Shown: positions 1 to 52,228 of the stretch, one piece after another
Layout: the number at the start of each line of letters is the position of its first letter
Position numbering within the stretch: the stretch's first letter is position 1
Origin: Thermoanaerobaculia bacterium
GTDB lineage: Bacteria; Acidobacteriota; Thermoanaerobaculia; Multivoradales; UBA5704
Length of the DNA: 52,228 nt
Assembly (NCBI GenBank): GCA_044226625.1
Contig: JBGAGQ010000045.1
Span: forward strand, 1-52,228
Direction of reading: 5' to 3'
The notes under the pieces: generated by a model
What the model was told of the DNA's origin: nothing
Database searches by the model: none
Seen by the model: the letters and a program-made list of their open reading frames with translations, nothing else
Program-made: the position numbers and the translations under genes

Positions 1-422
1 TCGCTCCCCTGCAGTGGATCGGTGATTCGAATTTCGGCGCCGTACGCGCGCAGGATCCGTTTCCGCTCCGGGCTCGCGCTCCCCGGTAGACAGAGCGTCA
101 CGGGGATACCGCGGGCCGCTCCGATCATCGCGTAGGCGATTCCCGTATTGCCGGACGTCGCGTCGAGCAATCGCCTACCGCGCGTGAACAGCCCTCGTCG
201 TTCCGCGTCTTGGATCATCGCGAGCGCCGCACGGTCCTTGACCGATCCTCCCGGGTTGCACAGCTCCGCCTTGGCATAAAGCGCGACCCCAGGACGTCCG
301 ACCAAGGGCGTCAGGTCCCAGAGCGGCGTGTTGCCGATCCGCGACAGCGGAGCGACCGCCTCGGTAGGAGGTGTCGCGGAGGGAGCGAAAAGCTCGGGAG
401 CGAGCGTCGTATCGGCTGGCAT
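1..422 (-). CDS. Cysteine synthase (PLP-dependent CysK/CysM family), 3' end beyond window edge
   Basis: Manual translation from ATG at 422: RIGNTPL...YAKAELCNPGGSVKDRAA (PLP lysine motif)...DATSGNTGIAYA...ERKRILRAYGAEI. Absent from the ORF track because no stop lies in the window. Confidence 0.93.
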   Translation of the reverse strand, partial: MPADTTLAPELFAPSATPPTEAVAPLSRIGNTPLWDLTPLVGRPGVALYAKAELCNPGGSVKDRAALAMIQDAERRGLFTRGRRLLDATSGNTGIAYAMIGAARGIPVTLCLPGSASPERKRILRAYGAEIRITDPLQGS

Positions 423-558
423 CGAAGCACCGCGGAGACCGGCTTTCGAGGGGGAAAATCCGGCCCGCGATCTAAATATGACATCTTTGATCATCTTTTG
501 GGAAGTGGGGGGCTGGACGAGCAGCTTGCCCGCTCGTAGGCGCAAGCGAATCCTGTCC

Positions 559-2229
559 TCAGTGGCCAGGATCGCCGGTTTGGAGCGAGAGCCGACTTCC
601 GGGTGAGAGGACTCCTTGAGCGCAGCCTCCCGCACCTGTGGCGGCGCGAAAATCGGCGACCGAGTTGCAGAGCGTCCACTCGCCCGCCTCGACCGCCGGA
701 AGGGCGAGACGCCGGCTCGCGGCATCGAACGTTCCCCATCGATCGAGGAAAAGGATCGGCACGAACGCTCCGCCGTGCGCGAGCAGGCTCTGACTGAGCG
801 GCGCCTGGCTCCCCTGCGGAAGCTCGATCTCCAGTGTGCCGATCGCTTCGCCGAGCGCGATCGTCAGGGATCCGTCGTCAGGGATCGAGCGGCGCGAGAG
901 CGAAACTCCATAGCCCGGTGCGCTAACGATCATGTCGACGGTGCGAGACGATCCCGGAAGTGCCGCCTCGAACGCTCCATCCGGTCCGCTGACGGCTCGC
1001 TCCATCGAGCTCAGCCCGCCCATTTCGACGGGGGGCCAGAGGAAGATCTCGGCACCCGGCACGGGGCCGATCGCCGAGCGGACGACACCACGGATCCGCA
1101 TTCGACGGTGAACGACGATCGTCAGCTCCGGGCCTGTGCTCTCTTCGTCGAGGAGAACCCTCTGGACCTCGCTCTCTCGATCGTCCGATTCCGCCTTGAT
1201 CGAAAGGTTCTCGGCGGCGAGGCCGCGCAGGAGAAAACGCCCATCGCCCTCGGTGCGTGCCAAGCTCACGCTGTGGTCTGTGATCAAAGTGAGCGAGGCC
1301 GGGACCCCCGTTCCCGACTCGTCGACCACACGCCCTTCCAAGCGGGTATCCGGCACGCGGATCTCGACCCGAGCTTTGGATTGGCCAGGACGGCGGCGGA
1401 CCGTCACGGGTTCGATAGCGAGCCGGTGGAGGCCGGCGCTCCGGTCCTCGGCTTGGACCTCCCAATCTCCCTCCGATGGAAGGAGCCCCAGGAACTCGCC
1501 GTTCTCGTCCGGCTGGAACTTCACCCGGCGCGGGCCGTTCGTGCCGCCGAACCAGAGGGCGCCGCGGAAAGGCTCGTCCCCCTGAAGGGCTCGACCTTCG
1601 ACAGCGACGGCCTCGATCTCCACGGACGCGAATTGATCGGTGTCGTTCATCTCGACGATTTGATCGGCCCAGATCCCTTCGTGGTCTCCGAGGACCCGAA
1701 CGTGCCAGCGTCCTGGAGGAAGCCAGCGCGCCTCCCAGGCGCCGGAATCGTCGGCGACGCCTTGCCGTTCGCCTCCGCCCGACGCGGATTCGCGATCGAG
1801 CCGAAGGCGCCAAGGCCGGTCGAAGGGATCGAGGGGCGGATCGACTTGCACCCGGAGCGTGGCCGGGATGCGCAAGGTGAGCGGCGTCTTGAGAACCTCG
1901 GGCAAACCGGCGCGCACGACGACAAGGGCAGTTTCCGAGGGCGCATATCCCTTGAGCTCTGCCCGCAGCGTGTAGGTACCGGGCGCCAACCCGGAGAACT
2001 GGAAGAATCCCTGCTCGTTCGGCCGCGTCACGCGCGCTAGGCGCTCCAACCGCTCGGCCGTGTCCGCGCGATCCGGAACGGCGGCAACGGGAGGTCCGAG
2101 GCGGACGATACAGCCGGGGGGGAGCGGGGCCCCGTTCGCCAGCTCGACCTGCCCGCTCACCGATCCGGCGAGGTAGGAGGCGTGGGCGGCGAACGCCATC
2201 GCAAACGCGACGAGGGAAGCGAAGATCAT
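559..2229 (-). CDS. Secreted protein with repeated carboxypeptidase-regulatory-like (CnaB/transthyretin-like beta-sandwich) domains
   Basis: Signal-peptide-like MIFASLVAFAMAFAAHA from ATG 2229; repeated G-x-V/D-x-x-G-x-F modules (GFFQFSGLAPGTYTLRAELKGYAP; LEGRVVDESG; GPDGAFEAAL). Confidence 0.7.
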   Translation of the reverse strand: MIFASLVAFAMAFAAHASYLAGSVSGQVELANGAPLPPGCIVRLGPPVAAVPDRADTAERLERLARVTRPNEQGFFQFSGLAPGTYTLRAELKGYAPSETALVVVRAGLPEVLKTPLTLRIPATLRVQVDPPLDPFDRPWRLRLDRESASGGGERQGVADDSGAWEARWLPPGRWHVRVLGDHEGIWADQIVEMNDTDQFASVEIEAVAVEGRALQGDEPFRGALWFGGTNGPRRVKFQPDENGEFLGLLPSEGDWEVQAEDRSAGLHRLAIEPVTVRRRPGQSKARVEIRVPDTRLEGRVVDESGTGVPASLTLITDHSVSLARTEGDGRFLLRGLAAENLSIKAESDDRESEVQRVLLDEESTGPELTIVVHRRMRIRGVVRSAIGPVPGAEIFLWPPVEMGGLSSMERAVSGPDGAFEAALPGSSRTVDMIVSAPGYGVSLSRRSIPDDGSLTIALGEAIGTLEIELPQGSQAPLSQSLLAHGGAFVPILFLDRWGTFDAASRRLALPAVEAGEWTLCNSVADFRAATGAGGCAQGVLSPGSRLSLQTGDPGH

Positions 2230-2449
2230 GGAAGCTCCGACGGCAGGCCGATTCTGGAACCTTCTCGATGATTGAGCAAGTGCGGCAGCGAGCCGGTATG
2301 AGCACCAGCCGCCCCCCGGCCGCACTCCGTCGCCGCCCTGATATCATTCACGGGTTCCGTGTCAGCCCGTTCTCGGGGCTCGCGGGGACCGAGGCTCCTG
2401 GGGCTCGGGCTCACGCGGCGGACGGACCTACGAGAGGCGAAATCCCTTC

Positions 2450-4576
2450 ATGAGCAACCTCGCGAGCGGCACCCTGATCGGCCGCTACAAGATCGACAGG
2501 TTCTTGGGCGCCGGGGCGATGGGAGAGGTATACCTGGCCGACGATCCCTACGTCGATCGGAAGCTGGCGATCAAGACCGTCCGTCTGGCCGGGCGCGACT
2601 CGGAGGTCGAGGACCGGAAGAAGCGCCTGCTGCGCGAGGCGCGGGCGGCGGGCCGGATGCTCCATCCGAACATCGTCACCCTGTTCGACGCCGGTGAGGT
2701 CGAGGGGATGCTGTTCCTCGCGTTCGAGTACGTCGAGGGGGCGGACCTGGCGAACCGTCTCGAGTCGGGGCCGCCGCTTTCGCTGTCGGACGTCCTGCTC
2801 TGGACGCGCCAGACCGCCGAGGCGCTCGCCTATGCGCACGATCACGACATCGTCCACCGGGACGTCAAGCCGAGCAACATCTTGATCGACGCCGCGGGGC
2901 AGGTGAAGGTTACCGATTTCGGCATCGCCAAGATGGGTGGTCAGAACACGGAGCTGACGATCGCCGGCTCGGTGATGGGGAGCCCCCAGTACCTGTCGCC
3001 GGAGCAGATCCGCGGCGAGGAGCTCGACGGTCGGAGCGACGTCTTCTCGCTCGGCGTCGTCCTCTACGAGCTGCTCTCGGGCAAGCGCCCGTTCGACGGC
3101 GAGACGCTCACCACCCTGGTCTACAAGATCCTCCATCAGGAGCCGCCGCCGGTCTCGGCGTTGCGCGCCGTGCCCGAGCGTCTGGAATCGCTGCTCGTCC
3201 GCATGATCGCCAAGGACCGCGATCAGCGGATCGCCTCGGCGCGCGAAGTGGCGGCGGAGCTGCGCCAGATCGAGCGCGACCTGCCCGACGAAACGCTCTC
3301 GCGGCCGGTCGTTCCGGCCGGCGTCTCCGTCCGGCCCCAGGTCGGACGCGACACCGCGCCGATGACGCAGCCCGCGGCGATGCTCGGCGGCGCGGGCGTG
3401 GCCACGGCCCCCGTCGGCGGCCGGACCGCTCCGAGCCCGAGCGCGCCGACCGTGCGCACGCCGAGCTCCGGCGTGGCGCCCTTCGCGCCGGCGAACGCGC
3501 CGACTTCCTCGACGGTCCCGCCGGGAGCTCCGGGAACCGTCCCTCCGCAGCCTGCCGTGGGTTACCCGCCGAGCGGGTTCGCCCCGCCGGCCGGTAGCGG
3601 GCGCAAGTTTCCGATCGCCTTGGTCGTCGTCGGCGCCTGCGTCGTGTTCCTCATCGGTGTCCTCGGCGCGTACGGCGTCTGGCGCCTGATCTCCAAGGGG
3701 AAGCCGGACGTGCCGCAGGTCGGCCTTCCGCCGGGCGGCGAGGTCGGCACCTCCGACCAGGGGGCAGACTCCGGCGAGCCGGAGGACCCCACGGCGGTCC
3801 CGTCGAAGACGCCGATGATCTTCGAATCCCCGCCGGGCACCCCCGTCGAGGGGCGCGTGACGGAGCGTCCCTACACCCCGAATCCCGCGGCGCCCCAGGC
3901 GTCGCCGCCGACGCCCGGGCCGGCGGAGCCCTCCACCCCCCCGAGTCGGCCCTGGAATCCCGCTCCGGTACCCCAGCCGACTCCGCCGACCCAGCCGAAC
4001 GACGGCGGCGAGGAGACGGCGGCGCCGGCCGAGGATTCGGGCGACGCGGTTTCGACGCGGCTCAATCTGGCGCTGCGCGTGTCGCCGTCCGACGCGTACG
4101 TCCTGGTCGACCGCACGGTCGTGGGCAAGGTCTCGGAGTTCACCGGCCTCAAGGGGAGCGGAGTCCTGGAGGTCGACGAAGGGGATCACACGATCAAGTT
4201 CCGCAAGGCCGGGATGGAAGACCTGGTGATGGAGATCGAGGCCGAGGGAGCCGGCACCACCGTGATTCCGGGGCGGATGAGGGCGCTCGCCTCGCGCGAC
4301 GTCCCCTCGGGTGACCTCGACGTCTATCAGGTGCGGGACGGGATCACCGTGCGCCTGACCCCGCCGGACGCGACGGTCACCGTCGACGGCAGCCCCGTGC
4401 GGCTCACCACCGGACCGTTCGGTCGCCGGAGCGGCGCCTTCATCGCGCTCGGTCCGGGCACCCACCGCGTTTCGATCTCCGCCCCGGGCCACCAGTCGAA
4501 GGATCTCGTGGTCGAGGTCCGGTCGGGCGCCGAAGAGGGGCGAGTGAAGATCGACGTCCAGCTCGAGCGGCAATAG
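2450..4576 (+). CDS. Hanks-type Ser/Thr protein kinase with Pro-rich linkers, one TM helix and C-terminal PEGA-like domains
   Basis: LGAGAMGEVY, AIK, HRDVKPSN, DFG, GSPQYLSPE, DVFSLG motifs; TM IALVVVGACVVFLIGVLGAYGVW; C-terminal V-x-P-x-DA-x-V-x-VDG repeats. Confidence 0.92.
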   Translation: MSNLASGTLIGRYKIDRFLGAGAMGEVYLADDPYVDRKLAIKTVRLAGRDSEVEDRKKRLLREARAAGRMLHPNIVTLFDAGEVEGMLFLAFEYVEGADLANRLESGPPLSLSDVLLWTRQTAEALAYAHDHDIVHRDVKPSNILIDAAGQVKVTDFGIAKMGGQNTELTIAGSVMGSPQYLSPEQIRGEELDGRSDVFSLGVVLYELLSGKRPFDGETLTTLVYKILHQEPPPVSALRAVPERLESLLVRMIAKDRDQRIASAREVAAELRQIERDLPDETLSRPVVPAGVSVRPQVGRDTAPMTQPAAMLGGAGVATAPVGGRTAPSPSAPTVRTPSSGVAPFAPANAPTSSTVPPGAPGTVPPQPAVGYPPSGFAPPAGSGRKFPIALVVVGACVVFLIGVLGAYGVWRLISKGKPDVPQVGLPPGGEVGTSDQGADSGEPEDPTAVPSKTPMIFESPPGTPVEGRVTERPYTPNPAAPQASPPTPGPAEPSTPPSRPWNPAPVPQPTPPTQPNDGGEETAAPAEDSGDAVSTRLNLALRVSPSDAYVLVDRTVVGKVSEFTGLKGSGVLEVDEGDHTIKFRKAGMEDLVMEIEAEGAGTTVIPGRMRALASRDVPSGDLDVYQVRDGITVRLTPPDATVTVDGSPVRLTTGPFGRRSGAFIALGPGTHRVSISAPGHQSKDLVVEVRSGAEEGRVKIDVQLERQ

Positions 4577-4621
4577 GGGCCGGCTTAGAAGTCCAAATGA
4601 AGAAGCTCGCATGAGGTGCCC

Positions 4622-5911
4622 ATGAGGAACAGATCCCGCCGACGGGAAGGGGGCGGCGCCGATGCCGTGCCGCGCCTACCCGGTCAGCTTTCGCTTCACC
4701 GGCTGGACAACGGTCTGACCGTCGGCCTGCTTTCGAACCGCCAGGCGCCGGTGGTCACCTCCGCCCTCTGCTACCACGCCGGTACGCGGGACGAGGAAGC
4801 GCGCCATGGAGGCGCGGCGCATTTCCTCGAGCACATGATGTTCAAAGGCTCCCGCGCTTATGGGCCGGGCGAGATCGATCGCCGGACCCAAGCGCTCGGC
4901 GGTGCGAACAACGCGTTCACCAGCCACGACGCCACGGTCTACTACTTCAATTTCGCCGCCGACCGCTGGGTCGAGGCGCTCGCGATCGAGGCCGATCGGA
5001 TGGCCCACCTCGCGCTCGATGCCGCCGAGACGGCGAGCGAGCGGCAGGTGATCCTCGAAGAGATCGCGATGTACGACAGCGATCCGTGGGACGCGCTCGA
5101 GATGGCGACGATGGCGCGCCTCTTCCCGGACCACGCCTACGGCCTGCCGGTGCTCGGAACGAAAGAGAGTTTGCTCCGAACCGGCGACGCCGACCTGCGC
5201 CGCTTCCACGAGGCGTTCTACCGCCCGGACAACGCGACCTTGATCGTCGCGGGGGACCTCGACGACGGCGCCCTGGACCGCGTGCGCGAGACCTTGGGCC
5301 GACTCGAGCCGGGCGCTGCGGCGCATCCGAAGCTTTCGCCCGCGACCTTTCCCGATCGCCTCGAACGGCTCGATCGCGACAAGGGCGAGGTGCCTCGGCT
5401 CCTGCTCGCCCTCCCCGCGCCGGCCGCGAGCGACCCGGAGCACGCGATCGCCCGGCTGCTCGCCGACCTGCTCGCGGGCGGGCGGGCGAGCCAGCTCCAC
5501 CGGCGCTTGGTCGACGAGCTGGAGCTGTGCGCCTGGGTCTCGGTCGACGTCTCGGACAATTTGGACGCGGGGCACTTCGCGATTACTGCGGAGCTGATCC
5601 CCGGCGTCGAGCCGGAGCGCGTCGAGGCCGAGCTGATGGCCGAGCTCGCCCGCCGCGTCGACTCCGCGCCGAACGACGAGGAGATCGCCCGCGCGCGCCG
5701 GATCGCCATCGCGGATTGGGTGTTCGACCACGAGAAGGTCCACCAGCAGGCGGTCTCGGCGGCGCTCTCGGTCGCCCTGTTCACCCCCGACCACCACGAG
5801 CGCCAGCTCGCCGCGATGATCGCCGCGACGCCGGACGACCTGCTCGCGGCGGCCGGACGTTGGCTTCGTCCGGATCGGGGCGCCGTGCTCGGCTGGTCGT
5901 ACGCGCGATGA
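4622..5911 (+). CDS. M16 family zinc peptidase, catalytic (HXXEH) subunit
   Basis: LDNGLTV, GAAHFLEHMMFKGS, NAFTSHDATVY, YRPDNATLIVAGD. Start uncertain (4616, 4622 or 4667). Confidence 0.9.
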   Translation: MRNRSRRREGGGADAVPRLPGQLSLHRLDNGLTVGLLSNRQAPVVTSALCYHAGTRDEEARHGGAAHFLEHMMFKGSRAYGPGEIDRRTQALGGANNAFTSHDATVYYFNFAADRWVEALAIEADRMAHLALDAAETASERQVILEEIAMYDSDPWDALEMATMARLFPDHAYGLPVLGTKESLLRTGDADLRRFHEAFYRPDNATLIVAGDLDDGALDRVRETLGRLEPGAAAHPKLSPATFPDRLERLDRDKGEVPRLLLALPAPAASDPEHAIARLLADLLAGGRASQLHRRLVDELELCAWVSVDVSDNLDAGHFAITAELIPGVEPERVEAELMAELARRVDSAPNDEEIARARRIAIADWVFDHEKVHQQAVSAALSVALFTPDHHERQLAAMIAATPDDLLAAAGRWLRPDRGAVLGWSYAR

Positions 5912-6693
5912 GCGGCGACCGCGTGGTGGAGGAGATCGTCGGCGAAGCATCGAATGCCACGACCGAGCGGCCGGGGGACCTCCTGCGGCATCTCCTGCGC
6001 GCCCATCCCTGGCACGGCGTCGACCTTGGGGCGGAAGCTCCGGAGACGGTCACCGCCTACGTCGAGATCGTTCCGACCGATACCGTCAAATACGAGCTGG
6101 ACAAGCGGACCGGCATCCTCCGGGTCGACCGGCCCCAGCAGTTCTCGAACGTCTGCCCGGCTCTCTACGGCTTCCTGCCGCATACCTATTGCGACGTCCG
6201 CGTCGCTGCCTCGGCCGCCGAGCGGACGGGGCGCCTGGTGACCTCCGGCGACCACGATCCGCTCGACGTCTGCATCCTCTCCGAGAAGACCTTCTCGCAC
6301 GGCGACGTGCTGCTGCGCGCGCGGCCGGTCGGCGGTCTGCTCCTGCTCGATCGCGGAGAGGCGGACGACAAGATCGTGGCGGTGCTCGAAGGAGACGCCA
6401 CCTACGGGCACGTGCGCGACCTGTCCGACCTGCCGGAGGCGCTGGTCGCGCGGCTCGAGCACTACTTCCTCACCTACAAACGGGCGCCGGGCGCGGACAA
6501 AGTCGAGCAGGTGATCGCCCGCGTCTACGGCCGGGCGGAGGCCCATGCCGTGATCGAGCGCAGCCGCGAGGACTACGACGCCGCCTTTCCCGATCTCGAC
6601 CGTCGCCTGCTCGCGGCGCTGCGAGCCGCGCTCGCCCCGGCCCGTCCGACGGTGGATTCAACGGCCGGACCGACGGTGGGAGGTGCGGCTTGA
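5908..6693 (+). CDS. ppa: Soluble inorganic pyrophosphatase (family I)
   Basis: HPWHG, YVEI...KYELDK, VDRP, YGFLPHT, GDHDPLDVC, DRGEADDKIVAV, HYFLTYK; ATG 5908 overlaps upstream TGA (ATGA). Confidence 0.93.
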   Translation: MSGDRVVEEIVGEASNATTERPGDLLRHLLRAHPWHGVDLGAEAPETVTAYVEIVPTDTVKYELDKRTGILRVDRPQQFSNVCPALYGFLPHTYCDVRVAASAAERTGRLVTSGDHDPLDVCILSEKTFSHGDVLLRARPVGGLLLLDRGEADDKIVAVLEGDATYGHVRDLSDLPEALVARLEHYFLTYKRAPGADKVEQVIARVYGRAEAHAVIERSREDYDAAFPDLDRRLLAALRAALAPARPTVDSTAGPTVGGAA

Positions 6694-7952
6694 GCGCGCC
6701 GGTATCATCGATCGGGAGCACGGCCGGCCGGACCGAGACTCGGCCTGGGCTCCACCTGCGCACCCGCCGGGTGGACGGCGCGCCGGTCGTCGCGGTTCGC
6801 ATCTGGATCCCCGCGGGTGCCCGCGTCGAATCCGCGCCGGGTCAGGCGATGCTCACCGGGCGGATGCTCTCCGAAGGGACGAAGACCCGCGACTTCCGGC
6901 GCATCGCCGAGGAGGCCGAGAGCCTCGGTATGAGCCTCGCGAGCTTCGGCGGTTTCGAGGTCTACGGCGTCACGGCCGACGCGCTCTCCCGCGACTGGGA
7001 GCGCGCGCTCGAATGGGCGGCGGAGCTCGCGCTCGAATCGACGTTCCCGGCTGACCGCGCGGCATTCGTGGCCCGGCAGGTCGAGGCCGATCTCGAAAGC
7101 CTCGGCGACCAGCCCGACGTGCGCACGGCCTGGGGTTTCCTCGACCAGCTTTACGCCCCGCACCCGCGCGCCCGTCCGGTTCAGGGCACCGTCGAGAGCC
7201 TGCGCGCGGCGACGCCCGAGGATGCCATCGCCCACCACGCCCGGGGCCTCGCCTCCGGCGTCCTGGTGGGGATCGCGGGAGCGATCGATGAGGACCACGT
7301 GCGAAAGCGCGCGGAGCAGCTCTTCTCGACCTTGCCCGCCGCCGCCTCGGCCCCGCCCGAGCCCCCGGCTCCGTCGGGCCGCTGCGAAACTCATCGCGAG
7401 GTCCAGACCTCGGCCGAAGATCAGGCTCACCTCTACATGGGCCACCTCACCGTGGCGCGTGACCACGAGGACTACGAGGCGCTCGAGCTGGTTGCCGTGG
7501 TGCTCGGCTCGGGGGCGGGCCTGACCGGGCGGATCCCCGCGCGCATCCGCGAGCGGGAGGGGCTCGCCTACACCTCGTACGCCCAGACGATCGCGGGCGC
7601 CGGCTTCGATCGCGGCAGGCTCGTCGCCTATGTGGGGACCTCCCCCGAGACGGTCGCCCAAGCCGAGCGCGGCGTGACCGAGGAGATCGCGCGCCTGGTC
7701 GACGACGGAGTGACCGACGCCGAGCTCGAAGAGGCGCGCGCCTATCTGCTCGGGCGCGACCCGTTCCAGCGCGAGACCGCGCGGCAGTGGGCGGAGCTGC
7801 TCACCGAGGCCGCCCTCTACGGCCTGCCGATCGACGACCCGGCTTGGCGCCTCGGGCGGCTCCGTGCGGTCGACCGGGCGACCGCGGAGGCGGCGGCGCG
7901 GCGCCATCTGCGTCCGGCCGACCTGCGGGTCACCGTGGGCTTGCCGGAGTAG
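6690..7952 (+). CDS. M16 family peptidase, non-catalytic partner subunit
   Basis: M16 fold without HXXEH (AMLTGRMLSEGT), carries IREREGLAY (R/Y motif); TTG 6690 overlaps ppa stop (TTGA). Confidence 0.85.
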   Translation: MSAPVSSIGSTAGRTETRPGLHLRTRRVDGAPVVAVRIWIPAGARVESAPGQAMLTGRMLSEGTKTRDFRRIAEEAESLGMSLASFGGFEVYGVTADALSRDWERALEWAAELALESTFPADRAAFVARQVEADLESLGDQPDVRTAWGFLDQLYAPHPRARPVQGTVESLRAATPEDAIAHHARGLASGVLVGIAGAIDEDHVRKRAEQLFSTLPAAASAPPEPPAPSGRCETHREVQTSAEDQAHLYMGHLTVARDHEDYEALELVAVVLGSGAGLTGRIPARIREREGLAYTSYAQTIAGAGFDRGRLVAYVGTSPETVAQAERGVTEEIARLVDDGVTDAELEEARAYLLGRDPFQRETARQWAELLTEAALYGLPIDDPAWRLGRLRAVDRATAEAAARRHLRPADLRVTVGLPE

Positions 7953-7957
7953 GCCGC

Positions 7958-8872
7958 TTGGAAACTTCGTCCTCCGCAGCACCTCGAAGCGTCGAGATCT
8001 ACACCGACGGCGGCGCCGATCCGAACCCGGGCCCGGGCGGTTGGGGGGCCGTGCTGATCGATCCCGTGACGGGCAAGACCCTGGAGATTTCGGGCGGCGA
8101 GCCCCGGGCAACCAACAATCGGATGGAGCTCACCGCGGCGATCCGGGCGCTCGAAGCGCTCAAGAGCCGCTGTCGGGTCCGTCTGGTCACCGACTCCCAA
8201 TACCTGCGCCGCGGCATCACCGAGTGGATCGCCGCCTGGGAGGCGCGCGGCTGGAAGAGGAAAGACGGCGAGCTGTTGAACGTCGACCTCTGGCAACGTC
8301 TGGCCGAGCTGGTCCGCCTCCACGAGATCCGTTGGGACTGGATCAAGGGTCACGCCGGGCACAAGCACAACGAACGGGCTGACCGCCTCGCCGCGGCCGA
8401 GATCCGCGCCCTTCGCGGCCACCGGATCGCCGAGCTGCCGCCGGTCGTGGCGGACCTGTCGATCTACCTGCGGGTGGCGAAACCCAAGGGGTGCGGTCTC
8501 TGGGCGGCTCTCTTCGTGCGCGACGGCGACGAGGAGTTTCGCTCCGAAGAGGTGCCGAACGCCGCCTCCCCGAACCAGCTCGACATTCTGGGCGCCGTGG
8601 AAGCGCTGCGTGTCCTCCCCGACGCGACCCGCGTCGCCCTCTACACCGGTTCGGACTACCTACGCCATGGAGCCTCGCGTTGGCTACCCGGCTGGAGCCG
8701 CAGCGGCTGGAAGACCAAAGAAGGAGCCCCGGTCAAGAACCGCGAGCTCTGGCAGCTCCTCGAAGCGCAGATGAAGCGCCTCAAAGTCGAATGGCCCGAG
8801 ATCAAGGGGCGCGACGTGCCGGAATTTCTCGAGGTGGAGCGGCGGATCAAGGAGCTTGGGAAGCTCGGGTAG
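7958..8872 (+). CDS. rnhA: Ribonuclease HI with a second, degenerate RNase H domain
   Basis: IYTDG, PGPGGWG, TNNRMEL, TDSQY, WIKGHAGHKHNERAD; second copy has YTGSDY...GWKTKEGAPVKNRELWQLL. TTG start at 7958 inferred. Confidence 0.9.
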   Translation: METSSSAAPRSVEIYTDGGADPNPGPGGWGAVLIDPVTGKTLEISGGEPRATNNRMELTAAIRALEALKSRCRVRLVTDSQYLRRGITEWIAAWEARGWKRKDGELLNVDLWQRLAELVRLHEIRWDWIKGHAGHKHNERADRLAAAEIRALRGHRIAELPPVVADLSIYLRVAKPKGCGLWAALFVRDGDEEFRSEEVPNAASPNQLDILGAVEALRVLPDATRVALYTGSDYLRHGASRWLPGWSRSGWKTKEGAPVKNRELWQLLEAQMKRLKVEWPEIKGRDVPEFLEVERRIKELGKLG

Positions 8873-9089
8873 ACAAGGTGTCTCGAAGCGACTCCCAAGT
8901 CCGTCTCGCGAACAGCACGACAATCGTCGGCAGTCGATCCCCGAGGATCTCCATTCCGCGGAGCCCTCGGTCCATCGCCGGGATGACGAATGCGGCTGGG
9001 GAAAAGACTTGCGCCTCTGACCACGCGGAAAAGCGGGTGTCGATCCCGGGGTGACAGCTTTCGAGCCCGGCGAGCTGGTTGCCGCGAGG

Positions 9090-9330
9090 AGTTTTCTCAG
9101 GGAGCGGAACGCTTTTCTCAGCGCCGAATTCGCTTTGCGGGAGAGAAAGCGGGTTCGGCAGCGGGAGAAGGCCTTTCGGCTCCGGGCGTAGGGGTTTTCT
9201 CGATCAGAAAAGGGTTCGCGCGGGCCGGAAATTCGCTTCGCCGATCGGGAAACGACGTTCTGGCTCGCGAAATCGAATTCGGCGGTCCCGCGAGCGCTCG
9301 CGTCTTTCAGCGAAGCGAATTCGGCGTCGG
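9090..9330. repeat. Degenerate ~21-bp periodic tract in a convergent intergenic region
   Basis: TTTTCTCAG at 9092 and 9113; TTCGGC at 9154 and 9175; GAAA at 9207, 9228, 9249, 9269; CGAATTCGGCG at 9274 and 9316. Confidence 0.55.
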
Positions 9331-9333
9331 GAA

Positions 9334-10569
9334 TTACCCTCGATCAGTCCCCGATCGCTTTCGTCCCACCACCAAGACGTTCGCATACGGCGTCCCTTCA
9401 AAGAGCGGCGAGGTCTCGACGGTGAGTCCGCGCGCTTCGAGGAGACGACGCCATTCCTCAGCGCTTCGATAGTGGAAGCGCTGCGCGAAATCGCCGCGGG
9501 TGAGCGCCGAGAGACGCTCCTGGAATCTTGTCGCGAGGAACCGCCGGCCTCCGGCGGCGTCGGCGTCGCGAAGGAGGAGGACCCCTCCCGGCTCGAGCGC
9601 GGCCGCGATCCGGTCGAGCAGGCTCTCCTGCGCGGCGGCCGGTAGGTAGTGGAGGACGTCGAGCAGGAGCGCCACGCGGCAGCGGGGGAGCTCCACCGAT
9701 CGGAGGTCGGCGGTCGAGATTTCCGCCTCGGCCGAGAGCGCTTTGCGCGCTTGGGCCGCGATCTTTACCTTGCCTTCGAACCCGACGAGCTTCATCCCGC
9801 GGGGGAGCGGCCGGGCGCCGGGCGGGGTCGCCTCGGTTTCTTCGACGGCACGCAGCAGGGAGAAGAGGATGCCCCGGCCGCAGCCGAGATCCAGGACCAC
9901 GCCGGCTTCACCCGGATCGTCGGCCGGAGATTGATCCGCATCGAGCTCCAGCCCCCGTTCGATCAAGCCGAAGTAGAGCGGATCGTGGCGGAGCTTGCCG
10001 CGCACGAACTCCCAGGCGAACAGGCCGCAATCGAGGTAACGGCGCGACGCCGTGTCGATCAGGGCCTCGACCTCCGGGTGCCGGCGCGCGGAGACCGCCG
10101 CCTTGTAGGCGATGGCCGCTCCGATCAGGCCGAGCACGACGCCCAGGACGAGGGCGCCGACCAGCAGGTCGATCCCGAAACGGCCGAGCGGTAGCGACCG
10201 GATCTGCTCGGGATGGAGCGCGAGCGGCGGCGCGCCGCGCAGGAACCTCCCTACTTCCACCTCGGCGATGAACAGGAAGGGCGCGATGAACGGCAAGCTC
10301 ACGTTCGAGGCGAGGTAGGTCTTGAGCTGGCTCAAGCGGAGCAGGCGGGCCGCCAGGACGCAGAGAGGGAAATGGAAGCCGTAGAGCGGCGAACAGCCGA
10401 TCAGGAGCCCGATTCCGATCGCTGCGGCCTGGCGCGGAGGCGACTCCCCTTCGGTGCGCAGACGGACGTGCAGCTCGGCGAGCGTGCGTTGGAAACGAGC
10501 GAGGCGGCCGAGCGGCACCCGGGAGGGGGGTGGCGGCGCGACGTGCGGCGCGCGCGACGGCTCGCTCAT
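9334..10569 (-). CDS. DUF2062-like membrane domain fused to class I SAM-dependent methyltransferase
   Basis: N-terminal SPPRQAAAIGIGLLIGCSPLYGFH (DUF2062-like); FVRGKLRHDP; VLDLGCGRG motif I; LLDVLHYL; LEPGGVLLLRD. Confidence 0.8.
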   Translation of the reverse strand: MSEPSRAPHVAPPPPSRVPLGRLARFQRTLAELHVRLRTEGESPPRQAAAIGIGLLIGCSPLYGFHFPLCVLAARLLRLSQLKTYLASNVSLPFIAPFLFIAEVEVGRFLRGAPPLALHPEQIRSLPLGRFGIDLLVGALVLGVVLGLIGAAIAYKAAVSARRHPEVEALIDTASRRYLDCGLFAWEFVRGKLRHDPLYFGLIERGLELDADQSPADDPGEAGVVLDLGCGRGILFSLLRAVEETEATPPGARPLPRGMKLVGFEGKVKIAAQARKALSAEAEISTADLRSVELPRCRVALLLDVLHYLPAAAQESLLDRIAAALEPGGVLLLRDADAAGGRRFLATRFQERLSALTRGDFAQRFHYRSAEEWRRLLEARGLTVETSPLFEGTPYANVLVVGRKRSGTDRG

Positions 10570-11465
10570 CCAGCCTCACCTGCGCGCAGGGAGGCGGAGG
10601 ACGCCTGGCCGGGGCGGGGCAGGGCGAGCGCGCCGAGCCCCGCCCGTTCGATTTGATCGAGCAGGGTCGGCAGGGCCTCGAGCATCGCGGGCTGGCCGTC
10701 GCTCGTGCGAGCCGCCGAGCCGTCGTGGAGGAGGAGGACGTCGCCCGGCGAGAGGTTTCGGCCGAGACGTCGCGCGATCCGCGCCGGGTCGCGGACCACG
10801 GTGTCGAAAGCGCGTCGGGTCCAAGCGGCGAGGGAGAGCCCATGGCGCGCGAGGACCGACTCGAGCAGGACGCCGCGGAGACCTGCGGGGGCGCGGAACC
10901 AGGCTGGCTGCGCGCCGGACGCCGCGGCGATCGCCTTCTGGCCGGCGCTCACTTCGTGCTCGAGCGCTCGAGTTCCGCGCAGGGAGAAATCGTGGCGGTG
11001 GCGATAGGTGTGGTTCTCGACCGTGTGACCACGGCGGACGATCTCCCGCGCGAGTCGTGGATGCGCCTCCGCCCGCCGGCCGATCAGGAAGAAGCTCGCT
11101 TTCGCCCCTCGTTCGTCCAGTAGGTCGAGGACCCTGGGCGTCACCTCCGGATCGGGACCGTCGTCGAAAGTGAGGTAGACCCCCCGCTCCCCAGCTCCGC
11201 CGTGGAACCGGGTGAGATTCGGGCCGAGCAGGCGGCTCTGCGGGATGAGACCGGAGATGCCGATCGTGAGGTGGTTCGCGGCGAGGGCGCCCAGGATCCA
11301 CGGCCAACGCGCCGGGACCGCGGCGAGCGCGGCGACCGCGGCGGCATGGCTCGCCCAGGTGAAGCGGACGATCGCGCTCCGCCGGTACGGACGGGGCGCG
11401 TTGGGGCGGGGCAGCCCGCCAGGCGCAATCTCCTCCGCCGGGTCGAGGGTGTCCGGAGTCTGCAT
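10566..11465 (-). CDS. Polysaccharide deacetylase (CE4/NodB family) with N-terminal membrane segment
   Basis: YLTFDDGP, ASFFLIG, ENHTYRH, FRAPAG, DVLLLHD; start ATG 11465 (MQTPD). Confidence 0.88.
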   Translation of the reverse strand: MQTPDTLDPAEEIAPGGLPRPNAPRPYRRSAIVRFTWASHAAAVAALAAVPARWPWILGALAANHLTIGISGLIPQSRLLGPNLTRFHGGAGERGVYLTFDDGPDPEVTPRVLDLLDERGAKASFFLIGRRAEAHPRLAREIVRRGHTVENHTYRHRHDFSLRGTRALEHEVSAGQKAIAAASGAQPAWFRAPAGLRGVLLESVLARHGLSLAAWTRRAFDTVVRDPARIARRLGRNLSPGDVLLLHDGSAARTSDGQPAMLEALPTLLDQIERAGLGALALPRPGQASSASLRAGEAG

Positions 11466-11494
11466 GCCGCCGTCGGAATCGGAGACGCCGGGCT

Positions 11495-12970
11495 TCAAGG
11501 GGCCGGCTGTTCTCTTCGCGCGAGATCGAGGAGGGCGGCGCGATCGAGCTTGCCGCGCTCGGTGCGCGGCAGGGCGCGGACCAGCACCACGCTGCGCGGC
11601 ACCTTGTGCGCGGCCAGGCGGGGACGGCACCAGGCGAGCACCTGGTCGGTGGAGAGGGCGCCGTCGCCGCAGGCGATCACCGCGCGCAGTACCTCGCCTC
11701 CCGAAGCGGGGCGGGGCACGCCGAGGACGGCCACCTCGTGGACGCCGCGGAGCTCGCCGAGCACGCCTTCCACCTCGCGCGGGTTGACCTTCTTGCCCTT
11801 GATGTTCACCAGGTCGTCGACCCGGCCGAGCAGCGCGAGCTCACCGTCCTTGCACAGCGCCAGGTCGCTGGTTCGGTAAATCCCGGCGGCGAGGCGCTCG
11901 TCCGGCTCCGGGAGATAGCCGAGCGCGACGGCGGGAGATTTCACGGAGACCACCCCGGCCCCGCGCTCGTCCGGATCGAGCAGGCGGAGCGAGACGCCGT
12001 CGACCGGCGCGCCCACGGTGCCGCGCTCGCCGGCGCCCCCTTCGCGGTCGAAGCAAATCCCCCCGGACTCCGACGAGCCGTAGAACACGTGGATCGGCCG
12101 GCCGAACGTCTCGCGGAAGCGCGCCGCGGTCGCGGGCGGCAAAAGCGCTCCGGCGGTGAGCGCGAGGCGCACCGATCGCGGCCAGGCGGGTGGATGCGAG
12201 GTGCGGAGCAGCGCGTCGAGATACGCCGGCACGGTCGGGAAGATCGTCGCATCGCACGCCTCGGCCGCGGCGAGCGGCTCGACGGGAGAGTCTCCCTCCG
12301 GCAGGACGAGCACCTGGCCGCGCAGGAGCGCCGGCATCGCGAGGCTCGAAAGGCCGTAGGAATGGGTCATCGGCACGGTCGCGACGAAGGCGTCGTCGGG
12401 GCGGATGCCCATCGTCCGGCTGAGCTGCGCGTCGTCGGCGATCAGCGCTTCGGAGGGGGTGGCGATCCCGCGCGGCGCGCCGGTCGAGCCCGAGGTGACC
12501 TTGATCACGGCGAGATCCGGGAGGGTGGGGCGATCGGCTCGTTCCGCCCCGGCCTCGGGGTCCGGCGGGGCGGATGGAACCGGGCGGATCGAGAAGATCT
12601 CCGGTCCGGTGGGCCAGGCGCAGGGACACTCGAGGATCGCGGCCGCGCCCAGCCGCCCGGCGATCCGGAGCCGCTCGGCCTCCGGGGTGCCGGAGTCGAG
12701 CAGCAAGGCGGGACGTCCGAGGGTCCGGAGCGCGAGGAAGCCGGCGAGGAAGCCGGCGCCGTTCGCGGCGGCGAAAGCGATCGGACGCGGCTCCCCCTCT
12801 TCCGAGCGGTCGGCCGCCCCGGCTTCCTCCTCCAACCGCCGGACGACCCCCCGCGCGAGGTCCGCCACCGCGCCGCGATCCGTCCGGCGGGAGCGCGAGA
12901 CCACGATCGCGGCGCGCGGGTCGTCGAGATGGAGCCTTTCGAAGGCTCGGAGAATCGGATCGGTCGGCAT
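11495..12970 (-). CDS. Class I adenylate-forming enzyme (acyl-CoA/acyl-ACP ligase)
   Basis: TSGSTGAPRG, HSYGL, YGSSESGG, YRTSD, GRVDDLVNIKGKKV, LPRTERGK. Confidence 0.9.
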   Translation of the reverse strand: MPTDPILRAFERLHLDDPRAAIVVSRSRRTDRGAVADLARGVVRRLEEEAGAADRSEEGEPRPIAFAAANGAGFLAGFLALRTLGRPALLLDSGTPEAERLRIAGRLGAAAILECPCAWPTGPEIFSIRPVPSAPPDPEAGAERADRPTLPDLAVIKVTSGSTGAPRGIATPSEALIADDAQLSRTMGIRPDDAFVATVPMTHSYGLSSLAMPALLRGQVLVLPEGDSPVEPLAAAEACDATIFPTVPAYLDALLRTSHPPAWPRSVRLALTAGALLPPATAARFRETFGRPIHVFYGSSESGGICFDREGGAGERGTVGAPVDGVSLRLLDPDERGAGVVSVKSPAVALGYLPEPDERLAAGIYRTSDLALCKDGELALLGRVDDLVNIKGKKVNPREVEGVLGELRGVHEVAVLGVPRPASGGEVLRAVIACGDGALSTDQVLAWCRPRLAAHKVPRSVVLVRALPRTERGKLDRAALLDLARREQPAP

Positions 12971-13114
12971 GAACTCGAAACTTAGTTTAACAGGTAGGGA
13001 CCGGAGCCCCGCCCCGCGAGGGGGGCGGGAAGGCCCCGGGGGAAGTGGGCGGCCCCTGGAATGTACGCGCGCCGCCGCGCCGATGCTTCACATTCTGCGG
13101 CAGAATCCGCGACC

Positions 13115-13507
13115 ATGAAGACCGCCCGAACGAAGGACCGAACGGAATCGATCGTCGAACGCCTGCGGCGGATCTGCCTCGCGCTCCCGGAGGCGACCGA
13201 GCGGCCGACCCAAGGCGAGCCGACCTGGTTCGTGGGAGGCAAGAAGACGTTCGCATCGCTCGACGACCATCACCACGGGGCGACCCACCTTTCGGTCTGG
13301 TGCGCCGCGCCCGAGGGGGCGCAGGAGACCTTGATCGCTCTCGCCCCCGAAATCTACTTCCGTCCACCCTACGTCGGGCACCGCGGCTGGATCGGCATCG
13401 TCCTCGACGGCGACGTGGATTGGGACGAGGTCGCCGAGCGGATCGACGAGTCGTATCGGTGTGTGGCGCCGAAACGTCTGGTGTCCGCGCTCGACGGCAG
13501 GGGCTAA
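13115..13507 (+). CDS. MmcQ/YjbR family putative DNA-binding protein
   Basis: LRRICLALPEATE, GEPTWFVGGKKTFA, YFRPPYVGHRGWIGI, IDESYRCVAPKRL. Confidence 0.82.
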   Translation: MKTARTKDRTESIVERLRRICLALPEATERPTQGEPTWFVGGKKTFASLDDHHHGATHLSVWCAAPEGAQETLIALAPEIYFRPPYVGHRGWIGIVLDGDVDWDEVAERIDESYRCVAPKRLVSALDGRG

Positions 13508-14064
13508 CCCGCCGCGTCGAAAGCCTGGCGCAACCAGGAGGTCAGCTCGGCGGTCACCTCGGCAGGGGCGGCCAGGCGGACGCGGTGGGTCATCATGCCG
13601 TTCCAGCTTCCGGCCGGCTCCAACCGCCCGGTCGGCTCCACGCCTTTGAGCACCAAGCCCAGATCGACCCGGTTCGCCGCGGGCTGGAGCAAGCCCAGCT
13701 GCTTTTTCCGGCGCAGGCTCAGATACCCCTTTTTCGGCGCGACTTCGAGGTCGCCTCCGAAGCCGCGTAGCGCGGACATCACGGCCTCGTGGATCGGGCG
13801 GAGGCCTGCTTTCGCCCCCACGTAGAGATCGTCCGCCGGATCTGCGCTCGCCGGAGGCGTCGGGGAATTCGCCTCGAGCGAGCGGAGGGCGATCAGATTC
13901 GCCGAACCGTGCCCGAGGCCATGTTTCTCCTTGAGAAACTTGACGATCTCGCCGTGCTTGGACAATCCACACGAACGGGCGATCGCAAGCCATTCGTCGA
14001 GGCTCTTGCCCGTCTTGGCCTCGAGGTTCGCGATCTGGGATTGAACGGCAGCGGCGACGTCCAT
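13504..14064 (-). CDS. DUF4287 + DUF5655-type domain protein
   Basis: NLEAKTGKSLDEW...KHGEIVKFLKEKHGLGHG; APKKGYLSLRRKKQ...THRVRL...WLRQAF. Confidence 0.75.
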   Translation of the reverse strand: MDVAAAVQSQIANLEAKTGKSLDEWLAIARSCGLSKHGEIVKFLKEKHGLGHGSANLIALRSLEANSPTPPASADPADDLYVGAKAGLRPIHEAVMSALRGFGGDLEVAPKKGYLSLRRKKQLGLLQPAANRVDLGLVLKGVEPTGRLEPAGSWNGMMTHRVRLAAPAEVTAELTSWLRQAFDAAG

Positions 14065-14093
14065 GGGCCGAGCTCCTTTCGCCTTGATCTAGG

Positions 14094-14594
14094 TCATCCG
14101 AACGGATTGTCGTCCGCGGTCGGCCCGTAGACCGAGGGGAGCGGTACGTCGAGCAAACGCAGGTAGACGGTCATCTGACCGCGGTGGTGATACCAGTGAT
14201 TGAGCAGGATGTTACGCAGAACGGCGATACGAGGGAAGGACATGATGGTCTTTCCGTCGCGGGCCATCGACCAGATCCCCATCGCTTTCTCGTCGTCCAT
14301 CGTCCCGAGGATCGCGCGGGCCTCGGCGAGGCTGGTGTCGAGGGCTTCGAGGATCTGGGCGGTGCTGGTCGGCTCCGGGGGCGTGAAGCCCGGCGGCGAG
14401 ACGGGTTCTTCGGCGCTGGCCAGGCGCGGGATCGCCCCCGGAATGTTCGCCATGTGGAGGGCGAGGGTGCCGAGCGACATCGATTTCGGGTGCGGCTTCC
14501 AGCCGAGCTGTGCGTCCGGGACGCGTTCCAGCAAACGACGGGTCGTGACGGCTTCCCGCTCCAGCTCCTCGAGGATGGGCGCGACGAGGCTCAT
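14094..14594 (-). CDS. DinB/YfiT family protein
   Basis: TRRLLERVP, WKPHPKSMSLGTLALH, NHWYHHRGQMTVYLRLLDVPLPSVYGPTAD. Confidence 0.88.
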   Translation of the reverse strand: MSLVAPILEELEREAVTTRRLLERVPDAQLGWKPHPKSMSLGTLALHMANIPGAIPRLASAEEPVSPPGFTPPEPTSTAQILEALDTSLAEARAILGTMDDEKAMGIWSMARDGKTIMSFPRIAVLRNILLNHWYHHRGQMTVYLRLLDVPLPSVYGPTADDNPFG

Positions 14595-14756
14595 GAGATC
14601 TCCTTGCGGTTGGGCACCCCTCGCGAGGCGCCGGAAGGCGAGATCTTAGTCGGTTCCACGTCGTAGTTAGGCGGCCGATCGTTCCGTCGAGCGCGATGCG
14701 TGTCGCACAGGAGGTCAGAGACTCGGTCGTCCGCTACCCTTCCGCGGGCTCGACTC

Positions 14757-15395
14757 TCAGTCCTCGGGCCGGCGAATCTCGCGCGCCCGGACGACGAAGC
14801 GCTGCGGCGCCGAGCCCACGTAATCGAACGGGAAGCAGGTGATGAGGGTGAGGATCGGCTCGGCGCCCGGGGTGAGGACCTCGGTCTCGGTCGGCTCGAC
14901 GACCCGGAGCTCCTCGACCCGATAGTCGAACGTGCCGGCAGGGGTGGAGAGGTGGATCGGGTCGTCGAGCTGGAGCTTGCGCAGGCCGCGAAAGAAGGTG
15001 TCCCGATGGCCCGCGAGCGCGACGTTTCCGGAGTCGCCGGGAAGCGCCGTGCTGGGCACGTGGCCGACCGCACGACGCAGCGTGCGATCGTCCACCCCCT
15101 GGACGACGATCGCGTCGACCGCCGCCGCCGGAATGGTGATCCGGCCGATGACGCCGTCGGCGGCGAGAGCCGCGGCGGCGGACCTCCGGGCCGGGGTCTC
15201 GGCGATCGGAGAAGGCTGGGCCGTCTCCTCCCCGGGCAGGACTTCGGCCAAGCGCGCGCTCTCCATCCGCTGGTAGAGAAAACGGTCGGCCGCCGTCGCG
15301 CCGACCCAGGCGAACGCGAGAAAAGCGATCAGGAACAGCGCTCTTTCGGGCCATCGAGCGCGGTTCCTGATCGCTGGGGCTGCAAGGACGTTCAT
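14757..15395 (-). CDS. Sortase (class D-like)
   Basis: N-terminal TM; GNVALAGHRDTFF (His), LTLITCFPF (TLxTC Cys), QRFVVRA (Arg). Confidence 0.93.
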   Translation of the reverse strand: MNVLAAPAIRNRARWPERALFLIAFLAFAWVGATAADRFLYQRMESARLAEVLPGEETAQPSPIAETPARRSAAAALAADGVIGRITIPAAAVDAIVVQGVDDRTLRRAVGHVPSTALPGDSGNVALAGHRDTFFRGLRKLQLDDPIHLSTPAGTFDYRVEELRVVEPTETEVLTPGAEPILTLITCFPFDYVGSAPQRFVVRAREIRRPED

Positions 15396-15472
15396 GAGGG
15401 GGCGGAAGAGCTTGGGGCCCGGGATCGTCGGATCGGAATCGGCCGTCCGATCGAACCCGGGCCGGGGTGGAG

Positions 15473-16192
15473 TTAGGCCGAGATTCGGCGGCGGTAGAGG
15501 AACGCTCCGGCCGCCAGGGCGACGAGGCCGATCACCAGAAGGGCCGGCTCGGCGCTCGCGGTCTGCGGCAACGTCGAATCGTAGTTGTCGGTTCCGGTCG
15601 CGCCGGTCCGCTCGCTCGCCATCGTGCCGCCCATCGCGGTGGTTCGGTCCGTCGTCGAACCGTTCATTCCCGTGGTGGTCCCGGTCGTGTGATCCATGGT
15701 GTCATTGGCCATCGGCTCGGTGGCTTGGTTCCGACCCATGGTGTCCGTGTCGGTCGAATCGGTCATCGGTTCCATCGAGTTGCTGCCGGTGGTCCCGGTC
15801 GGCTGACGGGGATTTGCCGGCGACTGGTAGTTGCCCGTGGTGCCGACCACCGTGGTGCGCGACTCGCCGGTCTGGCCGTTGGTCCCCGGAGCGCCGACGT
15901 TGGTCGGCGTGCGCGGCGTCAGGCTCGAGCCCTCCGCGACGGCGAGGGCCTCGTAGCCGCCCGTATCCAGGGCGCGATAGGTCACGCTGACGCGATCACC
16001 TTCCTTGAGATTCGCCGGCTTGTCGGTGCCCGAGTTCATCACCAGATCGAGCCGCATGTTGGAGTCCGTCTGAACCACGAGGTTGTAGGCCGAGGACGAG
16101 ATGACGCGACCCATGGCGGTCTGCGTGTCCTGCGCCTGGGCCACGCCCACGGCGAGCAGCAGGCTGAAGAGAAGAATCGGTATCCGCTTCAT
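15473..16192 (-). CDS. Secreted protein with LPXTG-like (LPQTA) sorting signal; probable substrate of the adjacent sortase
   Basis: Signal peptide MKRIPILLFSLLLAVGVAQA from ATG 16192; small beta-rich domain; Thr/Gly/Met-rich linker; LPQTA + hydrophobic ALLVIGLVALAAGAFLY + RRR tail. Confidence 0.88.
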   Translation of the reverse strand: MKRIPILLFSLLLAVGVAQAQDTQTAMGRVISSSAYNLVVQTDSNMRLDLVMNSGTDKPANLKEGDRVSVTYRALDTGGYEALAVAEGSSLTPRTPTNVGAPGTNGQTGESRTTVVGTTGNYQSPANPRQPTGTTGSNSMEPMTDSTDTDTMGRNQATEPMANDTMDHTTGTTTGMNGSTTDRTTAMGGTMASERTGATGTDNYDSTLPQTASAEPALLVIGLVALAAGAFLYRRRISA

Positions 16193-16300
16193 GGAAAATC
16201 TCCTTTCGCAAGCGGGCAAGGAGGGGGGCCACCTTTTGGAAGGTTTTTCGGATCGGCTCTGCGGCGCGTCCCCTCGCTGCACCTTTCGGCTCGCTATAGG

Positions 16301-16316
16301 AGCAAGGCCGGTGCCA
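16301..16316 (-). promoter_or_regulatory. Sigma-54 (-24/-12) promoter for the LPQTA protein-sortase pair
   Basis: Minus strand reads TGGCAC-CGGCC-TTGCT (GG-N10-GC), about 110 bp upstream of ATG 16192. Confidence 0.8.
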
Positions 16317-16585
16317 CCTCGGCCCTCCTCGGGGTCAGGGTCGCTCCGCCCCTCGAGCTCAACAGATCCCGGGAAAGCTTGCCGACGCCCGAAACGGGCT
16401 GGCATTAAATGCAGGGCGGCCCTTGCCGAGATGCGGGAGATGCCCCCGTTTCGCGCGTCCGGGGCACCTAGGAAAGAATAGACGTAGAGCATCGAGGTCG
16501 ATCGAGCGGACGAACCGCGATCGAATTCTTCGGATCCCGTCGCGCCGCTTCCGAGCGGCCGCGGATCGAACGAGGGGACCAGCGT

Positions 16586-18883
16586 ATGGCCGAACCGGTG
16601 AGCGCAACGAATCTGAGAGGGGGGAGCGCGGGACTGATCGTGGGCCTGCTGATCCTCGCCGCCTCGTTTGGCCTCGCCACGGCGCGGCTTCGCCCGCCCG
16701 CACCCAAGCCGGCCGACGCGCCGGAGGGCGAGTTCTCGGCCGGGCGCGCTCGCGCGGTGCTCACCGAGCTGGTTGGCAACGGCGAGCCGCACCCGCTGGG
16801 GAGCGCCGCCAACGCGCAGGTCCGCGAGCGGGTGCTGCTCGCGTTTCGTCGCCTGGGCTACGAGCCGGAGGTCGTGCCCGGTTTCGTCTGCCGTTCCGGG
16901 GGGCCCTGCGCCACGGTTCAGAACGTGGTCGCTCGGCTCGCCGGAAATTCCAAGCCGGGCGAGGCGATTCCGAAGGCGGTCATGCTGTCCGCCCATTACG
17001 ACTCGGTGCCGAGCGGACCGGGGGTCTCGGACGACCTCACCGGCGTGGCGGCGATCCTGGAGATCGCGCGCCAGATGAAGGCTCTGCCGCCGCCCGACAA
17101 CCCGGTGGTCTTCCTGATCGACGACGGCGAAGAGCCGGGGTTGCTCGGTGCCGAGGCTTTCGTCCGAACTCCGCTGGCCCGAGAGATCGGCGCGGTGATC
17201 AACCTCGAGGCACGGGGGACCTCCGGTCCGGGCCTGATGTTCCAGACCCATCATTGGAACGGCTCGTGGATCCCGCTGTTCGCCCGCGCGGTGTCGCGCC
17301 CGGTCGCCTCATCGGTCTTCATCACGCTCTACGAACGGCTGCCGAACGACACGGACTACACGGTCTTCCAGCGGGCGGGCATTCCGGGCTTCAACTTCGC
17401 CTTGATCGGTGACGCCGAGCGCTACCATCTTCCTCTCGACAACCTGGCCAACGCCTCCACCGCAAGCTTGCAGCACATGGGAGAGAGCGCCTCGGAGCTC
17501 GCCCGAGCGCTCGCCAAGGCCCCGCTCGTGATGCCCAAGCGCGCCCCGGCGGTCTTCTTCGACGTGTTATCGCTCGGGCTCGTCCGCTGGCCGGCCGCCG
17601 CGACCCTGCCGCTCGCGATCCTCGCGCTGGGCCTCGTCCTTTGGTCCTGCCGAAGGGTTTGGATCCGTCGCGCGGACGGAGTCGGAGGTACCCTGCTCGC
17701 GGCGCTCGTTGCACTCATCTCGATCGCCGCCGCCGTGGGGCTCTCTTTGGTCTTCGTCAACGCCCAGAAAGTGGCGGGTGGCCTCGCCGTCGCCTGGCCG
17801 GCGCAACCCGGTACGCTTCTCGTGGCGCTGGGCGCGCTGTCCGCTTTCGGCGTTCTCGGAGTCTCGTCCACCGTCGGCCGCGGTGGCCGCTCTGCGCGCG
17901 TCTGGACGGGGATCTGGCTCGTCTGGGGTGTCTTGGGGCTGGTCACCGGACTGATGCTTCCCGGATCGAGCTATTTGTTCATCGTGCCGGCCCTCGTCGC
18001 CGGCCTCGTCGGATCGGTCGTGGACCCGAGCCGTTCAGCCGTTGCGTCGCTGCTGCCGCTCGCCGTGGCGGGGGTCCTTTGGGCGCCGCTCGTGCTGTTG
18101 GTCTTCGCCGGCCTGGGCGCTCCGGGGATTCCGGCCCTCGCCGCCGTCATCGGCCTGTTCGCGATGCCGCTCGTGCCCCTCCTCGTCGGCACCCGCCGGC
18201 CGGGGCTCTGGGCGGGTGCTTTCGGCCTGGTCGCGGTCGTTGCGGCCTTTCTGGTGCCGGCGACCACGCGCGCCTCGGCGGAGGCGCCGAAGCGGCTTGC
18301 GATCTATTACCACCTCGATGCCGATGCGGGCACCGGTCGCTACGTCCTGCTCGGGGACTTGCGACGGGGCCAACCCCTGCCTCCCTCGCTCGCCGCCGCG
18401 GCTCCGTTCACCCTGGGGCAGACGTTTCCGTGGACCTCGCCGCAATCGCAAGGATTCGTGGCACCCGCTCCGGCCGTCGAGCTCGTGCCGCCGGCGTTCG
18501 AAGTGCTCGCCGACGAGACGCGGCCGGACGGCCGCCATCTGTCGCTGCGGCTCTCCTCTCCGCGCGGCGCGCCGGTGCTCCGGTTGCAGGTCCCGGCGTC
18601 CGCCGAGGTCCGCACCGCCCGGATGGAGGACGAGGAGATCCCCAAACAACCGGACGGCAAGCTGGCTCGCCAGGGGGATTGGCTCGCGTTCCAATGCCTC
18701 TCGATGCCCCCGGAAGGGATCGTCCTCGAGCTCGTGTTGGGCGCGACGGCGCCTTTCGACGCCTACATCGCCGACCGTTCGCTCGGGTTGATCCCGGCCG
18801 CCCGGACGGTGGCGGCCGCCCGCACGCCGGAGTGGATCGCCGATGGCGACTCGATCGTGGTCAGTCGCAAAGTCCACATCTGA
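16586..18883 (+). CDS. M28 family metallopeptidase with multi-pass membrane region (ERMP1-like)
   Basis: LSAHYDSVP, GVSDDLTGVA, DGEEPGLLGA, INLEARG, PNDTDYTVF, YHLPLD; followed by about 8 hydrophobic helices. Confidence 0.9.
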   Translation: MAEPVSATNLRGGSAGLIVGLLILAASFGLATARLRPPAPKPADAPEGEFSAGRARAVLTELVGNGEPHPLGSAANAQVRERVLLAFRRLGYEPEVVPGFVCRSGGPCATVQNVVARLAGNSKPGEAIPKAVMLSAHYDSVPSGPGVSDDLTGVAAILEIARQMKALPPPDNPVVFLIDDGEEPGLLGAEAFVRTPLAREIGAVINLEARGTSGPGLMFQTHHWNGSWIPLFARAVSRPVASSVFITLYERLPNDTDYTVFQRAGIPGFNFALIGDAERYHLPLDNLANASTASLQHMGESASELARALAKAPLVMPKRAPAVFFDVLSLGLVRWPAAATLPLAILALGLVLWSCRRVWIRRADGVGGTLLAALVALISIAAAVGLSLVFVNAQKVAGGLAVAWPAQPGTLLVALGALSAFGVLGVSSTVGRGGRSARVWTGIWLVWGVLGLVTGLMLPGSSYLFIVPALVAGLVGSVVDPSRSAVASLLPLAVAGVLWAPLVLLVFAGLGAPGIPALAAVIGLFAMPLVPLLVGTRRPGLWAGAFGLVAVVAAFLVPATTRASAEAPKRLAIYYHLDADAGTGRYVLLGDLRRGQPLPPSLAAAAPFTLGQTFPWTSPQSQGFVAPAPAVELVPPAFEVLADETRPDGRHLSLRLSSPRGAPVLRLQVPASAEVRTARMEDEEIPKQPDGKLARQGDWLAFQCLSMPPEGIVLELVLGATAPFDAYIADRSLGLIPAARTVAAARTPEWIADGDSIVVSRKVHI

Positions 18884-18901
18884 AACGCTCAAACCCCGCC
18901 T

Positions 18902-18929
18902 GGGGGACGCCGAACCGTCCCCCTTTTCT
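18902..18929 (+). terminator. Rho-independent terminator after the M28 peptidase
   Basis: GGGGGACG-ccgaac-CGTCCCCC followed by TTTTCT. Confidence 0.75.
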
Positions 18930-19016
18930 CAAAGCAAGACACTGTTAGGTGAGGATCGGTAAGCCGCCCACGCCCGGGGCGGCATTCTTGTGCTCTCGAC
19001 CGAGGTGTCCTTCAAC

Positions 19017-20369
19017 ATGACATTGCCACTCCGCGCCGATTCCGGCGCTTACGACGTCCTGGGCGTCGGGTTCGGCCCGTCGAACCTCGCTCTCGCGGTT
19101 GCGCTCGAAGAAGCGCCCGAGGCGTCTTCTCTGTCCTCTCTCTTCCTCGAGACGAAGCCCGGTTGTGCCTGGCATCCGGGGATGTTGCTCGAGGAATCGA
19201 CCATCCAGATCTCCGTGCTCAAGGATCTCGCGACGATTCGGAACCCCCAGAGCCGCTTCACCTTCTTGAGCTACTTGAAGGAGAAGGGGCGCCTGTTCGA
19301 GTTCCTGAACCTGCGCGACCTGTTCCCGAGCCGCATCGAGTTCAACGACTACCTGTCCTGGGTCGCCGAGGGGCTCTCCGATCGAGTGCGCTGGGGGACC
19401 GAGGTCACCGCGGTCCATCCCGTGCGCGGAGAGGATGCGGACACCGTGGAGCTCCTGCGGGTCGAAGCGCGGGACCTCGCGACCGGCGAGCGTCGGGAAG
19501 TTCTCGCGCGGAACCTCGTGCTGGCGACCGGCGGTGTGCCCGCGATCCCGTCGCCGCTTCGGCTGGTCCCGGGGGGGCGGGCGATCCACACGGTCGAGTT
19601 CATGCAGCGGATTCGCTCCGATTTTCCCGATCGGAACGCGCGCTATCGGTTCGCCGTCGTGGGCGCGGGGCAGAGCGGCGCGGAGCTGTTCAGCTACCTG
19701 CTCACCCACTACCCGAACGCCGAAGTGACGGCGACGCTGCGCAAGTTCTCGTACAAGCCGGTCGACGACAGCCATTTCACCAACGAGATCTTCTTCCCGA
19801 GCAAGGTCGACTGGCTTTTCTCTCTCTCCGACGAGAAGCGCGCCCGGGTGCTCGACATGTGCCGCGACGTCAATTACGCGGTGGTCGACGCGCCGCTCAT
19901 CCGACAGATCTACCGTCAGCTCTACGACGAGCGGGTCGAAGGGAAAGACCGCGCGAAGATCCTGCCGTTCCTCGAGCTTCGAGAGATCGAGGAGCGGGGG
20001 ACTACCGTGCGCGCGCGCTTCCACAACTCGCTCGAGGAGCGCGATCACGAGCTCGAGGTCGACGCCTTGATCGTCGCGACCGGGTATCACTGGCCTTCGG
20101 ACCACCCGTTGCTCGCCGAGCTCGCGGTTCATCTCCTGCGCGACCCGGCGCCCGGCGGTGGTTACGAGTACCGGATCCGCCGCGACTATCGGGTTGAGTC
20201 GGATCCGAGCTTCCTGCCCGGCGTCTACCTGCAGGGATTCTCCGAGCGCCGGCACGGCGCGAGCGAAACGGTCCTGTCCCTGCTGCCGATCCGCGCCGGC
20301 AACATCCTCGATTCCCTGGTCGAAGCCCGCCGCCCTTCCGAGGTCGACAGGGAAGCGGTCGCGGTCTAA
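19017..20369 (+). CDS. Flavin-dependent N-hydroxylating monooxygenase (L-ornithine N5-/L-lysine N6-oxygenase, PvdA/SidA/KtzI/IucD family)
   Basis: GVGFGPSNLALA (FAD), WHPGMLL, QISVLKDL, VGAGQSGAE (NADPH), DDSHFTNEIF, NYAVVD, LIVATGY, HGASETVLS. Confidence 0.93.
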   Translation: MTLPLRADSGAYDVLGVGFGPSNLALAVALEEAPEASSLSSLFLETKPGCAWHPGMLLEESTIQISVLKDLATIRNPQSRFTFLSYLKEKGRLFEFLNLRDLFPSRIEFNDYLSWVAEGLSDRVRWGTEVTAVHPVRGEDADTVELLRVEARDLATGERREVLARNLVLATGGVPAIPSPLRLVPGGRAIHTVEFMQRIRSDFPDRNARYRFAVVGAGQSGAELFSYLLTHYPNAEVTATLRKFSYKPVDDSHFTNEIFFPSKVDWLFSLSDEKRARVLDMCRDVNYAVVDAPLIRQIYRQLYDERVEGKDRAKILPFLELREIEERGTTVRARFHNSLEERDHELEVDALIVATGYHWPSDHPLLAELAVHLLRDPAPGGGYEYRIRRDYRVESDPSFLPGVYLQGFSERRHGASETVLSLLPIRAGNILDSLVEARRPSEVDREAVAV

Positions 20370-20388
20370 AGCGACGGAGACCCCGACC

Positions 20389-22479
20389 GTGCATCTTCAG
20401 AGGCTCGATCCGGCGAAGTTCGAAAGCGAATACGGCATCCAGATCCAGATGCTCTACCCCTGGGAAGGGGTGGTGGTGCCGCCGTTCGGCTCGGCCTGGG
20501 CGGTCGTTCCGCCGCTCGGCTCGACCAAGCACCATACGCATCAGGAAGGGGAGACCTTTTTCGTCGCCCGAGGTCGCGGAACGATGCGCGTGGGCGATGA
20601 CACGTCCGAGATCGGTTCGGGCGATGTGATCTTCCTGCCGCCGTTCGATCAGCACACGCTCACCAACACGTCCGAGACCGAGGACCTGCTCTTTCTCACC
20701 TGTTGGTGGGAGGACCGGAAGCTCTGGGCCGACGCGGCGCCGAAGGCGGACGGTGCGACCGAGCGGCCGGCCCGTACGCTGGTCTCGGCGGCGCCGCCGA
20801 CGCCGAACGGCGACCTGCACCTCGGCCATCTGTCGGGTCCGTATCTCGCCGGAGACGTCATCGCGCGCTACCTCCGCCTGCGCGGCGTCGAGGCTCGCTA
20901 CGTCTTCGGCTCGGACGACAACCAGAGCTACGTGAAGACCAACGGCGAGCGGATCGGCCTGGGGCCGAACGAGGCGGCCGACTACCTCGCGGGTGAGATC
21001 GCCAAGACCCTCGAGGCGGCCGAGATCGAGCTCGACAAGTTCACCCGGCCGAACGCCTCCCCCTACCACCGCGACCTGGTGCAGGCGTTCTTCCGGCGCC
21101 TGTACGAATCCGGCCAGCTGGTCGAGCGCGAAGCGCCGTCACCGTATTGCCCGCGTTGCGACCTCTATCTCTATGAGGCGCACATCCGCGGCGGCTGCCC
21201 GCACTGCGGCGCGATGTCCGGGGGCAACTGCTGCGAGGAATGCTGCCGCCCGAACGACTGTATCGACCTGATCGATCCCGTGTGTACCCATTGCGGCGGC
21301 ACGCCGGAGTCGCGCGGCTACAAGCGGCTCTATTTCCCGCTGTCGCGCCATGCCGCGACGCTCTCCGAGCTGCGCCTCACGACCGCGATGAACCCGCGCC
21401 TGCGCTCGCTCTGCGAACAGGTGACGGAGGCGGGGCTGCCCGACATCGCGGTGACCCATCCCGCCGACTGGGGGATTCCGGTGCCGGTCGAGGGGTACGA
21501 GGCGCAGCGAATCTGGGTCTGGTGCGAGATGGCGCCCCGTTATCTGGCCTACGCCCGCGAGGTCTGCGACGTCGCGGGAGTCCCCGCGGCGGAAGCGTCC
21601 TGGGAGCGTTTCTGGAAATCGCCCGAGGCGAGCGTGGTCCAGTGCTTCGGCTCCGACAACGGTTTCTTCTACGGCCTGCTCGTACCGGCGATGCTTAGGG
21701 CATTCGATCCCGCGCTTCGGCTTCCCGAGGCGCTGGTGATGAACGAGTTCTATCGCCTGGACGGCAAGAAGTTCTCGACCAGCCGCCAGCACGCGATCTG
21801 GGGGCGGGAGATGGTCGCCGACGTACCCGCCGACGAGATGCGGTTCTATCTCGGCTGGAGCGCTCCGGAGGTCGAGGGAACCAACTTCACCCGGACCGAG
21901 TTCGAAGAGACCATCGAGCGCGAGGTGCGCGGAGGTTTCGGCGGCTGGCTCCGTTCGCTCGGCCAGCGGATCGAGGCGCGCCACGGCGGGCTCGTGCCCT
22001 GGACCGGAGACTGGACGGACGACCATCGGCGGTTCTATCGCCGGATCGAGCAGCTTTCGGCCGAGATCGCGGAAGGGTACGAGCCGGGGACTTTCTCGCT
22101 CCAACGGGCCACCCGTGGGCTCGCCGCGCTGGTGCGGGAGGCGCGGCGGTTCGCCGCCGCCGAGAGCGGCTGGCAGAGGGTCGAGGCGCGCGGCGAGGAG
22201 CGGCGCACCGGGACCGCTCTCGAGCTGCTCGCGGCCAAACAGCTGGCGATCCTCGCGAGCCCTCTAATGCCCAGGTTCGGGGTGGATCTTTGGCGCGCGC
22301 TCGGATACGAGACGCCGCTCTCGGCGCAGCGATTCGAAGCGCGGCCCGATTGGGTCCCCGGAGGGCAGCGGATCGGCGATCTCGTCGGAGCGCTACCGCG
22401 ACGCCAGCCCCGATCCCAGGAGTCTCCGGACGCGGCCGTGCCGGCCGCCGTCGAGGGAGGACCAGGCGCTTCCGCCTAG
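20389..22479 (+). CDS. Cupin / methionyl-tRNA-synthetase-like fusion (hydrazine synthetase type, Spb40/PyrN/Tri28 architecture)
   Basis: GTG 20389 after GGAGA; N-terminal cupin (HHTHQEGETF...GDVIFLPPFDQH); MetRS-like core PTPNGDLHLGH, GSDDNQSY, CxxC knuckles (CPRC, CPHC, CEEC, CTHC), DWGIPVP, KKFSTSR. Confidence 0.88.
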   Translation: MHLQRLDPAKFESEYGIQIQMLYPWEGVVVPPFGSAWAVVPPLGSTKHHTHQEGETFFVARGRGTMRVGDDTSEIGSGDVIFLPPFDQHTLTNTSETEDLLFLTCWWEDRKLWADAAPKADGATERPARTLVSAAPPTPNGDLHLGHLSGPYLAGDVIARYLRLRGVEARYVFGSDDNQSYVKTNGERIGLGPNEAADYLAGEIAKTLEAAEIELDKFTRPNASPYHRDLVQAFFRRLYESGQLVEREAPSPYCPRCDLYLYEAHIRGGCPHCGAMSGGNCCEECCRPNDCIDLIDPVCTHCGGTPESRGYKRLYFPLSRHAATLSELRLTTAMNPRLRSLCEQVTEAGLPDIAVTHPADWGIPVPVEGYEAQRIWVWCEMAPRYLAYAREVCDVAGVPAAEASWERFWKSPEASVVQCFGSDNGFFYGLLVPAMLRAFDPALRLPEALVMNEFYRLDGKKFSTSRQHAIWGREMVADVPADEMRFYLGWSAPEVEGTNFTRTEFEETIEREVRGGFGGWLRSLGQRIEARHGGLVPWTGDWTDDHRRFYRRIEQLSAEIAEGYEPGTFSLQRATRGLAALVREARRFAAAESGWQRVEARGEERRTGTALELLAAKQLAILASPLMPRFGVDLWRALGYETPLSAQRFEARPDWVPGGQRIGDLVGALPRRQPRSQESPDAAVPAAVEGGPGASA

Positions 22480-22621
22480 GTTCCGAGTCGAATCCAAAAC
22501 TTTATGCTCCGAGATAGATCCAAGATCGAATCGAGAGCCGTACCTACAAGGAGCCGGGCTTGGAATCAGGCAGTATCGAGCTGTCCGAGTCTACCGCGCC
22601 TGCGCTGGGAGAAAGACGACG

Positions 22622-23071
22622 ATGTCCGAAAACCTGTTCGGCAGCGCTTCGCCGGAAGAAGCGTCCTGGGGCTACCAACTCATCCTCGATTGTTTCGGCT
22701 GCGACGTGGACACCTGCTGCGACCTCGAAAAAGGCTACGAATTTCTCGATAAGATCTGCGTCCACCTTCATATGACGAAGCAAACGCAACCCTATATCTT
22801 CAAGACGTGTGAAACGACGTTCCCTGGTAAACCGGGTTACAGCGGCTGGATTCCGATCATCGAGAGCGGCATCCAGATCCACACTTCGGCGAACAACCAC
22901 TTCATCAGCATCGACGTCTACTCGTGCAAGGTGTTCGACCTCGACGAGACGGTGGCTTTCGTTCAGAAGTGGTTCAACCCGAAGCGGATCGACACCCAGT
23001 TCTTCCACCGGGGCAAGGGCTACCTGCAGAAGTCGTTCGCCCAGGACGTGGCGGTCGGCGCCTCGCACTAA
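22622..23071 (+). CDS. Pyruvoyl-dependent decarboxylase, AdoMetDC/SpeD fold, substrate unknown
   Basis: WGYQLILDCFGC, GYSGWIPIIES (E81-S82 autocleavage site), GIQIHT, ISIDVYSCK; SD-like GGGAGA upstream. Confidence 0.85.
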   Translation: MSENLFGSASPEEASWGYQLILDCFGCDVDTCCDLEKGYEFLDKICVHLHMTKQTQPYIFKTCETTFPGKPGYSGWIPIIESGIQIHTSANNHFISIDVYSCKVFDLDETVAFVQKWFNPKRIDTQFFHRGKGYLQKSFAQDVAVGASH

Positions 23072-23194
23072 GGCGGCCCGCCTGCGTCAAAAGGATCGGG
23101 CGCCGCGCGAGCGGCGCCCGGAACCACGCAATCGAGATGGGACCGGATCGGGTTGGCGTGTGCCTTCCGGTTCGCGCCGAACCGGTTCTCGCCT

Positions 23195-24664
23195 CTACCG
23201 CTCCACCCAGTAGTTCGGCGCCTCTTTCGTGATCACCACGTCGTGGGCGTGCCCTTCCTTCAATCCCGCCGGGGAGATCCGGACGAAGCGCGCCTTGACG
23301 CGCAGCTCCTCGACCGTCGCGCAGCCGGCGAGGCCCATGCCTGAACGCAGGCCTCCGGTCAGCTGAGGAAGAAGCTGATGCACGGTCCCTTTGTGCGGCA
23401 CCATCCCCTCGATCCCCTCGGGAACCAGCTTCGATAGGCTGCCGCTCCCCTCCTGGAAGTAGCGCTCCGCGCTGCCGCGGGCCATGGCGGACAGCGATCC
23501 CATGCCCCGATAGGCCTTGTAAGTTCGCCCCTGGTAGAGAATCGTCTCGCCCGGGCTCTCCTCGGTGCCGGCGAGCAGCGAGCCGATCATCACGGAATGG
23601 GCGCCTGCCGCGAGCGCCTTGGTGAGGTCGCCCGAGAACTTGATGCCGCCGTCGGCGATCACCGGTACGCCGCTCTCCTCGGCGGCCCGGGCGCAATCCT
23701 GGATGGCGGTCACCTGAGGGACGCCCGCGCCGGTGACCACGCGGGTGGTGCAGATGCTTCCCGGACCGATCCCCACCTTCACGGCGTCGACGCCGCGCTC
23801 GATCAGCGCCCGGGTCCCTTCGGCGGTCGCGACGTTGCCGACGACCAATCGAACTTCCGGGAAACGTTCGCGCAGCTTGGCGGCGGCGTCGAGGACGCCC
23901 TGGCTGTGGGCATGGGAAGAGTCGAGCACCAGCAGGTCGGCCTTCGCTTTGACGAGCGCCGCCGCGCGTTCGAGGAAATCGCCCGACGAGCCGACCGCGG
24001 CCCCGACGCGGAGACGTCCCAGCTCGTCCTTGCAGGCGTTCGGGTACTGCATCATCTTCTGGATGTCCTTGACGGTGATCAGGCCCTTCAGGTTTCCCGC
24101 GCCGTCGACGACCAGAAGCTTCTCGATCCGATGGCGGTGGAGGAGCGTCTTCGCCTGCTCGAGCGTCGTCCCTTCGGGCACCGTGATCAGGTTCTCGCGC
24201 GTCATCAGATCGCCGATCCGGCGATCGAGGTCCTCCTCGAAGCGGAGGTCGCGGTTGGTCAGGATGCCCACCAGATGACCGGCCGAGTCGGTGACCGGAA
24301 CGCCGGAGATCTTGAAATGGGCCATCAGCGTATGGGCGTCGCGGATCGACTGGTCGGGACCGATCGTCACCGGATCGACGATCATGCCGGCCTCCGAGCG
24401 CTTCACCTTGTCGACCTCTTCGGCCTGCAGCTCGACCGGCAGGTTCTTATGGACGATTCCGATCCCGCCCTCTTGCGCGAGCGCGATCGCGAGGCGCGAT
24501 TCGGTCACGGTGTCCATCGCCGCTGAGAGGATCGGGATGTTGAGCGTGATGCCGCGGCAGACGACCGTCTTCAAGTCCACGTCGTTGGGATGGGTCGAGG
24601 ACAGCCCCGGAACGAGGGAGACGTCGTCGAAGGTCAGCGCGAGCCTGGGTTCTTCGGAAAACAT
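23195..24664 (-). CDS. guaB: IMP dehydrogenase with CBS pair
   Basis: [49 protein letters not shown]. Confidence 0.97.
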
Positions 24665-24775
24665 GCGAGATTCTGAGCTCCGGCAAGGGGGGACGGCGAG
24701 GACTTCTCGGTCGCGCCGCCTGGGTTGGGCGGTCAGGATATCAGAGCGACGCCCATCGCTCGCTCGGCGGCCTCC

Positions 24776-25372
24776 CTACCACCCGAGCGCCGACTTGAGG
24801 GCTTGGAGGCCGAAGGCATGGCCCAGCGCGAGCGCGGGAAGGCCGACGGCCAGGAGCGCGATACGGCCGATCGGGCTCCTCCGGCGCGCGGACTGCCAGA
24901 GCAGCAGGAAGCCGACCGCAAGCGTCGGGTAGCCGATCGTCGCGATCCAGGGGACGCCGAGCGTCGTGCGCGTCCCGGCCTGCCAGCGGGCCATCCCCAT
25001 TCGGGATAGAAACGGCTCGTAGAAGCCGACCAGAGCGACCATGAAGACGGCGACCCAGCCGAGGACCCGGGCCGGCGCGAACCCGGCGCCGGTGGTCGTG
25101 CCGCTCATCTCCTCGGCGAAGACGAGCGCTGTATAGATCGAGAATCCCCAGATCACCGTCGCGATCAACGGCGCCCGGCCGAGATGGAACGCGAGCGGTG
25201 CGAAGCCGTAGAGCAACGAGCGGATCGCGACCGCGTTTTCCCGCAGCAGACCGAGGAGGAAGAGGGCGCCGAGGAGCTCGAGCCCGCTCCGGCCGCGGGT
25301 GGAGGCGGCGTGCACCACCGTCGCAAGGAACGCGCCGAGGGTGAACGTCTCGATGAACAGAGACAGGGGCAT
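24776..25372 (-). CDS. Integral membrane protein, possibly carotenoid-biosynthesis (CruF/DUF422-like) fold
   Basis: About 6 TM helices with two internal E...G-x-P-x-x-x-x-x-x-W/Y units (REN...[11 protein letters not shown]; YEP...[10 protein letters not shown]). Confidence 0.5.
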
Positions 25373-25742
25373 GGCTTCACTCGTCCCGGCGACGAAACCA
25401 AACCGACCCAAGCAGGAGGATGAGGGGGAGCTTGGGCAGCCACAGAATCTCGTGGAATCGAAGCGGCTCCACGATCAACGCGATCCCGACCATCGTGGAA
25501 AGAAGGAGCAGGGGAAACAGGCGCCGGGCTCGCGCGTTGAGCCGGCTCGGGCGTTCTGTCGGGGCGCCGGGCCGAGCGCCGTTGCCTTTGTCCATCTTCC
25601 AAAACGGTTGGGAATCGTGCATTCTTAAGGTCCGTCCCCCAGGTCCCCGTCGCAGATCTCCGCTGGCTCGCGAGCGTGAGGCGTATGCCAGCGGTTTATT
25701 TCGCCACCGCTTGGTGCCGTGGTCGATTGCTGGAGGAATTGT

Positions 25743-28136
25743 ATGGTCAAGAAGTCGGTCGTCGCCGTCGCCCTTTTTGCGGCGTCCCAGTTGGCGGTCT
25801 CGGGGCTCTCGGCGTCGGAGCGTGACGATGCCACGGCCCGCGCGCGCGGTTGGGATCAGTGGTACAACGAAAACTACTCGAATCCCCAGCCGCGCAACGA
25901 AGCGCGAGTCAAAGGCAACAAAGTCTTCTCGGCGGCCTACAGCCGCTTCCTCATGGAAGCCGCAGCGCGCGAGCGCGACCGCTGGGGCGCGCTGATCGCG
26001 GGCAATGGCGATGAGGACCGGTTCGTCGATCCGGAGGCCGAGGCCGTCGCGCGGATCGGCTCGACCTGGACCAACATCGGACCGACCAAAGCCAACGTCC
26101 TGCAGAACGGTGGCACGACGTTGAACGTCTCCGATTCCGGCCGAGTGCGGTCGATCGTCATCGACCCGGCGAATCCGTCGGTCATCTATCTCGCCCTGTC
26201 CGGCGGCGGAGTCTGGAAGACGACCGACGGCGGCACCACCTGGGCGCCGAAGACCGAGGCCCTGGGCTCGCTCTCGTCCGGCTCGCTGGCGATGGATCCG
26301 AACAACAGCAGCGTCCTCTACCTCGGTCTGGGCGATCCGTTCGACGGCACCGGAGTCGGCCTGGTCAAGTCGACCGACGGCGGCAACAGCTGGAGCGCGC
26401 CGGTCTTCCTCGGCAGCGCCACCGAAACGCCCAAGGTGATGGTTGCGTCGACCAACAGCAGCGTGGTGCTCGCGGCGACCAACGCCGGGCTCTTCCGTTC
26501 GACGAACGGCGGCCTGAGCTTCAGCAATGTCGCCCTCGCGACCGGACAGGCCGGCGCGCCGTACGTGTGGGATATCGCCTGGGGCGGCGGCAGCAACTTC
26601 GCCATCACCTTGGAGGCGAACCCGACGGTCACCACGGGGACGACCGACGGCCAGGTCTGGTGGACCTCCGACAACGGCGCCACCTGGACCCGGGGCACCG
26701 GGGTCACCAAAGCGGCGGGCGTCGGCCGCATCTCGATCGCCTCGGCCCCTTCGGCGCGCACGACGATGTACGCCATGGCGGCGGTGCCGAACGCGACGTC
26801 TACCTCTGATCTCTCCGACATCTTCAAATCGCTCGACGGCGGCCATACCTGGGCCGCACTCTCCGTCCCCGCGAAGCGCTACACCAAGACGAACACCGAA
26901 TCGCGCACGGTGGGCACTCTGCTCAACGGCCAGGGCTGGTACAACCATCTGACGATCGTCAGCCCGACCGACCCGAACGTGGCCTATTTCGGCGGCGCGC
27001 TCCTGCTCGCAAAGACCAGCAACGGCGGCACCTCGTTCACCCAGATGTCGAACTGGCTCGCGCAATTCTCGCTACCTTACGTCCACGCCGATTTCCACGC
27101 GGGCGCGTTCGACTCGCTCGGCAACCTGTACATCGGCACGGACGGCGGGATCTTCAAATCGACCAACGGCGGCACGACCTGGACCGACGCGCTGAACATC
27201 GGCATCACCACTCACCTGATCTATTCGGTCGGCTCGTCGCTCGCCAACAGCGCGGCGGTCGTCGGCGGATTCCAGGACAACGGCACGCGCGTCCGCTCGG
27301 CCTCGACGACGATCTACGATCAGCGGATCGGCGGCGACGGATTCGGCTCGAACATCCATTCGACCAACGCGTCGTTGATGCTCGGAAGCCTCTACTACGC
27401 CCAGGTGAGGAAGAGCACCAATGGGGGGACCAGCTGGGCCTCCTCGTGCTCGGGCATCACGGAGTGCGGCAACAGCTCGACCGCGCCGTTCAACACGGGG
27501 GTGGTCGCCTGGGCCGGCTCCGCGACCGGGAACGACGTCTACACCTGGTCGAACACCAAGGTCTACAAGTCGACGAACTACGGGGGCTCCTGGTCCGCCC
27601 TGGGCGTGACGGGGTTGCCGACCACCAACTTCTTCGTTCGCGGTGTCGGGGTTGCCTTCAGCAACCAGAACACGATTGGGCTGGTCGCGAGCGGCGGCCG
27701 GGTCTTTTTCTCGACCAACGGCGGGGGAGCCTGGACCCAGGCGACGGCGCCGCCGAACAACGGACTCTCCATGAGCTCGGTCTGGTTCGACACGATCGCA
27801 CCAAGCACCGTCTACGTGTCCTCGGTGGCACCCGACGCGACCAAGAACCATCTCTGGAAATCGACCGACCTCGGCGTGACCTGGACCGCGATCGACGGCG
27901 GCGGTTTTCCGTTCGGCGTGCCGGTCAACAAGATCGTCGCCGACCCCCTGGCGAACCAGACGCTTTATGCGGCCACCCATCTCGGCGTCTACCGCTCGAC
28001 CGACGCCGGAGCGACCTGGGCGAGGTACGGCTCGGGACTGCCTCTGGTCAACGTGACCGACTTCTACATCTCCCCGAACTCGACGCTCGCGCGTATCTCG
28101 ACGTTCGGACGTGGGTTCTGGGATCTGTTGCCTTAA
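25743..28136 (+). CDS. Secreted BNR/Asp-box repeat beta-propeller protein (GH74/VPS10-like)
   Basis: GGAGG SD; signal peptide MVKKSVVAVALFAAS; about 12 S/T-x-D/N-G-G-x-T/S-W boxes; SGRVRSIVIDP, VHADFH, GGFQDNG, GGDGF, TFGRGFW. Confidence 0.85.
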   Translation: MVKKSVVAVALFAASQLAVSGLSASERDDATARARGWDQWYNENYSNPQPRNEARVKGNKVFSAAYSRFLMEAAARERDRWGALIAGNGDEDRFVDPEAEAVARIGSTWTNIGPTKANVLQNGGTTLNVSDSGRVRSIVIDPANPSVIYLALSGGGVWKTTDGGTTWAPKTEALGSLSSGSLAMDPNNSSVLYLGLGDPFDGTGVGLVKSTDGGNSWSAPVFLGSATETPKVMVASTNSSVVLAATNAGLFRSTNGGLSFSNVALATGQAGAPYVWDIAWGGGSNFAITLEANPTVTTGTTDGQVWWTSDNGATWTRGTGVTKAAGVGRISIASAPSARTTMYAMAAVPNATSTSDLSDIFKSLDGGHTWAALSVPAKRYTKTNTESRTVGTLLNGQGWYNHLTIVSPTDPNVAYFGGALLLAKTSNGGTSFTQMSNWLAQFSLPYVHADFHAGAFDSLGNLYIGTDGGIFKSTNGGTTWTDALNIGITTHLIYSVGSSLANSAAVVGGFQDNGTRVRSASTTIYDQRIGGDGFGSNIHSTNASLMLGSLYYAQVRKSTNGGTSWASSCSGITECGNSSTAPFNTGVVAWAGSATGNDVYTWSNTKVYKSTNYGGSWSALGVTGLPTTNFFVRGVGVAFSNQNTIGLVASGGRVFFSTNGGGAWTQATAPPNNGLSMSSVWFDTIAPSTVYVSSVAPDATKNHLWKSTDLGVTWTAIDGGGFPFGVPVNKIVADPLANQTLYAATHLGVYRSTDAGATWARYGSGLPLVNVTDFYISPNSTLARISTFGRGFWDLLP

Positions 28137-28206
28137 CAGGGAACCGAGACCGGCGATCGACCGATCCTCTCGGTTCCTCTTCGGTCGACGAACTGTCTAG
28201 GCTGCG

Positions 28207-28238
28207 AGGGCCCGGCGATGCCGCCGGGCCCTTTTCTT
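28207..28238 (+). terminator. Rho-independent terminator
   Basis: AGGGCCCGGCG-atgc-CGCCGGGCCCT followed by TTTCTT. Confidence 0.8.
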
Positions 28239-28249
28239 CGAGAGGCGGT

Positions 28250-29041
28250 TCAGCCCGGCGTTTCTTCCGGCGTGCGGAGGAGCAGCAGCGCCGCGAGGAT
28301 GAACGTAATTGCGAGGAAGCCGCACAGGCAACCGATCATGAACAGGGGCTGGCCGACCTCCGGACGGAGGCGGATCCCGAGGATGCTGCCCAGGCCGGCG
28401 AGGATGCCGAGGCCGAGTGCAATTTCTAGCGCGCGGGAGGCGCGCGGATGGCCGGCGCGCCAGCGCTGCTCGAGGTGGAGGAGGAGGCCGCCGCCGAGAA
28501 TCGCCGCTCCGCCGTGCACCGAAAGCCAGACGGCGAAGCTCGAGCGCTCCGCGGCGAGTCGGGCCGGCAGGACCGAGAGAACGCCGAAACCGGAGTCGAT
28601 CGCGTATCCGCCGAGCGCCAAGGCGAGCAACAGGAGAGGCCAGCGCTCATGGCGCTCACGGCGCGCGGCGACCGCCGCGAGCCCGGCAGCGCCCAACGCT
28701 TGGACCGCAGCGTAGAGATGGGTGACGAGCCCTCCGGCGTTCAAGCTGAAAAGAGGATCTTCCGGGAGGAGACCGCCGATCGAGGCGACCAGCAGGTCCA
28801 GGAGCAGCAAGGCGCGGATCACCCATCCTGCCGCGCCCGTGGGAAGCGGTGCCCCTGGGCCGCCTCGTCGCGAGCGCGTGAACCATCCGAGCGCGAGCGC
28901 CTGAACGATGGGGATCGCGACCATCGAGAAGACCGCGATCTCCCCGCGGTCGACCCGCCCGAGGACGATCGTCGACAGCGTGGCGGACGCCGCCCAAAAG
29001 GCGCCGAGCAGTGCGAGCCAAAGATAGAGGAGGCGACGCAC
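28250..29041 (-). CDS. Hypothetical multi-pass membrane protein
   Basis: About 8 hydrophobic segments; fills the gap convergent with the terminator. Confidence 0.7.
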   Translation of the reverse strand: MRRLLYLWLALLGAFWAASATLSTIVLGRVDRGEIAVFSMVAIPIVQALALGWFTRSRRGGPGAPLPTGAAGWVIRALLLLDLLVASIGGLLPEDPLFSLNAGGLVTHLYAAVQALGAAGLAAVAARRERHERWPLLLLALALGGYAIDSGFGVLSVLPARLAAERSSFAVWLSVHGGAAILGGGLLLHLEQRWRAGHPRASRALEIALGLGILAGLGSILGIRLRPEVGQPLFMIGCLCGFLAITFILAALLLLRTPEETPG

Positions 29042-29277
29042 GATGACGGCGAGATCTCCCTCGTCAGGCGAGTTTCGATGACTACGGCGCGGTTCGCGGG
29101 CGGGATTCTACGCCGAGAGGTTCACGGCGCGGGCGCGGGCTTTTTCGGCGGTGGGGAGGTCTTGCGGCGGTGCGCCGATGGCCCATCGAGGGCTGCCGAC
29201 GGCTGGTAGACTCCCACTGCCTCGAGCCGGCGGTCAGGTCGGATCGCGGCTCGACGTCTTCCGGAGGTGCATGCCCG

Positions 29278-30018
29278 ATGATCCGATTCGCCCACGTTCT
29301 CCTCCGCTCGGTCTTCACCCTCGGTTTTGCGCTCGTTTTCTCACTTCCTGCGGCCGCTTGGGAGGTTCGTCGGGACGCTTCGTCAGCGGTCTTTCGCGAC
29401 TTCGCGCGGCGCTTCGCCTCGGCCGCGTATGCCTATCCGGGTCACCCGGCCAAGGCGCTCGGCGTCACCGGCTTCGAGGCGTTCGCCGAAGCCTCTTACG
29501 ACGACACTTTCGATCAGCAACCGTTCTTTCCCGGTGCGGTCGACGGGGACCTCGACGGCGGGTTTCTCTCGATCGCGCGCGTAGGGGTGAGGAAGGGGCT
29601 TCCGGGTAAGGTAGACCTTGGCGTCTCGCTCGCCGAGGCGGTGGGTACCGATCTGAAGCTCGCGACCGCCGAGGTCCAGTGGGCCTTCCTCGAAGGGGGA
29701 ACGGTTTCGCCCGCGGCGGCTCTCCGCATCACCGCCACTCGGTCGCAGGGCGGCGGCGCGTTCACCCTGGATCAGGCGGGAGTCGAAGTGCTCGCGAGCA
29801 AGGGCTTTCCGCTGATAACGCCCTACATCGGCGGCGGCGTCATCGCGAGCCGGGCGCGGCTCGACCGGTCGGGGACGCTCTCGGACCTCTCGGAGACCCA
29901 CACTCAGCCGATCGCTTACGCGGGATTGCGCCTCTCCCTCCTGATCCCGAAGATCACCGCCGAGGTCCAACGCGGTGAGACGACCCAGTACGCGCTGCGC
30001 GTGGCGCTCGGATTCTAG
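29278..30018 (+). CDS. Putative outer-membrane beta-barrel protein
   Basis: Signal peptide ending LPAAA-W; amphipathic strands (ARVGVRKGLP, ASKGFPLITPYIGGG); C-terminal YALRVALGF beta-signal. Confidence 0.7.
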   Translation: MIRFAHVLLRSVFTLGFALVFSLPAAAWEVRRDASSAVFRDFARRFASAAYAYPGHPAKALGVTGFEAFAEASYDDTFDQQPFFPGAVDGDLDGGFLSIARVGVRKGLPGKVDLGVSLAEAVGTDLKLATAEVQWAFLEGGTVSPAAALRITATRSQGGGAFTLDQAGVEVLASKGFPLITPYIGGGVIASRARLDRSGTLSDLSETHTQPIAYAGLRLSLLIPKITAEVQRGETTQYALRVALGF

Positions 30019-30031
30019 AAAGGCTTAGAGG

Positions 30032-31090
30032 ATGATCGACCTGCGTTCCGACACCGTGACCCGGCCCGACGCCGCGATGCGCCGGGCGATGGCCGAAGCC
30101 GAGGTGGGCGACGACGTCTGGGGCGAGGACCCGACGGTCGCGCGGCTCGAAGCGGAGGCCGCCGAAACCCTCGGCTTCGAGGCCGCGCTGTTCGTGCCGT
30201 CCGGAACGATGGGCAACCAGATCGCGCTCCACCTCCACACCCGGCCTGGACGCGAGGTGATCTGTGAGGCGACGGCGCACATCTACGAGTTCGAGATGGG
30301 GGCGATGGCGGCGATCTCGGGGCTCGTACCTCGTCGCATCGAGACCTCGGACGGTATCCTCTCCCCCGAGCAGGTGGCGGGCGCGTTTCGGCCGAAAACC
30401 GGGTTCGCCACGCCGACGGGGATGCTCTCGCTCGAAAACACCCACAACGTGGCGGGGGGAACGGTCTACGAACGGCCGCGTCTCGACGCACTGCTCGCCG
30501 AAGCGCGGCGCCTCGGCCTTCCCGTCCATCTGGACGGCGCGCGGATCTTCAACGCCGCCGTGGCGCTCGGCGTTTCCGCCGCGGACCTGGCCCGCGGCTT
30601 CGACTCGGTGATGTTCTGCCTCTCCAAAGGCCTCGGCGCGCCGGTCGGCTCGATCCTTTGCGGCGCGCGCGATTTCGTCGCCGCCGCGGAGAACGTCCGC
30701 AAGATGCTCGGTGGCGGCATGCGCCAGTCGGGGATACTCGCGGCGGCGGGGCTCCTCGCGCTCCACGACGGTCCCGGCCGCCTCGCCAACGACCACGAGA
30801 ACGCGCGGAAGCTGGCCGCCGTGGTGGCCGGGCTTCCGGGTGTCGATCTCGATCTCGCACGTGTGCGGACGAACATCTTGGTGTTTCGGGTGGGGAAGGG
30901 ACCGACGCGGACGCTGGACGATCCGCCGACCGGACCCGCCGCAAGATTCCTCGCCCGATTGAAAGAACGCGGCGTTCTCGCGAGCCAGTTCGGCCCCGAC
31001 AAGGTTCGTTTCGTCACCCATCGCGACGTGTCCGCCGCGGATGTCGACCGAGCGATCGAGGCGCTGCGAGAAATGGCCGAGGAGTCGTAG
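30032..31090 (+). CDS. ltaE: Low-specificity L-threonine aldolase
   Basis: [57 protein letters not shown]. Confidence 0.95.
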
Positions 31091-31117
31091 AGGACCGACG
31101 CCTCGACAGTGTTGAGC

Positions 31118-31537
31118 TCAGCCGGCGTTCAGACGGTCCGCCCCCGCCTTGGCGATCTGCCCATCCTCGCTCGCCTGGACGCCGGAGACGCCGATCGCTC
31201 CGATCACGGTTCCTTCGTGAATCAGACGCAAGCCCCCTTCGAGCGGAACCGTGCTCGGCAGGCCGAGGATTACGAGGTGTCCCTGCTTGAGCAGTGCCTC
31301 GTGGTACTGCGTGTCGCGGCGATAGTTCGCCGAATGGACCGCCTTCGCGAGGGCGATCTCGACGCTAGCGTTTGTCGAGCCGTCCATACGGCGGAAATAC
31401 ATCAACCGCCCCGCCTCGTCGACGATCGCAATCGAGACGTTCCAGCCATTCTTCTTCGCCTCCGCCTCGGCGGCGTGCGCGATCTCTTCGGCCGCGGCGA
31501 GGGTGAGGACGGTCTTGGTTGCCAGTGACGTTGCCAT
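31118..31537 (-). CDS. GlcG/HbpS family heme-binding protein
   Basis: VSIAIVDEAG, RMDG, IALAKA, EGG...IGAIGVSG...EDGQIA. Confidence 0.9.
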   Translation of the reverse strand: MATSLATKTVLTLAAAEEIAHAAEAEAKKNGWNVSIAIVDEAGRLMYFRRMDGSTNASVEIALAKAVHSANYRRDTQYHEALLKQGHLVILGLPSTVPLEGGLRLIHEGTVIGAIGVSGVQASEDGQIAKAGADRLNAG

Positions 31538-31556
31538 GGTTCGGGTCCCCTCGCCT

Positions 31557-31949
31557 CTACGGAATTCGCGCGATCAGGTCGATCTCGACAAGGGCGGCTT
31601 TGGGAAGCGCGGCGACCTGGACGGTCGAGCGGGCGGGGCGGTGGTCGCCCATGTGCTCGGCGTAGATCTCGTTGAGCTTGCCGAAGTCGGCGAAGTCCAT
31701 GATGAAGACCGTTGCCTTGAGCACGTCGGAAAAGGAGCAGCCGGCGCTCGCGAGCACCGCCTGAAGATTTTGGAACACGCGCCGGGCTTGGGCCTCGAAC
31801 CCGCCATCCACGAGCGCGCCGGTCGCCGGATCGAGCGCCACCTGCCCGGAGGTGTAGAGAAGCCCTCCGAAGGAGACCGCTTGCGAATAGGGGCCGATCG
31901 CGGCCGGGGCACCGTCGGTGTGGTGGGAGGAAATGTTGCGATCGCTCAT
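31557..31949 (-). CDS. ridA: RidA family enamine/imine deaminase
   Basis: APAAIGPYSQA, YTSGQVALDP, VLKATVF, RPARSTVQVAALPK, VEIDLIA; ATG 31949. Confidence 0.93.
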   Translation of the reverse strand: MSDRNISSHHTDGAPAAIGPYSQAVSFGGLLYTSGQVALDPATGALVDGGFEAQARRVFQNLQAVLASAGCSFSDVLKATVFIMDFADFGKLNEIYAEHMGDHRPARSTVQVAALPKAALVEIDLIARIP

Positions 31950-31957
31950 GGCGGCGG

Positions 31958-32491
31958 TTACTCCTGGATGGAGCCTTCGTAGACCCCGATGTAGGGCAGG
32001 TTTCTGAATCGCTCGGCGTAGTCGAGGCCGTAGCCCACGACGAACAGGTTGTCGATCGGAAAGCCGCAGTAGTCGATCGGCACGTCGACCTTTCGCGCCT
32101 CTCGCTTGTCCAACAGGGTGCAAAGCCGGACGCTCCTGGCGCGGCGGAAGTGGAACAGATCGAGGATCGTCCGAAGGGTGTAGCCGCTGTCGACGATGTC
32201 CTCGATCAGGAGCACGTCCTTGTCGCGGATCGACAGATCGATGTCCTTCTTGATCCGCACCTCGCCGGGGCTCGTGCCGCTGCCGTACGACGAGGTCTGG
32301 AAGAAGTCGATCTCGCAGGGGATGGTCAGCCGCTTGAGCAGCTCGACCATGAAGAAGACCGAACCCTTGAGCACCCCGACGCAGATCAAGCGATCGCTGG
32401 TGGCGAAATCGCGGTCGATCTCGGCGGCCATCTCGGCGATTCGCGCTTCGATCGCCTCCTGGGGGATCAGCACCCGTACGTCTTGTCCCAT
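31958..32491 (-). CDS. hpt: Hypoxanthine phosphoribosyltransferase
   Basis: VGVLKGS, SSYG, VLLIEDIVDSGYTL, LLDK, FVVGYGLDY, RNLPYIG. Confidence 0.96.
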   Translation of the reverse strand: MGQDVRVLIPQEAIEARIAEMAAEIDRDFATSDRLICVGVLKGSVFFMVELLKRLTIPCEIDFFQTSSYGSGTSPGEVRIKKDIDLSIRDKDVLLIEDIVDSGYTLRTILDLFHFRRARSVRLCTLLDKREARKVDVPIDYCGFPIDNLFVVGYGLDYAERFRNLPYIGVYEGSIQE

Positions 32492-32493
32492 CC

Positions 32494-32521
32494 TCGATCT
32501 CCTGAAGTCGATCTCCTGAAG
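32494..32521. repeat. Perfect 14-bp tandem duplication covering the hpt ribosome-binding site
   Basis: TCGATCTCCTGAAG twice (32494-32507, 32508-32521); minus strand has AGGAG in each copy. Confidence 0.85.
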
Positions 32522-32574
32522 TGAAGTAAGATGACCGGGTCTTTCGTCGCACCGGAATCGAACGGAATCCGCAC

Positions 32575-34119
32575 ATGCCCAGCGTGCCAGAGCTCCAACT
32601 CCTCCACCGGCGCTACACCGATCTGTCGAATCGGTTCCGGGCGGCCTGGACGTTCCATCAGTTCTTGCAGGGACTGGCGAAGACCGTCCTCGACCGTCAG
32701 GGTGCCGACCACTCGACCGCCTTCCAAGACCTGTACAACGAGCTCAAAGAGATCTCGCAGGACCTGAACGCGGCCGCTGGCGACGTGCTCAAGATGCGGC
32801 TCGACGCCGTCGACCGGCGGCTTTCCGACCTGATTTCGGCGCTGGAGGCGGAGGATAGCAAAGTCGGCGCGAACTCCCTGCGCCAGTTCTTCAAAAGAGT
32901 CCGCGGCTACGACGAGAAGATCCTCACCCAGCTGGTGAAGTTCTACCTGTTCGCGCCGCGCCGTGACGGCTGGCCGCCCGCGCGGCTGGATAAGGTCGAC
33001 TTCCTGCTCGCGCGCCTGTCGGAGGAGGACGGCGAGGGGCAGCTCGGTCAGGGCCTCCGCCTGCGCGACACCCGCCACCTGCTCGAGATCTTCGACGGCC
33101 TCTGGATGCTCCTGGGCGCTCCGCCGCTCGCCCCCGAGGTGATCGCCTACCGGCGCGACGAGGTGGAATCGCTGCGCGGCGAGATCCAAGCGGTCGAGGG
33201 GCTCGACCAACTCTACGAGCGCGAGGTGATCCAGCGTTTTCGGGAGCTCAAGCACGGGCTCGCCGATTTCTACTTCGAGCCGTCGATCCTGGTCGCCGTC
33301 CAGGCGACCAACCTCGTGCTCCGCGCGCGCATCCAGGAGCTCTACCAGAAGGAAGAGCGCCGTTTCATCTCGGAGTACCAGCGGATTTTCGAGCTCGAGC
33401 GGCAGGTCTCCGGAAACGAGGAGCTCGACCAGGATCTCACCGCGTTCCGCGAGCAGATCGAGCGTTTCGAGCAGCGCATACGGAGCGACGAGTTCAAGCT
33501 CGAGGATCTCGCCCAGATCCGCGAGAGCGTGCGCCACCTCCTACCCCGGCTCGCCGAGGCGGGGGGGAAGGATCCCGCGCGGATCTTCGAGGACACGGGA
33601 GAAATCGAGCGCGCGGCCTCGCCCTCCGCGGTCGCCACACATTTCGAGCTGATCGCCGAGCATTTCAAGCGTCTCGTCGACGCGATCCAAGACCTGCCCC
33701 CGACGATGGGCGCCCGGGAGGCGACCCTCACCCCGGAGGTCTTCCCGCTCCGCTTGGAGCCCCGTGAGGTCCTCTCCTGCCGGCGGGTCTGCGGAGGCGA
33801 TGACGCGGCGGTCTCGATCGAGCGCTTCATCCTCGAGTCCGCCGCGCTCCGCCTGCGGACCAACGAGCAGGCGCAGGAGATCTCCGGCCTGCTCGACGAG
33901 ACCGCGCGCACGGGCGCTTCGCCGATCTTCGATCACGCCCGCGAGACCTGTCGCGTGGCGGACCTGTTCCTTTTCCGCTTCGACCACGAGGTCCACCAAG
34001 CCGTGCTCCGCGCCGACCTCGCCGGAGCGCGAGACCTGGAGCTCCTGCGCATGCGCCTGATGCGCGACTACTCGGGCCTCTGGCTGCTCGCGTACCGGCC
34101 GGAATTTTCGTTGCGGTAG
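32575..34119 (+). CDS. Hypothetical alpha-helical/coiled-coil protein (514 aa)
   Basis: Long ORF with GC3-rich coding pattern; Glu/Leu/Arg-rich; no motif recognised. Confidence 0.8.
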   Translation: MPSVPELQLLHRRYTDLSNRFRAAWTFHQFLQGLAKTVLDRQGADHSTAFQDLYNELKEISQDLNAAAGDVLKMRLDAVDRRLSDLISALEAEDSKVGANSLRQFFKRVRGYDEKILTQLVKFYLFAPRRDGWPPARLDKVDFLLARLSEEDGEGQLGQGLRLRDTRHLLEIFDGLWMLLGAPPLAPEVIAYRRDEVESLRGEIQAVEGLDQLYEREVIQRFRELKHGLADFYFEPSILVAVQATNLVLRARIQELYQKEERRFISEYQRIFELERQVSGNEELDQDLTAFREQIERFEQRIRSDEFKLEDLAQIRESVRHLLPRLAEAGGKDPARIFEDTGEIERAASPSAVATHFELIAEHFKRLVDAIQDLPPTMGAREATLTPEVFPLRLEPREVLSCRRVCGGDDAAVSIERFILESAALRLRTNEQAQEISGLLDETARTGASPIFDHARETCRVADLFLFRFDHEVHQAVLRADLAGARDLELLRMRLMRDYSGLWLLAYRPEFSLR

Positions 34120-34128
34120 ATCGCGGCC

Positions 34129-34779
34129 CTAGGGTTCAGGTTGGCGTTTCGGTCTGGGGAGCTCGAGAGGAGAAGCCGGCTCGCCGAGGGTCCGCTCGAC
34201 CAGCTCGAGCACACGCCGATCGATCTGGTCGAGGGTCCGCCTTAAGGTGCTATCCAGATTGCGGTCCACGGCCGGATCGGCGGTCGGATCTGCGGAAACC
34301 TGAAGCGAGCCCCCAGAATCTCCCATTACGGCAGCGACCTCGGCCGGCACCTTCGGCGCGCCGAGCTCCTGCAGCAGATCGGTCACCTCTCGCTCGATCG
34401 GATGCTCGAAGCGGGTCTTGTCGAAACGGGGGACCAGAACCTCGAAGAAGTTGTCGCGATCGAGATCCATGACGTTAAGGTCGCGGAGGAGATCGCCGAG
34501 CGGCGGTCGTTCGCCCGGGCCTCCCTGCTCGTGGAGATGGCGCTCGAGGTCTCTCCAGCCGTATCCCGCGTTACGAACGATCCGATCGAGCATCTGGCGC
34601 GCTTGAAGGTCAGGCGATTCCGGAGCTCCGTTCGGTCGTTCCGAGGAGGACGAAGGAGCCGGCGGAGTGGGAGCAGGCGTTCCCGCCGATCGAGCGTCGA
34701 TCCCGCGCGGCTCGATCTCGGGGTCGCCGTCTCCGTTCGTGCGCTTCGAGCGGTCCATAGCGAAAAGCCGGTTCGTCAC
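34129..34779 (-). CDS. Hypothetical protein, possible degenerate HTH region
   Basis: GTG start overlaps punA stop (GTGA); disordered N-terminus then RQMLDRIVRNAGYGWRDLERHL...FFEVLVP. Confidence 0.6.
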   Translation of the reverse strand: MTNRLFAMDRSKRTNGDGDPEIEPRGIDARSAGTPAPTPPAPSSSSERPNGAPESPDLQARQMLDRIVRNAGYGWRDLERHLHEQGGPGERPPLGDLLRDLNVMDLDRDNFFEVLVPRFDKTRFEHPIEREVTDLLQELGAPKVPAEVAAVMGDSGGSLQVSADPTADPAVDRNLDSTLRRTLDQIDRRVLELVERTLGEPASPLELPRPKRQPEP

Positions 34780-35624
34780 TCCTCGAGGCCGGGGTCTTCG
34801 AGCAGGGCCTCGAGCAACCGCGCGAGCTTCACGGCTGCGTCCCGACCGGCCGCGAGGACCTCCTGGTGGTCGACCGGACCCTCGGTCAGGCCGGCGCCGG
34901 GATTCGTGACCAGCGAGATGCCGAGGCAGCGCATCCCCATGTGGCGGGCTGCGATCACTTCGAGGACGGTCGACATGCCGGCGACGTCACCGCCGAGCTG
35001 GTGGAAGGCGCGAACCTCGGCGGGGGTTTCGTAGCTCGGTCCCGAAAGTCCGAGATAGGTCCCTTCGCCGATGTGAATACCGAGGGAGCGGCCGGTCTCC
35101 TGGGTGCGGAGGCGGAGGGCCCGATCGTAGGCATCGGTCATGTCCGGAAAACGGGGGCCCCATTCCGGCGGCAGATCGCCGCGTAGCGGGCTCATCCCCA
35201 TCAGGTTGATCTGGTCGTGGAGCGCCAGCAGGTCGCCCGCGCGTAGGGCGGGGTTCAGCCCGCCGGTCGCGTTGGAGAGGATCAGCACCCGTGCGCCGAG
35301 CAGGCGGCCGAGGCGGATCGGAAAGACTACCTCGTGTGCGGAATAGCCCTGGTAGCTGTGCAGCCGGCCGCGGTAGTAGAGGACCGGACGATCGGGAAGC
35401 GGGGTGAAGATCTCGACGGAATGTGGGTGCCCTTCGACCGCGTGAACTTCGAAGGGAAGGAGGTCCCGCAACGGAACGGGGCCGTAAGTCGGGGAATCGA
35501 GGTCGACGGCCAGACCCGAGCCGGAGACCACGATGACCGCCGGCCGCAGCCAGCCGCGGAGATCCCAATCGCGGACGGCGGCTTCCAGCTCGTCGCGATA
35601 GTCGTAGGTATCGGATGTGGACAT
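34776..35624 (-). CDS. punA: Purine nucleoside phosphorylase (trimeric PunA/XapA type)
   Basis: SGSGL, VEGH, GRLHSYQGY, SNATGGLN, GPRFPDMT, GPSYETPAE, GMSTVLE, SLVTN. Confidence 0.93.
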   Translation of the reverse strand: MSTSDTYDYRDELEAAVRDWDLRGWLRPAVIVVSGSGLAVDLDSPTYGPVPLRDLLPFEVHAVEGHPHSVEIFTPLPDRPVLYYRGRLHSYQGYSAHEVVFPIRLGRLLGARVLILSNATGGLNPALRAGDLLALHDQINLMGMSPLRGDLPPEWGPRFPDMTDAYDRALRLRTQETGRSLGIHIGEGTYLGLSGPSYETPAEVRAFHQLGGDVAGMSTVLEVIAARHMGMRCLGISLVTNPGAGLTEGPVDHQEVLAAGRDAAVKLARLLEALLEDPGLEE

Positions 35625-35801
35625 GCCTCATCGTAACTCAGGCCGGCGCGCTTCGACGTGCGCCAGGGGATCGCGCCCTGTCCCTTCCAGAGGCTCCAGC
35701 GCACCTACTCAAATAGGAATCTGTAGATTCTTGCGGCGGCCGTTCGTACCGCTGGTCTTCGCGCGCTCGAGCGCGGAGATCCTTTGAAATGGAGGAGCCC
35801 C

Positions 35802-36311
35802 ATGCGCGTCTCGATTCGCTCGCTTCTGGCCTTGATCGTTCTCTTCCTCCCTCTCTCGCTCGCCGCACAGCTTCCCGCCTGGACCGCCGTCGCATCCGAT
35901 GGATCGGTCGACGAGACCAACTACCTGCCCGTCAACTTTGCCTTCACCGGTGCGTCTCTGGGCTTCCTCGGGGCATCGATCTCCCCTTCAATCGTGGCCC
36001 ATTACAACGTGACCAATCAAACCGTCGGTGCCAACCCGGCCTGGACGACCTTGGAGCTCGGGGCGATCGACACCTCCGCGGCCGCGGGCAACCAGGTCAC
36101 GGCGACGCTGATCCGCGTGAGCCGTTGCACCGGAGCCCAGCTCGCGATCTGCACCGCGACCAGCGTGACGAACACGGCGGGCGTCTGCACTCCCTGCACG
36201 TTCCCGGCGAACACCTTCGACTTCAACCAGTTCCTCTACTACGTGGAGGTAAAGATCAGCCGCACCGCCTCGACGGTCGTCGAGCAGGCGACGACGCTGA
36301 GGATCTTCTAG
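35802..36311 (+). CDS. Secreted hypothetical protein (beta-rich, 4 Cys)
   Basis: GGAGGAG SD; signal peptide MRVSIRSLLALIVLFLPLSLAA. Confidence 0.75.
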   Translation: MRVSIRSLLALIVLFLPLSLAAQLPAWTAVASDGSVDETNYLPVNFAFTGASLGFLGASISPSIVAHYNVTNQTVGANPAWTTLELGAIDTSAAAGNQVTATLIRVSRCTGAQLAICTATSVTNTAGVCTPCTFPANTFDFNQFLYYVEVKISRTASTVVEQATTLRIF

Positions 36312-36555
36312 GCATGCCGGACCGGGCTCCTGGGTGATTCCGTGGGCCCGGTTGCTTCGCGTCTGCGCGGCTCTTCGAGCACAGCCTCGGCTCAGCGAGC
36401 TCCACCCTCGGCGGAAAGCGCGCGGCTCGGCAAAGGACGAACGCGCACTGCCGCGGAGACCTCTCACGTGGCGAGCTCGGCACACCGGCCGCAGGTCGAA
36501 TCTCAATCGGCGAATTCCGGGATATCGTTCCCCGCCGAAACGAGAACCTACGACC

Positions 36556-38049
<1,494 letters not shown>

Positions 38050-38075
38050 GGCGGGCGCCGCTCCGGATTTCGACT

Positions 38076-39281
38076 TTGGCCTCGCGCCTCCTCCTTCGCC
38101 CCTGGCCGTTTCCCTGGCTGCTCGCGTTCCGTTACCTCAAGAGCACGCGGCGCGACGCGTTCGCCAGCTTCCTCGCCGCGGTGGCGATGCTCGGGATCGC
38201 CCTTGGCGTCACCGCGCTGATCCTGGCGCTCGGCGTGATCTCCGGTTTCCAGGAGGCGCTTCGGGACGAGTTGCTCTCGCGCACGCCAGAAATCCTGATC
38301 GACCTCCCTCCCGGGGCGAACGCCGAGGGAGCACGCAAGGCGGCCACCGCCGTGCCGGGAGTGCGCTCGGCACGCCTCGAGGTGCGGGGCAGCGGCTGGG
38401 TGGTCGACGGCGGCAAGGTCCAGCCGGTCGAGCTGATCGGCTTCGACGGCCCGGTGCCGGCGTTTTTCCCCGGGGCGTCCGGCCGGGCGCCGGGGCTCTA
38501 CCTACCCGAAGGGCTCGCCACCCGGTGGGGAATTCGGCCCGGTGAGATGGTGGACGTCGTCTCACCGAAGCCGACGCTCGCGCCGTTCGGCGGTCCGGTG
38601 CCGAGGTTGCGGAGCCTTCCCCTCGCGGGAACCTACGAATCGGGCAAAACCCAGGAGGAGCGAGAGCGGGTGGCGCTACCGCGGCAGATCGCCGAGAGCT
38701 TGCTGGGTACCGCGAACCGCAAGGTCGAGGTCGCCGCGGGCGGGCTCGACGCGGCGCTCGCGGCGGTTGCGGGCCTCAATGCGGCGCTCGTCCCCGTCGC
38801 CCCGGGCAGCTCGGTCCGCACCTGGGCCGACCTGAACCGGCCGCTCCTGTTCGCCTTGCGGCTCGAGAAGACCCTCACTTTCGTCGCCGTCTTCCTGATC
38901 GTTCTGGTCGCTTCTCTCGCCCTCGTCGCGTCGCTCTCGCTGGTGATCGCGAGCAAGCGCTCGGAGATCGGCATGCTCGGCGCGATGGGCGCTTCGGGCC
39001 GTGACCTCGAACGGGCGTTCCGGACGCTTGGCGGATTGATCGCCGCCCTTGGATTGGTGGTCGGGAGCGCGGGGGGGCTCGCCGTCGCCTGGGCGATCGA
39101 CCGGTATCACCTGGTCCGGCTGCCGAGCCGGGTCTATTTCCTCGACTATCTGCCGGTCCTGGTCGAGGGGCGCGACCTCGCCTGGGTGCTCCTGCTCACG
39201 TTCGGCTTGGCGATCGCAGCCTCGACCTACGCGGCGCGGCGCGCCGCCGCGCTCGACCCGCTGGAGGCGATCCGCCGATGA
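38076..39281 (+). CDS. lolE: Lipoprotein-releasing ABC transporter permease LolC/E
   Basis: LAFRYLKS, GIALGVTALIL...SGF, WADLNRPL...LEK, KRSEIGML, YFLDYLP, AARRAA.LDP.EAIR; TTG start inferred. Confidence 0.88.
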   Translation: MASRLLLRPWPFPWLLAFRYLKSTRRDAFASFLAAVAMLGIALGVTALILALGVISGFQEALRDELLSRTPEILIDLPPGANAEGARKAATAVPGVRSARLEVRGSGWVVDGGKVQPVELIGFDGPVPAFFPGASGRAPGLYLPEGLATRWGIRPGEMVDVVSPKPTLAPFGGPVPRLRSLPLAGTYESGKTQEERERVALPRQIAESLLGTANRKVEVAAGGLDAALAAVAGLNAALVPVAPGSSVRTWADLNRPLLFALRLEKTLTFVAVFLIVLVASLALVASLSLVIASKRSEIGMLGAMGASGRDLERAFRTLGGLIAALGLVVGSAGGLAVAWAIDRYHLVRLPSRVYFLDYLPVLVEGRDLAWVLLLTFGLAIAASTYAARRAAALDPLEAIRR

Positions 39282-40042
39282 GCGTCGAGGTTCAGGCGCG
39301 CGACGTCTCCAAGGCCTATCGGGACGGCACGCGGACGGTCGAGGTGCTACGCGGCGCGAGCCTGTCGGTCGGCGCGGGCGAGATCGTCGCGATCGTCGGC
39401 CCGTCCGGGTCGGGAAAGTCGACCTTCCTTCACCTGCTCGGCGGGCTCGATCGCGCCGACTCCGGGACGATCCGGATCGGCGGCGAGCGGCTCGACGACC
39501 TGTCTAGGGCCGAGCTCGCGGCGTTCCGCAACCGGACGATCGGTTTCGTCTTCCAGTTCCATCAACTGCTGCCCGATTTCACCGCGCTCGAAAACGTCAT
39601 GCTGCCGGGGCGGATCGCGGGGCGGGAGCCGCGCGAGGTCCATGGCCGGGCGCGTGAGCTGCTGGCGGAGGTCGGGCTCACGGCGCGTTTGGACCACTAC
39701 CCGAACCAGCTGTCCGGAGGGGAGCGGCAGCGGGTCGCGATCTGCCGGGCACTCGCCCTCGACCCTCCCTTGCTGCTCGCCGACGAGCCCACCGGTAACC
39801 TCGATCCGGAGACGGCGGAGCAGGTATTCGACCTGTTGTTGGCGCTCCAGGCGCGCCATCACACGACGGCGGTGCTGGTCACCCACAACCCGGAGATCGC
39901 CGGGCGCTGTGCTAGGATCGCGAGGCTCGACGGCGGCTTTCTGGAGCCGGAACGGGAGCTTTCCCCACCCTGGGACGGGGGAGCAGAGGAGGCCGCAGCC
40001 GCCGGAGACGTCGATCGGCAAGCGATCGGGAGAAGGCCGCGC
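39278..40042 (+). CDS. lolD: Lipoprotein-releasing ABC transporter ATPase LolD; no stop codon, continues in frame into clpC
   Basis: [45 protein letters not shown]. Confidence 0.88.
39910..39918 (+). promoter_or_regulatory. Possible extended -10 promoter inside the lolD 3' end
   Basis: TG-C-TAGGAT, about 125 bp upstream of clpC ATG, encoded by codons (TGT GCT AGG) atypical for this GC3-rich gene. Confidence 0.4.
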
Positions 40043-42469
<2,427 letters not shown>

Positions 42470-42574
42470 ATCGCGGGGCCGCCGCTAGATCGCCGCAGGA
42501 CCGCCGGTAGAATGCCGCGCCCCCGACCGTGAAGGCTCGGGGTCGCTTCTAATGACGAACTTGGGAGAAGCCCG

Positions 42575-45013
42575 GTGACCGAGACGCCCCTTCGCAAACA
42601 GCGCCCGCTTGGACTCGCGCCGCGAGCCGCCTTCTGGCGCCGCTGTCTCGCGCTGTTGCTGCTGCCGCTGCTGCTCCCCGCCGGACATCCGGTGGGCGCG
42701 CAGGACAACGGCGCCGCGCCCACCATCGAGGCGATCGAGACGAAGGGCCTCGCGACGCTTTCGGAGGAGACGCTCCTCTTCTATCTCGGCCTGGAAGTGG
42801 GGCAGACGCTCTCCGAGCGCGAGCTGGACACGCGGGTCAAGCAGCTCTGGGACCGTAGGCTGATCGACGACCTGGAGATCGCGACCGAGCCCGGCTCGGC
42901 CGCGGGCAAGGTCAAGCTGGTAATCACCGTGGTCGAGCGTCCGGTCCTCCGCTCGATCGACTTCCAGGGTTTGAAGCGGGTCTCGAAGACCGACGTTCAA
43001 GACAAGATCGCGACCCAGCGCATCCAGGTGCGGGAAAACGATCCCGTCTCGCTCGGCGAGCTCCAGCGGGTGAAAACCTTGATCGAGGAGCTCTACAAGG
43101 AAAAAGGCTACCGCTTCGCCCAGGCGCGCTACACGATCGAGGACGTCGGGCCGAACGAGAAGAAGGTGACCTTCTCGGTCGACGAGGGCAATCGCGTCCG
43201 CATCGCGGACATCGCGTTCGAAGGAAACACGGTCTTCAACGACCTCCGCCTGCGCCTCGCGATGAAGAAGACCAAGCAGACCAGCCTCATCTCGCGCTTC
43301 TCGAAGCACGACATCTACAGCCCTGCGACTCTCCAAGAAGACCTCGACAAGGTCCGCGACCTCTATCGCGGCGCGGGTTACAAGAACGTCGTCCTCGGCG
43401 AGCCGAAGATCGAAGTCAAGGCGAAACGGCCGAACGAGACGACGACGGCCAAGCAGAAGCGCCAGATGTACGTGACCATCCCGGTCGACGAGGGGGAGCG
43501 CTGGAAGTTCGGCGAGGTGAAGATCGAGGGCAACAAGGTCTACACCGAGGCCGGGCTGCTTCGCTTGGTCCATTCGCGGAAGAACTCGTGGCTCCGCTCG
43601 AAGCTGCTCGATGACGGCGTCAAGGCGATCGACGACCTCTACCACAACAGCGGCTACATCTTCGCGCGCGTCGAGCCCGAGGTCATCGAGAAGCCGGACA
43701 ACGTCGCGGACATCTTGATTCGGGTGACCGAGGGCGATCAGTTCAAGGTCGGCCGGATCGAGTTCGACGGCAACGACAAGACTCGCGATCGCGTGCTGCG
43801 TCGGGAGCTCCGCCTGCAAGAAGGGAGCGTGATCTCGATCGCCGGTGTGAAGAACACGGTGACCAAGGTCAACCAGCTCGGCTACTTCAAGCTCAACGAG
43901 GAAGACCCGGTAGACATCGACTACGACAGCGCGAACAAGAAGGTGAACCTGGTTTTCAAGGGTCGCGAGTCGGAGCGCACGGAACTGCAGTTCGGCGGCG
44001 GCTGGAGCGAGGTCGACAAGTTTTTCGGCCAGTTCTCGGTCAACACCAAGAACTTCCTCGGCCGCGGCGAGCAGCTCGGATTCTCGTTCCAATCGGGCGG
44101 CACCCGACGGGCCTTCGACCTCTCTTATTACGTACCTTGGCTGCTCGACAAACCGCAGAGCCTGGGCATTCGCCTGTTCAACCAGGACCTGGATTACGAG
44201 GTCTTCACCGACCAGCGCCTGCAGCGCAAGTCGAAGGGCGCCGTGCTCACCTACGGCCGCTCCTTCGGCCTGTTCAACCAGGCGAGCATCGCCTATAGCC
44301 GCGGCAAGTACGACGACCAGCAGAGCTTCCTCGACGCGATGGGGATGCAGCAGACGGTGCGCTTGAAGATCGACAACTCGTCGCTCAAGCCGTTCTACCT
44401 CTACGACAGCCGGGACAACCCGTTCGAGCCGGTCCGCGGGACGAAGGTCAGCCTGAGCCTCGAATACGCGGGCGGCTTCCTCGGCGGCGACAACTACTTC
44501 CTGCGTCCGGAGGCGGGCTTCTCTTATTTCCGCCCGGTGTCGCGCGGCACCGTGAAGACGGTGTTCGCCACCAACCTCGAGGCGGGCCTGATCCACAACC
44601 TCGACAAGTTCGCCCTGCCGTTCAACGAGCTCTACCGTCTGGGCGGCGACAACAGCATCCGTGGCCATTCGTTCGGCTCGATCCTCGCGCTCGGTAAGAA
44701 CGGCGGCCCGCTGGTCTCTTCCGACGGCATCGTTCTCGGCGGCGACCGCTATCTGCAAGCGAACGTCGAGTATCAGTGGCTGCTCGGCGGACCGTTCCGC
44801 GTCCTCGCGTTCGTCGACGCGGGCAATACCTGGAACTCCGAGTTCGGCGCCAACGTGGACCTGAGCACGCTCCGCTACACCACGGGCCTGGAGCTGCGCG
44901 TCCTGCTGCCGGTCTTCGGCGCGCCGCTGCGCTTCATCTACGCCTTCAACCTGAACGAGAAACCCAACGACCGGTTCCAGCGCTTCCAGTTCAGCGTCGG
45001 CACCAGTTTCTAG
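42575..45013 (+). CDS. bamA: Outer membrane protein assembly factor BamA
   Basis: POTRA repeats (GNDKTRDRVLRRE), NFLGRGE, IRGH (VRGF-like), GAPLRFIYA, C-terminal FQFSVGTSF. Confidence 0.95.
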   Translation: MTETPLRKQRPLGLAPRAAFWRRCLALLLLPLLLPAGHPVGAQDNGAAPTIEAIETKGLATLSEETLLFYLGLEVGQTLSERELDTRVKQLWDRRLIDDLEIATEPGSAAGKVKLVITVVERPVLRSIDFQGLKRVSKTDVQDKIATQRIQVRENDPVSLGELQRVKTLIEELYKEKGYRFAQARYTIEDVGPNEKKVTFSVDEGNRVRIADIAFEGNTVFNDLRLRLAMKKTKQTSLISRFSKHDIYSPATLQEDLDKVRDLYRGAGYKNVVLGEPKIEVKAKRPNETTTAKQKRQMYVTIPVDEGERWKFGEVKIEGNKVYTEAGLLRLVHSRKNSWLRSKLLDDGVKAIDDLYHNSGYIFARVEPEVIEKPDNVADILIRVTEGDQFKVGRIEFDGNDKTRDRVLRRELRLQEGSVISIAGVKNTVTKVNQLGYFKLNEEDPVDIDYDSANKKVNLVFKGRESERTELQFGGGWSEVDKFFGQFSVNTKNFLGRGEQLGFSFQSGGTRRAFDLSYYVPWLLDKPQSLGIRLFNQDLDYEVFTDQRLQRKSKGAVLTYGRSFGLFNQASIAYSRGKYDDQQSFLDAMGMQQTVRLKIDNSSLKPFYLYDSRDNPFEPVRGTKVSLSLEYAGGFLGGDNYFLRPEAGFSYFRPVSRGTVKTVFATNLEAGLIHNLDKFALPFNELYRLGGDNSIRGHSFGSILALGKNGGPLVSSDGIVLGGDRYLQANVEYQWLLGGPFRVLAFVDAGNTWNSEFGANVDLSTLRYTTGLELRVLLPVFGAPLRFIYAFNLNEKPNDRFQRFQFSVGTSF

Positions 45014-45065
45014 GATCCAGTTTCGACCTCGAATCTAGATCGAATCCAGAAGGAGAGCGAACAGC

Positions 45066-45617
45066 ATGTTGCATGGAACGAAATCCGTCCTTCGCCGCGC
45101 CGCCGTCGCCGGGGCGTTCGTCCTGCTCGCGACGCCGGGAGCCTGGGCGCAAGCGGCGCCGAAATTCGGCGTCATCGACGTGCAGGAAATCGTCACCGAA
45201 TCGGAGACCGGCAAGAAGGTCTTCCAGCAGCTGGAGACGTTCGGCAAGGACAAGCAGACCGAGCTCGACGGCAAGCGCAAGGAGATCGACGATCTGCGCG
45301 CGAAGCTCGACGCGGGCAAGAACACCCTGGCCGAGGCGAAGGTCAAGGAGATGGCCGAGCAGATCGAGCAGAAGGGCATCGCGCTCGACCGCGCCCTCGA
45401 CGACGCGAAGCGCGACTTCAACCGGCGCCAGCAGGAGCTGCTCGGCCAGATCGAACAGAAGGTGCTGCCGATCATCACCCAGCTCGGCCGGGAAGGCGGC
45501 TACACCTTCATCTTCCGCAAGTTCGACAGCGGCCTGATCTACGCCGACGAGGCGACCGACGTCACCAAGCAGGTGATCGCGAAGCTCGACGCCGCTGCGC
45601 CCGCGGCGGGCAAGTAG
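45066..45617 (+). CDS. skp: Periplasmic chaperone Skp/OmpH
   Basis: Signal peptide, KFGVIDVQ, coiled coil, GYTFIF...LIYA...DVTKQVI. Confidence 0.92.
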   Translation: MLHGTKSVLRRAAVAGAFVLLATPGAWAQAAPKFGVIDVQEIVTESETGKKVFQQLETFGKDKQTELDGKRKEIDDLRAKLDAGKNTLAEAKVKEMAEQIEQKGIALDRALDDAKRDFNRRQQELLGQIEQKVLPIITQLGREGGYTFIFRKFDSGLIYADEATDVTKQVIAKLDAAAPAAGK

Positions 45618-45621
45618 CCGG

Positions 45622-46710
45622 GTGCCGATCCGTCTCCACGATCTGGCCGCCCGGCTCGAGGGGCGCGTCGAGGGCGACGAGGAGCTGATCGTCCAAGGGG
45701 TCCGGCCGCTCGCCGAGGCGGCGGCCGAGCACCTTTCGCTGTGGAACCACCCGCGGTATCGGAGCGCCGCTCTGGAAAGCGCCGCGGGTGCGTTGCTCAC
45801 CACCTCGGTCCTGGCCGAGCAGCTCGGCCCGGACCATGGGCGGAATCTGCTGCTCGTCGACGACGTGTCGTTCGCCCTCGCGCGCGCCCTCGAGCTGCTC
45901 CATCCGGAGCGGGAGCGGGCTCCAGGAATCGCTCCGTCGGCGATCCTCGATCCCTCCGTCGAGGTCGATCCGAGCGCCTGGATCGGTCCCTACGTGGTGA
46001 TCGAGGCCGGGTCGAAGATCGGTGCCCGCGCGGCGATCCATCCGTTCGTCTCGATCGGCCGTGGCTGCTCGGTAGGAGAGGGTGCGATCCTCTATCCCCA
46101 CGCGGTGCTCTACGACGACAGCGAGATCGGCCCCGGCGGAATCGTCCACGCGGGGGCGGTGATCGGGAGTGACGGCTTCGGCTACGCGACGCGACAAGGT
46201 GTGCACCACAAGGTGCCGCAGGTCGGTCGCGCGGTGGTGGAAGCGGAAGTCGAAATCGGCGCGAACTCGACGATCGACCGGGCGACCCTCGGCGAGACAC
46301 GAATCGGCCGCGGCGCCAAGGTGGACAACCTGGTCCAGGTGGGGCACAACGTCAAGGTCGGCGCGGGCTCGATCCTCTGCGGCCAGGCGGGCATTGCCGG
46401 GTCGACCGAATTAGGGCGTTACGTCGTGCTCGCGGGGCAGGTGGGCGTGTCGGGGCATCTCTCGGTGGCGGACGGCACGCAGGTGGCGGCAAAATCCGCG
46501 GTGTTGCGTCCGGTCGAAGAGAAAGGCGGGCAGATCGGCGGTATCCCGGCGCGGCCGATCGCCGATTGGCGCCGCGAGGCGGCGGCGACGACCAAGCTGC
46601 CGCAAACGATCCGGCGCCAGAACGAGCTGGCGCGGCGGGTCGAACGGATCGAGGAGCGTCTCGCGGCGCTCGGGGAGCCGGGGGGCCCGGGAGACAGGGG
46701 AGAGGCATGA
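45622..46710 (+). CDS. lpxD: UDP-3-O-acylglucosamine N-acyltransferase
   Basis: Hexapeptide repeats, IGSDGFGY, EIGANSTIDR, KVDNLVQVGHNV, GQAGIAGS. Confidence 0.95.
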   Translation: MPIRLHDLAARLEGRVEGDEELIVQGVRPLAEAAAEHLSLWNHPRYRSAALESAAGALLTTSVLAEQLGPDHGRNLLLVDDVSFALARALELLHPERERAPGIAPSAILDPSVEVDPSAWIGPYVVIEAGSKIGARAAIHPFVSIGRGCSVGEGAILYPHAVLYDDSEIGPGGIVHAGAVIGSDGFGYATRQGVHHKVPQVGRAVVEAEVEIGANSTIDRATLGETRIGRGAKVDNLVQVGHNVKVGAGSILCGQAGIAGSTELGRYVVLAGQVGVSGHLSVADGTQVAAKSAVLRPVEEKGGQIGGIPARPIADWRREAAATTKLPQTIRRQNELARRVERIEERLAALGEPGGPGDRGEA

Positions 46711-47189
46711 GCACCATGAACGCGACGAGCGAAGAGAATCCAGCGGCTCCGACGCCGCCGCACGACATCGAATGGATCCTGGGGATCCTGCCGCACCGCT
46801 ATCCGATCCTCCTGGTGGATCGGGTGCTCGAGCTGGTGCCGAAGCAGAAGATCGTCGCGACCAAGAACGTCACGATCAACGAGCCGGTCTTCCTCGGCCA
46901 CTTCCCGAACAAGCCGGTGATGCCGGGGGTGTTTCTGATCGAGGGTCTCGCGCAGGCTGGAGGGCTGCTGCTCCTCTCCGAGATGCCCGACCGCGACCGC
47001 AAGCTCCTGTTCTTCGCCGGGATCGAGGAGGCGAAGTTCCGGCGGCCGGTCGTTCCAGGGGACCAGATCCGCTACGAAGTGGAAGTCCTACGCCTTCGTT
47101 CGACGTTCTGCCGGTTCGCCGGCCGGGTGCTGGTCGATGGCCAGCTCGCCGCCGAGGCGCTCCTCTCCTCGGCAATGGTGGACCGCTGA
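46707..47189 (+). CDS. fabZ: 3-hydroxyacyl-ACP dehydratase
   Basis: LPHRYPILLVDRV, KNVTINE, GHFP..PVMPGV..IEGLAQ, FRRPVVPGD. Confidence 0.96.
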   Translation: MSTMNATSEENPAAPTPPHDIEWILGILPHRYPILLVDRVLELVPKQKIVATKNVTINEPVFLGHFPNKPVMPGVFLIEGLAQAGGLLLLSEMPDRDRKLLFFAGIEEAKFRRPVVPGDQIRYEVEVLRLRSTFCRFAGRVLVDGQLAAEALLSSAMVDR

Positions 47190-48025
47190 TGTCAGCCCGG
47201 ATCCATCCTCAGGCGGTGGTCGACCCGTCCGCGCGGCTCGGCGACGGCGTGGTCGTCGGGCCGTTCGCGGTGATCGGTCCCGAGGTGGAGATCGGCGAGG
47301 GCACGGAGATCGGCGCCTCGGCTCAGGTCTATGGACCGACCACGATCGGCCGCGAGAACAAGATCTATCCCCACGCGGCGGTCGGCTTCGATCCGCAGGA
47401 CCTCTCCTTCAAGGGCGAGACGGTGAGGCTCACGGTCGGTGACCGGAACACGATCCGCGAATTCACGACGATCCATCGCGGCACGACGAAAGGGGGGGGC
47501 CACACACGGGTCGGCAACGACAATCTGTTCATGGCCTACACCCACGTCGCCCACGACTGCACGGTGGGCGACCGGACGATCTTCGCCAACAACGCGACGC
47601 TCGCGGGGCACGTCGAAGTCCACGACGACGCGACGATCAGCGCATTTTCCGCCGTCCACCAGTTCTGCCGGGTCGGGCGGCACGCCTACGTCGGTGGCTT
47701 CTCGGTGATCGTGATGGACGCCCTGCCGTTCGTCAAAACCGTCGGCCAGAAGCCGGCCTATTACGGCCTGAACGCGATCGGGCTGCGCCGCAAGGGGTTC
47801 GACCGCGAGGCGATCCGGACCCTCGAGCAGGCGATGAAGATCCTGGTCGAATCGAAGCTCAACACGACCCAGGCGCTCGCCCGCCTGCGCGCCGAGCTCG
47901 CCCACGATCCGAACGTCGCCTATCTGATCGATTTCGTCGAATCGGCGAAGCGCGGCTATTACCGCAGCCTGCCCGGACGCAAGTCCGGTCGGGGAGGGGG
48001 TACCTCTGAAGCCGCCACCGAATAG
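47189..48025 (+). CDS. lpxA: UDP-N-acetylglucosamine acyltransferase
   Basis: IHPQAVV, PQDLSF, IREFTTIHRGT, HVAHDC, LAGHV, HQFCRVG, GLNAIGLRR. Confidence 0.96.
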   Translation: MSARIHPQAVVDPSARLGDGVVVGPFAVIGPEVEIGEGTEIGASAQVYGPTTIGRENKIYPHAAVGFDPQDLSFKGETVRLTVGDRNTIREFTTIHRGTTKGGGHTRVGNDNLFMAYTHVAHDCTVGDRTIFANNATLAGHVEVHDDATISAFSAVHQFCRVGRHAYVGGFSVIVMDALPFVKTVGQKPAYYGLNAIGLRRKGFDREAIRTLEQAMKILVESKLNTTQALARLRAELAHDPNVAYLIDFVESAKRGYYRSLPGRKSGRGGGTSEAATE

Positions 48026-48977
48026 CTCCGGGAATACCCCCGCGGCGGATGACAAACCGCTCAAGATCGGCGTCGTCGGCACCGGCTCGCTCGGCCGTCA
48101 CCACGTGCGCATCCTCTCGACGCTCCCCGGCGTAGAGCTGGTCGGGATCGTCGACTCCCGCACCGAGGTGGCCCAGGCGCTCGCGACGGAGCACGGCACG
48201 GTGGTCCTGCCCTCCGTCGAAGCGCTGGCCGAGGTCGCACACGCCGCGGTCGTGGCGGTCCCCACCGTCTCGCACGCCGAGGTCGGCGTCTACCTCGCCC
48301 GGCGCGGGCTCCACGTCATGATGGAGAAGCCGATCGCCTCGTCTCTCGGCGAGGCGGACTCTCTGATCGCGGCCGCACGAGGCACCGATCGGGTGCTCGC
48401 CGTCGGCCATGTCGAGTTCCACAACCCTGCGGTTCAGGCGCTCCGGGGAATCGGCGTTCCGCCGCGCTTCGTCGAGATCGAGCGCCTCGGCGTCTTCTCG
48501 CCCCGCTCGCTCGACGTGGACGTGGTGCTCGACCTGATGATCCACGACCTCCAGATCCTCCACGCGCTCGACCCCTCGGCGGTCGTCGAGGTACGGGCCA
48601 CGGGGATCTCCGTGCTCTCGCCGAAAATCGACATCGCCAACGCGCGGATCGAGCTCGCGTCCGGCTGCGTGGCGAACTTGACCGCCTCGCGCGTCTCGGC
48701 GGAGCGGACGCGCAAGCTGCGCGCTTTCCTGCCCAGCCGCTACTACTCGCTCGACTACCAGGCCCAAGAGATCAAAGGGTACCGCCTGATCGACGAGGGG
48801 GGGGAGCGGAAGATCCAGAAGGACGACCTTGCGGTGGAGAAGGCCGAGCCCCTGAAGTGCGAGCTCGAGGCGTTCGTCGCCGACTGCGTCGCCGGCCGAG
48901 CCGCCCGGTCGGTTTCCGGCGAGCAAGGGCGCCGCGCTCTCGAGTCGGCGCTCGCCGTGGTGGCGGCGATCGGCTAA
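48006..48977 (+). CDS. Gfo/Idh/MocA oxidoreductase (GnnA-like candidate); start codon non-canonical or frameshifted
   Basis: KIGVVGTGSLGRHH Rossmann motif lies upstream of the first GTG (48105); EKPIA, VGHVEFHN, DVVLDLMIHD, LTASRVS. Confidence 0.8.
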   Translation: MKPPPNSSGNTPAADDKPLKIGVVGTGSLGRHHVRILSTLPGVELVGIVDSRTEVAQALATEHGTVVLPSVEALAEVAHAAVVAVPTVSHAEVGVYLARRGLHVMMEKPIASSLGEADSLIAAARGTDRVLAVGHVEFHNPAVQALRGIGVPPRFVEIERLGVFSPRSLDVDVVLDLMIHDLQILHALDPSAVVEVRATGISVLSPKIDIANARIELASGCVANLTASRVSAERTRKLRAFLPSRYYSLDYQAQEIKGYRLIDEGGERKIQKDDLAVEKAEPLKCELEAFVADCVAGRAARSVSGEQGRRALESALAVVAAIG

Positions 48978-49146
48978 GCGAGTTTCTCCCGGCCGAAAGA
49001 GGCCCCGGGGCCATCCGGTACCCGGGGCCGCAGGCTCCCTCCGCCGTAACTTTGTTTTGCCCCCCGCGTAGAATCCATCGCCGGCCCGTTCCGGCGGTCT
49101 ACGTTCCCATGAAAAATTCCCGCCGCGGGCGGGATGAGGTGATTCG

Positions 49147-50373
49147 GTGAAGAAGAAACTGATCTGGACGATTCTGATCCTGGGGGTCGTGGCGGGGATC
49201 GCGGGCATCGCGGCCAAGAACCGGGGGCCGAAGCCGACGGAGGTTCAGGTGGCGAAGGTCGGCCGCGAAGACCTCCAGGCCAAGGTGAGCGCCAACGGCA
49301 AGGTCCAGGCCCAGAAAAAGGTCGACATTTCGGCGACGATCGCCGGGCAGATCACCGACATCGCGGTCGAAGAGGGAGATTCCGTCCGCCGGGGCCAGCT
49401 GCTCGCCCAGATCGACCCGGTCTCGACCCGGGCTCAGGTGCGCGGCAGCGAAGCCTCGATCGACGCCCTGCGCCGCGACGTGGACGCGGCTCGTGCGAGC
49501 CTCGAACAGGCGCGGGCCGATTTCCGCCGGGCCGAGGGCAACTTCAAGGCGGGTATCGTCCCTGCTGCTGACATGGAGCGGACGCGCACCGCGGTCGCGA
49601 CCGCCCAGGCGACGCTCCAGGCCGCCGAGCGCCGGGTCGCCCAAGCGACCGCCGGCCTCGAAGGGTCCCGCGACCTGCTCGCCAAGACGACCATCCGCGC
49701 GCCGATGGACGGTGTCGTCACCGCCCGGCGCGTCGAAGAGGGGGAGGTCGCGGTGATCGGCATTCAGAACAGCCCGGGCACGGTGCTGTTCCAGATTTCC
49801 GACATGTCGGTGGTCGAGACGGAGCTGGAGGTCGACGAGACCTCGATTCCGAACGTGGAGCTCGGCCAGGAGGCGCGCGTCCGCCTCGACGCCTATCCGA
49901 ACAAGACGTTTCGCGGCACGGTCACCGAAGTGGCCTCGTCTCCGATCCTGACCGGCGCGAACCAGGCGATCAAATTCGAGGTGAAAGTCCGCCTCGACGA
50001 TCCGCCGAAGGGGATCAAGCCGGGCCTCTCGGCGCGCGCCGACATCCTCACCGGGTTCCGCGGCAACGCGCTCGTGGTGCCGCTCCAGGCGCTCGTCGTG
50101 CGCGAGATCGAGCGGAAGCCGGGCGAGAAGGTCGATCCGAACGCCCCGCGCGATCAGGAAGGCGTCTACCTGATGGAGAACGGCAAGGCGCGCTTTCAAA
50201 AGATCGAGACCGGCATGATCGGCGAGCTGTCGATCGAGGTGCTTTCCGGCCTCAAGGGGGGCGAGACGCTGATCACCGGGCCGTTCAAAGCGCTGCGCGA
50301 GCTGGAGCCCGGTGGCGCCGTCAAGGTCGAGGATCCGAACAAGAAGAAGCTCGGTGAAGCCGAGGGCGGATAG
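49147..50373 (+). CDS. MacA-like membrane fusion (periplasmic adaptor) protein
   Basis: N-terminal anchor, VSANGKV, GQITDIAVEEGDSV, coiled hairpin, TIRAPMDGVV, VDETSI, DAYP. Confidence 0.92.
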   Translation: MKKKLIWTILILGVVAGIAGIAAKNRGPKPTEVQVAKVGREDLQAKVSANGKVQAQKKVDISATIAGQITDIAVEEGDSVRRGQLLAQIDPVSTRAQVRGSEASIDALRRDVDAARASLEQARADFRRAEGNFKAGIVPAADMERTRTAVATAQATLQAAERRVAQATAGLEGSRDLLAKTTIRAPMDGVVTARRVEEGEVAVIGIQNSPGTVLFQISDMSVVETELEVDETSIPNVELGQEARVRLDAYPNKTFRGTVTEVASSPILTGANQAIKFEVKVRLDDPPKGIKPGLSARADILTGFRGNALVVPLQALVVREIERKPGEKVDPNAPRDQEGVYLMENGKARFQKIETGMIGELSIEVLSGLKGGETLITGPFKALRELEPGGAVKVEDPNKKKLGEAEGG

Positions 50374-50382
50374 GGCCGCGCG

Positions 50383-51603
50383 ATGAGCCTCTCCGAGCTA
50401 CTCGCCGAAGCGTTCGCCGCGATGCGCAGGAACAAGCTGCGCAGCTTTCTGACGCTGCTCGGCATCGTGATCGGCGTGGCGACCCTCGTGGGCGTGGTCT
50501 CGGTGATCGTCGGGCTCAACACCTACGTGCGCGAGAAGCTGTTCAACTTGGCGCCGGACGTGTACATCGTCACCAAGTTTGGCATCATTCGCGGTCATGA
50601 GGAGTTCCTGGAGGCGCTCAAGCGGCCCGACATCTCGCAGGACGATTTCGACCGCCTCCGGTCGGTGCTCACGCGGGCCGACAAGATCGGCGTCTCGGTC
50701 GAGACCCGTTCGCCCGTCACCTATGGCGCGCAGCGGCTTGGCAACGCGCGCATCGGCGGCACCAGCGCCACCTTCGGCGATCTCGTCCGCCTGGACCTTT
50801 CCGCGGGGCGCTTTTTCCTCGAGGCCGAGGCCCGCGGCTCCAAGCAGGTCGCGGTGATCGGCTGGGACGTCAAGGAACAGCTCTTCCCCCACGTCGATCC
50901 CATCGGCCGCACGATCTCGGTGAGCGGTCTGCCGTTTCGCGTCATCGGCCTGATCGCCCAGCAGGGCAAGGCGCTCGGGCAGAGCCGCGACAACTACGTC
51001 TACATTCCGATCGACACCTATCGCCAGATGTTCGGCTCGCGCGACACGCTCGACATCTTCATCAAGGCGTCCGGCGGTGTGGCGGGCGTCGACGCCTCGG
51101 CCGACGAGGCGCGCGCGGTCCTGCGCGCGCTCCGTCACACCGATTTTCGCGCTAGCGATCCGTTCGGCATCATCACCGCGGAGGCGCTGCAGGACATTTG
51201 GAAACAGGTGTCCGCCGCGGCCTTCCTGCTCACCACCCTGATCGCCTCGGTCTCGCTCGGAGTGGGCGGCATCGTGATCACCAACATCATGCTGGTCGCC
51301 GTTGCGGAGCGCACGCAGGAGATCGGCCTGCGCCGTGCGCTCGGCGCGCGCCAGGCGGACGTCCGTCGCCAATTCCTTCTCGAAGCGGCGCTGCTCGCGC
51401 TGGTCGGTGGGGTGATCGGGGTCGCCGGAGGCGGGTTGATCTCCCTCGCCGTCGATCGGCTCGCCCATTTCCCGGCCGAGCTGACGCCCACCATCGTCGC
51501 CGCGGGTCTCGCGCTATCGGTCGTCGTCGGGGTCACCGCGGGCTACTGGCCGGCGGTGTCGGCCTCGCGTCTCGAAGTGGTCGACGCGTTACGCGCGGAG
51601 TAG
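50383..51603 (+). CDS. MacB-like ABC transporter permease
   Basis: NKLRSFLTLLGIVIGV, GRFF, VGGIVITNIMLVAVAERTQEIGLRRALGA, ALRAE. Confidence 0.93.
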   Translation: MSLSELLAEAFAAMRRNKLRSFLTLLGIVIGVATLVGVVSVIVGLNTYVREKLFNLAPDVYIVTKFGIIRGHEEFLEALKRPDISQDDFDRLRSVLTRADKIGVSVETRSPVTYGAQRLGNARIGGTSATFGDLVRLDLSAGRFFLEAEARGSKQVAVIGWDVKEQLFPHVDPIGRTISVSGLPFRVIGLIAQQGKALGQSRDNYVYIPIDTYRQMFGSRDTLDIFIKASGGVAGVDASADEARAVLRALRHTDFRASDPFGIITAEALQDIWKQVSAAAFLLTTLIASVSLGVGGIVITNIMLVAVAERTQEIGLRRALGARQADVRRQFLLEAALLALVGGVIGVAGGGLISLAVDRLAHFPAELTPTIVAAGLALSVVVGVTAGYWPAVSASRLEVVDALRAE

Positions 51604-51614
51604 GAAGAGACATC

Positions 51615-52228
51615 ATGGCTTCCCGCGTTCGCCGTCCCCGTAGTTTCCGCCTCTCCTGGCTCGAGAACGTCCGCTTCGCGTTGAGCTCCATGCGAGCGCA
51701 GAAGCTCCGCACCTTCCTGACCCTCCTCGGCGTCGTGGCGGGCGTCGCCACGGTGATCATGATGGTCTCGTTCGTGGTCGGTTTCGACCGCTCGATCACC
51801 GCGGCGTTCACCAGCTTCGGCACCCACCTGGTCCAATTCCAGAAATGGGAGCCGCGCTTCGGCGACGATTCCGAGATGCCGGAAGAGGAGCGGCGCCGGA
51901 AGAATCTGGAGATCGACGACGCCCGCGCGCTCAAGCGGCTCGCGACCCTCGCCGCCGCGGTCTCCCCCGAGCGCTACTACTTCCAGCCGATCGAGGTGGG
52001 CTCCGGGCGGCGGCAGGCGAACAGCCCGATCGTCGTCGGCGTGACCCCCGACTACCTGCAGGCGAACTCCTCGGTGATCGCCGACGGCCGGTTCCTGACC
52101 GACGCGGACGTCCGCCACGGCTCCCACCTCGCGGTCGTCGCCCCCGACGTGGTCGAGGCGCTCTTTCCCCAGCAGGATCCGATCGGCCGGAGTCTCCGGA
52201 TCTCCGCCTGGACCTTCCAGATCATCGG
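51615..52228 (+). CDS. Second MacB-like ABC permease, truncated by window end
   Basis: Manual translation from ATG 51615: ...SMRAQKLRTFLTLLGVVAGVATVIMMVS...DGRFLT...DPIGR. Confidence 0.9.
   Translation, partial: MASRVRRPRSFRLSWLENVRFALSSMRAQKLRTFLTLLGVVAGVATVIMMVSFVVGFDRSITAAFTSFGTHLVQFQKWEPRFGDDSEMPEEERRRKNLEIDDARALKRLATLAAAVSPERYYFQPIEVGSGRRQANSPIVVGVTPDYLQANSSVIADGRFLTDADVRHGSHLAVVAPDVVEALFPQQDPIGRSLRISAWTFQII

Follow-up and report, generated by a model that had tools for sequence, protein, structure and literature searches.

The window, the whole 52,228-nt stretch of DNA analysed here, encodes an S-adenosylmethionine decarboxylase (AdoMetDC) relative not described before, beside a well-known set of N-N bond-forming enzymes. 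As the first-pass annotation had reported, three same-strand ORFs occupy positions 19017-23071 of the + strand. They encode a Lys/Orn-type flavin-dependent N-hydroxylase (NMO) of 450 aa (19017..20369; PF13434, 357.6 bits), a cupin/MetRS-like hydrazine synthetase (HS) of 696 aa (20389..22479; Cupin_2 and tRNA-synt_1g) and a SpeD-fold pyruvoyl decarboxylase of 149 aa (22622..23071; PF02675, 55.8 bits, cut-off 25). HS starts with GTG 19 nt past the NMO stop, with GGAG 9 nt upstream, and is followed by a 142-nt spacer of lower GC (0.55; 22480..22621, + strand) in which GGGAGA lies 8-9 nt before the decarboxylase ATG. No sigma-70-like site was found in this spacer, and an Rfam search of positions 18700-23300 returned no match at E <= 1. 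GC3 is 0.81-0.86 across all three genes, and their codon-position GC fits native coding genes.

Upstream lies a gene for a peptidase of the M28 family whose C-terminal membrane region is long (16586..18883, + strand; PF04389, 140.6 bits), and downstream a convergent guaB (IMP dehydrogenase; 23195..24664, - strand; TIGR01302 of NCBIfam, 613 bits, cut-off 481.5) forms a housekeeping boundary. The boundaries are as first described, with a terminator-like stem and T-run between the peptidase gene and the operon (18902..18923, + strand; 8-bp stem, 7 GC pairs); a GC-rich hairpin lies between decarboxylase and guaB (23097..23120, - strand; 10 GC pairs). Since the scan found 4 terminator sites overall against 3.1 +/- 2.1 in shuffles, which is not above chance, both hairpins alone carry little weight. 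The peptidase gene lies upstream of the NMO in seven related loci (L001-L005, L025 and G365), and eight loci of other layouts have homologs (35-47% identity) in the vicinity of the decarboxylase, making it a recurrent neighbour that is possibly associated with the cassette. The names of relatives include Thermoanaerobaculia, Acidobacteriota and Holophagales MAGs, in agreement with the acidobacterial host previously considered probable.

The N-hydroxylase and hydrazine synthetase are a bona fide pair

The best solved relatives of the NMO are the Lys N6-monooxygenase MbtG (328 bits), KtzI and SidA (298) and PvdA (283); the diamine hydroxylases DfoA and DesB and putrescine N-hydroxylase reach only 131-161 bits. 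The SidA L-Orn anchors K107, N293, N323 and S469 (roles from PMC8009421) align with K69, N256, N286 and S421, and the DesB Asp position is occupied by Val.

HS consists of an N-terminal Zn-cupin domain (Cupin_2, residues 38-103, 45.1 bits; about nt 20500-20697) and a C-terminal MetRS-like, aminoacyl-AMP-forming domain (tRNA-synt_1g, residues 131-519, 269.6 bits), both on the + strand. All motifs named in the first-pass annotation are present: HTHQEGE from residue 49 (20533-20553), the distal His 89, HLGH at 144 (20818-20829) and KFSTS at 461 (21769-21783). The cupin ligand pattern H-x-H-x3-E...H is retained in 144 of 147 aligned HS relatives. Of the solved structures in the PDB, PyrN-C matches the MetRS-like domain best (9VQ4, 324 bits; 9L8V, 323 bits), and MetRS enzymes score lower (Pyrococcus 239 bits, E. 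coli 127). HS reaches none of the NCBIfam MetRS equivalog cut-offs (best 300 bits against 587). A separate MetRS on contig C69, 27% identical to HS over 351 aa, passes its own (782 against 598). On these comparisons HS genuinely belongs to the Spb40/PyrN family, and the proposed NMO-HS pair is upheld.

The HS pocket code, mapped by hand on a printed alignment and then transferred with MAFFT, reads APDQWMNY over eight columns. It matches 6/8 positions of TPDQWMNH, the Gly motif published for Spb40/AzsN (PMC12376268), the exceptions being positions 1 (A for T) and 8 (Y for H); the exact motif occurs in the same columns of 9 of the 147 relatives. PyrN, which acts with PyrM in the pyrazomycin system and whose C-terminal part has been crystallised (9L8V, 9VQ4, 9VQJ, 9VR2; bioRxiv 10.1101/2025.08.22.671884), uses Glu with the code SFVQALNR. 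As far as the printed alignment extends, HS keeps the second Zn-knuckle Cys set, D420/N421 and the motif positions of PyrN. PyrN Glu284 is replaced by Cys281, and the Arg-side positions read W/M and Y, so that the pocket appears filled and a small substrate is expected. The amino acid activated by HS is thus predicted to be small, most likely glycine.

The decarboxylase forms a distinct clade

The third protein scores 42.7 bits against the NCBIfam AdoMetDC equivalog, under the cut-off of 75.65. Self-cleavage is predicted between Glu81 and Ser82 (Ser codon 22865-22867), and His87 and Cys102 are further predicted processing residues; in an alignment with A. aeolicus AdoMetDC the ES, HT and C coincide, and T. 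maritima S63, H68 and C83 each have a counterpart. An AlphaFold model (pLDDT 84.6) matched 2III, 1TMI and 1VR7 best in Foldseek (TM 0.81-0.86 by target), and the modelled fold is class 1b AdoMetDC-like. Absent is the Pro after HTW, which is completely conserved in bona fide AdoMetDC according to the available text of PMC10407285.

The clade is tight, with 55 invariant positions across 42 relatives. Identity is ~25% to canonical SpeD and 34% to phage homologs, and the clade is about as distant from other SpeD homologs as those are among themselves. The decarboxylase is the best conserved of the three proteins: in L001-L004 it is 90-93% identical to that of the window, HS 81-85% and the NMO 76-80%. 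An Atlas feature search placed it nearest AdoMetDC-family clusters of Omnitrophota, viruses and Chloroflexota, a lead only. The SpeD-fold substrates listed in the available text of PMC10407285 and PMC9992855 (AdoMet, L-Arg and L-Orn) are alpha-amino acids with a cationic tail, a type that the proposed pathway intermediates would resemble.

Decarboxylase and hydrazine synthetase share a patchy distribution

The decarboxylase lies directly downstream of HS in 7/8 genome loci. Of 12 de-duplicated metagenome decarboxylase loci flanked by 4 kb or more on each side, 8 contained HS, with the decarboxylase directly downstream of it and rearranged layouts included, and 9 contained HS or a DAO-family FAD oxidoreductase (DAO); three (L031, L047, L050) contained no HS, NMO, DAO or NRPS within 10 kb. 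The first-pass annotation had suggested a synteny search for co-occurrence. In a 401-genome class sample, the decarboxylase was found in 18 genomes and HS in 15, with both in 14 (adjacent, HS then decarboxylase, in 10 of these), decarboxylase only in 4 and HS only in 1. HS searches scored the two best candidates per genome, absence meaning 'not found with this query'. Family f1 (n=13) had 8 genomes with decarboxylase and 5 with HS, and per-family counts of the two genes were alike in f4 (1/3), f98 (1/3), f100 (3/9), f101 (2/2) and f102 (2/2). In the phylum sample, all 15 genomes listed from the same order but not from f1 lacked a SpeD-type match. The two genes also stay together in four rearranged layouts (L043, L053, G551, G495). 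The decarboxylase shares the patchy distribution of HS, and the SpeD-fold gene is no chance neighbour.

The genes can nevertheless be separated. G727 and G759 carry an intact decarboxylase alone in the same syntenic slot, with NMO, HS and DAO missing and no NRPS found within 10 kb; in G659 and G675 it adjoins NRPS genes, and HS was not found in the genome with the query used. G647 has NMO-HS-DAO without decarboxylase. These four decarboxylase-only genomes and G647 indicate that the three genes are not an obligate unit. In G495, G679 and G691, the decarboxylase adjoins an NRPS and HS lies elsewhere.

An NRPS or NRPS-PKS adjoins in at least 10 of 49 de-duplicated groups of relatives and is next to the decarboxylase itself in five loci (L046, L068, L070, L035, L072); in most loci the decarboxylase sits between HS and DAO, not beside an NRPS. 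The window's own genome has 96 condensation-domain matches, and the decarboxylase-adjacent NRPSs of relatives do not find their best match in the NRPS on contig C6. The NRPS link in this genome is weak.

An unlinked FAD oxidoreductase

In relatives, a convergent DAO (PF01266, 165.8 bits) directly follows the decarboxylase, in 23 loci by ORF clustering and in 16/49 de-duplicated groups by tblastn. This slot is held by guaB in the window's genus. The window's genome keeps a single DAO ortholog (C6:17850-19181; 63% identity, E 3.6e-164), which still adjoins TruA as in G365 (L020) and L029. In G365, of the same family, M28-NMO-HS-decarboxylase faces the DAO in one piece. Gene order thus indicates that the ancestral locus was split by rearrangement, leaving the oxidase unlinked in this genus. 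The best named relatives of the oxidase are pipecolate oxidase-like proteins (128 bits, under cut-off) and glycine oxidase, and its assignment is by family and position only; we consider its involvement in the pathway fairly probable. The earlier statement that no oxidase, NRPS or PKS is nearby held for the annotated 14 kb surrounding the operon (window positions of about 9.3-34.1 kb) but not for relatives, where DAO and NRPS genes adjoin.

Proposed pathway

We propose that the operon is an arm of a dispersed hydrazine pathway, which would probably feed an NRPS. Judging from its conserved substrate anchors, the NMO would hydroxylate free L-Lys or L-Orn on the side-chain amine. [quoted passage not shown] Family membership and motifs of HS point to both halves of this second step, and we hold the first two steps together with considerable confidence. 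The DAO, from its synteny in relatives, would oxidise one C-N bond and free the hydrazine building block.

In the least certain step, the SpeD-fold enzyme, neofunctionalised and not an AdoMetDC, would strip a Lys/Orn-derived intermediate of its alpha-carboxylate. The likeliest substrate is the N,N'-disubstituted conjugate, since it could form no hydrazone with the pyruvoyl group; the alternative would be the N-hydroxy amino acid. Pyruvoyl and other carbonyl cofactors react with free hydrazines and aminooxy compounds. The PDB title of 3DZ5 is that of an aminooxy adduct. Such reactivity counts against any decarboxylase step on a free -NH-NH2 compound. The product, possibly a decarboxylated, polyamine-like hydrazine, would be of the diamine type and kept for later use, probably by one of many NRPS lines. 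This explanation as a whole, with NMO, HS and decarboxylase as one operon and a single arm of the dispersed pathway, falls just short of an even call.

Alternative roles for the decarboxylase

Action of the decarboxylase on a Lys/Orn-derived pathway intermediate is our tentative preference over an independent supply of amine, which we regard as unlikely. In the latter case, NMO and HS, with the unlinked oxidase, would make a hydrazino acid, and the SpeD-fold enzyme would separately decarboxylate a common basic amino acid such as Orn, Arg or Lys, giving an amine for an NRPS, e.g., a chain-terminating nucleophile; the genes would share clusters through the same product family. This would account for the decarboxylases beside NRPS genes in the five loci above and in genomes where HS lies elsewhere or was not found, and for the NMO-HS-DAO set of G647. 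Plain L-Orn or L-Arg is, moreover, the substrate of every characterised neofunctionalised SpeD homolog in the available text of PMC10407285 and PMC9992855, and the Atlas neighbours, as a lead only, belong to taxa of characterised ODC-type homologs. Against it, the gene mostly sits between HS and DAO and is kept in G727 and G759 without a nearby NRPS, canonical SpeA (910 bits) and agmatinase (212 bits) already cover putrescine in the window's genome, and the clade is remote from canonical SpeD and phage homologs alike.

A housekeeping role, quite improbable in our estimate, would make the SpeD-fold gene the lineage's AdoMetDC or another polyamine enzyme, delivering dcAdoMet to a fused MFS/spermidine-synthase homolog, its adjacency to HS being inherited gene order. 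The decarboxylase is the sole PF02675 match of its genome, and aminopropyltransferase-like domains occur on C126 and C83, the C126 protein being the fused homolog (NF037959, 117 bits against a cut-off of 40); these two findings would fit an AdoMetDC role. Retention of an intact gene in G727 and G759, where NMO, HS and DAO are missing, also agrees with it. The missing Pro and the sub-threshold equivalog score speak against an AdoMetDC. So patchy a distribution (18/401 genomes, none in 15/15 listed same-order genomes outside f1) is not expected of a housekeeping gene; it mirrors HS at family level, and several rearrangements have left the gene in the company of HS, DAO or NRPS genes.

The minimal complete three-gene route of the first-pass annotation, without oxidase and ending in an N-N-linked amino-acid conjugate or its decarboxylated form, has at best a slim chance: the operon does end at the decarboxylase before guaB in this genus (the window, G266, G515, L001-L005, L025), with no oxidase, NRPS or PKS in the annotated surroundings, but DAO is adjacent in the sister genus (G365) and most relatives, an NRPS often adjoins, the three genes are separable, and the ortholog on C6 has been retained where a useless gene would be expected to decay.

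Comparison with known systems

The Spb38/Spb39/Spb40 (s56-p1) and AzsL/M/N (azaserine) sets combine a Lys N6-hydroxylase, an FAD oxidase and a cupin/MetRS-like HS in a hydrazinoacetic-acid cassette (PMC11705231, PMC13755311, PMC12376268). From the available text of these sources, the window shares the amino-acid-type N-hydroxylase, the didomain HS with Zn-cupin and HxGH/KFST, most of the Gly code, and a DAO-family oxidoreductase, found with the cassette in relatives and still encoded in this genome. It differs in its host, Acidobacteriota (Thermoanaerobaculia-type) instead of Actinomycetota, in the unlinked oxidase of this genus, and in the extra, highly conserved SpeD-fold decarboxylase, which lies between HS and oxidase. 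The four-gene FuzD-G cassette (fuscazines; N-monooxygenase, cupin, flavin oxidoreductase and MetRS-like enzyme) has the same logical enzyme set once the C6 oxidase is counted; in the available text of PMC13149037, however, the cupin and the MetRS-like enzyme are proteins of their own, ATP-grasp ligases act as partners and no decarboxylase appears.

The L-Orn decarboxylase SpeDC and L-Arg decarboxylase SpeDA are neofunctionalised AdoMetDC homologs that share with the window's enzyme the class 1b SpeD fold, the Ser/His/Cys triad for processing, the lost AdoMetDC-specific Pro and the absence of a canonical SpeE partner (PMC10407285, PMC9992855). As far as those texts were available, SpeDC and SpeDA belong to polyamine clusters of genomes without canonical ADC or ODC, whereas the present enzyme occurs in hydrazine/NRPS clusters and in a genome with SpeA and agmatinase. 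The new element of the locus is this distinct-clade decarboxylase. The actinopyridazinone pair Apy9/Apy10, an HS and an oxidase cutting on the donor amino-acid side, offers a precedent for how it could be supplied: an FAD oxidase can release the hydrazine so that it stays on the side-chain amine while the donor amino acid departs as keto acid, although the available text of PMC11705231 describes no decarboxylase for that system. By analogy, an Apy-like cut would yield a hydrazinyl amino acid resembling Orn/Lys, which the decarboxylase could plausibly use as substrate.

A predicted N-hydroxylase and hydrazine synthetase open the operon

The operon occupies 19017-23071 on the + strand. Its first gene (19017-20369, 450 aa) encodes an N-hydroxylase of the L-lysine/L-ornithine N-monooxygenase family (PF13434, 357.6 bits). 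It stops 19 nt before the second gene (20389-22479, 696 aa), placing a flavin N-hydroxylase (PF13434) directly beside a didomain protein that combines Cupin_2 (residues 38-103) with tRNA-synt_1g, of class I MetRS type (residues 131-519). This second gene starts with GTG, with GGAG 9 nt 5′ of it. The third gene (22622-23071, 149 aa), hereafter the decarboxylase, matches AdoMet_dc (PF02675, 55.8 bits against a cut-off of 25), and is preceded by a 142-nt spacer with GGGAGA ahead of its ATG. GC3 is 0.81-0.86 across all three genes, and the flanking genes are alike. On the 5′ side lie an M28 peptidase gene and then a hairpin with a T-run at 18902; on the 3′ side lies convergent guaB. Pfam matches, motif positions, guaB and the hairpin all agreed with the open reading frames, motifs and boundaries that the first-pass annotation had assigned to this region. 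A leader RNA or riboswitch was rejected, since 18700-23300 gave no Rfam match at E ≤ 1 and a sigma-70-like site was likewise not found.

The genes annotated at ~9.3-34.1 kb around the operon (among them sortase, DinB-family, DUF4287, stand-alone AMP-binding enzyme, BNR/sortilin, beta-eliminating lyase) are not biosynthetic partners of it, and this stretch holds no DAO-family oxidoreductase. A DUF2062-methyltransferase fusion and the stand-alone AMP-binding enzyme are encoded at 9334-13087 on the − strand, ~6-10 kb 5′ of the operon. The AMP-binding protein clusters with adenylation domains of nonribosomal peptide synthetases (NRPSs) that neighbour the decarboxylase in relatives.

The N-hydroxylase scored 283-328 bits against MbtG, KtzI, SidA and PvdA, but only 131-161 bits against enzymes that act on diamines (DfoA, DesB and putrescine N-hydroxylase). 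In SidA, K107, N293, N323 and S469 hold the alpha-carboxylate and alpha-amine of L-ornithine, and these residues are absent from DesB (PMC8009421). All four are kept in the N-hydroxylase, as K69, N256, N286 and S421 in a HMMER alignment to 4B63, and it has Val where DesB has Asp. Its predicted substrate is an amino acid, not a diamine, with Lys and Orn both fitting. With all four anchors for an alpha-amino acid kept and the scores against diamine enzymes so much weaker, supply of putrescine or cadaverine to it by the decarboxylase is now unlikely.

The didomain protein had been read at first pass as a hydrazine synthetase (HS). Its best matches among all PDB chains were 9VQ4 and 9L8V (324 and 323 bits), which bioRxiv 10.1101/2025.08.22.671884 describes as structures of the C-terminal domain of PyrN, the hydrazine synthetase of pyrazomycin. 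In this bit-score ranking against PDB chains, the best true MetRS was that of P. abyssi (239 bits; E. coli, 127). The protein also fell below all NCBIfam MetRS equivalog cut-offs (best 300 bits versus 587). Its nucleotide-binding motifs, HLGH at residue 144 and KFSTS at 461, replace HIGH and KMSKS and sit in the same places as 147-HLGH-150 and 458-KFSTG-462 of PyrN. The cupin metal-site set H-x-H-x3-E...H (H49, H51, E55, H89), kept as HHEH in 144 of 147 aligned HS relatives, corresponds to the Zn ligands D63/H65/E69/H103 of the stand-alone cupin RHS1 (residue roles in PMC8664883), the essential Glu being E56 in PyrN. The genome encodes its own MetRS on another contig (C69). This protein carries HIGH, KISKS and a tail for tRNA binding, scores 782 bits where the cut-off is 598, and is only 27% identical to the HS. 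Taken together, the motifs, the separate MetRS and the lead of the PyrN C-terminal domain over any MetRS uphold, at the level of sequence, assignment of the fusion to the Spb40/PyrN family of hydrazine synthetases rather than to MetRS.

To predict the amino acid donor, we mapped the pocket code through the printed alignment of the PyrN C-terminal domain and then a MAFFT alignment of the 147 HS relatives. The mapping was validated by 9 of the 147, in which TPDQWMNH was read exactly in the same pocket columns; PMC12376268 gives this code for Spb40 and AzsN, which use glycine. The eight-residue code of the window's HS is APDQWMNY. Since this resembles the glycine code when set beside the published codes of PyrN (Glu, SFVQALNR) and ThzN (Thr, SADQWYGH), a small amino acid, most likely glycine, is the best prediction for the donor.

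Variants of the HS were seen in relatives. A metagenomic protein (P0057, 1154 aa) fuses the N-hydroxylase (PF13434) to a cupin/MetRS-like HS 60% identical to that of the window. A sister-genus genome (G365) carries three HS paralogs (loci L020, L022 and L023). Only the most divergent of them (41% identity to the window's HS; aberrant pocket columns, AP--WGDR) adjoins the N-hydroxylase, decarboxylase and oxidase genes, and another is part of a 1,376-aa open frame that lacks the cupin.

The decarboxylase is an accessory gene of hydrazine synthetase cassettes

In related genomes, the decarboxylase gene directly follows the HS gene at 7 of 8 loci. A metagenome scan with the decarboxylase alignment yielded 63 loci in 53 groups (97% nucleotide identity), 49 of which belong to the clade (at least 60% identity). 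Clustering of open reading frames around the decarboxylase identified HS at 34 loci, the M28 peptidase at 21, the N-hydroxylase at 19 and large AMP-binding proteins at 18. At 23 loci a 450-aa protein, a DAO-family FAD oxidoreductase by Pfam (hereafter the oxidase), is encoded convergently, directly after the decarboxylase. The large AMP-binding neighbours comprise C-A-T NRPS modules, NRPSs of several modules, and a hybrid NRPS-PKS that begins like a fatty-acyl-AMP ligase. By tblastn, 27 of the 49 groups had at least one of HS (19), oxidase (16) and NRPS (10); the 22 with none are mostly short contigs. Where at least 4 kb was available on both sides (12 groups), HS was present in 8, the oxidase only in 1, and none of the three in 3 (L031, L047, L050). 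The oxidase is also encoded with the cassette in six sampled genomes (G365, G631, G571, G495, G551, G647). Given these recurring oxidase and NRPS partners, the usual unit in relatives is larger than three genes: the oxidase faces N-hydroxylase, HS and decarboxylase, and an NRPS is often next to them. It is the known cassette plus one gene.

At four loci of one sub-lineage (L061, L064, L066 and, in G571, L104), one C-A-T NRPS module, a MerR-like gene and a gene for a 200-257-aa protein without Pfam match lie between the N-hydroxylase and HS genes. The M28 peptidase, which has a long membrane region (16586-18883 in the window), recurs near the decarboxylase in varied orders and orientations (L031, L033, L037, L045, L061, L064, L076, L077, G571), even without HS (L031, L047), and may belong to the system or to the machinery for its export or processing.

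Across 401 genomes of the class, the decarboxylase clade was found in 18 and HS in 15, absence of HS meaning not found with this query when the two best candidates per genome were scored. All these genomes belong to one order, with almost equal counts per family. Both genes were present in 14 genomes, which are all kin, so the counts reflect few independent events; the two genes are adjacent in 10 of the 14. The decarboxylase is flanked by the oxidase and an NRPS in G495. It lies beside the N-hydroxylase in G551, with the oxidase ~1.1 kb off on the other side, and is divergent from an NRPS in G679 and G691, where HS is on other contigs.

Four genomes have the decarboxylase with no HS detected. 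Two of these (G659, G675) carry it beside NRPS genes. In the other two (G727, G759) it stands alone and intact, in a slot read from congeners as MnmA - [N-hydroxylase-HS] - decarboxylase - [oxidase], the bracketed genes being those present only in the congeners. Conversely, G647 has N-hydroxylase, HS and oxidase without the decarboxylase. Co-occurrence, a check proposed at first pass, was thus seen for HS and decarboxylase in 14 genomes, and in these five only one of the two genes was found. These results show that the decarboxylase is separable from N-N bond formation itself. They also show it to be accessory within this family of clusters, as SpeD homologs are missing altogether from most of the order. 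The genomes with the decarboxylase beside an NRPS and no HS found also support the main rival to a role within the hydrazine pathway, namely that the decarboxylase is a parallel supplier of an amine to the NRPS.

The locus was split by rearrangement in the window's genus

Searching the window's own genome with the sister-genus oxidase gave one match, at 17850-19181 of contig C6 (63% identity, E 3.6e-164; 26 candidates scored; 175 bits on PF01266). The C6 oxidase gene adjoins TruA, as it does in G365 (L020) and at locus L029. In G365 the set is intact: TruA and the oxidase are followed by decarboxylase, HS, N-hydroxylase and M28, all four encoded on the other strand. In the window's genus (G266, G515, L001-L005, L025), guaB abuts the decarboxylase. 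Since the C6 oxidase is still beside TruA and the whole set is joined in G365, a rearrangement between decarboxylase and oxidase has split the locus in this genus. The first-pass proposal of a minimal three-gene route with no oxidase or NRPS is therefore not supported: relatives carry an adjacent oxidase, often an NRPS, and this genome keeps its oxidase on C6.

A FAAL-NRPS is encoded in a 5,214-aa open frame at a distance of 1.7 kb from the C6 oxidase gene. The NRPSs beside the decarboxylase in relatives had their best matches in this genome scattered over other contigs (C109, C74, C113, C28 and others), not in the C6 NRPS, and orthology of the latter to them is not supported. With these scattered matches, and with condensation domains matched 96 times across 16 or more contigs, in open frames up to ~6,800 aa, we claim only retention of the oxidase and not the C6 NRPS as a partner. 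The ~6.6 Mb genome of this acidobacterium, rich in natural products, abounds in NRPSs (C3, C6, C26, C28, C31, C67, C95, C98, C108, C109, C113, C133 and others). Directly after the relocated oxidase, C6:19266-20648 (L089:11267-12649) encodes a 461-aa PhyH-family dioxygenase, followed by an aspartokinase-homoserine dehydrogenase fusion and a PLP enzyme. The dioxygenase could be a tailoring enzyme or unrelated.

The decarboxylase belongs to a distinct SpeD-fold clade

An AlphaFold model of the decarboxylase (42 relatives in the alignment; pLDDT 84.6) matched the class 1b AdoMetDC structures 2III, 1TMI and 1VR7 by Foldseek (TM 0.81-0.86). Residues E81-S82, H87 and C102, invariant in the 42 relatives, match the Glu-Ser cleavage site, His and Cys of AdoMetDC, the essential residues being S63, H68 and C83 in T. 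maritima (PMC10407285). Sequence and model thus agree with a class 1b AdoMetDC/SpeD-fold pyruvoyl enzyme with predicted self-cleavage at Glu81-Ser82.

The clade is very tight and sharply set apart from ordinary SpeD: its 42 sequences share 55 invariant positions and are 59-93% identical to the window's copy. In a sample of 401 genomes of the phylum, 3 held a clade member (E ≤ 1e-71) and one more a 41% relative, the other 51 SpeD matches being at ~20-32% identity (E 1e-7 to 1e-3). Besides the catalytic Cys, the clade conserves a group of cysteines near the N terminus, DCFGC-x3/4-CC(D/N)L (residues C24, C27, C32, C33, C63 and C102 in the window's copy). The A. aeolicus AdoMetDC in the alignment lacks this group, which may bind a metal or serve as a redox site.

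Against a housekeeping AdoMetDC, the weakest of the readings considered, the Pro after HTW described as completely conserved in genuine AdoMetDC (PMC10407285) is missing (HTSAN versus HTWPE), the score against the equivalog TIGR03330 is 42.7 bits for a cut-off of 75.65, and the genome has no canonical SpeE partner, only a fused MFS/spermidine-synthase-type homolog. Nor is the decarboxylase needed for putrescine, since canonical SpeA (910 bits) is encoded in the genome, as is agmatinase (212 bits). The L-ornithine decarboxylase SpeDC is marked by four diagnostic central residues (Gln, Thr, Phe, Tyr) and by a genome without canonical ODC or ADC (same source). Residues of these kinds occur in the central region of the decarboxylase (Q85, T88, F94, Y100; compared by kind, not by column), in a genome that, unlike those with SpeDC, encodes SpeA and agmatinase. 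A search for Rosetta-stone fusions of the decarboxylase gave only two matches among longer proteins, neither of them informative: a degenerate copy in which the ES site is missing, and a copy joined to a topoisomerase-I-like domain. In 50,697 phage records, tblastn matched only 3, at 34% identity, none being a characterised ODC or ADC homolog.

Proposed pathway and significance

From family memberships, conserved motifs and anchors, synteny and co-distribution, we infer a pathway of four steps. The N-hydroxylase would make N6-hydroxy-Lys or N5-hydroxy-Orn, and the HS would join this product to glycine or another small amino acid, giving an N,N'-disubstituted hydrazine. The unlinked oxidase would then cut one C-N bond, either like Spb39, which releases hydrazinoacetic acid, or like Apy10, which leaves the hydrazine on the Lys/Orn side (PMC11705231). 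Finally, the decarboxylase would strip an alpha-carboxylate. We favour a Lys/Orn-derived intermediate as its substrate, because the known SpeD-fold substrates (PMC10407285, PMC9992855) are all alpha-amino acids with a cationic tail, and because the gene usually lies between HS and oxidase. The disubstituted conjugate or an N-hydroxy amino acid is more plausible as substrate than a free hydrazino acid. The reason is that pyruvoyl groups are trapped by free hydrazines, as they are by aminooxy compounds. We put forward only tentatively, as a proposal that may well fail, that this is the first pyruvoyl decarboxylase of an N-N pathway, acting on hydrazine-linked or N-hydroxylated Lys/Orn and feeding a polyamine-like N-aminoalkyl hydrazine into NRPS lipopeptides, a new N-N class of Thermoanaerobaculia-type Acidobacteria.

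The novelty lies in the decarboxylase clade and not in N-N bond-making. The hydroxylase/HS/oxidase logic is known from Spb38-40, AzsL-N, Tri26-28, PyrM/N and FuzD-G, and HS genes are estimated at more than 1,200 and HSs accepting N-hydroxy-putrescine and N-hydroxy-1,3-diaminopropane are already reported. Matsuda et al. reportedly covered 401 HSs in 13 clades (ChemBioChem, 2024). In the literature searched, which excluded the key HS phylogeny and supplements, no HS partner of pyruvoyl or SpeD-fold type was described, nor, among the papers listed, any acidobacterial HS cluster. Outside that search, PF02675 neighbours may already appear in the 2025 preprint, among its tabulated homologs, and among the uncharacterised HS clusters of PMC13149037 (Supplementary Figs 34-36).

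According to a review (PMC11705231), decarboxylation steps may be required to go past amino-acid-derived hydrazine products. A dedicated, strongly conserved AdoMetDC-fold decarboxylase appears to be attached to hydrazine cassettes in nature. Hydrazine synthetases are sought after as biocatalysts, and to our knowledge almost no natural products have been characterised from Acidobacteriota. Should the decarboxylase do no more than supply an amine in parallel, the locus would be an ordinary addition to the known cassettes, in an unusual host. If it takes a hydrazine-linked or N-hydroxylated substrate, it would show a carbonyl-cofactor enzyme coping with hydrazine chemistry. Action on pathway intermediates would extend SpeD-fold chemistry past AdoMet, Arg and Orn, give access to N-N units of alkyl-hydrazine or polyamine-like type, and make PF02675 beside a cupin/MetRS gene a genome-mining handle for a new family of NRPS products.

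Follow-up and report, generated by a model that had tools for sequence, protein, structure and literature searches.

The neofunctionalised SpeD homologues described so far are primary polyamine enzymes, i.e. ornithine or arginine decarboxylases. In its accessible text, the study of Li et al. (2023, PMC10407285) names S63, H68 and C83 of the T. maritima S-adenosylmethionine (SAM) decarboxylase (AdoMetDC) as essential, and describes a completely conserved Pro after His-Thr-Trp in bona fide AdoMetDCs. The same portion of that paper (Li, Liang, Phillips and Michael, JBC 2023, PMC10407285) presents SpeDC as a single clade of pyruvoyl-dependent L-ornithine decarboxylases derived from AdoMetDC, which carry four diagnostic residues (Gln, Thr, Phe and Tyr) in the central region, decarboxylate L-ornithine, are reported there as inactive on SAM, Arg and Lys, and come from genomes described as lacking canonical ADC and ODC; phage examples of SpeDC were published in PNAS (2023, PMC9992855). 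In the human AdoMetDC, Glu247 is given as ribose-binding in the available part of another report (PMC3686867). Hydrazine formation has been described for the hydrazinoacetic-acid (HAA) cassette Spb38/Spb39/Spb40 (with Tri26-28 and Azs homologues), which, according to the accessible portions of the two sources (PMC13755311, PMC8664883), comprises a Lys N6-hydroxylase, a DAO-like oxidase and a cupin/MetRS-like hydrazine synthetase. The openly searchable texts on HAA cassettes mention no SpeD-fold protein, and the openly searchable literature, subscription papers and supplements aside, contains no paper in which hydrazine synthetases are connected to AdoMetDC or to pyruvoyl enzymes.

The window analysed here is a 52,228-nt stretch of DNA from a Thermoanaerobaculia bacterium, in which an open reading frame at 22622..23071 (+) starts with ATG and encodes a SpeD-like protein of 149 aa. 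It is preceded by a GGAG-type ribosome-binding site, and four aligned loci of the same genus keep its start. The protein scores 55.8 bits against Pfam AdoMet_dc (PF02675), above the gathering score of 25, and its AlphaFold model (pLDDT 81.6) has class-1b AdoMetDCs, with their alpha-beta-beta-alpha sandwich fold, as best Foldseek matches (2iii, 1vr7 and 1tlu; E 6e-10 to 5e-9), with TM-scores normalised to the target of 0.80 for 2iii and 0.85 for 1vr7. By its translation, Pfam assignment, fold match and family alignment, the gene product is a class-1b AdoMetDC-fold proenzyme of the pyruvoyl type, belonging to an 'ESG/Cys-rich' family of the Acidobacteriota. In a phmmer alignment, S82, H87 and C102, located in the motifs E81-S82-G83, I86-H87-T88 and D98-V-Y-S-C102, lie opposite S63, H68 and C83 of T. 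maritima AdoMetDC, and ESG faces ESH, i.e. Gly83 replaces the canonical His. The codons of E81-S82-G83 occupy 22862..22870 (+); alignment with the T. maritima E-S63-H predicts self-cleavage at E81-S82, upon which S82 would become the pyruvoyl group. Seven of the 149 residues are Cys (C24, 27, 32, 33, 46, 63 and 102). The initial annotation had described a kept Glu-Ser site with downstream His (IHT) and Cys (DVYSC), ESG in place of ESH and a Cys-rich protein, and the translation agrees with it, residue numbering included.

Upstream, 20389..22479 (+) encodes a two-domain protein (Pfam Cupin_2 and tRNA-synt_1g) with the cupin and MetRS-like architecture of a hydrazine synthetase (HS). Its probable start is the GTG at 20389, the longest ORF starting at 20158; it falls below all MetRS equivalog cut-offs, and its best PDB matches are 9vq4/9l8v (324 bits), together with the cupin plu4264. 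The gene at 18990..20369 (+) encodes a flavin-dependent Lys/Orn-type N-monooxygenase (NMO; Pfam Lys_Orn_oxgnase, 357.5 bits), for which MbtG (328 bits) and KtzI and SidA (about 298 bits) are the best PDB matches. Among 12 PDB matches, it scores 283–328 bits to four of five amino-acid N-hydroxylases and 223 bits to a second Lys 6-monooxygenase, compared with 131–161 bits to three diamine hydroxylases. This similarity argument, and it is no other kind of argument, disfavours the earlier proposal that the SpeD-like enzyme supplies a diamine to the N-hydroxylase. Since the NMO is of the amino-acid type, the alpha-carboxylate should still be there after N-hydroxylation. Contig C6, from the genome of the window, encodes an orthologue of the DAO-like FAD oxidase (63% identity) beside a 5193-aa NRPS, which oxidase completes the HAA-type trio begun by the NMO and the cupin-MetRS protein of the window.

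The HS and SpeD-like genes are separated by 142 bp (22480..22621, +) containing blocks conserved in five same-genus sequences. The initial annotation had called this gap more AT-rich and suggested that it could hold a promoter for the SpeD-like gene. The composition was correct (54.9% G+C vs 68.0% for the window), whereas the promoter found no backing in a pattern scan, which detected neither a terminator nor a sigma-70-like promoter in the gap, the promoter search covering sigma-70-type sites. No Rfam match at E<=1 was obtained in 22300–23300, and a riboswitch or known RNA in the gap was therefore discarded. A GC-rich hairpin at 23097..23120 (-), in the space separating the SpeD-like gene from the convergent guaB, has 10 GC pairs and a T-rich tail and is terminator-like on the minus strand, but it is a weak candidate, since one such site is about the mean for shuffled sequences (1.0). 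One metatranscriptome library (run X2) yielded contigs with pieces of the NMO, HS and SpeD-like genes, in which DNA carry-over is possible; none of them covers 22392–22585 or bridges the gap, and they speak neither for nor against a joint transcript.

Members of the SpeD-like family share 60–93% identity, vs 42–87% for the neighbouring enzymes, and were found only in MAGs of Acidobacteriota. Their hosts are soil and water bacteria. E81, S82, H87 and C102 are present in 62 of the 62 members and G83 in 61. Five extra cysteines not present in canonical enzymes are nearly as constant (C24 and C32 in 62, C27 and C63 in 61, and C33 in 59 of the 62). The Cys signature of the family reads Cys-x2-Cys-x4-Cys-Cys. 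Active-site residues do not differ between genomic contexts, in all of which a dN/dS of 0.03–0.5 indicates purifying selection on the gene. In the family tree, built on only 138 columns and with 32 of its 68 inner branches unresolved, HS-linked members occupy basal branches. Two degenerate paralogues, P0122 and P0123, are without the Ser, His or Cys.

The ESG motif is not peculiar to the window protein and marks a large clade. At least 1575 proteins make up this wider clade, named members of which come from Omnitrophota and Patescibacteria, and the window protein is 35–49% identical to its aligned representatives. It contains fusions of an N-terminal canonical SpeD to a C-terminal ESG domain, as well as phage versions of 118–133 aa. 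Taxa (Omnitrophota, candidate phyla radiation and phages), fusion architecture and phage protein sizes are common to this clade and to SpeDC as reported; set against published descriptions only, these likenesses suggest that the wider ESG clade is probably the SpeDC ornithine decarboxylase clade. The invariant Q85, T88, F94 and Y100 of the SpeD-like family (62/62) follow the SpeDC diagnostic residues in type and order and may be their counterparts. Genomic contexts in the wider clade are mostly housekeeping, e.g. dus-maf-X-nuoABCD and thiGH...leuS. A Pfam scan of 40 representative neighbour proteins (10 + 30) revealed no polyamine genes, and 80 metagenome loci of the clade contained no NMO, DAO or NRPS gene and a single weak MetRS-like match. 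In phages, the neighbourhood of the ESG genes includes DNA methylase, Mom-family, dCTP deaminase and clamp-loader genes, which offer no substrate clue; a search of a phage collection with queries P0001 and P0391 returned matches only in MaAM05, an unannotated jumbo-phage record and Sinorhizobium phages. Compared with the wider clade, the SpeD-like family has a short insertion and invariant residues of its own, and its long branch and several differing near-active-site positions suggest that its specificity may have shifted again.

Linkage was examined in 61 species loci of the SpeD-like gene. In 39 of them the synthetase gene lies within 10 kb, and in 35 it immediately precedes the SpeD-like gene on the same strand; NMO, DAO and NRPS/PKS genes are nearby in 34, 27 and 21, respectively. 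At least one of these four types of gene accompanies the SpeD-like gene in 51 loci and none in 10, while NMO, synthetase and DAO all flank it in 20. In most of the 27 DAO-bearing loci, the DAO gene is convergent and 10–217 nt downstream. Among 41 relatives, 18 carry both the SpeD-like and a full-length synthetase gene, 2 the SpeD-like gene only, none the full-length synthetase only, and 21 neither. The synteny in 35–39 of 61 loci and the co-occurrence in all 18 synthetase-bearing relatives uphold the functional link with the adjacent hydrazine-forming genes that had been proposed from the window. This link is not obligatory. Five loci are arranged iscS-mnmA-SpeD-like, vs iscS-mnmA-NMO-HS-SpeD-like-DAO in sister species, and at least five species have lost the NMO and synthetase genes yet kept the SpeD-like gene under purifying selection. 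Of the 20 genomes without a local synthetase, 12 have none anywhere at E<=1e-60, and the SpeD-like gene is also found between megasynthase genes of an NRPS-PKS operon, such operons being without NMO and HS. These losses, the synthetase-free genomes, the dN/dS values and the NRPS-PKS operons together argue for a function independent of NMO and HS.

We tentatively favour, with a confidence somewhat short of even, the reading that the SpeD-like protein is a neofunctionalised basic-amino-acid decarboxylase which was recruited to a hydrazine/NRPS pathway and no longer acts on SAM. Its substrate would be a free basic amino acid, most likely L-ornithine and possibly L-lysine. In the proposed scheme, the family would descend from the ESG clade of SpeD homologues, would have become a distinct conserved subfamily in Thermoanaerobaculia and Holophagales, with its five near-invariant extra Cys and short insertion, and would then have been recruited into a natural-product pathway. 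The self-processed pyruvoyl enzyme would convert L-Orn (or L-Lys) to a diamine, the NMO, hydrazine synthetase and DAO-type oxidase would form a hydrazino-acid unit, and both products may enter a lipopeptide built by the NRPS, which, like the oxidase, would be supplied from the other contig in the window's genome. This fate of the diamine, like the choice of substrate and the self-cleavage, is what we infer. Replacement of a missing PLP-dependent Arg/Orn decarboxylase was ruled out as the reason for the gene's presence, since PF02784 matches occur in 39 of the 41 relatives (1–5 per genome), with no inverse relation to the SpeD-like gene. The window's genome has no PF01276 match and two PF02784-type decarboxylases, and with these already there a plain ornithine/arginine decarboxylase is not obviously needed.

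Another reading, which we judge very improbable, is that of an ordinary SAM decarboxylase that has drifted in sequence and feeds dcSAM to large membrane-bound spermidine-synthase-like proteins. Pfam does put the protein in AdoMet_dc, its homologues are publicly annotated as S-adenosylmethionine decarboxylase, and a genome-wide search for speE and a canonical speD returned two PF01564 (spermidine synthase) matches, on contigs C126 and C83, and no PF02675 match other than the SpeD-like gene itself; the window's contig has no PF01564 match, in line with the earlier remark that the window lacks a spermidine synthase gene. However, the site of the Pro conserved in bona fide AdoMetDCs is occupied by A90, in a Ser-Ala-Asn facing the canonical Trp-Pro-Glu (family consensus Ser-Ala-Asn-Asn, with the position after A90, N91 in the window protein, varying in the family), and the Glu after this Pro, which we take to be the counterpart of human Glu247, is replaced as well. 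The score against the NCBIfam equivalog TIGR03330 is 42.7 bits, below the cut-off of 75.65. PF01564 matches occur in 35 of the 41 relatives regardless of the SpeD-like gene, being present in 17 of the 21 without it and absent from two that carry it (G009 and G019), whereas a canonical SpeD (127 bits) is restricted to two others, G025 and G030, the relatives with the best PF01564 matches. Since the Pro is missing, the equivalog cut-off is not reached and there is no co-variation with spermidine-synthase-like genes, a role as SAM decarboxylase is unlikely, and a housekeeping enzyme of this type was discarded as the main reading. On the same three grounds the protein is very probably neofunctionalised, as the initial annotation had supposed.

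The substrate may instead come from the cassette itself. The SpeD-like protein would then be a pathway-specific decarboxylase of N-hydroxy-Lys/Orn or of an N-N-linked Lys/Orn-amino-acid conjugate, yielding a diamine-hydrazine block before or instead of DAO cleavage. We hold this to be doubtful, although the gene's position directly 3' of the synthetase with a convergent DAO gene, the basal HS-linked branches, the lack of relatives with a full-length synthetase alone, the residues and cysteines private to the family and the retained alpha-carboxylate all favour it; such a substrate also fits better with the window genus, in which the gene stays with NMO-HS and the NRPS is elsewhere. Against it stand the genomes and NRPS-PKS operons in which the gene persists, catalytic residues intact, without synthetase, the five loci that lost NMO-HS, the uniformity of the active site across contexts and the poor resolution of the tree. 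The idea of a decarboxylase acting on what the hydrazine enzymes produce was thereby weakened, and is kept as a rival to the preferred basic-amino-acid decarboxylase. In its boldest form, which we consider more doubtful still, a new pyruvoyl decarboxylase acting on N-N-bonded or N-hydroxylated Lys/Orn would be a fourth, undescribed step of hydrazine biosynthesis that gives a decarboxylated hydrazine-diamine for the NRPS, the five-Cys site aiding substrate handling or protection of the pyruvoyl group. Hydrazines react with pyruvoyl groups, and it is conceivable, if improbable, that decarboxylation is not the main role of the protein. Its pyruvoyl group or five-Cys cluster would then serve in the reversible capture of a hydrazine as a hydrazone (as carrier or in self-protection) or as a metal/redox site, or the protein would act as a prozyme-like regulatory subunit. 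The extra cysteines, the unusually high conservation relative to the neighbours and the existence of degenerate paralogues, as in prozyme systems, are consistent with such roles, but the decarboxylase catalytic residues are invariant throughout the family and the gene is kept where no hydrazine synthetase is detectable.

The natural products of Acidobacteriota are almost unexplored, and the SpeD-like subfamily is a near-constant companion of the hydrazine cassette and NRPS/PKS genes in uncultured members of this phylum. If the proposed recruitment is true, i) a pyruvoyl decarboxylase would join the enzymology of N-N bond pathways, ii) the ESG motif combined with the Cys signature would be a simple mining marker for one family of hydrazine/NRPS clusters, and iii) the family would be a traceable case of a polyamine-type enzyme recruited into a secondary-metabolite cassette and outliving the loss of that cassette.

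The SpeD-like protein has its fold in common with the bona fide class-1b SpeD/SpeH enzymes of T. maritima and A. aeolicus (1tlu, 1vr7, 2iii), as well as the Glu-Ser cleavage site, the His at +5 and the Cys at +20, but these enzymes have ESH, Trp-Pro-Glu and a SpeE partner, in contrast to ESG, Ser-Ala-Asn and no SpeE partnership. SpeDC, as far as described in the accessible text, likewise has the class-1b fold, keeps the Ser, His and Cys and has lost the SAM-type Pro; it differs in lacking the five extra conserved Cys and the insertion, in belonging to genomes without ADC/ODC, whereas the window's genome has its PF02784 decarboxylases, and in its polyamine setting, the SpeD-like gene having a hydrazine/NRPS context and no polyamine gene cluster. 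The SpeDA proteins (AdoMetDC-derived L-arginine decarboxylases of Sulfolobus, Marinimicrobia and pelagiphage HTVC201P) are also neofunctionalised and without the conserved Pro, but no agmatinase is linked to the SpeD-like gene of the window. A probable SpeDA, speH_1 of Microcystis phage MaAM05, adjoins speB and speE, keeps ESH and falls in a sequence group ('AESH...FSCK') apart from the ESG clade. The Spb38/39/40 cassettes, in the accessible portions of their descriptions, consist of the same three enzyme types as the conserved neighbours of the SpeD-like gene; they are from Actinomycetota, whereas the loci described here are from Acidobacteriota and have a fourth gene between the synthetase and the oxidase.

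The SpeD-like gene (22622-23071, + strand) starts with ATG and stays open for 149 codons. Its G+C contents of 0.49, 0.37 and 0.81 at codon positions 1, 2 and 3 are typical for coding sequence in a window of 68% G+C, and the ATG and a purine-rich stretch upstream are kept in four aligned loci of the same genus. The deduced protein matches the Pfam family AdoMet_dc with 55.8 bits (cut-off 25), and its AlphaFold model (pLDDT 81.6, with 30 homologues as input) has the AdoMetDC fold, the best structure matches being the A. aeolicus and T. maritima enzymes (TM 0.80–0.85, target-normalised). The processing triad is intact: S82, H87 and C102 align (phmmer) with S63, H68 and C83 of the T. maritima enzyme, which are essential for self-processing and catalysis (Li et al. 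2023, PMC10407285). Translation bore out the features reported in the initial annotation, i.e. ESG in place of ESH, IHT, DVYSC and seven cysteines. Its description of the gene as an orphan also held, this being the sole PF02675 match in the 6.6-Mb assembly, and, in line with its remark on spermidine synthase, the window's contig has no PF01564 (spermidine-synthase-type) match.

At E ≤ 1e-3 the search, limited in protein length, gave 201 homologues. Those listed (120) share 62–92% identity with the SpeD-like protein and, where the source gives a name, come from Acidobacteriota or Thermoanaerobaculia MAGs. A survey with two family-specific peptide patterns, taking one genome per GTDB species, gave 61 species loci, 59 titled as Acidobacteriota, Thermoanaerobaculia or Holophagales MAGs and two only as 'uncultured bacterium'. 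In these and the window protein (62 members), E81, S82, Q85, H87, T88, F94, Y100, C102, C24 and C32 are invariant, G83, C27 and C63 are each present in 61, and C33 in 59. Unlike canonical AdoMetDC, the family has a Cys-x2-Cys-x4-Cys-Cys stretch past the first strand and a short insertion, ending in Lys-Thr-Cys-Glu, ahead of the cleavage strand. Some paralogues, which share about 53% identity with the window protein (G019:C1:1343794-1344207 in a related genome, locus L042; proteins P0122 and P0123), are nested within the family in the tree and no longer carry the Ser of the cleavage site and/or the His and Cys of catalysis: in P0122 the Ser is replaced by Gly and the Cys is missing, and in P0123 (284 aa) Arg replaces the His and the Cys is again missing. 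Such proteins could be prozyme-like subunits without activity, or copies in decay.

The markers of SAM-type enzymes are lost. Against the NCBIfam equivalog model for class-1b SAM decarboxylase the protein scores 42.7 bits, below the cut-off of 75.65. According to Li et al. (PMC10407285), all bona fide AdoMetDCs have a Pro past the catalytic His, and homologues that decarboxylate arginine have lost it. The window protein has Ala90 at this position, and the following position varies across the family. We take the Glu that follows the canonical Pro to correspond to human Glu247. A ribose-binding role has been described for human Glu247 (PMC3686867). Among 41 related genomes, only G025 and G030 encode a canonical SpeD (127 bits to PF02675). 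They also have the best PF01564 matches, and the two genes of G030 share a contig, at a distance of 4.5 kb. PF01564 matches occur in 35 of the 41 (18 of the 20 relatives with the SpeD-like gene versus 17 of the 21 without it), and PF02784 decarboxylases in 39, with no inverse relation to the SpeD-like gene in the 41 relatives. Judged by sequence and co-occurrence, the SpeD-like protein is unlikely to be a SAM decarboxylase.

Directly preceding the SpeD-like gene is a gene for a cupin and MetRS-like protein (20389-22479, the start being probable), a layout that is the published architecture of hydrazine synthetases (HS; review PMC13755311), and a Lys/Orn-type N-monooxygenase (NMO) is encoded upstream at 18990-20369. 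Neighbours at the 61 species loci were counted by tblastn with fixed identity thresholds up to 10 kb from the gene, and the counts are lower bounds because many contigs are short. HS was detected at 39 loci (directly upstream on the same strand at 35), NMO at 34, a DAO-family FAD oxidase (DAO) at 27 and NRPS/PKS domains at 21; 51 loci had at least one of these and 10 had none. The DAO gene is mostly convergent to the SpeD-like gene, 10–217 nt downstream. In the window an IMP dehydrogenase gene adjoins it downstream, a neighbour found within the genus only, and the DAO orthologue of this genome (63% identity) lies on another contig, C6 (genes at 521-16102 (-), 16203-16862 (-) and 17850-19181 (+); see also loci L044/L045), beside genes for an alpha/beta hydrolase and a 5193-aa NRPS, which begins with a fatty-acyl-AMP-ligase-like domain and contains several C, A and T domains. 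The pathway is therefore in two loci in this genome, and the NMO/HS/SpeD-like cassette of the window probably feeds the C6 NRPS. A bifunctional aspartokinase-homoserine dehydrogenase gene follows the DAO orthologue on C6. Directly upstream of NMO in the window is a gene for a 765-aa M28-family peptidase (16586-18883, + strand). At 15 of the 61 loci a homologue lies within 10 kb of the SpeD-like gene, on one side or the other and without a fixed spacing.

The SpeD-like gene is present in 20 of the 41 relatives and full-length HS (E ≤ 1e-190) in 18, all of which also have the SpeD-like gene; since the relatives are not independent, this co-occurrence is a pattern and not a statistic. The relatives with the SpeD-like gene and without full-length HS, G013 and G023, belong to one genus, and in G013 the gene is flanked by two NRPS-PKS megasynthase genes. 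Eight relatives (G008, G009, G018, G019, G026, G027, G034 and G037) have 2–5 cupin/MetRS-like or MetRS-like-only paralogues and one SpeD-like copy each (two in G019); they seem to run several hydrazine-type pathways, with the decarboxylase in one only.

The 142-bp gap upstream of the SpeD-like gene (22480-22621), noted earlier as relatively AT-rich, is present and has 54.9% G+C. Scans of it found no known RNA family (Rfam), sigma-70-like promoter or terminator. It contains blocks conserved within the genus (loci L024, L025, L027 and L028), one just upstream of the ribosome-binding site, and the gap could be a regulatory element. Expression data came from a single metatranscriptome library of a biofilm (run X2), whose contigs do not show strand or transcript ends and may include DNA carry-over. 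Pieces with 1–6 differences each match NMO (19078-19254 and 19495-19782), HS (four pieces between 20420 and 22371) and the SpeD-like gene (22701-23007); no X2 contig spans the HS/SpeD-like gap.

A genome-wide search of the 20 genomes, of unknown completeness, that lack HS within 10 kb of the SpeD-like locus found HS elsewhere in 8 and none at E ≤ 1e-60 in 12. At five such loci (L053, L054, L058, L073 and L080) the SpeD-like gene directly follows iscS-like and mnmA genes; eight sister species have the order iscS-mnmA-NMO-HS-SpeD-like with DAO convergent, and the iscS-mnmA-SpeD-like order is what loss of NMO and HS would leave. In a quick maximum-likelihood tree (138 columns, 32 of 68 inner branches unresolved), HS-linked sequences are basal and unlinked ones nested among them. 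The dN/dS ratios, computed on 116 codons, are 0.08 for L054-L058, 0.03–0.20 for two pairs from L092, L100 and L106, loci without HS (L100's genome has HS on another contig), and 0.10–0.37 for HS-linked pairs. Purifying selection thus acts on the gene in loci without HS, and it therefore has a selected function independent of the hydrazine enzymes.

A scan of 1.84 billion cluster representatives with the SpeD-like protein gave 827 matches (E ≤ 1e-3), the entire Acidobacteriota family being one representative. The next relatives (26–49% identity, 43 distant representatives aligned) form two groups: i) 'ESG/ESS', with the core Gly-Leu-Ser-Gly-Trp ... Glu-Ser-Gly-Ile-Gln-Ile-His-Thr ... Tyr-Ser-Cys, and ii) 'Ala-Glu-Ser-His ... 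Phe-Ser-Cys-Lys'. The window protein is one of the former. The wider ESG clade has at least 1575 members (E ≤ 1e-10). Its named members are Omnitrophota and Patescibacteria, the fusions P0277 and P0283 join an N-terminal canonical-type SpeD to a C-terminal ESG domain, and members occur on 185 viral contigs; in the 80 of these examined, the proteins are mostly 118–133 aa, with ESG at the site in 78. The closest ESM-Atlas clusters, as a lead only, are from Omnitrophota, viruses and Chloroflexota. In size, taxa, fusions and phage proteins the clade matches the published SpeDC, pyruvoyl L-ornithine decarboxylases derived from AdoMetDC: Li et al. (PMC10407285) placed over 1000 homologues in one clade, with members in Omnitrophota, Chloroflexota and the candidate phyla radiation, and described SpeD-SpeDC fusions whose ornithine decarboxylation depends on the C-terminal Ser. 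Freshwater phage SpeDC enzymes have 117–122 aa (PMC9992855). Set beside SpeDC by published description, the ESG clade is probably the same clade.

Neighbours in the wider clade are housekeeping genes (dus-maf-X-nuoABCD; thiG/thiH ... leuS), with no polyamine genes among 40 neighbour proteins scanned and hydrazine genes at 0 of 80 metagenome loci. The housekeeping neighbours and lack of polyamine genes weigh against a simple polyamine role. Many high-GC metagenome contigs (among loci L115-L155, e.g. L115:6214-9941) have the fixed array dus, maf, SpeD-like, nuoA, nuoB, nuoC, nuoD, which places an ESG-clade gene beside those of respiratory complex I. On 70 of the 80 viral contigs (L194-L273) a gene for about 310 aa, of two sequence families, directly follows the ESG-type homologue (e.g. 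L207:3381-4337 and L234:3387-4316); the one representative scanned from each matched a DNA N6/N4 methylase in one family and a Mom-family protein in the other. Genes for dCTP deaminase/dUTPase, RegA and clamp loaders lie nearby, and the question is raised whether the phage versions feed DNA modification and not polyamine pools. Microcystis phage MaAM05 (L193, MW495066.1, 246315-249093) has a four-gene set of a canonical speD-type gene, an 'AESH...FSCK' SpeD homologue, speE and speB; following the reasoning of Li et al. 2023, this set would amount to a full route from arginine to spermidine.

We tentatively favour a role of the SpeD-like protein as a free-amino-acid decarboxylase that provides a diamine for an NRPS product shared with the hydrazino acid. 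Self-cleavage of the proenzyme at the E81-S82 bond would leave the alpha chain with an N-terminal pyruvoyl group. A basic amino acid (ornithine first, lysine second) would bind to this group as a Schiff base through its alpha-amino group and lose CO2; the resulting diamine and the hydrazino acid from NMO, HS and DAO would go into one NRPS product. The active-site residues do not differ between genomic contexts, and these unchanging residues, the probable descent from ornithine decarboxylases and the retention of the gene without NMO and HS suggest one substrate in all contexts, which would favour a free amino acid. The main rival, that the substrate is N-hydroxy-Lys/Orn or an N-N conjugate, fits the tight placement beside HS and the family-specific residues, but genomes without HS keep the gene, and we consider it less likely. 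For a free alpha-hydrazino acid, direct decarboxylation seems unfavourable on chemical grounds, since by our reasoning its terminal hydrazine nitrogen would trap the pyruvoyl group as a stable hydrazone. The initial annotation had proposed diamine supply to the adjacent hydrazine-forming enzymes. For NMO this is unlikely, as by PDB scores it resembles amino-acid N-hydroxylases (283–328 bits with MbtG, KtzI, SidA and PvdA; 223 bits with a second Lys 6-monooxygenase) more than the three diamine hydroxylases in the PDB (131–161 bits).

In the open-access main texts searched, we found no paper linking hydrazine synthetases with AdoMetDC-fold or pyruvoyl enzymes, and the available text of the neofunctionalisation paper of Li et al. 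2023 (PMC10407285) does not mention Acidobacteria, monooxygenases or hydrazine. We class the SpeD-like family as one more branch of SpeD that was neofunctionalised or recruited, and its gene as a conserved fourth gene of the HAA-type hydrazine cassette in Acidobacteriota.
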